Assembly: GCF_037042905.1 (NCBI RefSeq)
Contig: NC_087246.1
Span: 45,570,001-45,634,000 of the forward strand
Length of the DNA stretch: 64,000 nucleotides
Direction: 5' to 3'
Source of the DNA: Lytechinus pictus
Taxonomy: Eukaryota
The notes under the pieces were generated by a model. It saw only the letters and a program-made list of their open reading frames with translations. It had not been told where the DNA came from and ran no database searches. The position numbers and the translations under genes were made by a program. The stretch's first letter is position 1; every line of letters begins with the position of its first letter. This document shows, piece by piece, positions 1-64,000 of this stretch.

Positions 1-3000
1 TACGGAATTTCTTTTCTCATCTCTATCACACCCTCTCTATAAAAAACAAAGGAAATAAAATATAAATGAAGGTCAAAGCTTTCTCGCTTCGCACGAGAAT
101 GAACTACCTCATTCATGTGACCACCCCTATCTCACTGCGTGTGCTATCGCTCACTGACTCTATAAAAAAGGGATGACTGTCAAAGCTCCCGCTCTTCGCG
201 CGGGAGGGAGAAGAATATCTGGCTCCTTCAGCACCCAGAAACCCAACATCGGATATAGGTCGGCGAAGGTACGATGAGACATCTTTCTTAAAATGATTTT
301 GAGATAGAAGTTCTGAATACGCTGCACCCGCCCTCATTGATTGACGTACTGGAGATGAATTTCATGAGTTTCGAGCCTTTGTTAGAGTTCGTTGTTTTCG
401 CTCGAGACCTGTCTAGAGCTCGAACCCACCCCACCCCTCTCAAAAGCAGAAAAAAGTTACCTGGTTAGATAAAATGCATTTTCTCTGTGCGATAAACCAC
501 TGCATTTCATTTTAAACATCATCTAGTTTTCATCATGTTTCCTACATTATCTAACCAGTTTGAGCAATTTTACATGTTTTATGAATCAATCTCAACTAGG
601 GAAACAATTTATCTTTGCAAGCAAGAATGATTTTATGAGACATGGTTCAGGATGTCCATTTTTCTGTTTCACTCGTTGCCCCCCCCCCTCCTCCCCCACC
701 CTTGCTGTGACATACGGTGCGCCACTGATTGGCAAAGCAATCAGTAAAAGACTAGGCAAAACAATTGTAATCCCTTCCCCTTTCCTTGAAATTTGTAGCA
801 TTTTTATAAATTTTTTGTTAATTTTTAAGAGTGTGTTTATCGTAACTGGTGATGATCCTGATCCTGACAGACTTCTCATCAATCAAGTTTCAAATCTCTG
901 CTTTTTCTTTATCTTTCATCTTCAGATACAATTATCATAAGCCTATAAAAACGATGTAACAATGGTTGACAATCCCTTTCACTTACGGGAAGAGAGAAAA
1001 GCCTTCACTTTTAATATCTCTTACCAAAACAACTTGTGCTTCTCGCCCTCAAGAGGTGAGATTCATGTTTTCTCATTCGTCCCCTGTCACGGCTGTTTAC
1101 ATACTCACTATAATGAATGTGACATCTCCGAATGATGGGATAGTTAAGGAATAAAGTGACCCGATTAGCTCCCCTCGTCGTCCATGCAGCTCAATACGCC
1201 GGGTTTGGTGACAACGGCAAACTTTGGCCCCCTGCTTAGCTAATATGAAACGTGACCGAATGCATTGAATTATACTTCTAAGGGCCGGGGTGGGGTCGTG
1301 GATGGGGGGGGGGGGGAGGCGTCAAGCTCCCTTCGAATGACTTTTATGTAGCAACAAGCAACATGATCATATTTTCATTAAAAAAACAATGATAACTTAA
1401 ATGTGTATTGTTGGCTGCAATGGCTACAGTCTAACATATTCAATTCCCAACAGTAAGCTGAACATGCGCAAAAAGGGTTTGTATATTCATATTTTGATGG
1501 ATAGTTGTTATTCAAAACGTCATTGGGAAATTATGATGGTCTCTATTGTTACATAAATTGAATGATAAGTTTGCTTCTTTCAATTCTTTTAATAAATCAA
1601 TGATTGTTGTTGTTTTTTCTTCAATCAAACAATTAGACATCTTGGTTTATTAATTTAGTTCATAAATTTGTTCCATTTTCACTTCATGTGATATTATTTG
1701 TTGAATATAATGTCAAAACTTACCGCAAAATTAGATTTTCAAAATTAGCTTCCCTATGTTGCGCCCCTAAAACATTTTGGCTCATCACGCCACTGCACTG
1801 ACGGGTGAATGAGAAAAGAGAAAGTGAAATTATATTCGGAAAATTTATATCTACCATCACAATAGGTCACTAAACTCTGGGATGGTGTCATGATATATCG
1901 AATTAACCCACCTGACATCTTGCGAGGCGATTACACTCAAACTCAAGAATTGAAAAAAAAATGACCGGGGCGGAGTCCTGTGAACATTCGTCAGAAAGAA
2001 TCTCATTTTACGAACTGTTTTTCGGAATTTACCCATACATACAAAAATTGATATTTCCATCATATTGTCCAATTTCATCTGTCCTTTTAGTGGGGGAAAG
2101 CGTACAACACCTGTAATCTTACCAGATAGCGTAATCTTACAGGAAATTGGTAATATTTGGTGTATGGAACTTACAAATTTTCTTAAAAAAAACATCCTTT
2201 TCCACTTTTTAAACAGACCTGTTCTGTTAAATTGCAGAAAATTCCTGTTTTATGAATTTACAGAATGATTCTGTAATTGCTTTCTGCAAAATCTTCTTTT
2301 TTTATCTGTAAAATCAGGGTTTTTTAACAGTGTAGGGGGGGGGGTATTGGATAAGTCAGGAATCACTGGTTACCGAATTCATCATAGACGAAATGTTGGG
2401 GTTCATATTCCCAGACCATTTTCCCTAAGGTTTCTATCCACACTCAAGAAGGAGGATAGCCACCACGGCCACCACCCCAATTGGTATTTATTTGATTTCC
2501 GATATGCGTAATGAAATAACACTAAATTTTGAGCTTGTCTTACATCTTTTCTTTCTATTATAATCTAACCTATGCTAATATGTAGCCATATGTAAAAGCT
2601 TGATTTGGGCAACGCAGCGCAAGGATCTGGGAGAATACGAGCAGGGGGGAACAGGTGTTTGACAAGAATGGACGAAGAAAGTTTACTACAAAATATAGCA
2701 ACTAGATCGAAATGGAGGGAAAATAAACAACTCTAGGCTTCGAAAAGGCAAAGACAATAATTAAAATATAATTACGTACTCTTTATTCCCACTGCTGATG
2801 TACTGAGTGGGGGGGGGGGAGCGTGCTTGGGGCCATTACTCCCCTCCCCCCCAAAAAAAGCAGTCACGACCAAGAAGAAAGGGAGAAAAAGAAAGGAAAG
2901 AGAAACGAAAAAGGGGGTGGAATATAATATGATTTTCTAAATATTATGGCAAATCTATCACAAAATTTGATATTTGCATTAACGATTCCAAAAAAATGAT

Positions 3001-3293
3001 AGCTCTTTAATATATTAGAAGTTTTTTCCCCACACGACTCCACACGAAGGAGGGGGGGGGGGGGGGAGTTGTCACGATTTTGTTGCCGTATTGTTTTCTT
3101 CGAAAAGCTGCAGAGATGGATTTCTTTGCAACGTCACACCAAGGCCCGACATGCACAGTTCGTCATCATCATCCTATCTTATTGTTTAGACTTAAGATAA
3201 ACACATTCATGATATTAGCCTATTACACTGACACTCACGAGGCAATGGCCCATTTATGTCCGTGAGATATCGGCAACCTTTCACCCGAAAAGG

Positions 3294-3713
3294 GGTAAAT
3301 TGCCAATTCGTCTACTGCCAACTCGTCCACTCACCACATCTTCGATTTTCATTTAGTCTGATGCCATTCCGTCCATCAACATTTCGTCTAACAACCATTT
3401 GGTCCAGTAAACATTTGGTACAATCATCACTTCGTCTAATCACCATTTCGTCTATGAACATTTCGTCTCATAACAAGTTGGTCTAATATCCATTTTATTT
3501 TCATTCATTTTGCACAATTAACACTTTGTCCAATTAGACCAAATGGCATATGGACTAAATGGCTATTGGACCAACAGGTTATTAGACGAAATGGTGAGTG
3601 GACGAATCGGTAAATTAGACCATGTGGATAGTGGACGAACTGATGGTAGACCAAATGATAGTAGACGAGTTGGAAATTGGACGAATTGGCATTAGACGAA
3701 TTGAAAATAAACC
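3294..3713. mobile_element. MITE-like foldback element built from short ttcgtcta/tagacgaa repeats
   Basis: Imperfect TIRs (ggtaaattgccaattcgtctactgccaa / ttggcattagacgaattgaaaataaacc); repeat polarity flips at the centre; degenerate relative near 8410-8700. Confidence 0.7.
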
Positions 3714-4976
3714 GACCCGGGCAGCGATCAGGAAATCGATGAACTGATACAGTCACACCACCGAAACCGACTCTAAACCGACCGATGGTAGCATTGGAAG
3801 TAACGTAATAGCTTTTGATCGGTCCGAGTCGGTTCCACCAGTGGGACCGTGGCAAAACCATGGTGACGGACGGTGCATGAAGTGTTACCCACGATTCGTC
3901 CAACTTTCTTCTCGCGTGCTGTCTTTCTTCTCAAATAGCACAGCTATATTCGGTCGGCCCTCCCTTATCAATCTTTATGTTTCACATACACATGATAGAT
4001 TAGTATATGACCATGAATGATCTCGCTGTGAAAGGAAAGAATCAGCCCCAACCGGAAGTTTTAGGAGGTATTTTGTTTGATGTGTATGCCGTTGAACTTG
4101 GATTTATTTTCTTCCTCGCATTCTCCTGTTTGGATGGTATCAGCAGCTTGAAGAAGGCTTAGCCAAGAAGGAAAAAAAATAACCACACTTGTAGAATGGA
4201 TTGATTCTCCGGCATGATTTTGTTTATTCGTCAACATCATGCAGTCATGTTTTATTTACCCGACTGTCTATTGGCATGGTTAATGTCTATATTTGCGTGG
4301 GTGGTTGGGATGGATGAGTGGCAATTCTCTCTACAGTAGTTTAAAAGTTAAATTCTTTTTGGTATTGAGATGGTCTTGCTGATTGTATGAATCAACGTCT
4401 CTTCGCAACCTTCCGTTAGCGATGATCTTCGAGAGGGTTTGATCCATTCAACAACGCATTGTGGGATGTGGGTGCTGTTTCTTTTCCCATCCGTTTTATC
4501 AATGGACTTCAAGGACTGAGACGGGGACTTCCATAACGTCATTAGTCTTTTCATGGAGGTAAAAAGCAAATAATCCTCTATAGTTTTTATTAAGAACAGA
4601 AGAAAAACAACAGCATTCGAATAAAACGCACAACAATTTGATTTACTGTTAACGATCTCGATCTCTCATTTCGCAGAATAAATGATTTATGGGACGCACC
4701 GCATTCCGCAACTTCAATTATTCATGAAAAGTGTCCACCCCACACGACTCCTAATTTGGGGGTAGATGTCTTGGATGTGTTAGAAGCAGTTGGGGAATTT
4801 ACTTTGCTCATCATTCAGTCAACTCCTACATGAAACCTTCCTCGATCGCCGAAAGTTTTTGACCCGTTATTGACGGCTTGTCGTCTTCAAACATGGTTAA
4901 AGATTGAACATAACATGATATTTTCATAATAATTTTTTGGAGAGGAAAGAACTTTCGCTGGGAAAAACATTCCAGG

Positions 4977-5045
4977 ATGGAAAATTCGCCATGGAAACTG
5001 ATTTCTGATTCCATAGGGGATACAGAGCGATTCGAAGTGCCTCAG
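4977..5045 (+). CDS. FZ/EGF gene putative coding exon 1 (MENSPWKLISDSIGDTERFEVPQ)
   Basis: aggATGG start context, 23 codons, strong CAG|GTAAGT donor in phase 0 matching the acceptor at 9010. An upstream acceptor (ttcgcag, 4676) suggests a 5' UTR portion. Confidence 0.55.
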
Positions 5046-8000
5046 GTAAGTGCATTGTCAATCAGTGGCGTACCGTGGGTCACGGCATTGGAGGGGGGGG
5101 GGGGACACCAGCAAAAATTTTGAGTCACTTATTTGCTAGGTATACTGACCTAAGACGTTTTTAAGACAGTGCCATTAAACGGATATGCATCTCACTGATC
5201 AAATAATGCGAGCGCGAAGCGCGAGCTGAAAATTTTTTATATTCAGACCTTAAAAAGGGACATTATAACCAAGTTTTTGTAATCATGATACGTACCTGTC
5301 TTGCTAAACTAACAATGCGAGCGTGAAGCGCGAGCTGAAAGTTTTGTATATATTGACCCCAAACAGGGATATTTTTAGAGCCAAGCGCATGCTGATTTGT
5401 TAGAATTACTTCTAAACACACGAAGCACCGTTTGTAGTCATTGTAATCATGATTATCATACGCATCTCACTAATCAAATATTGCGAGCTAAATATTTAGG
5501 AAATTCAGACCTGAAGAGAGGCATTCTAATGCTTGTTTGTAGGAATTCACTAACCGAATGATGCGAACGCGAAGCACGAGCTGAAAATTTGTCATATTCA
5601 GATTAGAAAAAAGGACACTTTAAGACCTTAAAATGGGGCAATAACTTTAAGTAGTCATGAAAAAGAAGTATATGTCACTACATAAAACAATAATAACTCG
5701 AAGTGCGTGTATACTGACTTGAAAACGGGAGGTTTTAGTACAACAGGATCATATATCTCGTTAAACAGACAATGCGAGCACCCGGAACAATGAAGACATA
5801 TGCCCTGAGCAAATAATGTTTCATAAAGTTATGAAAAATGTTTCTTATGTAATATAATATAACATAACATAATTATAATGAACAATAATTTCTTCTTTCC
5901 CGCTATACGTTTTTTTTTCCTTTCTCCCTGTTTTTCTCCTTCCCTATTTTTTTTGCCAGTAGTTACGCCACTGTTGTCAATAATTCCATAATAACCCTTG
6001 CTCTCATACGAAGGAAAGTAAAGGGAAAAAGATAAGAGAGAGGGGGGGGGGGGGTTGAATCATGTCTCTGAATCCTTGCTGAAAGCAAAGCGATTTTATT
6101 TTTTTGAAAGAATAGAATGAAACGGAAATATCGAGGGGGCGCAACATAGCATGTCTGACAAATAAAATGTCCGAGAGTGAGAAGCGAGTGGGCAAAATTT
6201 ACCATTTTAAAACGAAAATGACATTTTGTGAGATATTTTGACATATAATAAAATGATCTCATATCTTACACATGTTCCTTTCAGTTTCTTTCTTTTAATC
6301 GTTTTTTTTTTTTTTTTTGGGGGGGGATCATGGAACTTTCTTTGGGGGGCATGACTCCTAGGCCCCCACCTGCACGCCAGTGAGTGATAAAAGCAATATT
6401 TTCACGCCGTTTTTATTCACTCGGGAGTGACGTAAAACACCTGGTTTAGAGTAAACCATACATATTTTTTTTTGTTTTGAATGTTCTATTTACAGATTGT
6501 ATTTCACTATTTTCCTGATAAACTTCACCTCCAAGAGAACCGACGCGACGTTAGGAATATTTTATACTTTCACCATTTATCGTTATGGCATTCGTAATCT
6601 AAATTATCTTTCCATTTCGAGATTTTGTTTCAGAATTCATTTCATAACGAATTTTCTCTTTATCCTAATCCCACTCTGTATCACTACACTGCTATAACCA
6701 GTTTGCATAACATAAACGAGCCAAAGAGGAAGAAATCTGACTTCTGATATTATAAAGGAAATATTTAATTTCCATACACATGTCTTAAAAATCAAAATTT
6801 TCTTTGACATTATATTATTTCCAATGAAAATTAATCTGTCTTTTTACGCAGACACCACATTAATTTTCTTTATCTATCTTGTGTTTTCTGAAGGGTTCCA
6901 ATTAACCTACTCGATGACAAAACAAAATAAAGGAAAAAAGAAAATAAAGAAAAAGAAAAAACACCCCGCAAAAAAGGAACCTACCATAAAAACACAATAC
7001 ATGGAGGGCTAAGTTGTAAACCTGACAGAAATATTTGATTAACAAAGAATTTTTCAATATCCTTAACTGGAAATACGTCTTTTCTATGGCCCTAAATAAA
7101 AGAATAAATATGAAGATATTCGTTTGAATACACAAAATTGGGATTGTTTGTTTGTTTTATTTTTATTTCTGCGTGACGCTTTTTTCCCAAATCAATAATG
7201 TCCGATTCTGATTCTTTCGTGGTTCAGTGATTCATATAGCCGTCGAAAGATGAACAAGTTAAACTTATTTCCAAATGACAAGACAAAACCACCTCCCCAA
7301 AAATATGGCAATAGATCAAGTGATCTTCTTTATTTATTTTCATTGTTCATCTCTGCGGGGAAACGGGGAGATGACTGTGTGCTAGTGACACGAACAGGGG
7401 TCGACCTTTTACATGTCTACATAATCGTAAATTATCAGTAAGCCATGTCTACTTTGACCCATAACGTAAGAGGGGGGGGGGGGGGGACGGTCTGAAACGA
7501 ACACACGTAGAGATCCGGAAGAAAATAAAATGACATGAGATTTTTAATAAAGCCAATTTTTTTATGCGCGAGTCAAAAGTTGCAGTCAAAATGTAATAAA
7601 CCAGTAGGTAATCATCTTTTAAATAACACTAGAGATCTTACATATTTAAATGAATGTACGCAACGTAAGCGTGGATGTGCGAGCACGTTTGTGTGTGTGG
7701 GTGGGGGGGGGTGGGAGTGGCGTCATTAGGCAAACATTTAAGAGGTCCAGACATGGCGTATGGGGCAAAATTTCTTAACAGCTTCGAGTGAGTGAAGCGA
7801 GCGAGCAAAAGTTGTGATCTTTTCAATACACAAAATCAATTTTTGCGATAGTTTTGGTAAATAATACAGAATATGATATAAACTTTCATCCCTTTTCCTT
7901 TCCATTCTTTTTCTTATTCTTATCCCCCCGTGAATCTGAACTTTAGTTTGATCTACTCCATGTTACTTTTTTTTTTTTTTATTGTTATATACTCGTGTAT

Positions 8001-11000
8001 TAAGTACCCAATAATTGATTTGTATATTTTCAAGGGGGACCCACACTTTACAAGCATTGCTTTTAGTGACCACCACCCTCATTTCAATATTTTCCATTTT
8101 AAAATAATGTTTTGGAAAAAAGTAAATTCTTTAATTTGTATTTTATTGTATTACTCGGTATTATGTTTGCATGCAAATGAAATAAGGAATTGAATTGCAA
8201 TTGAATTTAATATTTCTTGGTCGTGAAACTTTTTGAGAATTTATGCTCCCAAGTCCCCATTTCTACTCTAGTTGAGAAGTACGCTACTTAACACTCGTAT
8301 CGCCTCACATTATTTCGTGTGTCAAATAGTAATTGTTTAACAATATATATTATCCATCGTATCATCCATTCATCGACGTTTCGTAAAAATAGCCAGAAGA
8401 GTAAATAACCGTTTCGTCTAAACCAATCTAGTCTATGATCTGTCCGTTCATCTACCATCCATGTCTGCTATTCGGTTTACAATCTATTTGTCCAATTTCA
8501 GTCAGCAAGGCACCTAGCATGTCTTAATTAATCAAATCCCTGATAAAATGTTGCTCTATATCGATGATTCGGTCTATAGCTTCATCACTGTAATTGATCT
8601 GATATTAATTCATCTAGTCATGTTTCGTCAGATAAGTGAATGGTCAAATGGTAAAATAACCATTTCGTTTTTCAGTATAAATACCATTTGACCTAATGGC
8701 TATTTACTTTGATACAAACTTATTATTCAGGACACCACAAGTATAAAACAAGAGCTCTATGGGATCCGCCACTAGATTATACATAGATCACATGGATGTG
8801 TATGATCTATGAATGATATTAATCTTGTGATGATATAAAAAAATCCATACCAGGATAGAGGAGAGAACAGTGAATTTTCAGATATCGATCGAGAAATTCG
8901 GCAAGGTTTTGTTATCCGTCATTCTTTATCTGTTAGGTATTTTATTTTCATTTCCGAAAAATAAATTCATTGTTTGAACATTTTGTTTTGGTTTCCATCT
9001 TTCCATCCAGATGTATGTATTGCCATGGGAATGTGACCTTACGCCACCGACGATTCAAACTATAAATTCAAACAGTTACAAACCGTCCAATCATAGGAGA
9101 CGTACGAGACAAGTTCAGAACTCGAGAGCTACTATTCTCCAATCGGAAGGAGGGTTATGTATCTCGTACTGTCAATGTCGATCCCGAGGTTCTGCTATTG
9201 CTTTCAACATCGTACTTCTTGCTACACTGGTTCTCATTTTTACTGTGGTTTCTCTTCTGGTTCTAGCATTGTATCAGAGTAGGTATATATGTTTTGAATG
9301 ACGTATAAGGAATCTGATTAACAACGTTAGAAGAAAAAGTATTAAAAAACAATAGAAATCTGACAAAACACTTAAGAATATATGATCAATAATTACATTT
9401 AACGTTTTCTCAAAAATGCTGTTGCCGTTGGGACACAACTGGAAATTATGAAATATTGAACTGCGAAGTCTGTTGAAATATTAAAGCTTGATAGCCTATT
9501 TTGTTTATGATACTACAGTGCCATTTGTTCGTTTTGTTTATTTTTGTTCAAATGGTTCGAATTCATAATATCCCGTATTCTGTCGTAGGTATCACAAATG
9601 TACATGTTACTTTAAAGAGTATCAAGAACAACATTTTCTTGAAATATAAGTATATATAAGTTCCCCCTCACACTTCTTATTTTCTGTTCGAGGATCACAC
9701 TTTCAGATAGAAGCAAACACTCCAGGTCTGGAGCCATTTGACGCCACAACGATTTCAGATTCGTTAACCGGTATTCCTATAAACTCGTCAAAAACTCCAG
9801 GATTTGAACCACCCGAAGATTCGGTTCACAATTTTGCAACCTCTTCGAGACCCGAAAGTACCAATCATGCTGAAGCAATAGCAACCGTTTTACCCACAAC
9901 TCCATTCGAAATTACGCAGGAAAATGGTAAGGAACGTATTTTTAAAACAGTTTATTTTATTTTTTTCTTAAAATGAAAAACGAATCATACAAGCAAGTCA
10001 CTGAAAATATCAAATGATGCAATTTATTGTAAAATAATAAAGTCATGACATTGTGAACTTTCACAAAGGTGTTGATCAATTTGCAAGTACAATGTGGGTA
10101 ATATTCAAACGGGCCTTTAGAGATAACGACGTTATCTGTCACTATTCTTTTGGAATATCAATTTCTTTTGAATATGATTATATCAAAATCCTTGATTGAC
10201 TCTTTTCAAATATGTGAAACTGGAAATAATCTCGCATGAGTTCTGGTACAGTAGGCCTACATATCATGCGATAGGTCTACATTCATTAAACTTTTCTTGT
10301 CCTAAATAATACAGATGTAACGTCATCGGTTCTGTAATTTGTATAATTATCTTGATTACTATGGTTTTAGTTCAATACATTTGTAAAGAGACGTCGTTCC
10401 ATTGTTTTAAGCACTATATATACATGTACATGTTAGCGGATTTAAATATCATTGTAAAGTAAATATTTATTTTTCTTCCAACTTTCATTTTTCATACGTA
10501 GTATATAAATCAATAATAAAGTACAAAACATTGAATATGAATACAGAATTTAAATTATGCGAGGAGAATGCATCAAACCCAGTATTGTGTAGGGATACGC
10601 CTGTAACACTATAGGTAAACAACAGTTGTTGTGTAGCGTTGATTTTTATCCTTTTTGTTTCTAATGCAAGCTAGGTAATCACCAACACCACCTCTACAAC
10701 CCTACCACTAATTTCATGTACCATTCGTTTGATTTTTGCCACTTTTTTGTTTCGTTTGTACTATTTTTTAATTATAACAAATATAGGTTGTGTCCCAATA
10801 CCAATAATTAGCTGTCGCAGATACCTCAGATACACCACCACTTTCTTTCCAAATCGGTTTGGCCTTGGGGAGACTGCGAGTGACGGCGCAAATCTTTACT
10901 ACCAGTTTTCGTTTGATATTGGAACACATTGCCATCCTGATGCCAAACGACTACTGTGCCGCATCCTCTTTTCGACCTGTTACCAGCCTTTCATCTTGGT

Positions 11001-14000
11001 CGACCCCGCTCCTCTTCCTTGTCGCTCTCTTTGCGAAGACGTCGGGACCCGTTGCGTCGAGAATAGATCTTTCAACGAGACTTGGAATAGAATCTGCGAG
11101 ACAATGCCCGAATCAAATAGTGAAGATGTGTGCTTCCGTAGTTCCTTGACATCCAACCAAGGTAGGTTATCGAAGTTAGAGACTAACTTTTCCTGTTTTA
11201 TTTGTTCCAGACCAATCTAGTTTTTTTATAGAGTATTGAGGGAAGGAATGTTTGTGTGTGTGTGTGCGAGGGAGGTGAGGTTATAGTTCTAGATATTGTA
11301 ATGAAATATGTTTCTGGTACTAAATTTGTATTTTCTAGCTTATCTTCCTCTGATTCTTCTTCCCCTTGTTTTCGTCATCATCACCATTATCATCACTCAT
11401 CGTTATCATCATCATTATCATCTCGTCAATTTCTTCTTCTTCTTCCTTTTCACCTTCTTCATCTTGTTGTTGTTGTTGTTCCCCCTTCTCCTCCTCCTTT
11501 TTCTACTTTCTCTTCCCCCCCCCCCCTTTCCACCTTTCCAGTGGAGCAACAGTCACATTGACCACTGTATCATGTATGTACTTCTTTCATGTCTATTGCT
11601 GCTAAGACGACCCCATGACTACCTCTACTTTCTACTTAGTATACTGCAGCTGCTACATGTACTTCTACTTCTTGCACTACTCGTTGTTCTACCTCATCAC
11701 CACCATATTCCATCATGCACCACTGTGCAACCTAGTTGCTTCAGCAGACCCGAACGCTCTTAGCACTGATTCTACACTTTTAACAAACGGTTGAGACTGG
11801 GCTTCCATTTTCTGCTTTTAAAGAAATAGTAGGAGCATCACCATAACTTTACAACTACTCCTGTTTATTGCAATGATTTTGTACACAGACACACATCATT
11901 TGTGTTCCAACTCGTCCTGCCAGAATGGTGGGATCTGCTTCGAGGTCAACGATCATATTCTGTGCCGATGCCCAGACCCATTCTATGGAATCAGTTGTCA
12001 AAATGGTAAGACGATCAACTATTTAATTATTTGGTTGTTTTTTACAACAGTTAAGTTTACAACGAGGATTTTTTTCTCGCGAAATTGGATTTGTTAAATG
12101 TGGGCTGTTTCCTAACGATAAGATCAAAGTATGATCTTGCGACAAAAAATAAATCAAAAGCGCTGATTCAAATCTCTTACATGCCCATAGTTTCCATGAC
12201 CAGATGACGTATCAATAAATTGTCTGGTAGACATACAAACTTGAGACATGAGACCTGTCCAATTTATCCCTATAGATAGGATGCTCATTAAAGATATGTA
12301 CATGTCTAGCTTTGGGATAAAAAGATATTGGGAATGAAATCTAAGGACTAAATTATGAATGGTGAGGTAATGGAAAATGTTTAATGTGCAAACATAACAT
12401 GATGACTGGTCGATCGAACTTGTCTACAATTTGTGTATCTGTTTCAGTGATGATTGATGAATATTCTAAAATAATTATGAGGGATTGTATATATTGTAAT
12501 CTGTGAAAATGAGGCGAGGATAGCGTTGCTTCCGACAGCCATTGGGCATCACCATATCTTAAGAGTTTTATCATGTGATATACAGAGTTTGAAGACCCAT
12601 GTGCTGTGAATCCGTGCCTTAATGGAGCAACCTGCGAGAAACAACTCTCCCCGTTTGGTTTCTCCTTTTATATCTGTCTTTGTGCGCTGAACTACCACGG
12701 ACCCAAGTGTGAAAAGGGTAAGTGCGTCACTTTAAACATTGAATATTGATGTTAAAAACAATACAAAGTCTATGCTCAAAGATTTGATACTGCGAAATTG
12801 ATGTGTCCATTCGATTTCGGAGTGCATCATAATTTTTCCAAATTAATTAGTTGGTCGATCAGTGCAATTTGAAACCAAGTCGATCCTCTTACACTGAAGG
12901 TATTGATCATATTGATCACTTCCTTCAGAAAGATTACTACCGTCGGTCATCTGTATTACTTACTTACAAACAAATATTTCACGAAATTGTGAGGACTTTG
13001 TTCATTTGTCAATTGCAATACCACATGGACCATGTCACAATTTAAACACCGCACCAGTGGCTATTGACACATGTATAATGGGACTTAGTTTCAAATAACT
13101 GTAGTAACATTTTCATTTTTCTTTAGAACAGTTTCTAATTATGCGGCCGAGGAATATATCTTACATTCAAGTTTTGTAACATGAAATCAGCAGGATAACG
13201 TCGATGTTATGTCATTTCTGTTATAATCCATTTTTCTTTGCAAAAAATATACTGATAATCACTCGCTTTAATGTATCTAAGTTTCATATACATGTATAGT
13301 AAATCATATCGAAAAACGTCTCATACACCCTCATACAGCTCCCCCCCCCCCAAAAAAAAAAAGCCCCTCTGTCATAGGCTGAAGTAATGCCAAAATGTGG
13401 TAGTATTTTCAATCAAAATGTACAAGAGTAGAACGCGTATTTCATAATCTAACTTCTATAAAAATTTCATTAGTCTCGCTTCGGCGGTTTTGAATACACA
13501 CCTTGTTCATGTTGTTACGCCAGCGTGGCCAGTGAAAAATATCAAATTATGCCAGAGGAGCAGCGAAATTATGCCAAACCGTTTTGGACTCTAGGATTTT
13601 CCACAGGGGGGGGGGGGGCAAAACCGTCCGCCAAAATAATTTGACAAGCAAAAAAAAAAAAAAAAAAAAGGTCTTCAATCACAAATAAAGGATTTCGTTC
13701 CAGAAAAAAAATTGACAAGCAAAAAAAAAAAAAAAAAAGGTCTTCAATCATCAAATAGATCAAAATTATGCTAAATATGCTATTATTATGCCAGGTTCTT
13801 TGCTTAAAAAAGTCTAATTATGCCCCAAATTATGCTGAAAGGGTCGAAATTATGCCAGAAAAAAGGTCTAATTATGCCAGAATTATGCCGGCATAATAAA
13901 TTATGCTGAAAGGGTCGAAATTATGCCAGAAAGCATAATTGTGCCAGTTCTGGCAACGTTGTGTTACGCAACAGTGATGCATTTCAGGCCATTCCAAGTT

Positions 14001-16736
14001 TGCAACACTGCTGTATATCTGCACTGTCTTTAACATGTTAAATCCCACCTTACCATCCATGATCTGAGCAGGGATATTTCCCTGATCAATCCAGACTCAT
14101 CAAATCATAAACTTGAACATGTGCAGAAGGGTAATAACCGTCAAAATTTTTTTTTTTAATGATTGATAGGGGATCAGTGCACCAACTTAAAAGAAAATAT
14201 GAATGATGGATAGGTAAATAAGCTGAACAATGAAGAGCAAACTACAAGTGTATCACACTTTGCGAAAACGAACATTACTTGTGAAAATTGATGTTTTATT
14301 TCATTCAAAAAGGTGCAATGAATTAATTTGAGCCCATTAACTTAATGATAAAAAAGGAATGAAATCAAGAATGCATTATTGTTGGAATTGGGCATGAAAC
14401 ACACGTGACATTTTGTCTCTGTCATTGTGCATTTCCCATTATCAAACTTGATATTAATTGTCAAGTACTCTTGCTGCCCTTCATAACCTGCTCAAGGTTG
14501 GGATTTGATGAACCTGGTTAGAACATGGAGATTTCCTGGACAGCTCAGGAAAGTAACTGATCCGATTCTGAATGATCAAAGGGGGGTGATATGCTAGGCA
14601 GTGCAGAACCAGCAGTGGTATCAGTACTGCATGTATGCAAACTTGGAATGGGCTGAAAAAGCACCATTATTACATAATATACTGTGTATTCAAAACCGCT
14701 GAAGCGAGACCGATGAATCTTTTTTTATAGAAGTTAGGACTTGAGATGAGCTTCCTATTACCATACATTTAATTGAGAGTAATTTTCATTTTTTTTTATT
14801 AATTCACCCATATACCAGAGAGACTTTTTTTTTTGGGGGGGGGGGGGGAGCTGTAGAGGTAAAAACTACTTTTATTCATTACAATCCGTTAATTGGTATT
14901 TCTTTTTATCCAGTGATAGGAACATATCCTGACCGAGACACTTCTGTTGCACATCATCTTCCAGGTAATTATAACTGTAATATCCAGTTCCGTATCTAGC
15001 CGGACTAAACACAATAATGGAGGGGTCAACCACCATGACAACTGTCATGCTTTTGAACAAAGTTGACCACTTTGTGTGGTCTCATACATGCACTTCATAT
15101 GGCCCTTGACAGAAATGGCGTTTCCAATTCCTCAAAGCGCGGCAAACACCGAATCGTAGATGCATTATGAATATTTTTCACAATAATTTTTAGGCAATCC
15201 ATTGATCCATTCCCGAATTCGAACCCATATGTCGGGAGTACCATGTGAACAAGACGAGATCTAGAGAAAGTGGTGCATAAGAATAAAAAAAACTTAAGTG
15301 TAAGCCACCTTGTGTACAGGGGGTATATGTCACTGCCCTATTCGTGGTTGATTCGTATTGGTAGCCCAGGTCGAAAATCCTTATAATAATAATATAAGAA
15401 TAATAATTAAAAAATCAAAACAGAGAATTATTCTTGAATTATGGTGCTGGTAACAATAGCACCGAGTGGTTTGTAATGGTATATAGATAGTCAGAACCAT
15501 TATACTTTACCAGTTTCTATTGATTTCTATCGGTTTTACTTTTCTTCATCATGCTGTCGTTAAATACTAGTACCGATGGATTTTCATGGTTTTGACTGCA
15601 TGGATATCTAAACCAGTTGACTCTTCAGGCTATTTACCATGTTTACAATCTCTACTGGTTCACCAGCATACACACAGTAGAAACTAGTAGAATGCTACTA
15701 CTGATTATTATTTTTTTAATTGGAACGTTGAATTGTGAGGGTGCATGCTCAAGCAACGGTCCAAATGTGTAAGCTGCTTTTTGAGGGTAATCAGGGATGT
15801 TCTGATTTAAAAAAAATCTGTAAAAGTCCCGTGATGCAGAATTAGGCCTTTGGGAAACGTTGATTTTTTGTTAAATAATCATCTATACGCGGCTGAGTAT
15901 AGGAATATGAAACGACCAAAGTTCATGGTAGTTTATTTCTAATAATCAAAGAAAAAAATGTAATAAATTATTTGTGTCGTCCAAAGGGGTCGAATGAGGA
16001 TTTTTGGCAGTTTTCATTCATTTCGGGCACAACTGGGTGGAATTTCTTGATGTGAATGACATACTAGATAGGCTTAGGTATTGGCAACAAATGGGCGTTG
16101 TGGCGTGCGTCTGTAATCCAAGCTACATTGGGGGAAGTTACAATTTGATGCAGAGGTTCGAGTCCTGGTCACGTCTTTCGTATGGTGACATTAAATGTCG
16201 GCCCAAAATGTAAATTATTAAATCACGTCTATTAAAACTCAAGCACACACGCGCGCGCCTGCTCACTTACAAATACTCCCGTGTTTATCTCAATTTGGCA
16301 AAGAGATGGACTTTATTTGGCGTCCTTATACTTATTAACTCAAGTTTCTTTCTTGTCAAATGCAGGTACTGCAAGTAATGATGTGTCAGTCAATTGCCAA
16401 GTCATCCCTGAAGAGTGCCATTCCATCTTGTCCTACAACAGATCACATGGAATACTCGTTGGTAGTCAAACTACTTTCTTCTCTCCATGGCCTCTGATCG
16501 AGACGTACGTAGCCTGCAGCCCTTCAGCGGCTCGTGTTCTCTTCTGTTCGACGGTGTATCCAACTTGCTCACAGGATCCTCAGATTGCATACGGTGAAGT
16601 GTGTAAAGAAGTATGTGAAAGAGTGAAACGCGACTGCGAATATTCATTCGAAGTCCTCAATCTACCATACATTGATTGTAAAAAGCTGAAGAATCGTAAC
16701 GATTCCATTGGAATGCCATGTTTGGATTCCAATTAG
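4977..16736 (+). CDS. Type II single-pass membrane protein: cytoplasmic N-terminus, TM, S/T/P stalk, Frizzled CRD, EGF, EGF, Frizzled CRD (~521 aa, 7 coding exons)
   Basis: Exons 4977-5045, 9011-9278, 9693-9926, 10787-11161, 11889-12005, 12586-12717, 16366-16736 join through GT-AG sites in compatible phase: 1566 nt, no internal stop. Two 10-Cys Frizzled CRD patterns, two 6-Cys EGF patterns and one hydrophobic helix (AIAFNIVLLATLVLIFTVVSLLVLALY). Confidence 0.8.
5063..5973. mobile_element. Non-autonomous hAT-like element (gcgagcgcgaagcgcgagc internal repeats)
   Basis: TIR CAGTGGCGTA...TACGCCACTG; exact 8-bp TSD TTGTCAAT at 5055-5062 and 5974-5981. Confidence 0.88.
9011..9278 (+). CDS. FZ/EGF gene exon 2, transmembrane (signal-anchor) helix
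   Basis: ttccatccag acceptor; basic residues followed by a ~25 aa hydrophobic stretch; A|gtaggt donor, phase 1. Confidence 0.75.
9693..9926 (+). CDS. FZ/EGF gene exon 3, Ser/Thr/Pro-rich stalk
   Basis: Single open frame (SHFQIEANTPGLEP...PTTPFEITQEN), polypyrimidine tract before the acceptor, G|gtaagg donor. Confidence 0.7.
10787..11161 (+). CDS. FZ/EGF gene exon 4, Frizzled cysteine-rich domain 1
   Basis: CVPI..C...YTTTFFPN..HCHP..LLC..C..PCRSLC..C..C..C (10 Cys); tag/gtaggt borders. Confidence 0.9.
11340..11720. repeat. Low-complexity trinucleotide region (CAT, CTT, GTT, CTA)
   Basis: Read directly. Confidence 0.85.
11889..12005 (+). CDS. FZ/EGF gene exon 5, EGF-like domain 1
   Basis: CSNSSCQNGGICFEVNDHILCRCPDPFYGISC; phase 1-1 exon. 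Confidence 0.9.
12586..12717 (+). CDS. FZ/EGF gene exon 6, EGF-like domain 2
   Basis: DPCAVNPCLNGATC...YICLCALNYHGPKCE; tacag/gtaagt borders; not in the ORF track. Confidence 0.9.
13337..14853. mobile_element. Large degenerate foldback element in intron 6 of the FZ/EGF gene
   Basis: Paired inverted blocks at about 13337/14853, 13444-13500/14683-14739 and 13973-14015/14622-14670. Confidence 0.7.
13521..13961. mobile_element. hAT-like MITE with aattatgc repeats, nested in the foldback arm
   Basis: TIR CAGCGTGGCCAG/CTGGCAACGTTG; exact 8-bp TSD TGTTACGC at 13513-13520 and 13962-13969. Confidence 0.85.
16092..16204 (+). mobile_element. 7SL (SRP RNA) Alu-domain-like head with B box; probable SINE fragment
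   Basis: TGGGCGTTGTGGCGTGCGTCTGTAATCCAAGCTAC resembles the 7SL/Alu 5' end; GGTTCGAGTCC B box downstream. Confidence 0.6.
16366..16736 (+). CDS. FZ/EGF gene terminal exon, Frizzled cysteine-rich domain 2
   Basis: 10-Cys CRD (CQVIPEEC...LFCSTVYPTC...VCKEVCERVKRDC...C...PC) followed by TAG. Confidence 0.85.
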
Positions 16737-17025
16737 ATTAATTTTCCCTTATACCCCTGTAGTGTCACAAATGTTGTGTCGGTCTATGACAAACACCAAT
16801 CAAAGACGGCGTTCGCAGCTTGCACGATATAGTAATCTGAGAGACTCATGAGAGATCACTGGAAGACCAGTGAAAGTTCACTCTAGAATAGTACAATTTC
16901 AGTAAGACAAGAAGTATCAATCAGTTTTTCAGAGATCTTTAAGAGTTTTATTTTTGGGGTCATTCTACAGAGATGGCCAATTTTTTGTTGTTGTGATTTT
17001 GGAAATAGATTACCGAAGTGATGAC

Positions 17026-17226
17026 GTCAGTTGCCATAGTGTCATGGCGGCCTGGTTCTAAACAAATGAACCCGCCGAATGAAAGCGTGTGTTTCTCATG
17101 GGAGAAAATGGCTGCTATCGGAATTTGATCGCTTGCAACCTATTTTAAGACGAGCCAATGTGTACAGACGACCGTCAGCTGCGACTCTGTTTAGAACCAG
17201 CCCGCCATGACACCATGGCAACTGAC
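17026..17226. repeat. ~39-bp inverted repeat pair (MITE-like) downstream of the FZ/EGF stop
   Basis: gtcagttgccatagtgtcatggcggcctggttctaaaca and its near-perfect reverse complement at 17188-17226. Confidence 0.75.
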
Positions 17227-18824
17227 ATTTTCAATTTTGGCCTTTCAGTGGTCTCGATGGGTTTTCAAGGGCTTCCGTTCTATGGAAAAAAAGGCCATAA
17301 CCATTGTTCCGTGTTTTCGAAATTTGGACTGTATGTAAGCAGAGTCAGTCGGCTAACTTTCTTCGAACCGATCGAAAGGAACTGACGGTTTTCAAGATGT
17401 GTATTACCAAGGTCCATCACGTGAATGTTTCGGGAGGGCGGCCGATGACTCTCATCTCTTTTCTGAGTCCAATTTTTCTCGACTTGCGGCCTCACGCCAC
17501 CGTACTTAATCCTCCAGCAAACTTTTGAACTTTTGAAAAGTTGTTATTCTTGTTATGATCTGGAAATAGCTATCGTGACTTCAAAATCATTTTTAAAATG
17601 TCCAGTACAGTCTCTAAAGGTAATATCCCCGAAAAACAGTTTTAACATCTTGCCATGTCATGTATTTTGTTTTAATGTTTGAATGGTTTTGTCTGATATT
17701 ACTCTAACTTTATTCGCCAAGGCTTCTAGTCCAGTAGTCATATGATACATGTACATTCCAGAAGATCTACAAGACACAGTGTGGGTCAGGAAGAGAAACC
17801 AATGATATATTTTTCTGCCATCTAAATCAAAATTATAAAATTAAGATAGAATAGGTTGTTATGTTCTGATCGCTGACTGTCACATTTGCGATTTCCTTGA
17901 ATTAATTCTTTACTTAATTTTCATCTGCACTTCTTCTTATTGATTTGATAGACTTCGGAGCCTTACCAACAATTTTGGATTTTGTACAGTAGGCTATTAG
18001 GGAGCTCGGGTAAAAAAACTGTGAATAATTCAAAATAATTTGTAAGCTTTCTCGGTAGCTTTCAGATATCAAATTTCTAGGTAAATTAGAAAGAAAACAG
18101 AAAAATAAAAAAAAATTGTAGAAAATGGCCGGTAGTAATCGAATTTTATTCAACTATTCAATTATTTACCTTAAAAAAAAAAGACCATTTAACTTCTGTA
18201 AAATTTGCATATTTGATGAACCCTGAGTATACTTTCCGTTATATATCCTATTACTGAAAATTTGTTTCTATTATTGTGATTGGTCGAGAGACCTTCACGT
18301 GACTAATCACAATTTCAACAGAATAACGAAATTCATCGGAGATCGAAATAGTTCGCGACGTCAGAGTAGAATAACTTTTTTTTTACTATTCTGCGTCCGG
18401 CCGCAAACCACGCCATCACTTGGGCACAACGTACGACGGGCTGCCTCCACGTCACTTGACAAGTCTAGTGATCAATGGCGTAGCTAGGATTTTTTCCTGG
18501 GGGGTCCTTGCTTTTTCAGGGGGGCAACATTGTTTTTCTCTGTGTGTGTGTGTGTATGTGTCACAAGGGCGAATCCGACTTTCGCCAATAGGGGGTGGGG
18601 CCCGAAATTATCTTCACCTATATTTTCCCAATCAGTCACTTAGCTTTATATGAAATAATCTCATAAGCCTACATAAAAAGCGCGAAGTGCGAGCGAATTA
18701 TTTTATCTTTCATGTATTTTCCCCTCAAAATGTAACATTCTGGGCAATGTTTGTGATCCTGAACAAGATGCGTATTCAACAAGATAAATGCCACCTTTCG
18801 CAATCCTCACGGACGCTCATATTA

Positions 18825-18953
18825 GGGTCCCCTAACACAAAAGTTAACGCTTAATCATACACTTGATTTTTAAGATTGATTGTACATTATAGTCAATAGA
18901 ATCAAACGTAGAAAACTGCTCTACAATCAATGCTAAGCTTTGTGTAACAGGGG
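18825..18953. mobile_element. Short degenerate MITE
   Basis: Imperfect TIRs ccctaacacaaaagtt / aagctttgtgtaacaggg. Confidence 0.45.
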
Positions 18954-19412
18954 GGTTACAGGCCCTACAGATCTGCTTTTCGTGTGCAAAATTCTTTCCC
19001 GCGACACCCGCACCATACATGCATGTACATTACGACTGATGGCTGGAGATATTCGAAATGCAGGACCTAAAATAGATCATGACATGGATAAGAAAGTGGT
19101 TTTTCAAACAAATCGAGTACATATTGAGTGAGGAAAAAGTTACTGAATTAAGGCTTAGATATAGATCATTACAGTCAATCGAATCGATATTGCATTTAAT
19201 GTGGAATATTGGTGGATCTCTGGCAATTGATTCCATGGGTCAAATCACCTCTCCAGCCGAAACCATTTCGCATGCGTTGCTTATGTACACAGCATGTATA
19301 CGTGCGGTGTTTTATCTTTTGTTAACTCCTACACAAACAATATGCCTCTAGCACACAATGTAATGGGCATTATGCTTTACTTTCCCCAGAAATGGGGGAT
19401 TAGATTCGAATT

Positions 19413-19713
19413 CCCGGGGGGACCACTTCCATCTATGAGTGGATACCAGGCACGACCATGCGGTATCAAAAAGCACCCTTAACACGGGAAGCAAGTCTTT
19501 TCCAGATTATGAAAATGCATCTGTTAACAAGTATTTAGCTTGTGAAACCCTACAAGTATTGAAAACATATCCTTTTTTTTAGTATTTCAAACATCGTTTT
19601 TGACACCCTTATAACGTTACATAGGCCTATACGTAACGTACTTGCCCACTCTTTCCCTTTTTACGCGTGGTCGCGCCTGGTATCCACTCTTCAATGGAAG
19701 TGGGCCCCCCGGG
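19413..19713. mobile_element. MITE with CCCGGG termini (same family as 47585-48447)
   Basis: TIR cccggggggaccacttccat..gagtggataccagg / cctggtatccactc..atggaagtgggccccccggg. Confidence 0.8.
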
Positions 19714-20845
19714 CGGCCTCTCGAGCTCTGGGAGGAACCAAATGTGGCTTTGGAAAGTCGTCCTAAATCGGATAAATCGCTGTTACCATAGTAGGAACCA
19801 GAATTTTGCACACGAAACGCATATTGAATGTTTCCTTTGCAGATGCGAAACAAAAAAAAATATCATGTCACACAATTTGCATTGCAGGACAGAGTTTTAC
19901 GACCATGACGACGGGCCCAAAAAGTCTCTTCCAAAATCAACTAACGTCGTAAATAAGCGCTCGCGTTCTCCAACGAAAGGTCCGGAGTGATGCGACAGCG
20001 CAGACGCTTTATCAGGGTACGGTCCGCTTACATGGCTAAGCGCAGCGCAATCAGCACATGTCAAAATGCAACGCTAGCTAAATCACAAACTCATCGATAA
20101 CTAAATGTCAATGTGAAATCGCGTCTTGCTTGTTTATAATGAATCTGTATGCTGAAAATGAAATTAATGATGACCATCGATTCGATCATCGAAAGATTCG
20201 GGCTTTTTTATTTTAGTTCGCAGGGTTCGTTGAACTTCGTTCACAACCAGTAAGTTGTCAAAAGATGGATCTCGCAACACCCAACCATTGGAGTGATGTA
20301 TATTATTGATCCTTTATCCAGTTTTTAGAGTCTGTAAGATAAGGGAATTAGGATTGACACGGAAATTGTATTTCATTTATTTATCTATGTATATCTATGT
20401 ATATATTTTAAAACTGTTGAATATATACAATAGCTGACAATAGGTCTATTTGTAGGTATTTCAAACCGAACGTAGTCTTACGATTCTTGTTGCTATAAAA
20501 ATGTAAACTATTAATCCACAATATTTGATGCAATGATACTTTTATTTTGGATGTAATGTTATTATCAGAACCTGACAATGTTTTCGTTGTAATCAACTCT
20601 GTCTATTAATTACATTAAATTTGCTAATTTAATGTACAGTATCAAATGAATTATTCTGTTTGCTTCCGATTATTGTGTCTTCTGTTAATGTACTAGTAAA
20701 ATGCCTCTCTTAAATTTAAGTAAATCCCACAGTGTCTGTCACAGTCCGGCCAGTTCAGTACTGACTACATCAGTAAACCACAAAATATATGAAGAGAGAA
20801 GTTGAGGACAGAACTGAAAAAAAATCATACAATATTGATAAGGAT

Positions 20846-21139
20846 CATGGGCGGAAATCCCAGGGGGAAGGGGGGACGCGTCCCCCTACCCGAAATAGTA
20901 TAGGGGGGCCACAATATCAGATGTCCCCCTACTATTTTTGGGCTTTTTATTATGGAAATAAATACATCTTTCAAAATCGAAATAATACATGTATTTTGGA
21001 CGAGATGACCTTACTTGAAGCATGGACCTATATGTCCATGCTTTAAGGGGTGCATGATAACCTTTTTTTTGGCTTGTCAAATTGTCCAGCCCCTAGTCCC
21101 CCCCCCCCCCCTACCTTCGGGGAGAGATTTCGGCCCTTG
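20846..21139. mobile_element. hAT-like MITE
   Basis: TIR CATGGGCGGAAATC/GATTTCGGCCCTTG; exact 8-bp TSD ATAAGGAT. Confidence 0.85.
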
Positions 21140-23128
21140 ATAAGGATATCATATCAGTTGGTTGGCTGAAAGCTATATCATGGCACTATGTCACATTGTG
21201 TTTGATATGAACTTGACTAATTAGTCTAATCAGGCTGTTTGACCACCCAAGAATTAAACTATAAGATAGGATTGTACATTTCAATCAAAATGAATTTATT
21301 ATATATATCAATATTGCCATTATCGTGGCTCACAAGCTGTCAAAACATAAAGATCAATAAACCAGTATCAAATTTGGAACAATCTGTCTCAATTCAAATT
21401 AGTATGATCTGTATAATCTAATTATAGTGACCTGCAATTCCTATTCAAGGAAAGAGCATAAATGCTGTGTTTATGAACACAATCTATTTAGTATACGTAT
21501 ACCGACTATGGGGAAAGTTCAGTTTCTCAAGTCTTCACTTATCACCCGTTGTCAGACGTCAAATGTATCAATGTTCAAAGTGATCATGCGATGCTGAAGA
21601 AATGGATGAGCAGTGCCGAACGGAAGACGATATGAGGATGAACTCGCGAATGCGATGAACTTGCCAAACCAGAAGAAGAAACCGGATAACCAAGAACTCG
21701 GGACTTTCCCGTGGAGAACGTAGCAATCGCAGAACGTCGCAGAACGTCGTAAGACGTCGAAGAGGCCGTGAACGTCACAATTAGACGTAGGACGTAGATA
21801 ACCTTTGCCAAACGAGGAGAACCATGGCGATAAATGGAAACGTGGAGACACGTAAACGTCAAGAGACGTGGATAAATCATCGAGAAAACGGCCGTCTGGA
21901 AGAGAATACGCAAAGATTGACAGCCTACAGTCCATATCATTTCTGTTATTCAAATGGTTTATAATAAGGTAAATGCTGAGTACATTCAAGCAGGTCACTG
22001 AACTTTCTATACTTGCTTTCGAGTACCTATTAGCAGTGTTCTTACTCTGAACAAGTGAAACATTAATTCTGATAAAGTGTCATATAAAAATCACCACTCT
22101 CCTAAGATAATAAGCGTTTAAACAAAAGATTCAACATTTGTAATAAATAGATTAATTGTCTTGATAAATGACAAAATAGCTTTCAAGTTTCAAATATTGG
22201 ATAGTTAAGTCACTTCCTAAAATAACAATTTCATGACGTGTGTAAGACATATAAATGTATCATGAATTTCTTAATAGAGTGTAAGACATAATATCCCGGC
22301 ATAATATCTGATATCTTACATGTAGATGTATGTCTTACATCTTCAAATAGCATAATTATCCTTCGTCATGTTCAATTGTAATACAAATTAACATCACAGT
22401 TTCTAAATATTATCAGTCTGCTGAACATTTGCTTGCATTGCCCTATGCAGTGCACACACACAATAGCTATCAAACACAGTGAGGGGTTGCCTACTCTAGC
22501 AGTTAGGTTTGGTCTATTCATAAACAAATTAAGGAGTTACTCAACCAAATAGGCTCTTCCACTGGCTAGTAAAGGGGAGTTTGAATAAGCTTCTGACACA
22601 CTATACTAATAACTTTGACCTGCTATGGTTTTTAGATGACAATGGTTAATCAAACCACATTGCTATCTTATAAAACATATACAATACATTTGATCAGGGG
22701 GTTGAATAACAACCCACATTTTATAGGCGGAATGGGGGAGGGGAGGGGGCGACGCGGTACCCTGTGCCCCCTGGCGCGCCCGGGGGCGCGGCACAAAGAA
22801 ATGGAAAAAGTCATAACTGTAATGCAGCGTTGTTTGAGCTTCCTTGGAGCTGAACCCGGGAGCTAAAATATTAACGATCTATATAAAGCCATGTAGTAAA
22901 AACAGAAAGAGTTGAGTTTGGTTACCTTTTTTATTGCAGGTGTAGGCCTATGCCTTTTTATAGCACCCTTTGTCATATGACAAATCCGCTAGGCCTCGCT
23001 TATTACACTCATGTGTATGAAAACAAGAGCCCGAAGTCCAACCATAGAGCTATTAATTCAACAAGGCTGAGTTCGCGTTTCATTTGTGTACTTCCGCCTA
23101 TTGGATTACACTAGCTACCTGCACTTTC

Positions 23129-23295
23129 ATGGAGCTAGCTAGCTACGAACATGAACCTGCTACTATGGGACTGCACACTCTAGCTGACTACGAAAGACGT
23201 GCACGAGAAATTATATCTGATAGTGCATGGGTGTATTACGATTACGGAAGGGAACGACGATGGTGCCTCGAAGACAGTGTCAAAGCATTTTCAAG
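23129..23295 (+). CDS. HAO-like exon 1
   Basis: [10 protein letters not shown]...YYDYG...AFSR; AG|gtaact donor. The start could be the second ATG. Confidence 0.85.
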
Positions 23296-26200
23296 GTAAC
23301 TTAACGTCTTACTTTATCCCCTTTTCCCCCTATACTTAGGCCAAAGTTAAGCCCTAGAGCTACTGAGTTAGACATACCATCCATGCATATTCAGTTTCAA
23401 AACACCCGGTCAAAACATTGACCCGTTTTAGCCGGGTCGAAACATCCTTACAACTAAAAATGATATTCAATCAATTGCATGTCATATTATTAGCTCATTA
23501 TTTTTTATCTTGTGATAATCCATAACTTCATAGTCTTCACCGGAGTCTACATTAATTGAAGTCTTAATACTCCCCAAGTTACGAATTCAAACGAAAACCC
23601 CAGGCGAAAACCGCGAAACCGTATACGAACCTATATACCTTATTCACATCACTGCAGCTTGTTAAATCGATCACTGCTCGTGTGTGCACTCGCTTTGTGA
23701 TGTTTACGGGGATGTTTATTATGTACAAATAATGTGCGATTGAAAAAGCTTGAACCATATTCATGGAGCAGCTGTTAATAGCTCTATGCTTGAACCTTGC
23801 AGCGGACGGAGTCCTATACGGCAGCGTAATAATGCCTCATTTTGTGCATATGACTCGTACATGCAATGATGTGCTGACATAAGTTGGCGAGAAACCTGTT
23901 GTTCCGTGTCCCCCCAAAAAAAAAATTCTTCGACATGTTTGACGAGAGTGCTAAAAAGATAATCGCGCCACCTTTTTAAAGGTCAAGTCCACCCAAGCAA
24001 AATGTTGATTTGAATAAATAGAGAAAAATCAAACTAGCATAACACTGAAAATTTCATCAAAATCGGATGTAAAATAAGAAAGTTATGGCATTTTAAAGTT
24101 TCGCTTATTTTTCACAAAACGGTGATATCCACAACTCAGTGACATGCAAGTGAGTCAGTCGATGATGTCCATCACTCACTATTTCTTTTGGTTTTTATTG
24201 TTTGAATTATACAATATTTCATTATTTACAGATTTGACCAAAGGGACCAACTCGACTGAACCATATAGTATTCTAATTCTAATTCTAATTCCACATGTAT
24301 AGGGAGGAATTAATCACTGTTTTACTTGACAATGAAGAGAAAATTAGAATATTTCATATAATAAAATACAAAAGAAATAGTGAGTGGATGATGTCATCAG
24401 TCTCCTCATTTGCATATACCGACCAGGATGTGCATATAACTGTTTTGTGAAATTAATAAAGCGGAACTTTGAAATGTCATAACTTTTTTATTTTACATCC
24501 GATTTTGATGAAATTTTCAGTGTTATGCTTATTGGATTTCTCTCTTTATATTCAAATAAATTGTTAGTTGGGGTGGACTTGTTCTTTAAGCTTATGATGC
24601 TATAGTTTCTTCATTTAAGGTCTCTTTTGTGCTCACCGGGTGCCAATTTTGCTTGCATGTCCCCTTTGACCAATGTCATGCGTAGATAATGAAAAAAAAA
24701 TTTCTTGATAACATTCTAGGGGCCTTTCGTTAATGATTTGGTATGAAAAATAAAGAATCGTGACAAACGAGGGTCGTGGCCCAGAGAAAATCCGGTGGGT
24801 AAGAAATGACAGCTTTCATTTCTCTAGCTGAAGATGTTATGTTGAAGCAATAAACTGTGGTCCATTTTTGTCTCGCCTGCATAGCAGAGCGAGACTAATA
24901 GGTGCCGCTTTTCCGACGGCGGCGGCAGCGTCGTCAACATTGAAATCTTACCCAATTAAACGTTAAGTTTTGGAAATATCATCATAACTTACAAAGTATA
25001 TAGACCTAAAACTCTGACATAAGGGTAATCAATTATTACTGAACATCCTGCCTAAGTTTCAGGTCACATGATCAAGATAAAAATCCTTTAGGGTCAACGA
25101 ACTAAGACCATGTGTAGAGAATCAACATCGAACGTAAGGTTTGGAATGTCATCATAACTTAGAAAGTATACGGTATATAGACCTTAGACTTTAGTTCATT
25201 AAACCTGGATATATGGAGTTTCAAGTGACATGACCAAGGTCAAAGGTCATGAAGGGTCAATGAAATTAGATTATGTTAGCACTGATGCTATATTGAATTG
25301 CATAATGCGGGCTCTCCACTTGTGTTTTCATAAACAAATACTCATAAAGGTACAGGATAAGGAGTCAAGTTCTTCAAGATGTTTCGAAGCGGAGTTTAGC
25401 AACCACCGTCCTTGGACAGCCCCTCAAGTACCCGATATGCATCGCCCCCACAGCACTCCACACCTTTGCACACCGAGGGGCCGAAAAGGAGACGATCAAA
25501 GGTACCCATTTTGTGTACACTACAAATCATTAGTCAAATAACCAAAAATGTCCCCGCGAGTAAAATTATTGTCTGAAGAGAAGGCCCTATCTATCCGGGG
25601 CACTTGTCGTGGAGTTGCCCTATATAAATATGGCCTATGGATATTCAGTTTTTTTTTTTTTTTTTGGAGGGGGTACAGTAAATCGAGGGTACATGTATGT
25701 TTCAAGGTCTAAACCCATACCCAACTCTCCATACATCAATTTTCGACTCATATAATTGCCTTCACTTTTTGAAATATCTCTTGTCTTCGTCCTGGCCATC
25801 TCTGAGGTTCGACCTCAAGACCAAGGCCAATAAATAGACGTCCGAATCTCAAAGACAAGGCCAACGACATACGTTTTAGCATCGAGGCGCACAGTACTGC
25901 ACTGAACTTTCTTACACGTCACACTCTAGAAAAAAAAGGTTTACCCATACTGGGTAAAATGGGAACATGCATATTGGTTGGGTAAAAAGATCGCGTCAAT
26001 ATTTTGTACATTTTACGCAATGTTGCGTTGAAATAGCCCCTGCAAACATGCATGTTCCCTTTTTACACAATATTGGGTAAAATTTTACTCAGTGTTTTAA
26101 GAGTGCAGAAGAAAAAACAACCAAGACATATCGACATATGATTAAATCAATCGTGGGATTAAAAGATTGACCAAGTATTGTTTCGAAATAAACCAATTAT

Positions 26201-29200
26201 TATAGCATTCAAATTTTGTGTTTTAGGTGGTGTGTCGATCACTGTTCTAAGGACACCCCTGATAAATTCGCATGACTTGTTTGAACTCGATTGCTCATAA
26301 AGATTTAGATTAGGGTTATGGGCCAGTGTTTGAACAGTCAGATAACTATTGGGCAAAAATCTGTATATGTGTTTACACAAAAGGAAGGTCTCCAGCATCT
26401 TCAGTTCAATTATCATCAAATTTATTGCAAGGCTGACATTATTACAAAATGGCTGTGTGATTGTCTTCAGATAAGGCTCCGCAAGGTATCATTTTTCATG
26501 TTACTGCCATTTTTGTTTTGATAACCCAGATTATTATATTGCTATTTGTATTATTATCATAATTATTGTTTTTTTTTTTTTTTGGGGGGGGGGGTCTTTT
26601 ATATTATTTCTTTATATTTCTTTGCTTGATTTGACGGCCTTTTCATTGTCATTCTGATGGTTCTGAGACTATAGGCGCCGCTTTTCCGACGGCGGCGGCG
26701 GCGTCAACACCAAATCTTTACCAAAGGTTAAGTTTTTGAAATGACAGCATAACTTAGAAAGTACATGGACCTAGTTCATGGAACTTGGCCATGATGTTAA
26801 TCAAGTAATACCAAACATCCTGCCCGAGTTTCACGTCACATGACCAAGGTTAAATGTCATTTATGGTCAACGAACTTAGACCATGTTGGGGGAATCAACA
26901 TCAAAATCTTAACCTAAGGTTAAGTTTTTGAAATGTCATTATAATATATGAACCTAGTTCATGAAACTTGGACATAAGGTTAATCAAGTATTACTGAACA
27001 CTCTGCTTGAGTTTTACGTCACATGATCAAGGTCAAAGGTCATTTAGGGTCAATGAACTTTGGCCGACTTGGGGGTATTTGTTGAATTACCATCATAACT
27101 TTTGAAAGATTATTGGTCTAGTTCATAAAACTTGGACATAAGTGTAATCAAATGTCACTGAACATCATGTGCGCATTTCAGGTCACATGACCAACGTCAA
27201 AGGTCAATGAACTTTGGCCATGTGGGGGGGGGGGATCTGTTGAATTACCATCATAACTTTTAAAGTTTATGGATCGGATTCATGAAACTTGGACATAAGA
27301 ATAATCTAGTATCTTTGAACATCTCATGCGAGTTTCAGGTCACATGACCAAAGTCAAAGGTCATTTAAGGTCATTGAACTTTGGCCATTTTAGAGGTAAT
27401 TATTAAATTGCTGTCATAACTTTCAAAGTTTATAGAATGATATAGTGTATAAAATGTGGATACAGGGGTAATCAAGTATCACTGACAAGTTTTAGGTCAC
27501 ATGATCGAGGTCAAATGTCAATGAATGTAGTATTGTATCATTATATGAATAGTGTTTTTTGTGAATATTTATTTTATAGTAGTTTTCAAAGTCAGCACTG
27601 CTGCTATATTGAATCACGTGATGCAGGTGAGACCGCCAGAGGCATTCCACTTGTTTAATTGGCATTTTTCAAAACATCAAACTGCTGAGTAGAGATTTAA
27701 AACCGGTATATAGGAAGGTGCAAGCTATTAAAGTTAGTTCCACCTCGGGGAAAATGTAATTTTTAGTAAAATCTTACAATTGAAATGGTACTGTCATCTG
27801 CATTTTCAATTGCGTTAACCGCTCGCCTCGCATACAAATCCGAAAAAAAGAGGAATGAATATTAGTTTTAATAACTATGTCTCGATTGTATTTCCAGCGT
27901 TATCTGTATTATTGGATTGATCTCCTTTATTTTAGGAAATATCGGGGAGAGGGGAGAGGGGATGGGCTTCATATACTAAGCGATTATTTTTAAATATGTA
28001 TTTCGTTGTTCAGATATGACACAATACTTTACGAAGTGATTAATGACATTCAAACAAACTAAAGATGATACATTTACATTGAAATTTGAAACAGGCGCCG
28101 AAGCTGCGGAAACGTTGATGGTGATGTCTGCTAGTTCAAGCTTTCCAATGGAGGATGTGGCCGCTGCAGCCCCTAATAGCCACCGGTGGATGCAGATATA
28201 TCCATACGTAGATCAAGAACTCACGTTAAGTTTTATTCGGAGGTCGGAGAGTCTGGGGTTCAAAGCCCTTGTCGTGACGGTGGATTCTCCAGTACGAGGA
28301 CTAGACAGTAGAATATCGGAAGCGTTCAGCCACCCTGACCTTGTGAATAACCCAGATGCTCGGTAAGTTACCATCTAAAGGCCAACTTTTACGACACGAG
28401 TCACGCGCGCGCGCTATGTTTCACTTTGTTTTAATCGTTCTTTAGCAGATTACAGACCTGTCTTGATATAGATAGACGTTGATATAGGCCTACTGTGTAA
28501 ACTTTAAAGTCATTTTGCGGACTAAATCTGTCCGACAAAAAATGTAAGACGGAGTAAAATTGTATTCTTTAGCAGTATAAGTGATAGGGCTTTCAGCATA
28601 AGTATCTGAAATCCCTGTACCATACTTCTTGTAAAGTAACTTATTTGAGAATGATCGTGCACCTTCATTTAGCTTTTAGAATATATTGTTCAACTGGTTT
28701 ATAAAGGTTTTGGAATGTTCGGGGTTTATATACTAGTAAATTTTGAATTGAATTGAATTATGCAGAATGGCGGCTTTGGAAGTTGATATCCCTTCCTCGC
28801 GTGAAGCCTTAGAAAGGGGTGATCACAAGCTCTACGAATATGTGAGGGAGATGCTGTATAATCCGAAATCAACCTGGGAGTATATAAGATGGATCCGAAG
28901 CAAGACTACTCTACCAGTCGTGTGCAAGGGTATACTAACGTGTAGGTACTCCACTGGATATTAAATTGAAAGCAAACCCGAGTATGTATATAAGTTTTAT
29001 AAATAAACCCACATTCAAGAAATGTTGGTTGTAGTAGGTCCATGGTTTGGTTTAGATTCCTTGACATGAAGGTCTAAAATGCGCCAAGAGTCATAACAGA
29101 TACACAGTTACTTGCATGTAATCAAGGGTATTGCTTCCATGGGAGACTAGTAGTAGTAATATTTTTGTAAGGATGTTTTATTGTATTCTCTCAAATCAAA

Positions 29201-31174
29201 AAAACATATTCACTTTCCATAAACAAGTTGTACAAATTATTTGAAACATGATTATAAATTATTTGTACTGAAAATTAATACTGTAGATACTGATGCGTTT
29301 CAACAATCACAAAATGAAATATTAACAAGATGTATTAAATGACAAGAGAGAAAATATAAACATTCTGATCGGTTGGTAATAAATGAAATGCAATGTCTGG
29401 CAAGTTTGTATGTTGTCGAGGTCAAATGAAATTGGAATTGCGGTTTTAAAATAGGGCTTTTCAAAACGTAAACTCTACATACAATAAACCAGAGGATTGT
29501 AAACTAAAACAATAAATAATGTACAAACGCGCCAAATCAATGTAATGTACTTTCATATATTTATATGACTATTCAGACGCTCAGAAGGCGTGTTTATGGA
29601 TTTTTTTTTTAATTGTGAAAGACATCGCGGGAATGTGAGTCGTGCTACATTACGTGGAATTTCGTCAAAATAATACAGGCAGGAAATGAATTTGAGGTAA
29701 ATTGTTTATTAATAATAATAATACAGGGTATTTATATTGCGCACATATCCACCTTGTTAGGTGCTCAAGGCGCTCCTATATTACCTGGCTAAGCTAGGCG
29801 TTCATAGCGCACACAGCTTTTTAAGGAATTACTTATTCTCGTACTATAGACGAATCTGCGCAAGCTGCTGCAAACGCAGGGGTCGATGGGATATTAGTGT
29901 CAGCTCACGGAGGAAGGCAGTTGGATGGCGCCCCAGCACCGGTAAATATTGATGGAAGTAAAATTGATAAATTCATATGATATCATTGCATTGGTAAACA
30001 AAAGTGCAAGTGTTATGCATTTAGAATCCTTCCAGTCGGGTATTCGTTTTGGAAACATTCGAATTCGCAAACTTCTCAAAAAGGCTCAACTACGCCACTC
30101 ATTCATAATGGGTATCTCCCTCTCACGTCCCTGAATATACAATACATCATAAATGATGCCATTCAACATGTCCAACAGGTTCGATGATGGAAGAAAAAAA
30201 AATCGAATTAGACATGACTTTACTTTTTCTTCAAGTGTCAAAGATTATTTGTTACATAAAAAAAGACAAGTTAAACGAAAATGTAAGGAGGAAGAGGCGC
30301 GCCTCTCAGACCTAAACGAATAATCAAAATATGCTTGCTTTCCCATTCGGACCCACACTGACTTCTATATGATTGTTGCATGAATCTTGACAGATCGACG
30401 CCTTGGCTGAAGTCGTTGACGCTGTCCGTGGAAGCGACGTTGAAGTCTATATGGACGGAGGGGTGAGGACGGGAACAGATGTCTTTAAAGCTTTAGGGAG
30501 AGGTGCACGAGCGGTGTTCGTTGGAAGGCCTATCTTGTGGGGGTTAGCATGCCAGGTAAATAATCACCATCGAAGAATGTGGCTTTTCAGTGGACCGGGG
30601 TAATGATTTTAATGTAAAATTCAAAATTTAGCAGTATGTTTTTGGAATTGTTCTCATCAGATTTTCAGAAATGAGAGACCTACTTGAATGACTTGCGTAA
30701 AAAGGAACGTGTATCCAAAGTGTAAATACTTTCCGAGTAGGCGAGTACTTTGTTTCGATTTTGATTTGAACTGGGCAATTTCATCAATTCGTATGGATTT
30801 TGAAGGATAAGTAGGAATTTTAACCCAACGTTGTGATCTCGCATGGTCTAATGGAGACTGAATGGAGTTTCAAGCCCTAGATTATGTACGTCTACCTGAC
30901 ATTCCATTTGGTGAATTTCAAAGTCCGATAAAATCACCTTAGCCTATATGATTTTTTGTTTGGTTTATCTGCAAAGTTTGGTGGAAATGACATTGATTTC
31001 ATTTTAACTTTGGTACATCCTTGATTGATTCTCAGAATACCAAAATGCCAATGTAGCTCTAATATCAATTCATCTCAACGCAGTATGTAATATTCATATC
31101 TTGAAAATGAGTGTTGTCCTACCTTTTTTGCTGTCTACTCTTTCACCTCTCTTTATTTCTTTCTCCCCTCCCTC

Positions 31175-31206
<32 letters not shown>

Positions 31207-34037
31207 TTCTTTTTTTTCTTTCGTTCTTTCTTTTTCCCTCGCTATCTCTCTCTCACCATGCTCACGCACTCATCCTCTCAATGTTTTTAAGGGCAAGCAC
31301 GCGGGAGGGTATATAAATATGACTGGGTAATAAATCAGAATTTTGCTTTTAATATTGTACGTTGATATCTTGTTATTGTATGAGTTTGTTTGGTGCATTT
31401 TATTCTGTATGTTATCCTTTCTAAATTGTATGTATTTCATTCATGTATTAAAAAAAAACAATTTTATCCTGTAATGTATGATTTAAATTTCATGAAAAGT
31501 CCCAATATAAATCATATACGGACACAATTTGAATTGAATTGAAAAAAAGAGCATTCTGGATACTCCCCTGGCATTAAAATGCTTACAATTTTCTTAATTG
31601 CTCTCAAACTTTCTTTGACCCGTGCTCTATGTTTTGTCTCGCCTGCATAGCAGAGCGAGACTATATAGGCGCCGCTTTTCCGACGGCGACGGCGACGGCG
31701 GCGTCGTCAACATTGAAATCTTAACCAAGGTTAAGTTTTTGAAATGTCATCAGAACTTAGAAAGTTCATGAAACTTAAAAAAAGTTTAATCAAGTATTAC
31801 TGAACATCCTGCCTGAGTTTCAGGTCACATGACCAAGGTCAAAGGTCACTTAGGGTCAATGAACTTTGACCATGCTGGGGGAATCAATATTGAAATCTTA
31901 ACCAAGATAAAGTTTTTGAAATGTTGTCATAACTTGGAAAGTATATGGACCTAGCTCATGAAACTTAAACATCACTGAACATCTTGCCCGAGTTTAAAGT
32001 CACATGACAAAGGTCTAATGTCACTTAGGGTCAACGAACTTTGACCAATTGGGGGTATTTGTGGAATTGTCATCATAACTTTGAAAATTTATGGATCTAG
32101 TTTATGAAACTTAGACATAAGATTAATTAATGAGATTAATTAAGTATCCCTCAACATCCTGTGCCCCTTTCAGGTCACATGACCAAGATCAAAGGTCATT
32201 TAAGGTCAATGAACTTTGGCCGTGTTGGGGGTATTTGTTGAATTGGCATCATAACTTAGAAAGTTTATGGATCTACACATGTAGTTCATGAAACATAGAC
32301 ATAAGGGTAATCAAATATGTTTTGCACATGTCTTAGGTCACATGATCATGGTCAAGGTCATGTTGGGTCAATGGACATAGTATTGAATTATCATATGAGA
32401 GTTTTCTTTTGTGAATAATTATTATATAGCTGTTTTCAAAGTCGGCACTGCTGCTATATCGAATCGCGTAATGCAGGCGAGACTGCCAGAGGCGTTCCAC
32501 TTGTTTTTTTTTACTGTTGTTTTGCGGGGTTTTAAGGCGCAGACCATTCAGATGTGATTATTTACGCCGATATTTATTGATTATACTTATTTTGAAAATG
32601 ATACATTGTACAAGTGTTTTCACACAAGCTAAAACATTTTCAAGGCTTTCATTTTTTTAAAAGACGATTCACAATTTTTCACAAAGATTCTGTGTTTGCA
32701 TATATCATTCAGGGTGCAGAAGGAGTCGAAAACGTTCTTAGTATACTCCGATCTCAATTAAGTGACGTGTTAGGATTGAGCGGTAAGACTTTTTTTATTC
32801 AACCAAACTTGTGGAGTCCTTCGAAGTGTTATTTTTATACAGTATGTCCCCGAAAAAACTGAGAATTTTCAGTGCTTATATATTGCATGTTATAATCCTG
32901 ATAATCATTAATTAGTGACACAAAAGAGATCAGGGCCCCGTCTTACAAAGAGTTCCGATTGATCTAATCAATCGTAACTCTATGGAAATCCATCAGTGTC
33001 ATAATTTTTTCTACAGAAAATTTGCAAAATGTCCTTTTTGAACAAAGGAGAACACACCAAATTGTCAAGAAATCAATGAATTTATGGATATACATTCATA
33101 TCTAGAAAAATTGTTAAACAAACATTTTATATGTTGACTTTGCTGGCTTTCCATAGTTGCGATAGTTGCGATTGATTCGCAACTCTCTGTTAGATGGGCC
33201 CCAGATCTTTTTCTTTCACCCGTTGCATACGCAGGGCCCTGGGAACGATTTCAACAGGGGGAGCTGGTTTAAATTCGACAAGCCAAAACAAAAGTTTTCA
33301 CTACAAAATGAAGGTTGACAAGCAAAAAATAAAAATAAAATAAAATAAAAACAAACAAAATGATACAAAAAAGGTTTCACTACAAAATGAAGGTCATTTT
33401 GTTGTTTTGGATCATTTCTGTTATTTAGCTTACCTTACATGATTTCCGGGGGGGGGGGTGCTGCCGTATGGGGAATTATACACGCATCACTCGTGCTTCC
33501 CAGTGCCATACGTCAATTTACACATGAACAAGTAAAGATTAGTACCCTCTTATCTGATTAGAGGGTCCGAAAATGTAAATATTTAAACATGGATAGGTAG
33601 GAAAATATGATTTTGCAAATAATATCTGAATATCAAAAAGAAATTCGCATTTCAAGAAATTTAATTTTCCTCACTTTGATGTTACATCATATCAAGAAAA
33701 TTAACCCGCAAATGATAAAACTACATTAATGAATATCTTTTAACACGATGCATGTGTCGGGTTAGAAATTTCCAACGGGTAAATTAATCATTTTTCTGTT
33801 GGGTATATTGACTATATTTTTCATCGATCTTTTACTTTGACATTTTAAAGGGACATTTTAAGAATTGCAAGTATTATGCTATATTTATTCATGTTGATTT
33901 TCTATTCATATGATATTTATTCTCATTGATTTATTTCAGGTTGCACGTCACCCAATACCATCCCTGAGGGTACAGTTGTACATGAATCATATTATCATCG
34001 TCAACCAAACCGGAAAAGAGACAAGAGCAAGTTATGA
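23129..34037 (+). CDS. HAO1: Peroxisomal FMN-dependent alpha-hydroxyacid oxidase (HAO1/glycolate oxidase-like), ~394 aa, 8 exons
   Basis: Exons 23129-23295, 25350-25501, 28095-28362, 28766-28941, 29850-29941, 30394-30555, 32713-32782, 33940-34037 total 1185 nt in frame. Motifs [49 protein letters not shown] and C-terminal PTS1 -SKL. The symbol denotes the family; this is probably a paralog. Confidence 0.92.
23980..24585. mobile_element. TTAA-specific non-autonomous DNA transposon (Kolobok-like), HAO intron 1
   Basis: TTAA on both sides, AG...CT termini, long imperfect TIRs including aacactgaaaatttcatcaaaatcggatgtaaaa. Confidence 0.82.
24870..25323 (+). mobile_element. HINE/DINE-1-like (Helentron-associated) element, copy 1, internally deleted
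   Basis: 5' gtctcgcctgcat..gcgagac hairpin, (GGC)n, central aaggtcaaaggtca repeats, ccacttgt end. Confidence 0.7.
25350..25501 (+). CDS. HAO-like exon 2
   Basis: [12 protein letters not shown]...[18 protein letters not shown]...AH; a different frame from the listed ORF. Confidence 0.88.
25922..26105. mobile_element. CACT...AGTG MITE (EnSpm/CACTA-like)
   Basis: cactct/agagtg termini, CA dinucleotide on both sides, internal tgggtaaaa repeats. Confidence 0.65.
26665..27655 (+). mobile_element. HINE/DINE-1-like element, copy 2 (5' truncated)
   Basis: Near-identical to 31636-32503, with an internal ~150-bp tandem array. Confidence 0.75.
28095..28362 (+). CDS. HAO-like exon 3
   Basis: [15 protein letters not shown]...[12 protein letters not shown]; acag/gtaagt borders. 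Confidence 0.92.
28766..28941 (+). CDS. HAO-like exon 4
   Basis: [23 protein letters not shown], containing the FMN-binding Lys. Confidence 0.92.
29710..29834 (-). mobile_element. 3' part of a tRNA-derived SINE
   Basis: Reverse complement of the SINE tail at 56900-56940 and 57647-57729; (ATT)n tail. Confidence 0.75.
29850..29941 (+). CDS. HAO-like exon 5 (catalytic His motif)
   Basis: [22 protein letters not shown]; tag/gtaaat borders. Confidence 0.92.
30394..30555 (+). CDS. HAO-like exon 6
   Basis: [38 protein letters not shown]. Confidence 0.95.
31636..32503 (+). mobile_element. HINE/DINE-1-like element, copy 3 (complete)
   Basis: Perfect subterminal IR gtctcgcctgcat/atgcaggcgagac, 5' hairpin, (GGC/GAC)n microsatellite, internal tandem repeats, T-rich flanks and no TSD. 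Confidence 0.8.
32713..32782 (+). CDS. HAO-like exon 7
   Basis: [23 protein letters not shown]; cag/gtaaga borders. Confidence 0.88.
32934..33201. mobile_element. PIF/Harbinger-like MITE
   Basis: TIR ggccccgtcttacaaagagtt / aactctctgttagatgggccc; CAG on both sides. Confidence 0.7.
33940..34037 (+). CDS. HAO-like exon 8, ends in PTS1 SKL
   Basis: [32 protein letters not shown]; tttcag acceptor. Confidence 0.88.
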
Positions 34038-35356
34038 TACACCGGGACTTCGAAGGATTTTTATATAGCAAAGAAAATAGGCATTCCCTTTATTTTCCGG
34101 TTCATAAAACTCCTGCATGTGAATTATTTTCTTGACTATGTAACGTGCGAGTATAAATTTCACTTAAGAAGGTCATAGGTTTGGGGTTCCCTCGATGGGA
34201 ATCTTTAGAAATTCAGAGTGTTTATTGTTGAAAAAGCCGGTTTTGCAATCAATGAAGGTGCAGTATTTTCACGACAAAATAGTGTTATAAAATGTACGTA
34301 CCTATCCAATATACGATTGACAGAAGTTGCTCAGGTAATGTGAGGCGTCTTTAAAGCCCGAATCCACCCCGCGAATAAGTTGTTTTGAAGGACATTGGTG
34401 AACATATCATGATAATTTGATTGTAAAATAAGAAGATTGTGATTAAAGCAGTTTACCCTACCAAATATTGATTTTAATGGAAAAAGAGAAATCAAACTAG
34501 AATAACACTGATTTTTTTTTACTGACAAATTGTAAAACCAAAAAAATAATAATTTCACAAAACATTTATATGCACATCCTTGTCGATTTGCAAATAAAGG
34601 CAACCAATGACATCACACACTTACTATTTTATTTGTATTTTTTGTTGTATTATTAATAGCAATGAATTGAGGGCAGTATTGCATAAATTCATTTTACAGG
34701 CGTTAAATAAGATTACAAAGTTTCAACTTACCCCGCGTTCCAACTAACCCCGATCTTCCCTATTTGTATTATAAAGTATCTTAATTTCTCCCCATTATAA
34801 TATTAAACAGATTTGACTCCTTAAATAAGTGAGATTGCCAACGTTACACCGTGATTCATGAAGATGTTTCTTTATTGCCAAAACTGCAAAAAAAATTGCA
34901 ATAGTCCGTGCTTGAAATCACAAGAAGTTGAGAATGAGTAACATCACTCGTATATTTTCATCTAACTGTGTTATGCGATTTGTGAAAAATAAGCGAAATT
35001 CAGTTTCAATAATTTTCTTATGCATCCGATTTCGATGTAATTTGTCAATCATGTCCTTGTTTGCTTTCCTCCATTTATTCAAATATCTTTCTATTTGTAT
35101 TTTTTAAATCTAATTTTTAGTGGAACTTTCCGTGTCATATTCATTTGATTTCACTGTAGTTTTATATCTACGTGCCGTTGGGGGGGGGATGACGTTTAAT
35201 TATTAACATTGTTATGGGCGATTCTATACATGTCGTACGGGAATTTTTGACAACAATTTATAGTCTTTTAGCTGAATGCTTGAGCAATAAAACTTTCTTT
35301 TGTTATGTCAATGATAAAGTTAAAGGGGTAGTCATGTGAAAAAATGATAACCAACA

Positions 35357-35474
35357 AAAATGTTTGAGTACGTGTGAATTAAAGGTGAACATGTAGTGTG
35401 TCGTACGGGACATTTCTGAGTCCCGTACGACACACTACATGTTCACCTTTAATTCACACGTACTCAAACATTTT
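35357..35474. repeat. Perfect 55-bp inverted repeat with 8-nt loop
   Basis: 35357-35411 is the exact reverse complement of 35420-35474; imperfect outer arms extend to ~35327 and ~35538. Confidence 0.92.
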
Positions 35475-35839
35475 CACCCCTAATTCATCAATTGAAAAAA
35501 TATTTTTGTTGGTTGTCATTTTTTTTACATGACTACCTAGTAGTACTTTAATATTACCACAAAAGAAATTGAAGTTACTCGTTTGTTTGGACAGCAGGCT
35601 GAAAAATGTTGAGAAAATTGTTAATTTTCCTAGCATGAAATTGCCCTTTTGAACAATAAACCAGTTCGTAGTTACTTCCTGGACAATTTTGGTCAAATGG
35701 CCTTTCATTACGATAGGCAGATTTCAAAGCAAGATATTACTTAAGCATGCCTTACATAGCACGATGAAGAAATTGAATAGACCAGTCGACTAGAATTATA
35801 GCACACCAATGAACACTCTATGAAGGTATTTGTTGCATT

Positions 35840-35996
35840 CAATGGCGGCGGAAGCCAAAAAAATTAGGGGGACCAGCAAAAAATTTTGACAAGCAAAAAA
35901 AAAAAAAAAAGGTTATCAACTAAAATTTTAGGGGGGATCGTCCCCCCACCTCAAATTTAGGGGGGGAAAGGTCACCCCGTCCCCCCGCCGCCTATG
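35840..35996. mobile_element. hAT-like MITE
   Basis: caatggcggcgg/ccgccgcctatg termini; exact 8-bp TSD GTTGCATT. Confidence 0.82.
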
Positions 35997-37338
35997 GTTG
36001 CATTCCTACTTTGAATGCACCAACATGTTGTTATAACAATGTTCGTGGCCAACGGTGAGATACCTATTCTTGTTTTTTGTGTGGATATAATGAAAAACAC
36101 AATTCAAAAGAATATATGAATCATCAAGACATCAAAGTTGATGTTTATCTCATTAAATATGAAACCACCATGTCACTTTAGTACCAATGACCTTCTTCTG
36201 ATCATGAGCAGAATGGCCCATCGGCTAATTCGCCGTGTCGGTGCAAGAACGCCTTATGGATAGCAAAATAGTTTGGGGCACCCAATCGGTGCAGAAACGC
36301 CCTTACGCAATGCCCTTATGCGTGTTGCTGAATGCATTAAAAAAAATTGTTTTAAAAAATCTAACAGAAGGCACTATCTTGCCATGTTGACATCTCGGCA
36401 AGTCGATGGCACTTTAACCTTCCGTTCTATTGTCTCCAAGCATCTATTTTCTAACCAAAGACGTGCTGGAAGCCTTATTTACTTAGTTGATTTTTTTTCT
36501 TCAAAATATGCCTTTGACGGCGACCTATTTCTATTCTTCTTTCATCGAATGGAATCGAGTCATGGGTGTCTCTACTCCTCTTTGAGACCTATACAGTAAA
36601 GTCACTAGCATATTCAGCATATCATATCAGCTATGACAAAGAAATGTATGGGTCCATGCACAAGCATAATAGAGTCACTATTGTCCCCAGATATTGGGCC
36701 CCTGAAATGCTTTGTAGGATCTGGTGCTGGATACTCACCTGAAAGTGATACAACATCAACGCTACAATAATATGAAAATTTGTATCATAAAATGAAACAC
36801 GATAAAGTGCATCCGACCCCAGACATGTGGGATTTTACCATTCTAGAATGATCGTTGTGTGTGTAGTTCATACTGCTACAACGTATTGCTCTATAACCTG
36901 AGCTGTTCAATTGGTAAAAAAAAATTAATAGGGATGGAACAGGAAGCTTGATGACGACGGAATTTTCGATTACAGGACTGGCATTGCAAGATATACGATT
37001 TCACACTCTGAACCGTGAAGAATAGAATTTGCAATAACTGCACATTAATTTGACCAAAATCTACTAATTTTCCAAAAATTGTGCTGGTAAAATGATTATC
37101 AATGAAAGTCATGTGATTTGTATATAGATCATGATAAAAAATCAGGTAAACATTGAAAAGCCCATCTATATGTCAAAGCTCCGTCATGATATTTTGCTGG
37201 ACCACTGAGTCAAGATAAGCTGAATAATGATGACGTAAAGTTTTTTTCATGAGGAACCAACTACGTCTTAAATTAATGGAAAATGATAAAAATAGTTGAC
37301 ATTTCATATTAAAGAATCAAGAAAACAATGTTCAGATA

Positions 37339-38588
37339 TGTGGCGTAACTACGGGGGGAATGGGGGGCACGCCCCCCCCCCCCCATCGGCTGGCAAAAAA
37401 AAACGGGGGAAAGGAGAAAAAGAGCGAGAAAGGGAGAGAAATGTAGAAATATTGTTCATTATAATGTTATTTGCTCAGGGTCTATATATGTCTTCATTGT
37501 CCAGGTGCTCGCATTGTCTGTTTAACAAGATATATAATCCTGTTGTACTAAAACCTCCCGTTTTCAAGTCAATATATACCAAATATATTTCCTCGCATTT
37601 CGAATTATTAGATATGTCTGCTCATCATGAATTCCTAAAATCAGTCCTTGAAATCTCCCTTTTTTCTGACCTGAATAAAAAAAAATTCAGCTTGCGCTTT
37701 GTGCTCGCATCATTTGGTTAGTGAAATACGCATGGTCTTCGTAGATTTCTACAAACAAGCCTTAGAATGCCCCTCTTCAGGTCTGAATTTCCTAAATTTT
37801 CAGCTCGCGCTTCGCGCTCGCAATATTTGATTAGTGAGATGCGTATGATAATCATGATTACAATGACTACAAAAAGGGGCTCATGTGTTTGGATGTAATT
37901 CTGTCAAAAAATTAGCAAGCGCTTGGCACTCGCGTTAGATGACTATGGTGAGATATGTATACTCTTAAAGGATTGCTTAAAAAATAAAAGTCCTTAAAAT
38001 ATCCCTGTTTGGGGGCAATATGTACAAAATTTCAGCTCGCGCTTCGCGCTCACATCATTTGGTTAGTGAAATACGTATGGTCTTCGTGAATTCCTACAAA
38101 CAAGAATTATGTCCCTCTTCAGGTCTGAATTTCGTAAAATTTCAGCTCGCGCTTCGCGCTCGCAATATTTGATTAGTGAGATGCTATGTTAATCATGATA
38201 ACAATGACTACAAGTGCTTCATGTGTTTAGATGACTATGATAAGATATGTATACTTTTAATGGATTCCTAAAATATAGTCCTTAAAATGTCCCTTTTTGT
38301 GGTCAATATATACAAAATTTTCATTTATCGAGACAGGTACGTATCATGATTACTAAAATTGGCTTATAATGTCAATTTTTAGGTCTGAATATCAAAAAAT
38401 TTCAGCTCGCGCTTCGCGTTCGCATTATGTGACCAGTGAAATACATATCCATTTAATGGCACTGTTCTTAAAATGTCTCTATTAGGTCAGTATACCTGGC
38501 AACTGAGCGCGCTTCGCGCGCTCACAAAGTGACTCAAAGTTTTTGCTGGTGCCCCCCCCCCAATGCCGTGACCCACGGTACGACACTG
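37339..38588. mobile_element. Longer copy of the 5063-5973 hAT-like family, opposite orientation
   Basis: Ends are reverse complements of the 5063-5973 ends; repeated cagctcgcgcttcgcgctcgc units. Confidence 0.82.
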
Positions 38589-39119
38589 TATGTTATTATC
38601 GGATTCCTCATTCGCATACCGTCAATAACGTGCAAATTACAATAAGAAAAACAATTTTTTTTTAAATGTCATAAATCATTCATTTAACATGCGATTTTAT
38701 TGAAAAAAAATGTTTTGCTTTTTTTTGCTATCGATGCGACTCAACCATTTGATCGGGTAAAGTTATCATTTATGAAGCAATGGAGTTGCAATTTACAGCG
38801 AACGACATGCATGAGAGCGACTTCTAACAAACTTTAGAAAAGAGAGTAAACACGAGGCACAAAGGCATATGCGGTATTGTTTTGTACTGTCTGTCAAGAT
38901 TTTTGTTTTATAAATCTATTCCATTTGTCCCACAAAATATTGCCGTTCCCAAGCATGTGCCCCTTTTGTCATTCTGCTGTGAACCGGTCGATATTCATGG
39001 TGACTTTACAATGATCGAGAAGGAATCTCATTGTCTCCCTGCAAGCATGCAAACAATTTATATTTCCTTTCTCCAGTCATTCATGCTGGAATAAAACCGT
39101 TAGCATAACAAGAAATTCA

Positions 39120-41740
39120 TCAGGGCAATTCCATAAAATGATCAACCTTTTTGTACGTCCGACCCCATTTTTCTCAAGTTTTTACTTCACTTCATAAACT
39201 GACCATATGATGGTCATTTGAGAGCATTACAGACTGTCAAAAGAACCAGAAATCAATGACAGAAAATTACATGAAGGTTCCACATATAGGGGGTCGGACG
39301 TACATATTTGATCGAATTGCCCATTACCCTTTTTTTTAAATCTCTTTCATCGACGAAAAAGAGTACCGAAGTGATGACGTCACAAAAAGCTTTTTGCATA
39401 TCAGCGTTTTTTATAGTATATGTTGGAAGAGGATGATGAAAAACCCCACTACCAATATTTGGTGGAAATCTGTCCATGGGGGCCTTAGATATAACCTCAT
39501 GAATACATAATTAGCCCCATTGAAGTCAGTGTATTATTGGCCTGGTTAGTAACATTTCGATTCCCACCAAATTTTGTATCAATATGGTATCACAAACGCT
39601 AACATCCAAAAATGGAAAATTGGTGACGCCACACTTCGGTACTCTATTATCTTGTTATTGAGGCCTCTGTCACAAATACATTTTGGAATCGTACGATTTT
39701 CTCTACCCGGTGGTTTGTCGTGGATTCTGATATTGATACATAAAGAAATTTCCAAAACATCGTTGTATCACAATTAAAACTATTATGCCCAATAAAAACA
39801 ATACTCAACGAAATCATTTTTTCTGACAGAGTACGACAGGAGAGCAGTGAGTTCTCAAATCTTATATAAAATTATTGCAAGAAATTAAATCAGCTTATAA
39901 CCGACTAAAATGCGACAGTATGCCAGGCAGGCACTGTAACAAGTTCAGTACCAAATGAACTTTACTTACGAAAACAATGAACCTTAATCTGCTCTGCTCA
40001 TGATGGATGTATACCCTCGCCTGAAGGGCCTGAAGTTAGACCTTTCAACATGTTCAAGTTTTCCTAATAATTATTTGTACTTATAACTCGCCTGCCTCAC
40101 CGTAGCATTGCAACCATTTCCCTCGAAATCAGGTTGTAAGGTTTGGGTCCTTTGACTTATTTTTACAGCTAATTTCAAGAAAGTAGTTTCGACTCGCTCC
40201 AGGAACACCGTTTTGTCCCGTATTTCAAGATCCTTTTGACACATTTTACGTAAGAATATTCAGGAATTACAATTTTTCTCATATAGGCCAAAAGCGTTAG
40301 GTCAAAATAGGTTTAAACGTGGAAATGTCTGATTATAAGCTGATTTTTTTTTCTCGGAATGGGTCTAGGAATATGTCTAGAGTAACATACTAAAAATTCT
40401 CATATAACCTCCTTGAGCTTTTTCCGTAATCCAAGATAACGTCCAAAAATGGCTGTCAAAGTCTAAAAATCCATTACTTAAGTGTCGTTTTTATTTTGTT
40501 TCTATTCAACGGTTTTAAAGGTTGAGTATTTTACATTGGGACGAGTTACAAGGAGTGGTAAATGGTAAGTATATCCCAAAATCCAAGATGGCTTCCAAAA
40601 CTGAAGTCTAAATAAATGGCTGTTGATGATTAAAAACTGACAATTCGCTTAATATACGCCTATAAGAAATATGATTTTGGTGTCTAAACCATGGTTCAAA
40701 GGGTCAAACAATACATAAGAACAGGTTAAAAGGACGTTCAGTGGTATATTATGTAAATCAAAATCGAAAACAGCTTCTAAAATGGAGTATAAAATAACTG
40801 CTGTTACAAAATAATATACTTCATTTTATATCTTCCTGAGAGATATTATTTTGGTGTCTATACTATACTTTCAAGGGTCAAATAATTAATTTGGACTGTT
40901 CACAATGATATGAAATTGTCCATTTTGTCCAAAAACCCAAGGTGGATCTGAAATTGCGTAAAAATGCTTCTGTTACCCACTCCTGAAAACACAGGATTTC
41001 TTTTCCCAATGTTTTTAAGCGTAGACATCCACATTATTTTTTTCACAGGCTAATATTGCATGATTAATGACCATTTTGAAATGATGAAATGATGGGAGCC
41101 ATTTAGACGCCATATTGGAAGCTATCTCGGATTCTTAGGCAAAAATTGACAACTGTTTGCCATTGTTACTAGTCCAAAAACATAATTTGACCCTAGAAAA
41201 CACAATCACATCCAAAAGAAAAAAAAAACTAAACATGCTAAAAATCTATCCATTGAGACAAAAAAAAAATCAAATGTGATGAAAAATGGATCCAACCCCA
41301 ATTGCAAATGAGTTATTCGGAAGAGTTTGTTTGCAAAATGGGTTAGATCCACTTTACACCGTTCCGAGAAAATCATTTTTTCCCATATTGCAATATTCTT
41401 ATGCGAAACTAAATGTTAATGAGAGTATATCATTAACATTTAGTTTCGCATGTGAACTTAAAAAATGTGAACCATGTGAACCATGTGAACTTAAAAAAAT
41501 TGTATTCATATTATCAAAGTATTTTTATATTCAAACAATTACCATTGTGGATCTAGCCCCTTTTGCAAACAAACTAAAATGGAACCAACCCCTTCTGATG
41601 GGAATTTCAACTTTTCTTCGGTATCATATAAAGCTACTAAAACAAAATCAATTTTGATGAAAAGTGGATCTAGCCCATTTTACAAATGGGAATTTCAAAA
41701 ATACCTTGACGCTCAAGGATCTGGCTAAAACTACTCACAT
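39120..41740. repeat. Probable decayed DNA-transposon sequence(s)
   Basis: Inverted tgtacgtccgacccc/ggggtcggacgtaca, recurrent aatccaagatggc-like and tggatctagccc motifs, no credible ORF; boundaries approximate. Confidence 0.4.
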
Positions 41741-42152
41741 CGAAAGAACATCAATAATACCCGACTATTTCCCTCACAACCGTAACTTTTGTATCTAAAA
41801 TTAGGCATGTTCAAACGAGGGCTTGACAAAAATGGATATATGCATACAGGAATATTGAACAAACCAGCAAAAAATATGCAGAAAACACAGGGCGATTCAC
41901 GTTAAAATAAAGAAAAGAAGTAACACCCCGAAATGGTTGGTTTCAGATTTCTTGAGAAAATAAATTTAATAGAGACAAAAATAGAAATAACGCCCCCGGC
42001 AACAAGAAAAAAATACTTTTTCATAAATTGTTCAAAAATTAAATTAATACACTGAAAGCATTTGATGGCGTTTAATCATGTATGCCATACCATATTATGT
42101 GCATGATGTATGAGATATATACGTTAGGTATGTAGGCCCATAAAACAGTACA

Positions 42153-43746
42153 CATAGGCGGATCAAGGGGGGGGGCCGAGGGGCCCGCCCCCCCCCCTAA
42201 TGGCGGAGCGAAAAAAAAAAAGAAAATAGGGGGAAGGAAGAAAAAGAAGGGAAAAGAGAGGAGAAAAAAGGGAAAACATAAGAGGAGGAAGACGAGTGGA
42301 TAAGATAAGGGGGAGACTTGGAAAATAATTTTTAAAATCTTTCATATCACTATACAGTATAAAATTTATGCTCGCGCTCGCATTGCCTTTTAGGTGATTT
42401 ATATATGTTTCTCAATATCGAGCTTAAATATCAAATTTTGAAGTTAATATACAAAACATATTTCAGCTCAGAAATCTAACTTTCATTAATTTGTTTAATT
42501 TACAAATATAATTTTAAAAAGTGCTCTGTAAAAAATTATGTTTTATCTTCTGAATATTAACCTTTTCTGCTCGCGCTGCGCGCTCGCAACCTTTGATTTG
42601 TCAGGTACCTATTATTTTCCTGTATTCCATAAAGTTCTCAAATATCCCTATTCTGGTCAAATTGTCAAAACGTAACAGCTAGCGCTGACGCTCGCATTTC
42701 GATTGGTCATTAGATATGTATATCTCAACATTAATTCTAGCCCCATTTCATGAGAGTTTATCAAAAATTTCGGCTCGCGATTTGCGCTCGCACTGATTGT
42801 TGAAAATTTATTAACTCATGCATCTTATTTATAATTACAAAAGTGCTTTAAATATCCGGTTTTCAGGCCATAATAAATTAACAGATTTCGGGCTCTCATT
42901 AGGCTTATTAGATTAATAAATAAGATATTAATTTAATAATCAAATTGTCCCTTTTTCAGAATGGAATATCGACAAGTTTCATCTCCCGCTTAGGAAGAGA
43001 AATAGGAAGATATTATATTCTTAGAATGTCCCTGTCCTATGTTAAAACTCAAAGTAATAATAATGAATCATATCAGATCTTTTTTTTTACTGTGATTCAT
43101 ATCCACCTCACAATTTTGTTACAAAGCAGGAAATACAGAGCTTAAATTGACCCTTTTTTCAGATCGGAATATCAAATATTTTAAGCTCGCGCTTTGCGCT
43201 CGCTTTATTGATTTTCATGATGAAAAAAGGTGTTTAGAATGCCCAGATTCTAGGTCGAAATCTGAAACACGCGCACGCACGTTTATTCAGATACACCGCT
43301 TGTTCTCTATTTAAATCATTATGTGCCTATATAACCAGTGTCAGATCAGAATATCAACAATTTTCTGCTCACGCTTTGCGCTCGCATTATCAATGTAGGA
43401 AGATACAAAATTATACCAAATGTTTTTCATCATTAAACAATTATGAAGAGAGTGTCCCTCTTTTAGGTTTGAAATCTAATTTTTTATGTCAAAATCTAAC
43501 ACGAATTTGGATTCTTGTAATAAAATGTCAAAATTTTTGCTCGCTCGCTTCGCTCGCTCGTAACATCTTATTAATTTTACGCGATACGCCATATCGAGCC
43601 CCCTCAATTTTTTTTGCTCATTACGCCACTGGGACAACCCCTTCAAAGAAACAAACAAAAATCAACTTTGAGCGGCCGATCGGGGAAAATATGGGTGAAC
43701 AAAATTTCGGCCCCCCCCCCTATTGGCGGAGGCTGGATCCGCCCTG
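42153..43746. mobile_element. Non-autonomous hAT-like element with gctcgcgc..gcgctcgc repeats
   Basis: cataggcggatc/gatccgccctg termini; AGTACA on both flanks. Confidence 0.75.
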
Positions 43747-44127
43747 AGTACATATTGTAAAATGGAAAATACATTGTACTGTGTTGCTCACGAAAACCCA
43801 GCGCCATATTGACTTTTAAAAAAATCTCGAACATTTCCATGAATACAAAAGACCTTCAAATGTTAGAGTAGAACAAAAGTATTGAAGTCAAACCCTTCCG
43901 TAAAAGTTTTATAGAACGGCCGCCTCTTATATTGACGGACTTGTGGTCAATAATTGACCACAAGTCTAACCTACTCTTTTTAATTGATTATTTATAATTC
44001 TATTAATGAGAGGTTCTCTTATGGAAATAGACACACCACACTATACACATCCCTTCCTCCCAACTACAGTTACCATTGCACATGCATGCCAGCTTTCGAT
44101 CCTTGACTAATCTTTTGCCAATAACTA

Positions 44128-44338
44128 CACTGCAAAAACTCCGGTGTTGATTTAACATCAGCCCGGAATCTATATACATGTATGTCCACACCAGAGAAGT
44201 GTTAAACAACACCAGTTTCGTTTTGGTGTTTATATAACACCAATTAGTATTAAAACAGCATCGGTTTGATTCCTAACTGGTGTTGTTTCAATACTTCTCT
44301 GGTGTGGACATATACAGTTTTATAGATTTTTTGCAGTG
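44128..44338. mobile_element. CACT...AGTG MITE
   Basis: cactgcaaaaa/tttttgcagtg termini, TA flanks, internal ~35-bp inverted repeat. Confidence 0.8.
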
Positions 44339-45386
44339 TATAACCAAATGTAAGTAATTTATAAATGAATAATTCTTAAATCAGACTTTAACTTTGACTC
44401 GTTATTCTAGTCCTTTTGTATTGTAATTTTACATGAATCATGTTTAACTGAGTTAAAATAATTTCCTTATGTTGACATGTTATCACCTTTTTTCTGTTCT
44501 GAGTATAGGCATATTGTACACTACATGTGTGTAAACCAGTGGATTTTTCCCCTTTTTGGACAATAAACATATAAAGTTATTCAATTCAATCAAGTAGGCC
44601 AACCGTTCCCTTGATTAAAAAAAGTATGTTAAAGGTATATGAAGGATTCAAGCGAAGTGTATGGACGGATATTATTAGCCAAGGCTATTCCAAAGAGTCT
44701 GTAAAAGCACGCTAACCTTAATGGAATAGATGAACAAGGCGAAGGAGACTGAGTAATGTGTGTAGAGTAGATAAACCTGAGAGATATTGGAACTTGGAAA
44801 TGAGATTCTGTAGGTATAGGAGCAAGATAGCTTTCTGAATGTACCCTTCTAGAAAACAATACTTAACATCACCCCCCCCGCCCCCCCCCCCAAAAAAAAA
44901 AAAAAAAAAATCGGACTCGGTGGAATTAACGTTGCCCAATGTAATCTCTTTCATCAGTGGAAACAGGTCCGGAACAACCAAATGAATTACGATCTTATCT
45001 TCCGTTTGTTTTGCTGTGGCATAAACTTATATCATTGTAAATCTTATATTATTGACTATGTAAATATCATTGGCTCATGCTTTTATTTACCTGCATATTC
45101 TTCAACGGGTTTATTACTGTCTGTTATTCCTTCCATGTACCGGCAGCACTGAAATATTATTTCTTTTAGTCTAGAATGAAGACCGTCACGTACATAATTC
45201 AGCAAACAAAAAATTGTTTGCGACTTTGGTTCATTTGCGAAACTTTAATTTCGTGATTTGGACGCTGGATGCTTATGCTAGCTGTGTACCATTTACTTCC
45301 AGCAAAACTCGTCAGATGTGCAAGGTGTAGATACCTTTGGATATAAAACCGGTTCAGTGTCTATACTGAAAAGGAAATCAAGTGAG

Positions 45387-45746
45387 ATGTCTCTGTTATT
45401 TCGCAGTGCTTCTTTGGTTCTGCTGTGGATCTTGATCTCCCGAGTTAAACTTTCTTTTGGATTCTTTAACCTGACAATATTACACACCAATGATTGTTCA
45501 GATCGAATTGAAGAATTCAGTGGTTCGGGCAGTACATGCACCCCAGAGATCAGGGCGGACGACGGATGCTTTGGAGGGGTAGCCAGAAGATCTACGGTGC
45601 TGAAAGACATTCGTGAGGGGGGCACCGGTAATGAAAGCATCATTTTATTGGATACGGGGGACCAGTTCCAAGGCACGGACTGGTTTTACGTGTACAAAGG
45701 AAACAGCACCGCTCATTTCATGAACTTATTAGAATACGACGTCATG
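45387..45746 (+). CDS. 5'-nucleotidase-like exon 1 (signal peptide, HTND, DxGD)
   Basis: MSLLFRSASLVLLWILIS..., LTILHTND, LLDTGDQFQGT; ATG|gtaagc donor. Confidence 0.92.
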
Positions 45747-48700
45747 GTAAGCTGATAACTCGCTTTGAATTTTTAAATGATAACATTAATTGACAGTTGG
45801 GAATATGGAATTTCTAATCAACTTACAGGAATTCATCAGGGCCATGATAACGATTTTTTGGGGCTGGAGGGTGATAAAGTAAATTTGACCAAAAAAAAAG
45901 GTTCCTTTACAAAGTGAAGACCGTTTTGAAAACCATTGCAATCGCGTGCAAAATGTACTTTTACGAAACGGTCACCAAGAGTTGCAAGACCAATAGTAAC
46001 ATTTAAAAGTCTCTTTATCAGTATCTTTATAATCATTATTGTTTTTGTTCTTTGCCATCAACCTTTGAATATTTGATCGTGTAATTAAAAACGGTAAAGG
46101 CAAAGTGTCACATCAGATTTGTAAAATAAGAACGGCAATAAGCGATGCAACTGAACGAATAAAGGCCACAACCATATGAACTTTGATAGTACTTTAAAGT
46201 GTAGTGTTTGATGAGATAACAAACCATTAATCACTAATCATTTCGAATGGTCTACAATCCCCTGCTTTATGTGTTTTATTTCAGACCAGACACCGTTTGT
46301 TATCTGGTTATTTTGCAGTCTTAATATATATATATCTTTTTGTCAAATTCTTTTCGCTACGGTCGCACCTGCGAAACCGTCTCCAGGCCGACCAAAGTTT
46401 AAATTACGATATTTCCCGAATGTTAACTATCGGTCAGTTTGTGTGGTATTACAAGTGTAATCCATCGATATCAATAGGTGGATAGAGCTTCCACGCGCTC
46501 TTTTGAGACCACCGGAAACAAAACCTAAAGGTCAAGCGCGCATAAAAGTTTCACACTTTTTTCTCCTGCGTGTGCGTACGTGGGGTACTTTATGTGTTGG
46601 TATGGTCCCATAATACCATAGAGATATATACTAATAACGCCTAATTAGTATACATCTCTATGCATAATACTGACTGTCTATTCTGTCATGGGTACTTTTC
46701 TCCGGCCTCAAAGGCCGTGCGTGCGAGTGTGCGTACAAGCTCCATCCCGCTTATGGATATCGTTGGTGTATCCCTGCCCCGGGATCCTTGCTCTCCAGTC
46801 AAAGATGGCCCCATCCAATTGTCGATAATACAGTAGATAGTCTGATAGCAGTAGATAGAGTAGGCCAACAATGGCGAAACAATAGGAGGGGCGCCCCTGC
46901 CATTATAATATTAAGTAAAAAATATATATATGTGGCGGAAGGTTCTTTATATCTAAACATTAAAAAATATCCCAATGGGATATAAAAAAAGATTTTGGCC
47001 AAAATGAATAAGTAGAAAAAATCAAATTGATCCTTTAATTCATGCGTTAGCACCAGTTAAATGTCAAATTGTAACTTCTAATAATTCACAAGAGGCATTT
47101 CCGTATATATATTAAACAGCAGCAAAGGAATTAATATTGAACATTGTGGAACTCCGCCTTGGATTGACATATAGGCCTAATATGCGTAAAGCTCCTCAGT
47201 ATTTTGTGTTCATTTTCGGTTATCGAACTCGTTAGTGTATCGAACAATTTCATTAGAGCCAGTAATGTCTTCTAAAACCATATTGATTTGGATTGAACAT
47301 GTGATATTTTTTTGATATATTTTTTCTTAGATTTTAAATATGGTGGGAAAATATATATAGTTCTGTAATTTCTTTATGTCATGGTGGTCTTCTTATGTAT
47401 AAATATAATTTCCTTCAGCAATTTTAAGAGATTCTGCACATTTCCTGGTAAAAATCATTATATTAAAATGTGGGTTTAAGGAGAAACAATATATTGCATA
47501 ATTTGTTTACAATGTGCTTATTTCAGCACGACTTCGCGTAATCATTTTTAGTAATTCATTCATTCTAGTAGAGTATGTTTAAAGCCCGGGGGGCACTTCC
47601 ATTGACGAGTGGATACCATGTATGACCCAAAAACACGTATAAGGATCTCTTTTTCAAGATAGGGTTTTTGACGCCCTTATTACGTTACGTACGTAACGTA
47701 ATAAGGGCGTCAAAACACTAAAATAATGAAAAAGGTAAATAGATTTCGCTAGAAAAACTACGTGTTTACGGTCCAATTTGCGAGGGTACAAAAATACTAA
47801 GATACATCATAAAGGATGTATTATTTGCTCCAGCACTACGTGTTTAGGGTCCGATTTGAGCGAGGTGTGTGGGGTGGTACCAAACCCAATGGCCCGTATT
47901 CTGAAGTCGGGTTTAACTTAGACTCAGGTTTAAAGATGTGGTTTAAGTATGGGAAGCAAAAAGTACCAAATTTTTTTAAAGTTGTATGTTTCTTATGTTT
48001 ACTGTGCTCTTTCCTGATTCATTGATGGTGAAGACAATCATCTATTTATACTTCCTACACAATTATGAATGATTTGAGAGCCGAATGAGCTGAAAGTATG
48101 ATATCTCTACTGTTAGTGATTATGTAACAATTGGCTGTCCATACTTAAACCACAACTTTAAACCTGAGTCTAAGTTAAACCCGACTTCAGAATACGGGCC
48201 AATGAAAGTAAAGGTCAAGCCGGTGTCCGTGTCATAACTAAGATATCGTTGTACTTGTTTAGGGGGCCAATTCAGGGAATACTTGTCAAGGGTACCGCTT
48301 TGTTTCCAATACTTGTTAAGGGTAGGATTTCACACGCCAGTATTTGTTAAAGGGTGCATTTTCAGAACATGGAAAAAAAAATTAGGGTGCTTTTCAAAAG
48401 CCCGTGGTCATGCATGGTAACCACTCGTCAATGGAAGTGCCCCTTGGTTTAAACACTGATCTGAATACTCATTATTCAGATCATTTTGAAGGTTGTAGAA
48501 AAAACTTGGTCCCCTAAAGAATAAATGATGATGATGATGATAATAATAATCTCTCTACCAATAATAATTATGATGATAGTAATAATAATAATAATTGTAA
48601 TAATAATAATAATGATAATTGTAATAATGAAATGACACTCTCAACATCTCCAAGTTTAATGGCATAATATTCAAGAGGAAAAATATCACTGGTATTATCG

Positions 48701-50250
48701 TTTTGTTACAGACTGAATTATTGATAGTATCCTAGGTAGATTTCATATCTCATTTCATTCTATTATTTTGTCGGCGTATAATACATTTTACGAGAAATTC
48801 GAATCATGCTAGGTTTTGTGATGGTATACATGTTGTATTTATTACGTACAGTAGGCTTCGTTTTATAATTTTTATATCGTAATTTTGTGTGCGTATTTAT
48901 TCTAAAGATGCTTTTGCTATCCATGGTATTTTAGGACGTTTACTGATCATGTAAGCTGAAAATGAAAATTGTTGTTCAAATTCCATTTGCTATATTTACG
49001 TTTGACTAGTTAAATATGTCAGGTCACCGTGACTCTTTGTTGATACCCTTTATTGATGTGTTCCATTTCAGTACTTGTTAAATTAGTAGGCTTTTCAATA
49101 GGCGGGGGCGGAGTGACGTCACGACGACAGCACTGACCTCATTTTATATTTATGAATATTTTATATTTTATATATGAATATTTTCCACCTTACGTTTCCT
49201 TTTGACTTTAAGTTAACATGATAATAACATGATAATATGAACCATGGACAATTGTTGTTGCGGCATTTATATTTTGTCCCCACTGATACATTTGTTGAGC
49301 ATTCTATTTTATACAGTAATTCATGCCCGCCTCCCCGCTCACGTCTCCCTCTCTCGTTCCCTTTCCTTCTCTTCTTTTCTCTGCCCTTTCCTTTGTAGGC
49401 CTATTGTTTATTGTATTGTATTTTTGTCATTTCATTTCATTTCGTTCATTTCCATTTTCAACAATTACAGTTTGTTTTGTACATTTTGACATATGAATAA
49501 CAAAACATATTTCAAGTATCACTGTACAAAAATTATATTCAAGATTATTACATAACATCAGGTTGAAAAGGAGGAGGATGTTAAAAAGCGGAGCTTGTAG
49601 AGTGCAGCCTCCTAATAAATATCCTTGTAGTTACATATAGAATATAAAATATAGGCGTATCCCGCCACAAGCCTCGGCTTTTAGGGTATACGCCTTCTTT
49701 TTTAAACCAAACATGTACATATTTATATTCTTCATAACAATTTGATTTTTGTATGAATTAATGTTTAAGAAAAATGTTTTGAAATGGAAGAAAATAAATG
49801 TTTATTTGAATTGAATTGAACTTAGTGTTTTAGTGGCGGCTAGAATTTCAACATCTGTGTAAAGAGTTAAGACATCTCCCTGCAACATCTAAGTCACGTG
49901 TACAATAGAATTCTGTTCCTCCTCCATTAAAGATAAAAAGATATTGTGATCTTCACAAAATGATTTAGATTGCCATTGCGTGGGTCTGTAAATCAATTGA
50001 ATTATTTTGGTTTTGGCAACTGGATTTGTGATATAAAGAAGTAAAGGATTCACTTTCTTGTCGAATCTATACTGTAAAGGGAATAAATTCCCGCATCATC
50101 TGGATAGGGTGCACTACAATTTAGCTAAATTTTTGCTGAAGGAAATTAACACTTCTAGTGGGTTTGAACCCACGACCCTCTGACTTAGATGCCTCCACAG
50201 ACAAGACAGACGCTTTGGATAATGGACGTACTTATACTCCTTATCCTGCT

Positions 50251-50304
<54 letters not shown>

Positions 50305-53300
50305 AAATTATACATGTACAACAGCTTTGGCAACTCTTAATATATTCTGTGAAAGAAATGGATGAAGAGAACAATGGTAGGCGTAGCTTAAATCAAGGTT
50401 CCCCAGAGCTATCTGCCCTTTGGAAAAATTGGCGATGCCGAAATCTCTGCCGGGAATCGAACCCGGGCCCCCAGCTTGGAACGCCGCGGCGTTCCAAGCT
50501 GGTGCCTTAACCACTAGACCACAGAGATGGGTTAGTGGCAAGGGCGACCCCGATCCGATTGACTGTCAGATAAGTGGTATAGTGTCGAAAATCTGTTTAC
50601 AAGTATCAGTAGATTGAAAACACAACAGTTTTGATTCCCAGAAAATGGTCGCTAGACATACTCAAAGAAAGGAGACGCTAGTCCATCTTCTTTGATTTCA
50701 ACTGGCACTTTTATCTTTTACGACGAGCGACCTAATGTTTTATCCGATTATCATGATTATGAAAAACCCCGACCCCAATTCAAAATTCCTTCTGACGGAC
50801 CTTGATGTTGCCGGGCATACAGTTTCACCATGTACCGGCGACAAGGGCGTCAGTAGGGGGTTCATCTATTGTTGCGCCCCCCCCCCCCCAAAAAAAAGAC
50901 AATCCTCTGCGCTGACGCCCATGCCCGGCGATGAATTAATTCTGTTTTATGAACTCATTGTGTTCTCAATTTTCAGGGCTTGTCAAAAAATGAATTTCTC
51001 AGGGGTGTTCCGGGACTGATACCGTTTTTAAATCTAATCGATTTTCCCGCCGTAAGCTCTAATATTGATACGTCCAACGAACCAGCCTTGCAGTCGCTTC
51101 TTAGCCGGAGTCGTGTGATCACTGTAGGGGGAGAGAAAGTGGGCGTGGTAGGAGTAACCAAGCCAGATACTCCCCAGTTGACACCCACAGGTATTGGTAG
51201 TGTCATTTACTATCATCAATGTTTATTTTGATATTCTAGACGTTTACAAGTATTCATTCAACATAGATACCTTCTCTACGCTCTCTCTGTTGGAATATTG
51301 TACCTTCACGTAGGCCCATGTAGTGGGAATACTGAAGCAATGAGATCGTTTTGTAAAAAATAAAGACCCTTCAAGGGATACAGTCTTGGTTTTTTATTGA
51401 AAAAAATTGATACACGTATACTGTAAATTTGAAATTTATGATGAAATGATTGGGACGTAGGTAGTTCACTGTCATCAATTTTGGATGATGATTGCTGAAA
51501 ACACAGCGAAAATAAATAAAATTTCCGTTTATTAATTTCCAGGGAACCTCACATTCCTCCCTGTCATCGAATCCGTCCAGGCAGCCGTTGACAATCTTGT
51601 AGACGATCAGGGCGTCAATAAGATCATCGCACTCAGTGACTCTAGCTTTGATATTGATCAGGAGATCGCGAGGTCCGTTCGGGGAGTCGACATTACGGTG
51701 TTTTCGCCCAGCGTCGTACGACGTAGAACGTAAGGGTCGTGTGCAAAAATTGCCAACTTCCATGGAAACAGAGGCCCAAGCGATCTTGAGCTCAAATCAC
51801 GGACGGTTCTTCCGCAAATTAGCGGGCGTCCGCATTAGAACGTAGGATTTGTCAACAGCCGTCAACAGCCAATCAGATCGCTTGTAGAGTGAGCAAGCTG
51901 AGCCGATGTAAACATTCGCCCATCGCGTGCATATGCACATGTTGTACTCTACTCTGACTACACTGCACTGATAGCTGAAAGCTTCAAAACGATCCGGCCG
52001 CGATCAGCGATTTGCGAAACTGCTTACAAGCGAGAGTTGAGCGCGACGGACGCACGAACCAAGAGATCGTTCTACGTCGTTGATAGCGTCGTACGACGCT
52101 GGGCGAAAACACACTATTGTCGTCGGCGGCCATTTCAATACTTTTCTTTACACAGGTAACATATCCCATGCAAAAGACTTAGTTTCGATGCAGAGACGAG
52201 TGGCGCAGTCACATTTCCCTTTAGGCTTGGTCCCAACCGGCCGCACTCGCAAGTGCAGGCTGACTACTTGGCAATGCAAAAACGAGAGCAAATTTGAGTA
52301 TCCGTGAGTGGCGAGTATTGAGTACCACCTCCGTACGAATCAGGGAGCACGCAGACACGACGTAGCACTTTCAAGCCCCGGTCGAGGATTTAAAACGTAA
52401 AAAAAGAATTCTTGACATCCTTTGGAAAACGCTATGCATCCGTTGTGTAGCCTTCTTGTTGTGTAACTGCCTCGTACGCTCTATTCACCGAGCATCCGTC
52501 CATTGTGATTTCATCCGCAATAATTTTTTAGCATCACAGAATAATATGTCCGCTGTTTCCTCTCTGCATCATCTGGGCATCCTCGCAACGCACATCCACT
52601 CCAGCGACAACACGGAAAGATGGAGATTATATAAGGGCCTGGTCCCACTGGCCGATGGACGCAAAATGTATTCATAAAGGACACAGCGGACGAGCACAAT
52701 TTCGAGGGTGGCTCCATCCGCTCCAGAAATTGACAAAATTAGGGGGAAATTTTCGAAAACATAACGGAAAATAACGGACGTTGGTAGTATTTAGCGGGGA
52801 TGTTAAACGGATGTTCATCGGGAGCCTAGCGGATGGAAGTGGATGGCAGCTCCGAAAGGGCTACCGGGGGTTTTGAATACTTCGAGATGCATACGCTTAC
52901 ATCCTTTCTATTTCCTCGCTACAAACGATGTCTAGACGTTCCACGTACCTTATCTTTCCTCCCTCGAACCATCGTTCAGCTGCAGTAAATATGAGTTGCG
53001 AGGATGCCCAGAGGATGCAGAGAGGATTCAGCGGACGTTTAACTTTAACGGATGATAACGGACATGGAACGTTTGGTGCTCGTTTATGTTTCGGATTAAC
53101 ATCGTACACGGCGGAAAGTTTTGAGCGGATGAAATCACAGTGGACGGGTGCTAAATAGATAGAGCCTATATAACACGTAAGCAATGAGTACACAACGGAT
53201 GCATAGCGTTTTCCTACGGATTGTAAGATTTTTAAATGTTTTACATCCGCTTTTGCATCTGTAAGTGCAGAATGACCGTTCTGTAAAGGCACCGTTTGTG

Positions 53301-53770
53301 TTTTTAGCCCGCAGCGGGTTGTGACCGAGCTTTAGTCCAGGAACATGGTTGCCGTACAGCGAGTAAAAAACGGCCGTTTTAATCATTTTTTTACCAGCTA
53401 CATGTAGGCGGTTCGTATACATGATATAGAAGCTTAAAAAGATACAACAGAATATAATAAATTCGAGGGACAATCCTGCCCCCCCCCCGGAATCACCGCC
53501 CATGAAACTNNNNNNNNNNNNNNNNNNNNNNNNNNNNNNNNNNNNNNNNNNNNNNNNNNNNNNNNNNNNNNNNNNNNNNNNNNNNNNNNNNNNNNNNNNN
53601 NNNNNNNNNNNNNNNNNNNNNNNNNNNNNNNNNNNNNNNNGCAATAATAATAATAAGACATCAGAAATGCGAAACCAATTCACGAGTAATGCATTTTTTT
53701 GCAATGCCAACAATTAAATTCTTTTAATATATATATATATAGTGTAAAGTGTATGTGAGTGTGTATATAA

Positions 53771-53817
<47 letters not shown>

Positions 53818-56800
53818 TACATATATATATATATACTGTATATACATATTTAAAAATAATAAACAATTATTTTATATTGATCGGGAACCCGGCTAGAATG
53901 CACCTTGCAGCCAAATCGTAAGAAGGCCTAACCCACAGTATAGCAGTTTTAAGTATTTATAAACATAATGTACTAATAAACTAGAATAATTGCAGTAATG
54001 TTTGGAGAATTTACCAAAACTGAAGAACGACCCACAGTTAAAATTGAATCCATGTAATTTCACCACACTATGCACAAAGTTTCTGTGAAACATATCGATA
54101 CAACTTCATTTATTTAGCCTATTTGCTTTCTATCAAATTTGCCAAATTGAAAGTAAGGTAGAATAACGCAATCACGAGATTTAGGGTCCATTAGAACCCT
54201 CAGGATCATAGCGTTGAGTTCAAATCCCATGCCCAGTTCGCTAAATTTTCCATTTTCACTTTAGTTCAGAAAGGTTTACAAAATACATGATAAAGGTTTG
54301 GTGAGGAAATGACATGGATTTCATTTTAACCGTGGAACGTCATAAGGAGCTCATTTCCTATCCGAATGTGTCTTCTGGCTTCAGGTGACCCACCTTACGA
54401 CGACAACGCCAAGAAAGGCGACTACCCTTTGGTCATCAACCCGTCTTACAATGACAGTCTTGAGGTCCTCGTCGTTACCGCCTACCGTTTGGGCAAGTAC
54501 CTGGGTTATCTCGAAGTCACATTCGACGATGATGGTGTTGTGACGTCATATGCGGGGAATCCAATTGTCCTGGATAAAAACGTCGAGGAAGGCAAGTCAT
54601 TGTTGTGATTAGTATGCTGCATGCTGTTGCATAATTTCATGCTGCTGCCATGGGTATAAAATGCATTAATAGTCTCTTGTAACTTAAGGCCTGAATGCAA
54701 ATTAATAGACAGTAAAAATGATATTTATAATGTTTATACAACGCTGTTTAGTAAATCAATTGACTGTAGTTTTTTAACCGTTTAAACAAGTGTTAGCTAC
54801 CATAGGTGGTTCAGAATTTTTTTTCAGCCTTCTAACCTATATAAACACCTGGGTTTCCCTTGTTTTTGAGACCTTAAAACCATAAAATGCCGTTAATATA
54901 GATTTTAGTTTGACAGAACGTTCAATACAAAGTCTATGATCGATATTTGAGCTAGCGAATTTCAAGCAGTTGCGACCAAGCCTCTGTTATTTAATTGGCT
55001 TCTTTCCGAAGAGGTGATAGGATGAATCTCCGGACTTTGAACCACGAGGTCCGGGACTCGAATCCCACCTCAGCATGCAAGTGCGTCCCTTTGGCAAGGG
55101 GTTCAATCTACATTTGCCACTCTCAACCCAGCCGCAGCACTTAAAACATTGTATTAATCGTGCTGGAAAGAACACAGTGACACATAGTTTGATCACAGTG
55201 TGTTCACATAGTGGACTACGTGAAAATATTAATATTTTAACACTGTTAAAATGCTCAAATTCAACAGTGTGAAGGTATTGTCACACTGTGGTCCCCTCGA
55301 CAGCGTTACTGTTCAGAGCGTGTTCACATGGTCAACTATATGTGAATATGTGATTCATACTGTTGAAATGTGAAGGGGATTCCACATTGTGTTCCACACT
55401 GTGAACACACTGTGGCACACACTGTTGGACATTGCTTTCTTACCAGTAAGGAATCGCTTTATAGATGTGGCATATTATGATCAATATCGTTTCTTACCTT
55501 AGATCCTTTTGTGTTAGAACAAGTGGAAACCTACAAAGTCCTAGTGGATAAAATCTCAACCACAGTAGTCGGGTCATCAGATGTGGAGTTAAGTGGACGC
55601 GTCAGTGTATGCGGTGTCGGTGAATGCAATCTGGGGAACATGCTTTCGGACTCAATGAGGCTCTTTCACGGGACTGAAAATGAGCTTGACATCGCCATAA
55701 CCTCCGCCGGGAGTTTTGCTTCATCGATAGAACAGGGTCAGGGCGGTTTCACTCTATTTTACGAAGATTGATATTAGTCACTGGCGTATATATTGGGGGA
55801 GGGGGCTTAACAAATCTCACGACCAAGAAAAAAAAAGGAAACTTAAAAATAGAGAAAAGCAAATTAAAATTGTAAGATTTTTTTTATATATAATTTTCTA
55901 AATATAGTGTCAGAATCTATAATCTATATTAAAACTAAATTTTCGTGTTACAACTCTCATTTTATTTATTAGCTCGCGACTTAGTAGAAATTTGACTTAT
56001 TTCAAATAACGGTCACTCGATGGACAGTCAAATGAGGTTATGGTGTATATGAGCTATTTATTCCCATTGATAAGCATAACGTGATGGGTGAAGTGCACCT
56101 ATATGAGTCTCCCTAAAATCTTTTCCAGCTAGCCCACGCAGCCTACCGGTTTTACATCATACATACATATTTTTTTTATATTGGGAGCCCGATCAAAACA
56201 AAATATATGAGTGTTTTTGTCTTGTTAATCTAAAACCCCTTTTTTAGGCAACATCACTATCAGTGATCTGACGCGTACCCTACCGTACGGTGACACAATC
56301 GACATTCTCTCTCTTACTGGTCGATCTATCATGGACATTCTGGAACGATCTGTTGAAGATTTTGATATATCAACTCCATCTACTGCCTTCCTTCAGCTAT
56401 CAGGTATCGTCTTCCACATACTTTGAATGATTCTGTCCGATTGCTGAAATGCGAATCACGTCATAAATTGTAATTGCTCAAAGGCCCTTTTAAAATAAGA
56501 ATAAGAACATTAACGAAAGAGGGAATTAGGTGTCAAATTTAATTGTAACAGATAAAAAAGCCCGAATTTGAATTCTCTGAAATCACTTTACTTTTGTAAT
56601 CAGAATGTTAGACAGATGATAATCGAGTATAATTCATATTAACTGACCCGTTACCAAAGCGTCAGGTGGGTTTTAAAACTAATACTGCTGATGGCAGCGT
56701 CAAAGGCATGTGTACCTTAGAAGTGGTAGAAGAGGGATTGAACCCCTTGGGGGCGTCGTGGTCTAGTCGGTAAGACTCTCGTCTTTAAATCTGAGGGACA

Positions 56801-59457
56801 TGGGTTCGATTCCCAGCCATGGCGTGTTTTCCTTCAGCAAAAACATTACTTACATTGTGCTGCACTCGACCCAGCTGAGGTAAATGGGTACCACCTTGAA
56901 GTAATTCTTCAAAAAGCTGTGAGCACCAGATCCTGTAGACTACACACTAAGAAATCCCAGTGCAAATGGGGTGTACGTATCGTACACCCCATATGCGTAC
57001 ACCTCAAAATACCATCGAGGTGCAAGTTAGCTCTTTTGCGAGAGTCCGTGTCTGTTGTACACCCATGTACTCTTTCGTGCACTCCACCAGTCTCGCTGAT
57101 AGACGTATGGTATAGATAGAGTTGATTTGTGATCGAAGATTACCCAAAATAACAATGCACTTACGCCACACTTTACCTAAGTGAAATCGTTTTTTTTTTT
57201 TTTTTTTTTTTTTATGTGATGTTGATTGTTTCAAAAACACATTTGATTACGTCATGTACGTATACCTTTGGAGAAACAGTAAATAGAGCTATAGTTGAAC
57301 CACAACTATAAGCACAAATCAAGAAAAGAATCGGATCATATCGCTAGATACCTCATTCGCTGTCAGCGCTTCTCGCTGGCATAGCGGAAAGAATCTTGAC
57401 TACAGATAAAACGAGGTGAGTTCGAGTCCCAACTAAGGTAATTAAAAAAAGCGATACAGAAAGTGAATGGACCGGAATTCTCGACGATCATTTATTTTGC
57501 GGTTCATTATGCATCCTAAGGGGTAGAAGTGTACTAAGGTGCAGATGGACACCCAAAATAGGGGTGCACACCGCTAGGGGTACTCGTATAGGGACAAGCC
57601 TGTGCACCCTTAGGGGTGTAAAATTGAACCCGAATTTCTTAGTGTGTAGCTTACCACGGGTAATATAGGAGCGCCTTGAGCACCTATCAAAGGTGGATAC
57701 GTGGGCTATATAAATCCTATTCTATTATTTGATATTATTCGGTGGTGAATCCAGAAGAGAAGCCGGTAAATTTCCCATTTATCACATTGTCTAATTCCAA
57801 AGTTAAGCTCAACATATTTTGTCCCATATCCGCTGGGTGTAACACCACTTAGTGCATTGTGACTAGATGAGCTGTTTATAATCCAAGTTTTTAACCATAA
57901 ACAAAAATCAGTAGACTAAGTAGAAATTAGATCATCGGGGCGTAAGTCAAAATTAAAAACATAATATTCGTATTAAGTATTAGACTAAGTGCAGTGCAAG
58001 TTACTTACTGCCCGTTATACAGTACCTCCTGGTGGGTGTTTCATAAAGCTGTTCGTAAGTTAAGAGCAACCTTAAGATCGACTGGTGATCCTTTTTTAAG
58101 GTAAATGATATTCACCATTAATGTTCATTCTTTATTATTTAGCGCGTAAGAAAGGTTCACCAGTCGTTCTTATAGTTGCTCTTAACTTACAAACAGCTTT
58201 ATGAAACGGCCCCCTGGTATGCAGGGCAGCAACAAGAGCTTTCCACTACCGTCAGTCTTTGGCCAGTCTCTGGAGTGATCGATCCCCAGGTCTGTGGGAA
58301 GTTCCTCCACGGTCCGTCGCCAGGTAAAGTGCCAGCCAAATGGCAATGGGTAAGTCCCATGTGGTATTTGAGAAGTAGGCTAACCGCTTGTAGTACAAGT
58401 AAACATATAAAACTGAATGTTTATTATTATTATTATTATTATCAACTGATATCTCCATTAAGGAGTGAAGGTCGAATTTAACCTTGATCGTGGAAACGGC
58501 GAGCGAGTTGAGAGTGTCGAATTACTTTGTGACTCTTGTGAGGGAGGATACACTGACATCGACGTCGATGGCGTCTACCTTGTCGCCATGAATAGCTACA
58601 TTGCAGGGGGTCAAGAGGGATACACGATCATCCTCGATAGAACTATCAGTCGAGAAACAGGTATGCAATGTTCAATTAAACTTTCACAAGTCGACCGTTT
58701 GTAAAGTCGTACACTCGCCCTAGTCGAAGTAAGTGTTTTAAGATGCTTAAGGTCGAACACATTCCTGTGTACCAAAGGATGCGACTTAGGCAAACTTGTA
58801 TTTTTTTATTGTTCGGTATTATGTTAAAGTAGGTATATTTTGCAGTTTCATTTTCTAATCATGATAATGGTTGTTGGAAGCGATGATCAGCCACTAATTA
58901 CACAATCTCCCATGTATCGATATCACAAATAATATTTATCGAAACCGTCCTTAGACATGCTGTATTTTGCAAGCTGGTGGGATAAGCGGGAATAGCAAAT
59001 AACATTTCTTCATGTCTTCATTTACATTCATAGAAAAGTAACAATCATGGTAATGATTCTAAGTTAACTTTATCCATCCTTTTGCTTTTACTCCTTAATG
59101 ATAATATCGACTTTGCAGTAAACATTTAATTTATGCCAGTACACCACTAAATATATCGCTCAAGTCATTCATATAATCGTTTAAAATAGAAGTGTTTAAT
59201 ATTGTTTTGTTTTTTTATACTAATATTCAAACTACTAAAATGGTGCAAACACGATCTCAAATGTTTTAAACCATCAACCAATTCTATCATTGGATTCTTT
59301 AGGTAACCTGGACGTAGACGTAGCCGCGGATTTCTTGAGAGAGAATTATCCTTTCAAAAGCAGCATTCCTCGTATCGTTTTCAGTGGATCGAGCATGCTC
59401 AAAGCCCCAATCCCTTGGGTTTTGTTTCTTCTTTGTTTATGTAGCTTGACGGGTTGA
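45387..59457 (+). CDS. NT5E: Ecto-5'-nucleotidase (CD73/NT5E)-like GPI-anchored protein, ~570 aa, 8 exons; degenerate active site; exon 3 interrupted by a MITE in this sequence
   Basis: Exons 45387-45746, 50977-51190, 51543-51694+52119-52155, 54385-54591, 55503-55736, 56248-56403, 58463-58660, 59303-59457 total 1713 nt in frame once the MITE and one TSD copy are removed. Motifs LTILHTND, CFGGVARR, LLDTGDQFQGT, GVNKIIAL, GVDIVVGGH.NTFLYTG, GKYLGYL.V.FD, ECNLGN, FLQ.SG. Signal peptide and GPI-type hydrophobic tail present. The symbol denotes the family. Confidence 0.9.
46617..46662. mobile_element. 46-bp minimal hAT-like element
   Basis: 19-bp TIRs (1 mismatch) around an 8-bp spacer; exact 8-bp TSD CATAATAC. 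Confidence 0.8.
47585..48447. mobile_element. MITE with CC(C)GGG-type termini, host of a nested insertion
   Basis: TIR ggggcacttccattgacgagtggataccatg / catggtaaccactcgtcaatggaagtgcccc. Confidence 0.82.
47891..48200. mobile_element. PIF/Harbinger-like MITE with ~60-bp near-perfect TIRs
   Basis: ggcccgtattctgaagtcgggtttaacttagactcaggtttaaag and its exact reverse complement; 3-bp TSD AAT. Confidence 0.9.
48524..48630. repeat. (GAT)n/(AAT)n simple repeat
   Basis: Read directly. Confidence 0.9.
50090..50200 (-). mobile_element. Degenerate tRNA-derived SINE fragment
   Basis: On the minus strand: B box gggttcaaaccc followed by ttccttcagcaaaaa, as in the SINE at 56749. Confidence 0.55.
50254..50304. 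repeat. (TA)n(TG)n microsatellite
   Basis: Read directly. Confidence 0.95.
50443..50528 (-). other. tRNA-like cloverleaf (pseudo-tRNA or repeat head) with a palindromic expanded anticodon arm
   Basis: 7-bp acceptor stem ATCTCTG/CAGAGAT, A box TGGTCTAGTGG, T arm CCGGG-TTCGATT-CCCGG, 32-bp perfect palindrome at 50471-50502. Confidence 0.75.
50977..51190 (+). CDS. 5'-nucleotidase-like exon 2
   Basis: GLSKNEFLRGVPGL...FPAVSSNI...VGGEKVGVVG; tttcag/gtattg borders. Confidence 0.9.
51543..52155 (+). CDS. 5'-nucleotidase-like exon 3, split by an insertion at 51695-52115
   Basis: GVNKIIALSDSSFDIDQEIARSVRGVDI | VVGGHFNTFLYT; ttccag/gtaaca borders. Confidence 0.88.
51695..52115. mobile_element. 421-bp MITE inserted in coding exon 3 of the 5'-nucleotidase-like gene
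   Basis: 26-bp perfect inverted repeat gtgttttcgcccagcgtcgtacgacg just inside the ends; 3-bp TSD ATT at 51692-51694 and 52116-52118. Confidence 0.93.
52224..53331. mobile_element. PIF/Harbinger-like non-autonomous element with long imperfect inverted arms
   Basis: TTA on both sides; ggcttggtcccaacc/ggttgtgaccgagct termini; internal IR gaaaacgctatgcatccgttgtgta / tacacaacggatgcatagcgttttc. Confidence 0.8.
53510..53640. other. Assembly gap (131 N)
   Basis: Run of N. Confidence 1.
53728..53836. repeat. (TA)n-rich microsatellite
   Basis: Read directly. Confidence 0.9.
54385..54591 (+). CDS. 5'-nucleotidase-like exon 4 (GC donor)
   Basis: GDYPLVI...VVTAYRLGKYLGYLEVTFDDDG...GNPIVLD; ends G|gcaagt. 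Confidence 0.88.
55012..55132 (+). mobile_element. Degenerate tRNA-derived SINE head
   Basis: B-box-like ggactcgaatccc followed by gtccctttggcaagg...ttgccactctcaacccag. Confidence 0.55.
55503..55736 (+). CDS. 5'-nucleotidase-like exon 5
   Basis: DPFVLE...VVGSSDVELSG..VCGVGECNLGNMLSDSM. Confidence 0.9.
56248..56403 (+). CDS. 5'-nucleotidase-like exon 6
   Basis: GNITISDLTRTLPYGDTIDILSLTG..I..ILERSV...FLQLS; not in the ORF track. Confidence 0.9.
56749..57729 (+). mobile_element. tRNA-derived SINE, interrupted by a MITE
   Basis: A box gtggtctagtcgg, B box gggttcgattccc, core cactcgacccagctgaggtaaatgggtacc, tail gcgccttgagcacc...ataaat(tat)n. Confidence 0.82.
56943..57646. mobile_element. CAC...GTG-terminated MITE inserted into the SINE
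   Basis: cacactaagaaat/atttcttagtgtg TIR with TA duplication; the flanks rejoin to match the uninterrupted SINE copy at 29710-29834. Confidence 0.82.
58032..58212. mobile_element. PIF/Harbinger-like MITE
   Basis: gtttcataaagctgttcgtaagttaagagc / gctcttaacttacaaacagctttatgaaac; CTG flanks. Confidence 0.78.
58463..58660 (+). CDS. 5'-nucleotidase-like exon 7
   Basis: GVKVEFNL...GERV...LCDSC...Y...NSYIAGGQEGY. Confidence 0.9.
59303..59457 (+). CDS. 5'-nucleotidase-like exon 8 with GPI-anchor signal
   Basis: GNLDVDV...RIVFSGSS followed by hydrophobic tail PIPWVLFLLCLCSLTG*. Confidence 0.85.
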
Positions 59458-60743
59458 TTTCAGATTCTTACGAACGTTGGCTGCATAATATGAGAACGAT
59501 ATTTCTATTGATATTTTTAATGAAAAAATAATTACAGTTTTTAGTATAATCATCGTCATCCTCATCATCATTATTATTATTATTGTTGTTATTATTATCA
59601 TTATCATTATTCACATTTTAAAAGCAATTATTGAAGGTAAGAGTAGTTGCAGCAATTATTTCATGATCATGGTGATTGATTGCCACCATGTTATCATATA
59701 TCTAGTTCTGGTACATTGAAATAAACTTATCTTAGTTTGTGAAATCATGAAATATTACGTAATAACAGATCACTCTGATGATTAACTTACACAAAAATAC
59801 AAACGTGGGACAGTGTATTAATATTGTTAGGAAAAATGCCCGACATTTTATGAAATTCCTTGCTTACTTTGCTCATTTCTCAGCACTTACACATTTTTTT
59901 TCCAGATCCACTTGGCACATAGTTTTTATTTGTACAAACAAACACTTGGGTAGTAATTTCATTGGATTCTGTTCTTACTCCTTTGGAGATCGTTATCACA
60001 ACTGGTATTTATCTTTAACTGAGCACGCATTATGCGTGTTGAGGTATATATACTGATAATAATGATGATAATTATGATATATTATGATGATAATATCTAA
60101 ATAACACCTATTGGCATTATAATCATGATTATATATCATTTATTATTATAAATAGTATATCTCTATTATTAGTCTCACGATGATAATTGTTCATCATCTA
60201 ACTATCAACTGTTTAAGTAATGTAGTAATAATTAAAAATGCAAAACTTTGAGGTGCATTTTCAGTTCCTTTGTTATTTATCTTCATTCGAAGTAATTTCA
60301 TTCCTTATCTTTGTTTTTGCATTGAAGCCCCCCCCCCCTCCACACACACACTTTTCACGAGCTAATATCTGAAGAAATTTTGTTGGCAAAGACATATATG
60401 TGTATATATTTGCCTTCATCATCCCCCTTTATGTTGACTTTACCATCAACAAGAAGAGAATGTGTCCACCTTCATGACATCTTGAATAACAAATTTGGAA
60501 TCTCTATCACAAATTTGCTCTCCGTGATTGTTAAATCCAACGATCTTGGTAGTTTTAAGAGGTCCAATGATAATAACGGACAGGCATAGTCACATGCTCA
60601 TCACATGGTTCCACACTAACTGTCGTGAGAATGGATGATACTTTCACATCCTCGAAGATGTGTGAGAAATATAGTGTCAAATGAGAAATTTCTTGTCAGG
60701 CACGGTTCTAGGGGGGAGCTTTTGGGACTGAAGCCCCCCCCCC

Positions 60744-60774
<31 letters not shown>

Positions 60775-61839
60775 GAAAAATATAAAAAAATAGATATACA
60801 AATGTATATAGGCCCTTATATGCGTGTATATGTATTGAGTAATGCAGTATTTCATTATCAAAGCTTTTACTATTCAATTTAAAAATATTCTCGCTCGGTC
60901 GCTATTCGCTCCCTTACAAAATAACATCTAAATGCAGAATACATTAATGATCCTTTTTTTTTTCTTCAAATTTACCTCCCTACCTCCCCCAACACTAATA
61001 CGTTCTGCACGCCAAATTTCAACACAGAATTTTTGCACATGAAGAGTGTCCAAACCTTGGCAATTTTTGTACGTTTAATAATATTTTGATGTCAGGTATA
61101 ATGGTTTTGTAGAGTTTTCCGATGCATTTTCAAAGATTTGTTTGCATTGAATACTATAAATTTTTAATTTGTCAAATAATATGTTTGTCCCCAATATTTT
61201 TATAGGTAAGATAATCCCTTCCCCTCCCAAGGATTATACAGGGCAAGGATCTTAGGGTCATGTTCTTTTGCCGCCGATCTTCATGTTGTGTATCACATTC
61301 AGGAATTTAAAGATGTAGATTTACATTTATTATGTTATTCTTCTACATGCACCAGTCGGGTCTGATGGGTGTTATACAATCATGTAGATGAAATGGTTAT
61401 GAAAAACTTTCTCAATCATATGTGATATTTTTTTCGGTCGCTACGCTTCTTTGCATAATAATATTAGAAACATTTTGAAGGCCAGGGACGAGGAACTGGC
61501 TGCTTGGTCAGATCAGTATAATCTCCCATGTATATGCTGCCCCGCGATAGGCCGCCATTTCAATTGTTTTTAATGAACCAACGTCGAAAATTTCTCAAGC
61601 CCCCAGACGCCCCTTCAAAATTGTTAGTCTAGAACTGCGGCTGTTTCTTGTAAAGAGCAAAGCATTGTTATTTTTTTATGATGCTGAAAGAAAGTTGTGT
61701 TTTCAATGCTGTCTATCATTAAAATGAAGTGAACTACGATGAGCTTTCGCGAACAGTGAATATCCAGAGCTGTTGTGCATCAGGATCATCCTTTTATAAA
61801 ACAGACATTTATTGTTTTGCAGTCTGTCCCGAAGGTTAT

Positions 61840-62106
61840 CTATTTTGAAGGTCATATTCCGAATGTTATACGGTATATCCCGAATATTCATTAGTCCGAA
61901 GGCTCCTTGATCAAAAATGTTTATTATTCCGAAAATACAGTTCGATATTCCGAAGGTTTGATAGTCCAAAAATTAAGTTTACATAAATTGTATTTCGTAT
62001 AACGTGGTATAGTTCCTGTTCTCAACGAACCTTTATTTCCGGATTACCGAACCTTCAGAATAACGAACCTTATTCTATTGTTGGAGTAGATAACCTTCGG
62101 AATAAC
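61840..62106. repeat. Degenerate ttattccgaaggtt-type inverted/tandem repeat (MITE-like)
   Basis: Recurrent ttccgaagg / ccttcggaa units in both orientations. Confidence 0.5.
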
Positions 62107-63429
62107 AAACGATTTTTTTTTTATTAACATGCTGATCATTCGACTTTCATATTGAGAATTGCAGGAACGTTTCATTAAATTATAAAAAATGACCTAGAAG
62201 AATACGAAGAAGAGCACAGAGAGGAGAAAATATCTTGATCTAGTTGAAACCGAATAAAATATAGTTAGGCCATAATTCAGTATATGTAATTTCTACGTGA
62301 CTTTGCAAGATAATGCGAGGTTGAATGTAGTGAAAATCTTTCTCTAGAACATGTAGAATATTCAATTTTTATCATATTTGAACAAACAAGAAGAAGACCA
62401 TGTAATTTTAGAATTGTTAGGAGAAATGGTCTGGCAAAGAACTTTTAAAACATAAGAAGTATCGCTCTTACCGAGTATAAGATGAGTTGTGCAAACATGA
62501 AATAAATACACTCCATTAAGGGCAGGATATGCATAACCTAACAGAAAAGATGGACATCATGCTTGGACGCTTATTCTTCTGCGCATTTGACATTTTCTCA
62601 AGGTGGGTGGATGGATGGCCGACTGCTTTTCAAAAGATGGCTCGAATCCTGTTGAAAATGGACGTACATTTAATAAGGTATTCCTTTTAACATGTTTAAG
62701 GTACGAGCATGGTATGGAATTGGAAATTACTCTTAAGATTTAAAAACGAATCACATTTCAAGACTTGCGTTGTTGTTTTGTTTTGATTTAGTAACGGTAA
62801 AAATGTACCCCTACAAAAAACCACGACGTTTTTCCTCAATCTCTCATTTTTTCATCGTCAATTTTTCTGCCACAGACCATGGGTTGTTTGCGTTTAATTA
62901 CAGTCAATCAAATGAGAGGTTGGGTGTCTAGGATTCTCTAGAAACAGGCACGTTCGTCATTTTGCGACATGTTTCAGACGAAATAAAGATCGAAGACATC
63001 ATTAAAAGTTGAGCATCAAATTACAGTGTACTGGAAGACGTGTCGTGTAGTCATGGTAGTGTTGGGCAAATAATTATTTGGTAGCTCTGCTGTCGCCGTA
63101 AATTGGTATTTCAAGTAATTTTCGATTCTCAACCATTCTCATTTGTAATAAAGTTATTCCCCTGATACACTGAAGTAGGATCCGGGATTATACAATTAGG
63201 TGTTTGCACTGAACAATGAACCACTCACGTTTGATATTGACATTGTGAAATTAACGAAAGCGTGTAGTATTTTTTCGGATGCAAAAATTTGAATTGTTCT
63301 TGGATATTTCATATCATCAATCGTCATGCCCATCACAGTGCTATACCGGGTACTCTAACCTCAACGATCCCTCGATATTGTTCCGTAATTTATGTAAGGC
63401 CTACTGCTTTCTATGTCTAGATTTTCAAG

Positions 63430-64000
63430 ATGGAGAATACAACCACGTCGATTCTCCGCAATCTTTCTGACCTAAGAATGACAGAATCGAGTGAGGCGAC
63501 TTTCCAGTTTTCAGTAAAATCCAAGGTTGTTTTCTCCGTAGAACTGTTGCTGGCCACTGTGACCATCGGAATGAATATCGTTATTCTGATAGCTTTCCAC
63601 ATCGAGAAAAGGTTGAGGACCTACTCCAACCAGTATATCATCAACATCACCATTTCCGATCTCCTTGTGGGGTTCATCATGTTGATTCGTTCTACCTTCG
63701 CCCTCTACAGAACCTGGGTATTTGGTGATGCTCTATTCTATGTCTTTGTCGGCGTTCAGAACACTCTTCTTGGAGTTTCAGTTCTCGGTGTTATTGCAAT
63801 TTGCATAGATCGTTACCTCGCAACCTGGTATCCGATTCATCATTTCCAAAGAAGAAGCAAAACGGTCGCACATGTCGTTAATGCTATCACCTGGGTCTTG
63901 TCCATTTCTTTCTGGATACCAATCGCAACAATCTGGGACTTGGTTAGCGGAGGAAAATCTAAGTCAAAGAGCATTGTGTTCAGCCCAAATTATGGTAACC
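63430..64000 (+). CDS. Rhodopsin-family (class A) GPCR, muscarinic/histamine-receptor-like scaffold, TM1-TM4, truncated by the window end
   Basis: Uninterrupted ORF MENTTTS... with N-glycosylation sequons, GMN (TM1), RLRTYSNQYIINITISDLLVG (TM2), WVFG, IDRY...YP and TM4 W..S...W.P. Acceptor tctag at 63420 just before the ATG. Missing from the ORF track because there is no stop in the window. Confidence 0.92.
   Translation, partial: MENTTTSILRNLSDLRMTESSEATFQFSVKSKVVFSVELLLATVTIGMNIVILIAFHIEKRLRTYSNQYIINITISDLLVGFIMLIRSTFALYRTWVFGDALFYVFVGVQNTLLGVSVLGVIAICIDRYLATWYPIHHFQRRSKTVAHVVNAITWVLSISFWIPIATIWDLVSGGKSKSKSIVFSPNYGN

Follow-up and report, generated by a model that had tools for sequence, protein, structure and literature searches.

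A Type II Membrane Protein of Lytechinus pictus with Two Frizzled-Type CRDs: A Candidate Membrane-Tethered Wnt Decoy or Presenter

Introduction

Whether sea urchins carry a cell-anchored protein that captures ligands through Frizzled-type CRDs and yet has no means of signalling is the question raised by a gene on the + strand, at 4977-16736, of the window analyzed here, which is the whole 64-kb stretch of Lytechinus pictus DNA. A preliminary description, made from the sequence, had proposed for this gene the layout TM-stalk-FZ-EGF-EGF-FZ; all the features it described were found where it had placed them, and the translation was identical to the RefSeq protein XP_054764786.2 (538 aa, named "notch homolog 2-like"). 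The double-FZ gene is thus already predicted in RefSeq, and no study of it was found, as our literature search returned no paper on LOC100889782 or on the gene itself. Its CRDs are also missing from the published list of S. purpuratus CRD proteins (PMC5778778).

Sea urchins are a leading model of Wnt-driven axis patterning, with sFRP-1 already a working part of the network. If Wnt binding were true, a cell-anchored antagonist or presenter would join the echinoderm Wnt toolkit, and this question is directly testable because L. pictus is genetically tractable. If the protein does not bind Wnt, it would represent a clean natural corin-like stem without the protease, informing what protease-linked CRDs recognize.

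Gene structure and transcript evidence

The double-FZ locus is a real, transcribed, single-copy L. pictus gene of eight exons (Table 1). All introns were found to have GT..AG borders, and exons 3-7 (234, 375, 117, 132, and 51 nt) were each of phase 1 on both sides, in agreement with the symmetric exons noted in the preliminary description. RNA contigs from two runs of two studies were spliced at the joints FZ1 to EGF1 (11161>11889), EGF1 to EGF2 (12005>12586), EGF2 to the micro-exon (12717>14914), and the micro-exon to FZ2 (14964>16366). In addition, one RNA contig had a loose end at the FZ1 acceptor whose sequence matched the final 30 nt of exon 3 (stalk), and a contig reached 323 nt upstream of FZ1, corresponding to the stalk exon plus 89 nt. 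Among the seven junctions proposed for checking, RNA therefore supported four together with the link of the stalk exon to FZ1, whereas the joints of exon 1 to exon 2 and exon 2 to exon 3 were taken from the RefSeq model, the S. purpuratus exon sizes, and the 323-nt upstream contig rather than directly from reads.

Table 1. Features of the double-FZ gene (positions in the window).
Feature	Position	Strand	Description
Coding exon 1	4977..5045	+	Start codon and 23 aa of cytoplasmic tail (MENSPWK...VPQ); donor CAG|GTAAGT, phase 0
Exon 2	9011..9278	+	Remaining cytoplasmic tail (basic HRRRTR, RSR) and signal-anchor/TM helix; phase 1 at end
Exon 3	9693..9926	+	78-aa Ser/Thr/Pro-rich stalk, one NxS sequon; phase 1-1
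Exon 4	10787..11161	+	FZ1, first Frizzled-type CRD, 10 Cys, residues 192-306; phase 1-1
Exon 5	11889..12005	+	EGF-like domain 1, 6 Cys; phase 1-1; Pfam EGF 3.6e-5
Exon 6	12586..12717	+	EGF-like domain 2, 6 Cys, O-fucose-type C-x4-T-C motif; phase 1-1; Pfam EGF 1.2e-6
Exon 7	14914..14964	+	51-nt micro-exon, 17-aa linker VIGTYPDRDTSVAHHLP; phase 1-1; RNA joints
Exon 8	16366..16736	+	FZ2, second Frizzled-type CRD, 10 Cys, residues 426-534; CLDSN end; TAG 16734-16736
Minimum 3' UTR	16737..16929	+	Two RNA contigs, each 165 nt beyond 16764, unspliced past stop

The S. purpuratus ortholog showed the identical eight-exon structure with an intact frame (exon 1, 69 nt; exon 2, 268 nt; exon 7, 51 nt). 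The first exon is thus kept as a 69-nt exon there and in RefSeq XP_054764786 too; it is possibly optional, because S. purpuratus isoform X2 begins instead at the exon-2 ATG. A second L. pictus record, LOC129279068, lacks the 51-nt exon 7. No close paralogue was found in the L. pictus genome.

Continuation of the transcript into further exons, the outcome that the preliminary description had named as fatal to its proposal, was not observed, as the RNA contigs ran unspliced through the stop for about 165 nt; the closest AATAAA downstream of the stop in a poly(A)-signal scan lay at 18104. No exon encoding a protease, LDLa, SRCR, or SEA domain was detected across the 64-kb window, and the FZ1 exon was the sole match of a corin-like protease in a tblastn search against it. 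The next + strand gene encodes a hydroxyacid oxidase (FMN-dehydrogenase), the same neighbor in L. pictus and S. purpuratus. These results bore out the claim that the product has no 7TM, kinase, or protease part.

We also asked whether the locus might not be an independent gene of this form but part of a longer one, an erroneously joined prediction, or a pseudogene in decay. The first two joints without direct reads are in line with this idea, as are two raw RNA-seq runs (about 6% sampled) with zero reads over the exons, a result that is uninformative on splice sites and suggests restricted or low expression. However, the spliced contigs of two studies passing through the stop, the eight orthologous exons with an open frame in S. 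purpuratus, the end position shared by the full-length orthologues of six species, the window free of further domain exons, and a dN/dS of 0.18 for the whole protein between L. pictus and S. purpuratus largely refuted it, and we regard it as very improbable.

Topology and domain layout

The product is a type II membrane glycoprotein of 538 aa (N-in orientation) without a catalytic or signalling domain, in which a cytoplasmic tail is followed by a signal-anchor, a Ser/Thr/Pro stalk, a Fz CRD, two EGF domains, the linker, and a second Fz CRD directly before the stop. The N-terminus contains no hydrophobic segment, and the single one in the protein (residues approximately 85-111) is preceded by RSR and HRRRTR, with both CRDs C-terminal to it, as is the entire disulfide-rich, N-glycan-sequon-bearing part. 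Because this one internal helix follows 84 non-hydrophobic residues of the cytoplasmic tail, it was assigned as a type II signal-anchor, in accordance with the earlier proposal of an anchor after basic residues and no signal peptide. The stalk, which had been called mucin-like, is indeed rich in Ser/Thr/Pro (37%), flexible, and O-glycosylatable, but only moderately mucin-like. Pfam Fz and EGF matches together with Cys counts of 10 and 6 confirmed two complete CRDs around two EGF modules, and the protein terminates four residues past Cys10 of FZ2, right after the second CRD as described. No Pfam match was obtained for NTR, CUB, or LDLa in the protein or for a trypsin-like protease domain in any family member, and the domain search of the protein found no LNR, ankyrin, or DSL part.

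Comparison of L. pictus with S. purpuratus gave dN/dS values of 0.10 for FZ1 and 0.09 for FZ2, and of 0.34-0.41 for the stalk and linker; with 0.34 for the stalk exon, constraint on the stalk is relaxed. EGF2 gave 0.39. Constraint is therefore strong on both CRDs and weaker on the other parts, the EGFs included.

This distribution bears on the possibility that the protein belongs with the adhesion or Notch/Delta-type EGF proteins, the EGF pair doing the work and the CRDs being structural. The DLK1, Notch, and Delta EGF chains among the Foldseek matches of the structural model, the O-fucose-type C-x4-T-C motif of EGF2, and the four to seven EGFs of the starfish members are consistent with such a role. 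It is nevertheless quite unlikely in view of the constraint on the CRDs (0.09-0.10) versus EGF2, the presence of just two EGFs in echinoids and one in sea cucumbers, and the lack of LNR, ankyrin, and DSL parts. Notch itself is a type I protein with a long EGF array, LNR, and ankyrin repeats, whereas the double-FZ protein has two EGFs and none of the rest. The public "Notch-like" name, which reflects EGF similarity alone, is misleading and hides the identity of the gene.

Properties of the two Frizzled-type CRDs

Both domains scored above the gathering cut-off of Pfam PF01392 (32.1 bits), with 51.9 bits (1.3e-13) for the FZ1 exon and 36.7 bits (6.8e-9) for the FZ2 exon, and each has 10 Cys residues at conserved spacing, placing both among the Frizzled-type CRDs. 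Alignment by hhalign to canonical Fz CRDs gave probabilities of 99.1% for FZ1 and 97.0% (E 8e-11) for FZ2. FZ1 matched the PDB sequences of the Fz8/Fz7 CRDs at 1e-8, with sFRP3 also among its matches, and its closest in-genome relative was the CRD of the L. pictus Fzl5/8 receptor (locus L002; 31%, E 2e-11), to which FZ2 was 27% identical (E 2e-7, BLASTP). In an AF2 model of the ectodomain, the FZ1 part had a pLDDT of 70-86, and Foldseek matches of the model included the CRDs of FZD5/4/8/7 at a TM of about 0.65, some of them solved with palmitoleate. FZ2 modelled alone from an 8-row alignment (pLDDT 58.8) was too poor to use and gave only chance-level helical matches (Z <= 4.1; Foldseek pdb and VIA-align pdb_via_wide), so that its fold assignment rests on sequence profiles.

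The residues contacting palmitoleate in the Fz8-XWnt8 structure are Q71, F72, P74, L75, M122, Y125, and F127. At these seven positions, FZ1 was aligned with Q, F, F, D, N/R, F, and E, and FZ2, aligned to Fz8 and Fzl5/8, with S, P, P, L, F, L, and L, five of which are apolar. By these alignments, at 27-31% identity and with an FZ2 model too poor for a check in 3D, the lipid groove would be partly polar in FZ1 and hydrophobic in FZ2. For the W-P-L-I-E motif of FZ2, MAFFT was two columns off HMMER/hhalign, and the concordant alignment of HMMER, BLASTP, and hhalign was followed. The C-terminal C-L-D-S-N of FZ2 corresponds to C-M-D-S-N in Fzl5/8. From these patterns, a lipid groove is more probable in FZ2 than in FZ1, for which a role in protein contacts is more probable.

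Several observations counted against Wnt capture. Three of the seven contact positions in FZ1 are occupied by Asp, Asn/Arg, and Glu, and the groove helix of this domain carries two N-glycan sequons (NRS and NET). In neither domain are the groove residues conserved within the family, the invariant residues being the cysteines, P-N, L-P-C-x-S-x-C, and P-E-S...C-F. A weakly resolved CRD tree grouped FZ1 and FZ2 with corin-like and LDLa-linked CRDs, away from the receptor CRDs. Furthermore, corin, MFRP, MuSK, and Smo are among many CRD proteins without a proven Wnt role (PMC6747125). The likeness of the asterozoan TM-SEA-FZ head to a corin-like protease and the restricted or low expression suggested by the raw RNA-seq runs count on this side too. 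Complex prediction for the ectodomain and the product of the final exon of the L. pictus Wnt gene L016, which holds both the CKCHGLSGSC thumb and the finger at the C-terminus, scored 0.00 with the partner poorly folded, a result that speaks neither for nor against binding.

Family across echinoderms

The protein had been proposed to be lineage-specific, a scope to be widened to echinoderms at large: besides the echinoids, relatives were found in one holothuroid and one ophiuroid, and also in asteroids, where the layout is altered, so that the family covers four echinoderm classes. When queried with the family alignment, a word-indexed search recovered the echinoid members only; those of sea cucumber, brittle star, and starfish were obtained by an exhaustive HMMER search and a search with the Patiria protein. 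The brittle star member has the layout TM-SEA-stalk-FZ-EGF-EGF-FZ, the starfish members TM-SEA-EGFs-FZ-EGF-EGF, and the sea cucumber member TM-stalk-FZ-EGF-FZ. The SEA domain, present in the ophiuroid and asteroid members and absent from the echinoid and holothuroid ones, contains G-S-V-[VI]-V, the motif of the SEA self-cleavage site. FZ2 of the sea cucumber lacks both Cys3 and Cys8, presumably one disulfide pair of the CRD; such a paired loss is the pattern expected of a folded, working domain. The family thus displays stepwise domain shuffling across the classes in the presence of SEA, the number of EGFs, and the presence of the second CRD, made easy by the phase-1 exons.

Relation to corin-like proteases and other CRD proteins

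The preliminary description had set the protein apart from corin and MFRP. It is indeed neither of them, but the corin-like proteins proved nearer than assumed, the TM-SEA-FZ head of the ophiuroid and asteroid members being collinear with that of an invertebrate corin-like protease. Corin and the corin-like protease of Haliotis rufescens, XP_048248347 (TM-SEA-Fz-Fz-LDLa x2-SRCR-trypsin), share the type II anchor and two ectodomain CRDs with the double-FZ protein, and in the ophiuroid and asteroid members a SEA domain carrying G-S-V-[VI]-V sits after the anchor and ahead of the first CRD, as a SEA domain does in the protease. The brittle star member was collinear with the Haliotis protease over TM and SEA (26% identity, E 1e-8) and FZ1 (31%, E 5e-13), and L. 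pictus FZ1 matched Haliotis Fz1 (57 bits, 36%) better than its own Fzl5/8 CRD (44 bits, 31%), with common C8-C9 spacing, loop lengths, and an L-P-E-S motif. By contrast, LDLa, SRCR, and trypsin domains occur neither in the double-FZ protein nor elsewhere in the 64-kb window, and the double-FZ protein has two EGFs between its CRDs and, in echinoids, no SEA.

Orthology of FZ1 to the corin-like Fz1 was examined and found no support. A reverse search of the L. pictus genome with Haliotis Fz1 favored a 612-aa ORF on another chromosome piece, which we presume to be a Frizzled receptor (58 bits vs 50 for the present locus), so that the similarity amounts to generic CRD likeness; the CRD tree gave no sister relation either, leaving resemblance only.

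Corin uses its Fz domains to aid the recognition of pro-ANP. The double-FZ protein could likewise be related to the stem of corin-like type II serine proteases while lacking the protease itself, with CRDs serving non-Wnt protein recognition. The collinearity and FZ1 features above, the putatively polar, glycan-tagged FZ1 groove, and the many sea-urchin CRDs joined to membrane proteases argue for this explanation, while the failed reverse best hit, the tree, the SEA-less echinoid and holothuroid members, and the apolar groove pattern retained by FZ2 argue against it. On balance, we consider it rather unlikely, if worth keeping in mind. Candidate partners of the CRDs would then include pro-peptides, components of the matrix, or membrane proteases regulated or decoyed by the protein.

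Among the other CRD proteins, MFRP is similarly of type II with a C-terminal Fz CRD and no catalytic or signalling domain (PMC6747125), but it has CUB and LDLa modules and one CRD, whereas the double-FZ protein has none of these modules, two CRDs, and EGFs. Frizzled receptors such as Fzl5/8 have the CRD fold that is predicted for the double-FZ protein, and FZ2 resembles Fzl5/8 in its W-P-L-[VI]-E motif and in ending with C-[LM]-D-S-N; the receptors' seven-helix bundle and Dishevelled-binding tail are absent from the double-FZ protein, which has the opposite orientation (N-in, single pass). The sFRPs (sFRP1/2/5 and sFRP3/4) are, like the double-FZ protein, candidate Wnt sinks or carriers with a Frizzled-type CRD and no 7TM, but they are secreted by way of a signal peptide and combine a single CRD with a netrin (NTR) domain, whereas the double-FZ protein is membrane-anchored with two CRDs and no NTR. 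The sea-urchin sFRP-1, lineage-specific with four tandem CRDs and one Ig, antagonizes Fzl5/8-JNK signalling (Khadka et al. 2018, PMC5778778). It too is echinoderm-restricted, domain-shuffled, and multi-CRD with no signalling part, but it is secreted and has neither the EGF nor the TM of the double-FZ protein. Shown to modulate Wnt/Fzl5/8 signalling, it provides a working precedent for a sea-urchin multi-CRD Wnt modulator (PMC5778778).

Proposed mechanism

We tentatively favor, at somewhat less than an even chance, the reading that the double-FZ protein is a non-signalling cell-surface binder that captures an extracellular ligand via its two CRDs; a putative role as Wnt decoy or presenter is plausible. 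The stalk would hold FZ1, the EGF pair, the short linker, and FZ2 out from the cell surface, where the constrained CRDs may capture ligand on the producing cell, most likely a lipid-modified Wnt and failing that a free lipid. The bound ligand would either be kept away from the true Frizzled receptors, the protein then acting as a tethered sink comparable to an sFRP fixed to the membrane, or be concentrated and then handed over. The brittle star and starfish versions may be shed because their SEA domain carries G-S-V-[VI]-V, and the echinoids would have swapped this domain for a plain stalk.

A more specific and doubtful version, less probable still than the protease-less stem discussed above, would be an echinoderm membrane-tethered Wnt/fatty-acid trap built on an ancient corin-like protease stem without the enzyme, in which FZ2 holds the lipid and FZ1 the protein face of the ligand. 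Such a trap would shape the availability of Wnt in a cell-autonomous manner in sea urchins and could be released through SEA in brittle stars and starfish. A GPI-anchored Frizzled CRD has been used as an artificial dominant-negative, of which the putative echinoderm trap would be the natural counterpart.

Gene structure and transcript evidence

In the window, a stretch of A+T-rich animal DNA, all eight coding exons of the gene had canonical AG and GT borders, and each of exons 3 to 7 was flanked by phase-1 introns. The two Frizzled-type cysteine-rich domains (CRDs), FZ1 and FZ2, contained ten Cys residues each, and the two intervening modules, EGF1 and EGF2, six each. The exon reading in the preliminary description was accurate down to the micro-exon, and its observation, the phase-1 borders included, was confirmed in full.

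Coding exons of the L. pictus gene in window coordinates
Exon	Position	Strand	Length (nt)	Border signals	Encoded part and remarks
1	4977-5045	+		AG/GT	
2	9011-9278	+		canonical AG and GT	
3	9693-9926	+	234	canonical AG and GT	stalk
4	10787-11161	+	375	canonical AG and GT	FZ1; Pfam Fz 1.3e-13
5	11889-12005	+	117	canonical AG and GT	EGF1; Pfam EGF 3.6e-5
6	12586-12717	+	132	canonical AG and GT	EGF2; Pfam EGF 1.2e-6
7	14914-14964	+	51	canonical AG and GT	micro-exon; 17-aa linker
8	16366-16736	+		canonical AG and GT	FZ2; Pfam Fz 6.8e-9; TAG at 16734-16736

Contigs of two RNA runs from different studies (X1 and X2) and two raw RNA-seq runs were mapped against positions 10775-16764. The GT..AG joints 11161>11889, 12005>12586, 12717>14914 and 14964>16366 were present in contigs of both X1 and X2, indicating that the five 3' exons, including the micro-exon, lie in one RNA. 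A contig starting at the FZ1 acceptor carried 323 extra letters upstream, of which the final 30 match the 3' end of the stalk exon; this extension is longer than the 234 nt of that exon, so the contig must enter another exon upstream. Two contigs crossed the stop codon unspliced and extended 165 nt past the mapped stretch, and the RNA contigs showed no joint or loose end inside the last exon, so that the transcripts do not run on into additional coding exons after FZ2. Neither of the two possibilities raised against the gene model in the preliminary description, namely transcripts continuing into further exons and exons belonging to separate transcripts, was borne out. At 6% sampling, neither of the raw runs placed any read on the exons, and hence the expression of the gene is not ubiquitous.

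In introns 6 and 7, segments with many loose ends (13375-13974, 14575-14974 and 15975-16374) reached a contig depth of up to about 1,000-2,100 in both runs, and seem to represent dispersed repeats that are abundant and transcribed. All runs shared a T>A difference at window position 16144.

Membrane topology and domain arrangement

Residues 1-84 of the protein are cytoplasmic and non-hydrophobic, and the sole hydrophobic helix (residues about 85-111) is directly preceded by RSR, with HRRRTR further upstream. The helix is followed by a stalk of 78 aa (Ser/Thr/Pro 37%), FZ1 (192-306), EGF1 (321-352), EGF2 (360-396), the linker encoded by the micro-exon and FZ2 (426-534). All six N-glycan sequons lie C-terminal to the helix. 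Given the 32 extracellular Cys residues and the absence of a signal peptide, we infer a type II (N-in) orientation as the only sensible topology.

Orthologues and the echinoderm family

An exhaustive HMMER search with FZ1, supplemented by follow-up searches, identified orthologues in L. variegatus (XP_041457311, 28 differences), S. purpuratus (LOC100889782, 531 aa, 68-69% identity) and two Diadema species (unnamed proteins of about 523 aa), and all these echinoid proteins stop 4-5 residues past Cys10 of the second CRD. Mapping of the S. purpuratus protein onto its locus recovered the same set of exons, there 69, 268, 222, 375, 117, 132, 51 and 362 nt long. The TM-stalk-FZ-EGF-EGF-FZ layout was shared by the echinoids L. 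pictus, L. variegatus, S. purpuratus and Diadema. A 494-aa transcript-derived protein of the holothuroid Holothuria leucospilota was TM-stalk-FZ-EGF-FZ, the ophiuroid Amphiura filiformis protein XP_072038049 (804 aa) was TM-SEA-Thr-rich stalk-FZ-EGF-EGF-FZ-stop, and the asteroid proteins (Patiria, Asterias, Acanthaster) were TM-SEA-EGF(2-5)-FZ-EGF-EGF-stop, the second CRD being absent. The SEA domains of the family contain G-S-V-[VI]-V, which we take to be the SEA autoproteolysis motif.

In a quick maximum-likelihood tree of the CRDs, all FZ1 domains formed one group (SH-aLRT 94) and the echinoid and holothuroid FZ2 domains another (SH-aLRT 97), the ophiuroid FZ2 lying elsewhere on a long branch. 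In the simplest reading, the ancestor would have been a TM-SEA-...-FZ-EGF-EGF-FZ protein; echinoids and sea cucumbers would then presumably have dispensed with SEA, and starfish with FZ2. The lineage specificity initially proposed for the protein has to be widened from a restricted range to the echinoderms. Among the H. leucospilota proteins (P0049, P0039 and P0143), two neighbouring GenBank models, KAJ8020977 and the 'Cadherin-4'-named KAJ8020978, seem to represent tandem or truncated copies of the holothuroid member of the family.

Frizzled-type character of the CRDs and resemblance to corin-like proteases

In PDB sequence searches, FZ1 matched the CRDs of Fz8, Fz7, Fz2, Fz5 and sFRP3, down to 1e-8, with no Ror, MuSK or Smo match at E<0.01, and FZ2 matched Fz10, Fz8 and Fz5 at 4e-4 to 6e-3. 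Against canonical CRDs, profile-profile comparison put the FZ1 family at 99.1% probability (E 5e-19) and the FZ2 family at 97.0% (E 8e-11), and the closest relative of FZ1 within the L. pictus genome was the single-exon Fzl5/8 receptor. An AlphaFold2 model of the ectodomain, of middling confidence overall (pLDDT 64; 70-86 in the FZ1 part), had among its Foldseek matches the CRDs of FZD5, FZD4, FZD8 and FZD7, at TM about 0.65, as well as EGF chains of DLK1 and Notch. These results are evidence that both CRDs are of the Frizzled type. The L. pictus Frizzled-5/8 receptor, used as the same-species reference CRD, is an uninterrupted 577-aa open frame over the stretch read (locus L002, 1315-3048; G000:C1:23194451-23196184).

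The brittle-star protein was collinear with a Haliotis corin-like protease (TM-SEA-Fz-Fz-LDLa-SRCR-trypsin), with E 1e-8 for the anchor plus SEA and 5e-13 for the first CRD, and L. pictus FZ1 scored 57 bits (36%) against Fz1 of this protease versus 44 bits (31%) against Fzl5/8. The reverse search with Haliotis Fz1, however, found another open frame as its best match (58 bits versus 50 for this gene), and the CRD tree has no resolution at that depth. We therefore treat the stem of corin-like proteases, the nearest architectural relatives, as the closest known layout and as a resemblance rather than an established ancestor. In the 64 kb, a tblastn search with a complete corin-like protease matched the FZ1 exon alone and detected neither LDLa nor SRCR, trypsin or SEA exons.

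Selective constraint and putative lipid groove

Nei-Gojobori comparison of L. pictus with S. purpuratus, in which dS was about 1.1 and near saturation so that the ratios are rough, gave a dN/dS of 0.18 for the whole protein, 0.10 for FZ1, 0.09 for FZ2, 0.11 for EGF1, 0.39 for EGF2, 0.34 for the stalk, 0.41 for the linker and 0.23 for the cytoplasmic tail, with the two CRDs as the main targets of selection. FZ2 of the sea cucumber members is without both Cys3 and Cys8, which pair as one disulfide in Fz CRDs, and such a joint loss fits a folded, functional domain.

The palmitoleate contacts in the Fz8-XWnt8 structure, which we take to be Q71, F72, P74, L75, M122, Y125 and F127 of Fz8, were mapped onto both CRDs by HMMER, BLASTP and hhalign. 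In these alignments, at only 27-31% identity, FZ1 had Q, F, F, D, N or R, F and E at the seven positions, and its groove helix bears two N-glycan sequons (NRS and NET). FZ2, for which the model of the domain alone was poor, had S, P, P, L, F, L and L; it retains W-P-L-I-E, and its C-terminal C-L-D-S-N corresponds to C-M-D-S-N in Fzl5/8. On this evidence, FZ2 would be the better lipid-groove candidate and FZ1 the poorer. The groove positions vary among the family members. Wnt binding by the protein is put forward only tentatively, as a distinct possibility; a recognition role directed at a ligand other than Wnt, its main rival, seems somewhat less likely.

Among the Wnt genes of L. pictus, eight or more (loci L013-L022, on several contigs) have a last exon that by itself encodes the two elements that contact Frizzled, namely the acylation hairpin (CKCHG-x-SGSC) and the finger at the C-terminus.

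Relation to known CRD proteins

For S. purpuratus, Khadka et al. (2018, PMC5778778) count fifteen novel Fz-CRD genes of unknown function and show that one of them, sFRP-1, with four CRDs and an Ig domain, is an antagonist of Fzl5/8-JNK signalling; the CRDs of the present gene are absent from the CRD sequence table of that study, and no paper in the literature searched mentions LOC100889782. According to Agostino and Pohl (2019, PMC6747125), the known non-Frizzled CRD proteins are MFRP, CPZ, corin, COL18A1, SMO, MuSK and ROR1/2, most of them with no proven part in Wnt signalling. None of these shares the TM-stalk-FZ-EGF-EGF-FZ layout. The initial interpretation is supported in part: as far as seen, this non-signalling, membrane-anchored double-CRD protein matches no characterised family, whereas the narrow lineage specificity does not hold. 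It belongs among the domain-shuffled Fz-CRD proteins; its interest lies mainly in its testability within a Wnt model organism.

CRD shuffling is widespread outside vertebrates. Large unnamed poly-CRD proteins occur in many invertebrates (P0001 and P0004, Branchiostoma; P0003, Xenia; P0022, Glandiceps), one amphioxus protein of 6,305 aa combining 15 Fz domains with about 21 EGF-like motifs. In L. pictus, a tandem array of 14 or more Fz-domain exons, spaced at about 5 kb and with roughly 30% identity to FZ1, lies at G000:C1:11040030-11163993 (loci L003-L010).

Annotation and neighbouring genes

The gene is already predicted in RefSeq, though misnamed, as XP_054764786 (538 aa, "neurogenic locus notch homolog protein 2-like"). 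The window translation agrees in full with version.2 of this entry, whereas version.1 differs from both at four residues, R/M52, N/D159, I/T331 and Y/S403 (window 9155, approximately 10101, 11932 and the 14923 region), of which I/T331 makes or abolishes an O-fucose-type C-x4-T-C motif in EGF1. The L. pictus genome contained no close paralogue, the next best match to FZ1 being at 33% identity. The next gene downstream, at about 23050-32860 (+) of the window, appears to encode a hydroxyacid oxidase/FMN-dependent dehydrogenase, and the S. purpuratus orthologue is likewise followed by an FMN-dependent dehydrogenase gene (locus L011, 23449 onwards), indicating conserved local synteny.

Another L. 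pictus record for this gene, P0165 (LOC129279068, 503 aa), is without the 17 residues of the micro-exon, has a different first exon (MHAYL...) and about ten residue differences, and may represent either an alternative transcript or a haplotig. The S. purpuratus isoform X2 (P0167, 508 aa) begins at the exon-2 ATG. These two records suggest that exons 1 and 7 may be used alternatively.

Follow-up and report, generated by a model that had tools for sequence, protein, structure and literature searches.

The 5'-nucleotidase/CD73 family is defined by the Pfam domains PF00149 and PF02872, and CD73 enzymes are obligate dimers that associate via their C-terminal domains. The active site of the human enzyme includes Zn-binding histidines, a His-Asp121 pair, R354, R395 and N245 on the phosphate, and N390, while F417 and F500 stack on the base (PMC12797170). 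CD73S, an inactive splice isoform of human NT5E, is reported to regulate CD73 negatively (PMC4263446). Loss of catalysis in a related fold is exemplified by VPS29, a retromer subunit with a metallophosphoesterase fold and an incomplete catalytic site that serves as a scaffold (PMC5748213).

The locus described here occupies positions 45387-59457 of the window (the whole 64-kb stretch of Lytechinus pictus DNA that was analysed) and encodes, in eight exons on the + strand, a CD73/5'-nucleotidase homologue of 570 amino acids in the rebuilt gene model, from which a miniature inverted-repeat transposable element (MITE) and its 3-nt target duplication are excised. Overall identity to human CD73 (NT5E; PDB 4H1S, 4H2I) and snake-venom 5'-nucleotidase is ~41%, and the likeness extends to the metallophosphoesterase N-domain and 5_nucleotid_C domain, a putative signal peptide, a GPI-like tail, three of four disulfide pairs, the residues D36, D85, H243 and N245, and aromatic residues at 417 and 500. 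In contrast to human CD73, the protein carries H38S, N117K, H118N, D121L and H220D and lacks R354, N390, R395 and the Cys pair 365-387. Like CD73S, for which negative regulation of the active enzyme is reported (PMC4263446), it appears to be an inactive member of the family. CD73S, however, is an exon-lacking splice product that is retained in the ER and does not dimerise, whereas the urchin protein is full-length, carries point replacements and is the product of a gene of its own. VPS29 belongs to another family, is single-domain and cytosolic, and offers a mere analogy for the reuse of a dead metallophosphoesterase fold.

Gene structure and protein features

Once the insertion is removed, 570 open codons are followed by a TGA stop, which bears out the original prediction of a frame of ~570 codons intact apart from the MITE. 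Introns are GT-AG throughout, with the exception of intron 4 (GC-AG). A TATAAA box on the + strand at 45342-45347, located by pattern scan and in the sequence, lies ~40 nt 5' of the start codon and may have promoter function. Exon 1 (45387-45746, 120 codons) contains a signal-peptide-like start, HTNDCS and LLDTGDQ; D36 and D85 are kept and H38 is Ser (codon 45498-45500). Within intron 1, a tRNA-Ser(GGA)-like sequence on the - strand (50442-50528; ARAGORN, Rfam tRNA 54.5 bits) represents a tRNA gene or, alternatively, a SINE head, outside the coding gene itself. In exon 2 (50977-51190), SKNEFL replaces GNHEFD (N117K, H118N and D121L, 50983-51000) in alignment with 2z1a and CD73 chains. Exon 3 is divided by the MITE: the part before it (51543-51694) carries ALSDSSF in place of the ALGHSGF of human CD73 (H220D at 51638-51640) and ends in ATT, the letters duplicated by the insertion, and the part after it (52116-52155) reads I-VVGGHFNTFLYTG and keeps H243 and N245. 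Exon 4 (54385-54591) is followed by the GC donor GCAAGT. Exon 5 (55503-55736), which aligns to CD73 and the venom enzyme, contains CGVGEC and SAGSFAS; exon 6 (56248-56403) contains PYGDTID and, in the multiple alignment, Tyr at the F417 stacking position; and exon 7 (58463-58660), aligned to human CD73, contains the Cys pair of LCDSC, Tyr at the F500 position and GQEG in place of GGDG. Exon 8 (59303-59457) encodes the small residues SGSS and, after a spacer, a tail of 15 hydrophobic residues (hydropathy 2.07) resembling a GPI-attachment signal, and ends with TGA at 59455-59457.

Both domains of the family are recognisable. Exons 5, 6 and 7 each score above the Pfam gathering score for 5_nucleotid_C and jointly span profile positions 1-155 of 158. 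The N-terminal calcineurin-like domain is identified by the alignment of exons 1-3 with CD73 and bacterial 5'-nucleotidase chains (E = 4e-23, 4e-11 and 3e-5, the first value holding for exon 1 against CD73 and snake-venom 5'-nucleotidase chains); searched singly, these exons, being short, each stay below the Pfam Metallophos threshold. An assembly gap, a run of N at 53510-53640, lies inside intron 3 (52156-54384), and it conceals no exon, because RNA contigs from two runs join 52155 straight to 54385 across a GT..AG intron with zero extra letters.

The protein is hydrophobic at both termini and has six N-glycosylation sequons and the cysteine pairs 51/61, 360/365 and 476/479. Since the putative secretory leader, glycosylation sites, disulfides, fold residues and GPI-like tail are all kept, it is probably displayed on the cell surface.

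Losses in the active site

Compared with solved CD73 and bacterial 5'-nucleotidase chains, HTNDVH has become HTNDCS, LGNHEFD has become LSKNEFL and ALGHSGF has become ALSDSSF. The five metal and catalytic motifs of the family (D-x-H, G-D, G-N-H-[ED], G-H and G-x-H) are thus broken in three cases (D-x-S, S-K-N-E and S-D) and kept in two (G-D and G-G-H). Of the six residues that ligate the two metals, H38, N117 and H220 are missing, and so is the catalytic His118-Asp121 pair. In the C-terminal domain, CRFxEC is replaced by CGVGEC, NGGGIRS by SAGSFAS and NGGDGF by GGQEGY; the substrate clamp residues R354, R395, N390 and D506 are Gly, Ala, Ser and Glu, respectively, and the aromatic pair 417/500 is Tyr/Tyr. 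These comparisons uphold the individual residue assignments of the original prediction: the HTNDCS, SKNEFL and LSDSS substitutions lie where it placed them, CG..EC and SAGSFA are seen in the CD73 and venom-enzyme alignments and GQEG in that with human CD73, and the retained Asp36, Asp85 and His243, two aromatic residues and three Cys pairs are all found.

The distribution of the changes was assessed against 67 alignment columns that are unchanged among 28 relatives spanning cnidarians to vertebrates. The protein keeps 59 of them and differs at eight, every one in an active-site motif (H38, G116, N117, H118, D121, G219, H220 and one Gly of GGDG). Invariant residues with a catalytic or metal-binding role are altered far more often (5/8) than the other invariant residues (3/59; Fisher p = 2.9e-4), which leaves 56 of the 59 non-catalytic ones intact. 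Control sequences have 0-3 altered invariant columns, none of them among the eight positions. Several active-site replacements could not have arisen by a single base change but need two or three, and in each of two motifs three or four changes have accumulated; catalysis would therefore have been lost long ago, yet the residues of the fold have been retained. With three metal ligands, the His118-Asp121 pair and the phosphate arginines absent, the sequence supports the view that the protein would be unable to act as a canonical two-metal 5'-nucleotidase or to hydrolyse AMP by the family mechanism.

The echinoderm type-2 subfamily

The protein groups with a set of echinoderm "type-2" CD73-like proteins (support 99 in a quick tree and 84/86 in a careful tree), to which it is 44-49% identical; these include proteins from Diadema (the XP protein P0176), S. 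purpuratus (P0183), L. pictus (P0187) and Acanthaster (XP_022098145.1, P0011). Type-2 proteins share with it C-[GY]-x-x-E-C, T/S-x-G-S, PYG-x-TID, the missing Asp of GGDG and, in urchins, HTNDC. Members from urchins, starfish, brittle stars and crinoids nevertheless possess the full HTNDxH, GD, GNHEFD, GH and GGH motifs, whereas the present gene lacks three of the five and lies on a long branch (1.15-1.27 changes per site in the trees). The search for orthologs in other species, annotated urchins included, gave none above 50% identity.

In the alignment, R354, N390, R395 and D506 are absent across the subfamily and not peculiar to this gene. Because type-2 members with a complete metal and catalytic site share them, these four losses represent old divergence of the subfamily; neither decay nor a redesign specific to the present gene accounts for them. 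The earlier description of a dismantled active site therefore holds for H38 and the GNHEFD and GH motifs (within the 8 of 67 columns), but about half of its list (R354, N390, R395 and the GGDG Asp) is ancestral to the subfamily. In type-2 enzymes, the metal centre is intact but the phosphate-clamping arginines are missing, so that their substrate is probably not AMP. Type-2 look-alikes also occur in anthozoans and some hemichordates.

A second damaged metal site is present in a sea-cucumber type-2 clade of two genera (Holothuria leucospilota P0167; Apostichopus japonicus P0023, P0151 and P0152), in which N117 is Thr and H243 is Arg and 115-121 of 138 subfamily-invariant residues are kept. The clade has CG-x-GEC, PYGDTID and several other substitutions in common with the urchin gene, whereas H38, H118, D121 and H220 are kept there. 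It is the sister of the urchin gene in the quick tree (support 89); the careful tree has no resolved sister relationship. It is a doubtful though conceivable proposal that both descend from a single old urchin/sea-cucumber lineage of GPI-anchored CD73-like proteins. Such a lineage would have abandoned metal-dependent catalysis some hundreds of millions of years back and survived at the cell surface as a partner without catalytic activity, perhaps one that regulates the active type-2 enzyme by dimerising with it; the type-2 enzymes, in turn, would form an undescribed ecto-5'-nucleotidase branch with a non-AMP substrate.

Transcription, frame-breaking forms and selection

The original prediction called for an RNA-seq check, and spliced transcripts are found in RNA runs of three studies, assembled as contigs X1 (1386 nt), X3 and X5 at a depth of 3-11. 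They are spliced as modelled, with zero depth at the intron stretches 51300-51499 and 53500-54099 and in the MITE interior (51700-52099). X1 and X3 contain the exon 2-3 splice and cover the pre-insertion part of exon 3; exon 5 is covered, and its joint from 55736 to 56248 is present in three runs. The length of X1 is compatible with exons 7 and 8 spliced as in the model, and the frame of X3 and X5 is unbroken where covered, neither contig covering the full coding region. The exons drew zero reads in one deep raw-read run (X12), and expression is low or restricted.

The MITE (421 nt, 51695-52115) was delimited by inverted-repeat searches. Its 26-nt terminal inverted repeats (51698-51723 and 52087-52112) are perfect, so the insertion is recent, and ATT, its 3-nt target, is duplicated on either side of it (51692-51694 and 52116-52118). 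In the reference allele the element shifts the frame, and the computed translation ends after 254 residues. X1 and X3 skip 424 nt at this site, with three shared letters at the joint and zero depth within the element, and 37 nt of each contig lie between this joint and the exon 3-4 joint. The MITE-free joint coincides with the target duplication and restores the reading GVD-I-VVGGH. As both transcripts that cross the site do so without the MITE, the reference allele is a null insertion allele, and the transcripts would represent insertion-free alleles of the locus from other animals, in which the motif codons are presumably unchanged. A disrupted frame, the mark of a pseudogene, is therefore true of the reference allele and untrue of the MITE-free transcribed form. 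X1 also joins exons 4 and 5 at 54568-71 to 55497-500, 17 nt shorter than the model, which shifts the frame and brings a stop after 333 residues, while X5 joins 54591 to 55503 as modelled. With two frame-breaking forms among the few haplotypes sampled, constraint today may be weak, and null alleles segregating in the population are the best reading.

Contigs and window differ at ~2.4% of exon bases, several differences being common to all three runs, and synonymous divergence between reference and transcripts is ~5%. Among the 19 listed differences of the contigs, to which the ratio is confined, 12 are synonymous and 7 non-synonymous (pN/pS 0.195; binomial p = 5e-4). Together with the retention of the non-catalytic invariant residues, this ratio indicates purifying selection, and the coding sequence looks constrained.

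Interpretation

The preferred explanation, with a probability of about 0.6, is that the gene is a non-catalytic, fold-preserved paralogue (pseudoenzyme) of the echinoderm type-2 ecto-5'-nucleotidases in which null alleles segregate. It combines homology to active enzymes and loss of essential catalytic residues with a spliced open-frame mRNA and purifying selection. A type-2 paralogue would have lost catalysis while keeping its leader, glycosylation sites, three disulfide pairs, two-domain fold residues and GPI-like tail; the young MITE would then have entered exon 3 in the reference allele, with insertion-free alleles transcribed in other animals. By analogy, the most likely role is that of a non-catalytic surface partner, which may be a binding protein or, as with CD73S, a dimer partner of an active paralogue. 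The original preference for a selected non-catalytic protein over random decay thus gains from the confinement of the losses to active-site motifs and from the pN/pS value, but can no longer draw on the four C-domain losses that belong to the old subfamily divergence; adhesion, nucleoside binding and a dominant-negative partnership, which it suggested as functions, would be candidate roles.

It is somewhat unlikely that the gene is instead becoming a pseudogene, dispensable after catalysis was lost, with several null alleles in the population and with its open frame and conserved residues as relics of earlier selection. The truncation by the MITE, the frame-shifting join of X1, the fruitless ortholog search, the long terminal branch, and the low expression, with none in X12, would all fit such a course; a pN/pS of ~0.2, however, rejects neutrality over the allele-coalescence time, splicing is accurate in three studies, the MITE is recent, and the non-catalytic invariant residues are nearly all intact despite multi-step active-site changes that imply a long time since the loss. 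Sea urchins are highly polymorphic, and this matters for the very unlikely reading in which the transcripts come from a second, near-identical intact copy elsewhere in the genome and the present locus is a dead duplicate. The differences shared by all three runs would suit two copies, but ~5% synonymous divergence would not be unusual for alleles, the MITE-free joint falls exactly at the target duplication with all intron positions identical, as an insertion-free allele would look, and the 64-kb window holds no second copy. Most improbable is continued catalysis with altered chemistry, in which a single metal would be bound by D36, D85, H243, N245 and the new Asp220, a possible ligand, and the protein's substrate would be some phosphoester other than a nucleotide. 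N245 and three of the metal ligands do persist, and the whole type-2 subfamily seems to have a different substrate pocket; yet the general acid/base pair His118-Asp121 has become Asn and Leu, and Asn117 has become Lys, at positions that are invariant in 28 of 28 relatives from cnidarians to vertebrates.

Significance

CD73 is a major drug target whose non-enzymatic roles are a matter of debate. Read as a pseudoenzyme, the urchin protein would provide a clean model for what the scaffold alone can do, being a full-length family member with fold, disulfides and membrane signals but no catalytic machinery. The analysis also brings to light a type-2 subfamily of echinoderms that is still uncharacterised, and the filled and empty MITE alleles in the sea urchin offer a natural knockout with which the dispensability of the gene may be judged.

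CD73-like gene and its transcription

The CD73-like (NT5E-like, 5'-nucleotidase) gene of Lytechinus pictus is best read as a fold-preserved, predicted non-catalytic and probably GPI-anchored paralogue in type-2, the echinoderm CD73-like subfamily to which it belongs. The same reading holds the gene to be transcribed and constrained. It comprises eight exons on the + strand between 45387 and 59457, namely exons 1 (45387-45746), 2 (50977-51190), 3 (51543-52155, broken up by an insertion), 4 (54385-54591), 5 (55503-55736), 6 (56248-56403), 7 (58463-58660) and 8 (59303-59457), with a Pfam 5_nucleotid_C domain spanning exons 5-7. All introns are of the GT-AG type apart from intron 4, whose donor is GC (GCAAGT). 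Intron 3 (52156-54384) includes an assembly gap (a run of N at 53510-53640). An exon hidden in this gap is ruled out, as RNA contigs pass from 52155 to 54385 with zero extra letters and the protein reads FLYTG then DPPY across the intron, the same as CD73. No second NT5E-like gene or tandem paralogue was found within the 64-kb window.

RNA contigs from three independent studies (runs X1, X3 and X5) and one raw-read run (X12) were placed on 50900-56899. The RNA-seq check proposed with the original prediction bears out the modelled joints 51190/51543, 52155/54385 and 55736/56248, which are seen in contigs, and the GC-AG joint 54591/55503 is seen in X5. The X1 contig (1386 nt) runs from the end of exon 1 to slightly beyond the stop codon. 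Depth is zero at 51300-51499 and 53500-54099, so the contigs represent spliced mRNA and not DNA contamination. Contig depth over the gene is low (3-11), and X12, a deep run of which a quarter was read, has zero reads on the exons of the gene, which is thus expressed modestly or in a restricted way.

Two introns carry tRNA-like sequences. The first, on the - strand at 50442-50528, lies in intron 1 some 450 nt ahead of exon 2; it resembles tRNA-Ser(GGA) (Rfam 54.5 bits, also called by ARAGORN) and could be a genuine tRNA gene or a SINE head. The sequence in intron 6 (56752-56892; Rfam tRNA, 30.4 bits) has a summed RNA-contig depth of 18,000-44,000 with many loose ends; most likely it is a SINE head from an abundant tRNA-derived family present in many transcripts.

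Frame-breaking forms

The insertion in exon 3 of the reference copy is a 421-nt transposon (MITE) with perfect 26-nt terminal inverted repeats, which shifts the frame and ends translation after 254 residues; the reference allele is best read as a transposon-induced null. The X1 and X3 contigs omit 424 nt between 51691 and 52116, corresponding to the MITE plus its 3-nt target duplication, with the three letters ATT common to both sides, and the resulting joint brings back the canonical GVD-I-VVGGH. The MITE interior (51700-52099) has zero depth in all runs. Splicing-out of the element is rejected: its ends, AT..CT, are no splice signals, the joint coincides exactly with the 3-nt target duplication, and the sole AG inside that is usable as an acceptor would give the wrong frame. 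Since the contigs skip the MITE at the target duplication, the assembled haplotype carries a young insertion and the transcribed copies are without it. The MITE-free transcripts are taken to come from alleles of the same locus, a second copy being a less likely source; just 5-10% of the sampled words were present in the DNA runs, a coverage too low to split an allele from a second copy.

X1 departs from the model at the joint of exons 4 and 5, which runs from 54568-71 to 55497-500; relative to the normal splice it loses 17 nt, shifting the frame and ending translation after 333 residues. Both sides share a 3-nt microhomology (CCT). One of four equally good cuts gives the ends CT..AC, and none of them provides + strand splice signals. 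Either a 928-bp deletion allele that arose via microhomology or an aberrant splice accounts for it. In the best reading, the population holds at least one further frame-breaking form besides the MITE allele.

Active-site motifs and targeting of the damage

In human CD73, two zinc ions are held by three histidines, Asp121 pairs with one histidine, the phosphate is contacted by N245, R354 and R395, the ligand is hydrogen-bonded by N390, and the base is stacked between F417 and F500 (PMC12797170). Alignment of every exon against solved structures showed that the motif substitutions listed in the original prediction are real. The canonical motifs HTNDVH, LGNHEFD, ALGHSGF, CRFxEC, NGGGIRS and NGGDGF read HTNDCS, LSKNEFL, ALSDSSF, CGVGEC, SAGSFAS and GGQEGY, respectively. 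The retained features that it named were likewise recovered: D36, D85 and H243 are kept, together with N245; both base-stacking positions are aromatic (Tyr at each); three Cys pairs are present (51/61, 360/365 and 476/479); and, as read from the sequence, the N-terminus is hydrophobic and the C-terminus has a hydrophobic tail behind a stretch of small residues. The protein also bears six N-glycosylation sequons.

The protein was aligned with 31 relatives, and invariance was scored in 28 of them, leaving out the sea-cucumber type-2 proteins. These 28, which range from cnidarians to vertebrates, share 67 invariant columns, of which the CD73-like protein retains 59; the changes fall at H38, G116, N117, H118, D121, G219 and H220 and at one of the GGDG glycines. 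Nine control sequences from conserved lineages, each left out in turn, had 0-3 such columns changed. Of the eight residues that textbooks assign to metal binding and catalysis, a set fixed beforehand, five are changed, versus three of the 59 other columns (Fisher p = 2.9e-4), and those three are glycines within the same motifs. Two or three base changes are required for several motif replacements, while three or four changes each have accumulated in two of the motifs, indicating that catalysis was lost long ago. As far as the alignment indicates, fold-defining residues that have not drifted after an old catalytic loss mark a protein that is retained for a non-catalytic purpose.

The main rival explanation is that the gene recently became dispensable, a view to be weighed with the frame-breaking MITE and X1 forms on one side and the sites at which the transcript contigs differ from the reference on the other. 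Across exons 2-6, the 19 differences listed, a sample from an incomplete listing, comprise 12 synonymous and 7 non-synonymous changes, giving pS = 0.048, pN = 0.009 and pN/pS = 0.195 (251 synonymous and 749 non-synonymous sites; binomial test against neutrality, p = 5e-4). A constrained gene whose reference allele is null remains the preferred reading. Three non-synonymous differences (E to K, L to V and D to H) fall within 13 nt at 55676-55688, where the RNA runs of three studies agree with one another against the reference at all three sites; in this surface loop it is the reference haplotype, the one with the MITE, that stands apart.

The type-2 subfamily and its relatives

A word-indexed search with a profile of three relatives and eight exon pieces returned 120 family members. 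The nearest full-length proteins are all echinoderm, including those of Diadema (48.7%), S. purpuratus (45%) and L. pictus (44%). Neither this search nor the exon 1 profile search yielded an ortholog above 50% identity. The latter, although exhaustive, gave no match above 61% identity, and its two best fragments, P0003 and P0006 (contigs of only 0.7 and 1.0 kb), belong to a catalytically intact urchin paralogue. Literature searches turned up no account of the type-2 subfamily, of echinoderm NT5E genes or of a dead CD73 paralogue encoded by its own gene. CD73S, an inactive splice isoform (PMC4263446), is among the nearest precedents, and VPS29 is a near one solely by analogy of fold reuse (PMC5748213).

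The gene falls within an echinoderm-wide clade (support 99 in a quick tree and 84/86 in a careful one). Type-2 members are without R354, show Thr (or Ser) at 390 and a variable residue at 395, have GGDG without its Asp and carry PYGNTID; the metal and catalytic motifs are complete in those from urchins, starfish, a brittle star and crinoids. The original description of a dismantled active site thus holds for the N-domain losses, which are specific to the gene, whereas about half of the changes, those in the C-domain, are common to type-2 relatives. Because these relatives share the C-domain changes yet retain the metal site, the changes represent an old subfamily divergence, which probably reflects a different substrate, one probably other than AMP.

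Type-2 proteins noted are P0176 (Diadema), P0183 (S. purpuratus), P0187 (L. pictus), P0170, P0172, P0165, P0160, P0011 (Acanthaster, XP_022098145.1), P0184 and P0174; P0177, P0119, P0231, P0191 and P0200 are also listed with the group. Look-alike signatures occur in anthozoans and two hemichordates, and cnidarians seem to have both types, the jellyfish Rhopilema being of the ordinary one. Two proteins of the brittle star Amphiura filiformis, P0037 and P0038, show the opposite pattern. The motifs of their N-domain (HTSTVT or HTSDVT, GNLEFT or GNLEFA, LGGANLF) are dead, whereas the nucleotide pocket of the C-domain is intact in P0037 (CRRREC, NAGAIRA, GGDGY) and mostly intact in P0038, whose model stops before the GGDG motif. 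They look like a candidate pseudoenzyme of independent origin, which perhaps binds nucleotides.

The sea-cucumber type-2 clade (P0167 of Holothuria leucospilota; P0023, P0151 and P0152 of Apostichopus japonicus) carries N117T and H243R, both at metal ligands, in two genera and retains 115-121 of 138 subfamily-invariant residues. The quick tree joined the gene to this clade (support 89), the careful tree gave it no fixed placement inside the subfamily, and grouping it with the intact urchin paralogues was not rejected by the AU test (p = 0.46). On present comparisons, the sea-cucumber loss at N117 and H243 is read as independent of that in the gene and may constitute a second, older case of impaired catalysis; a damaged metal site is evidently able to persist in the type-2 subfamily.
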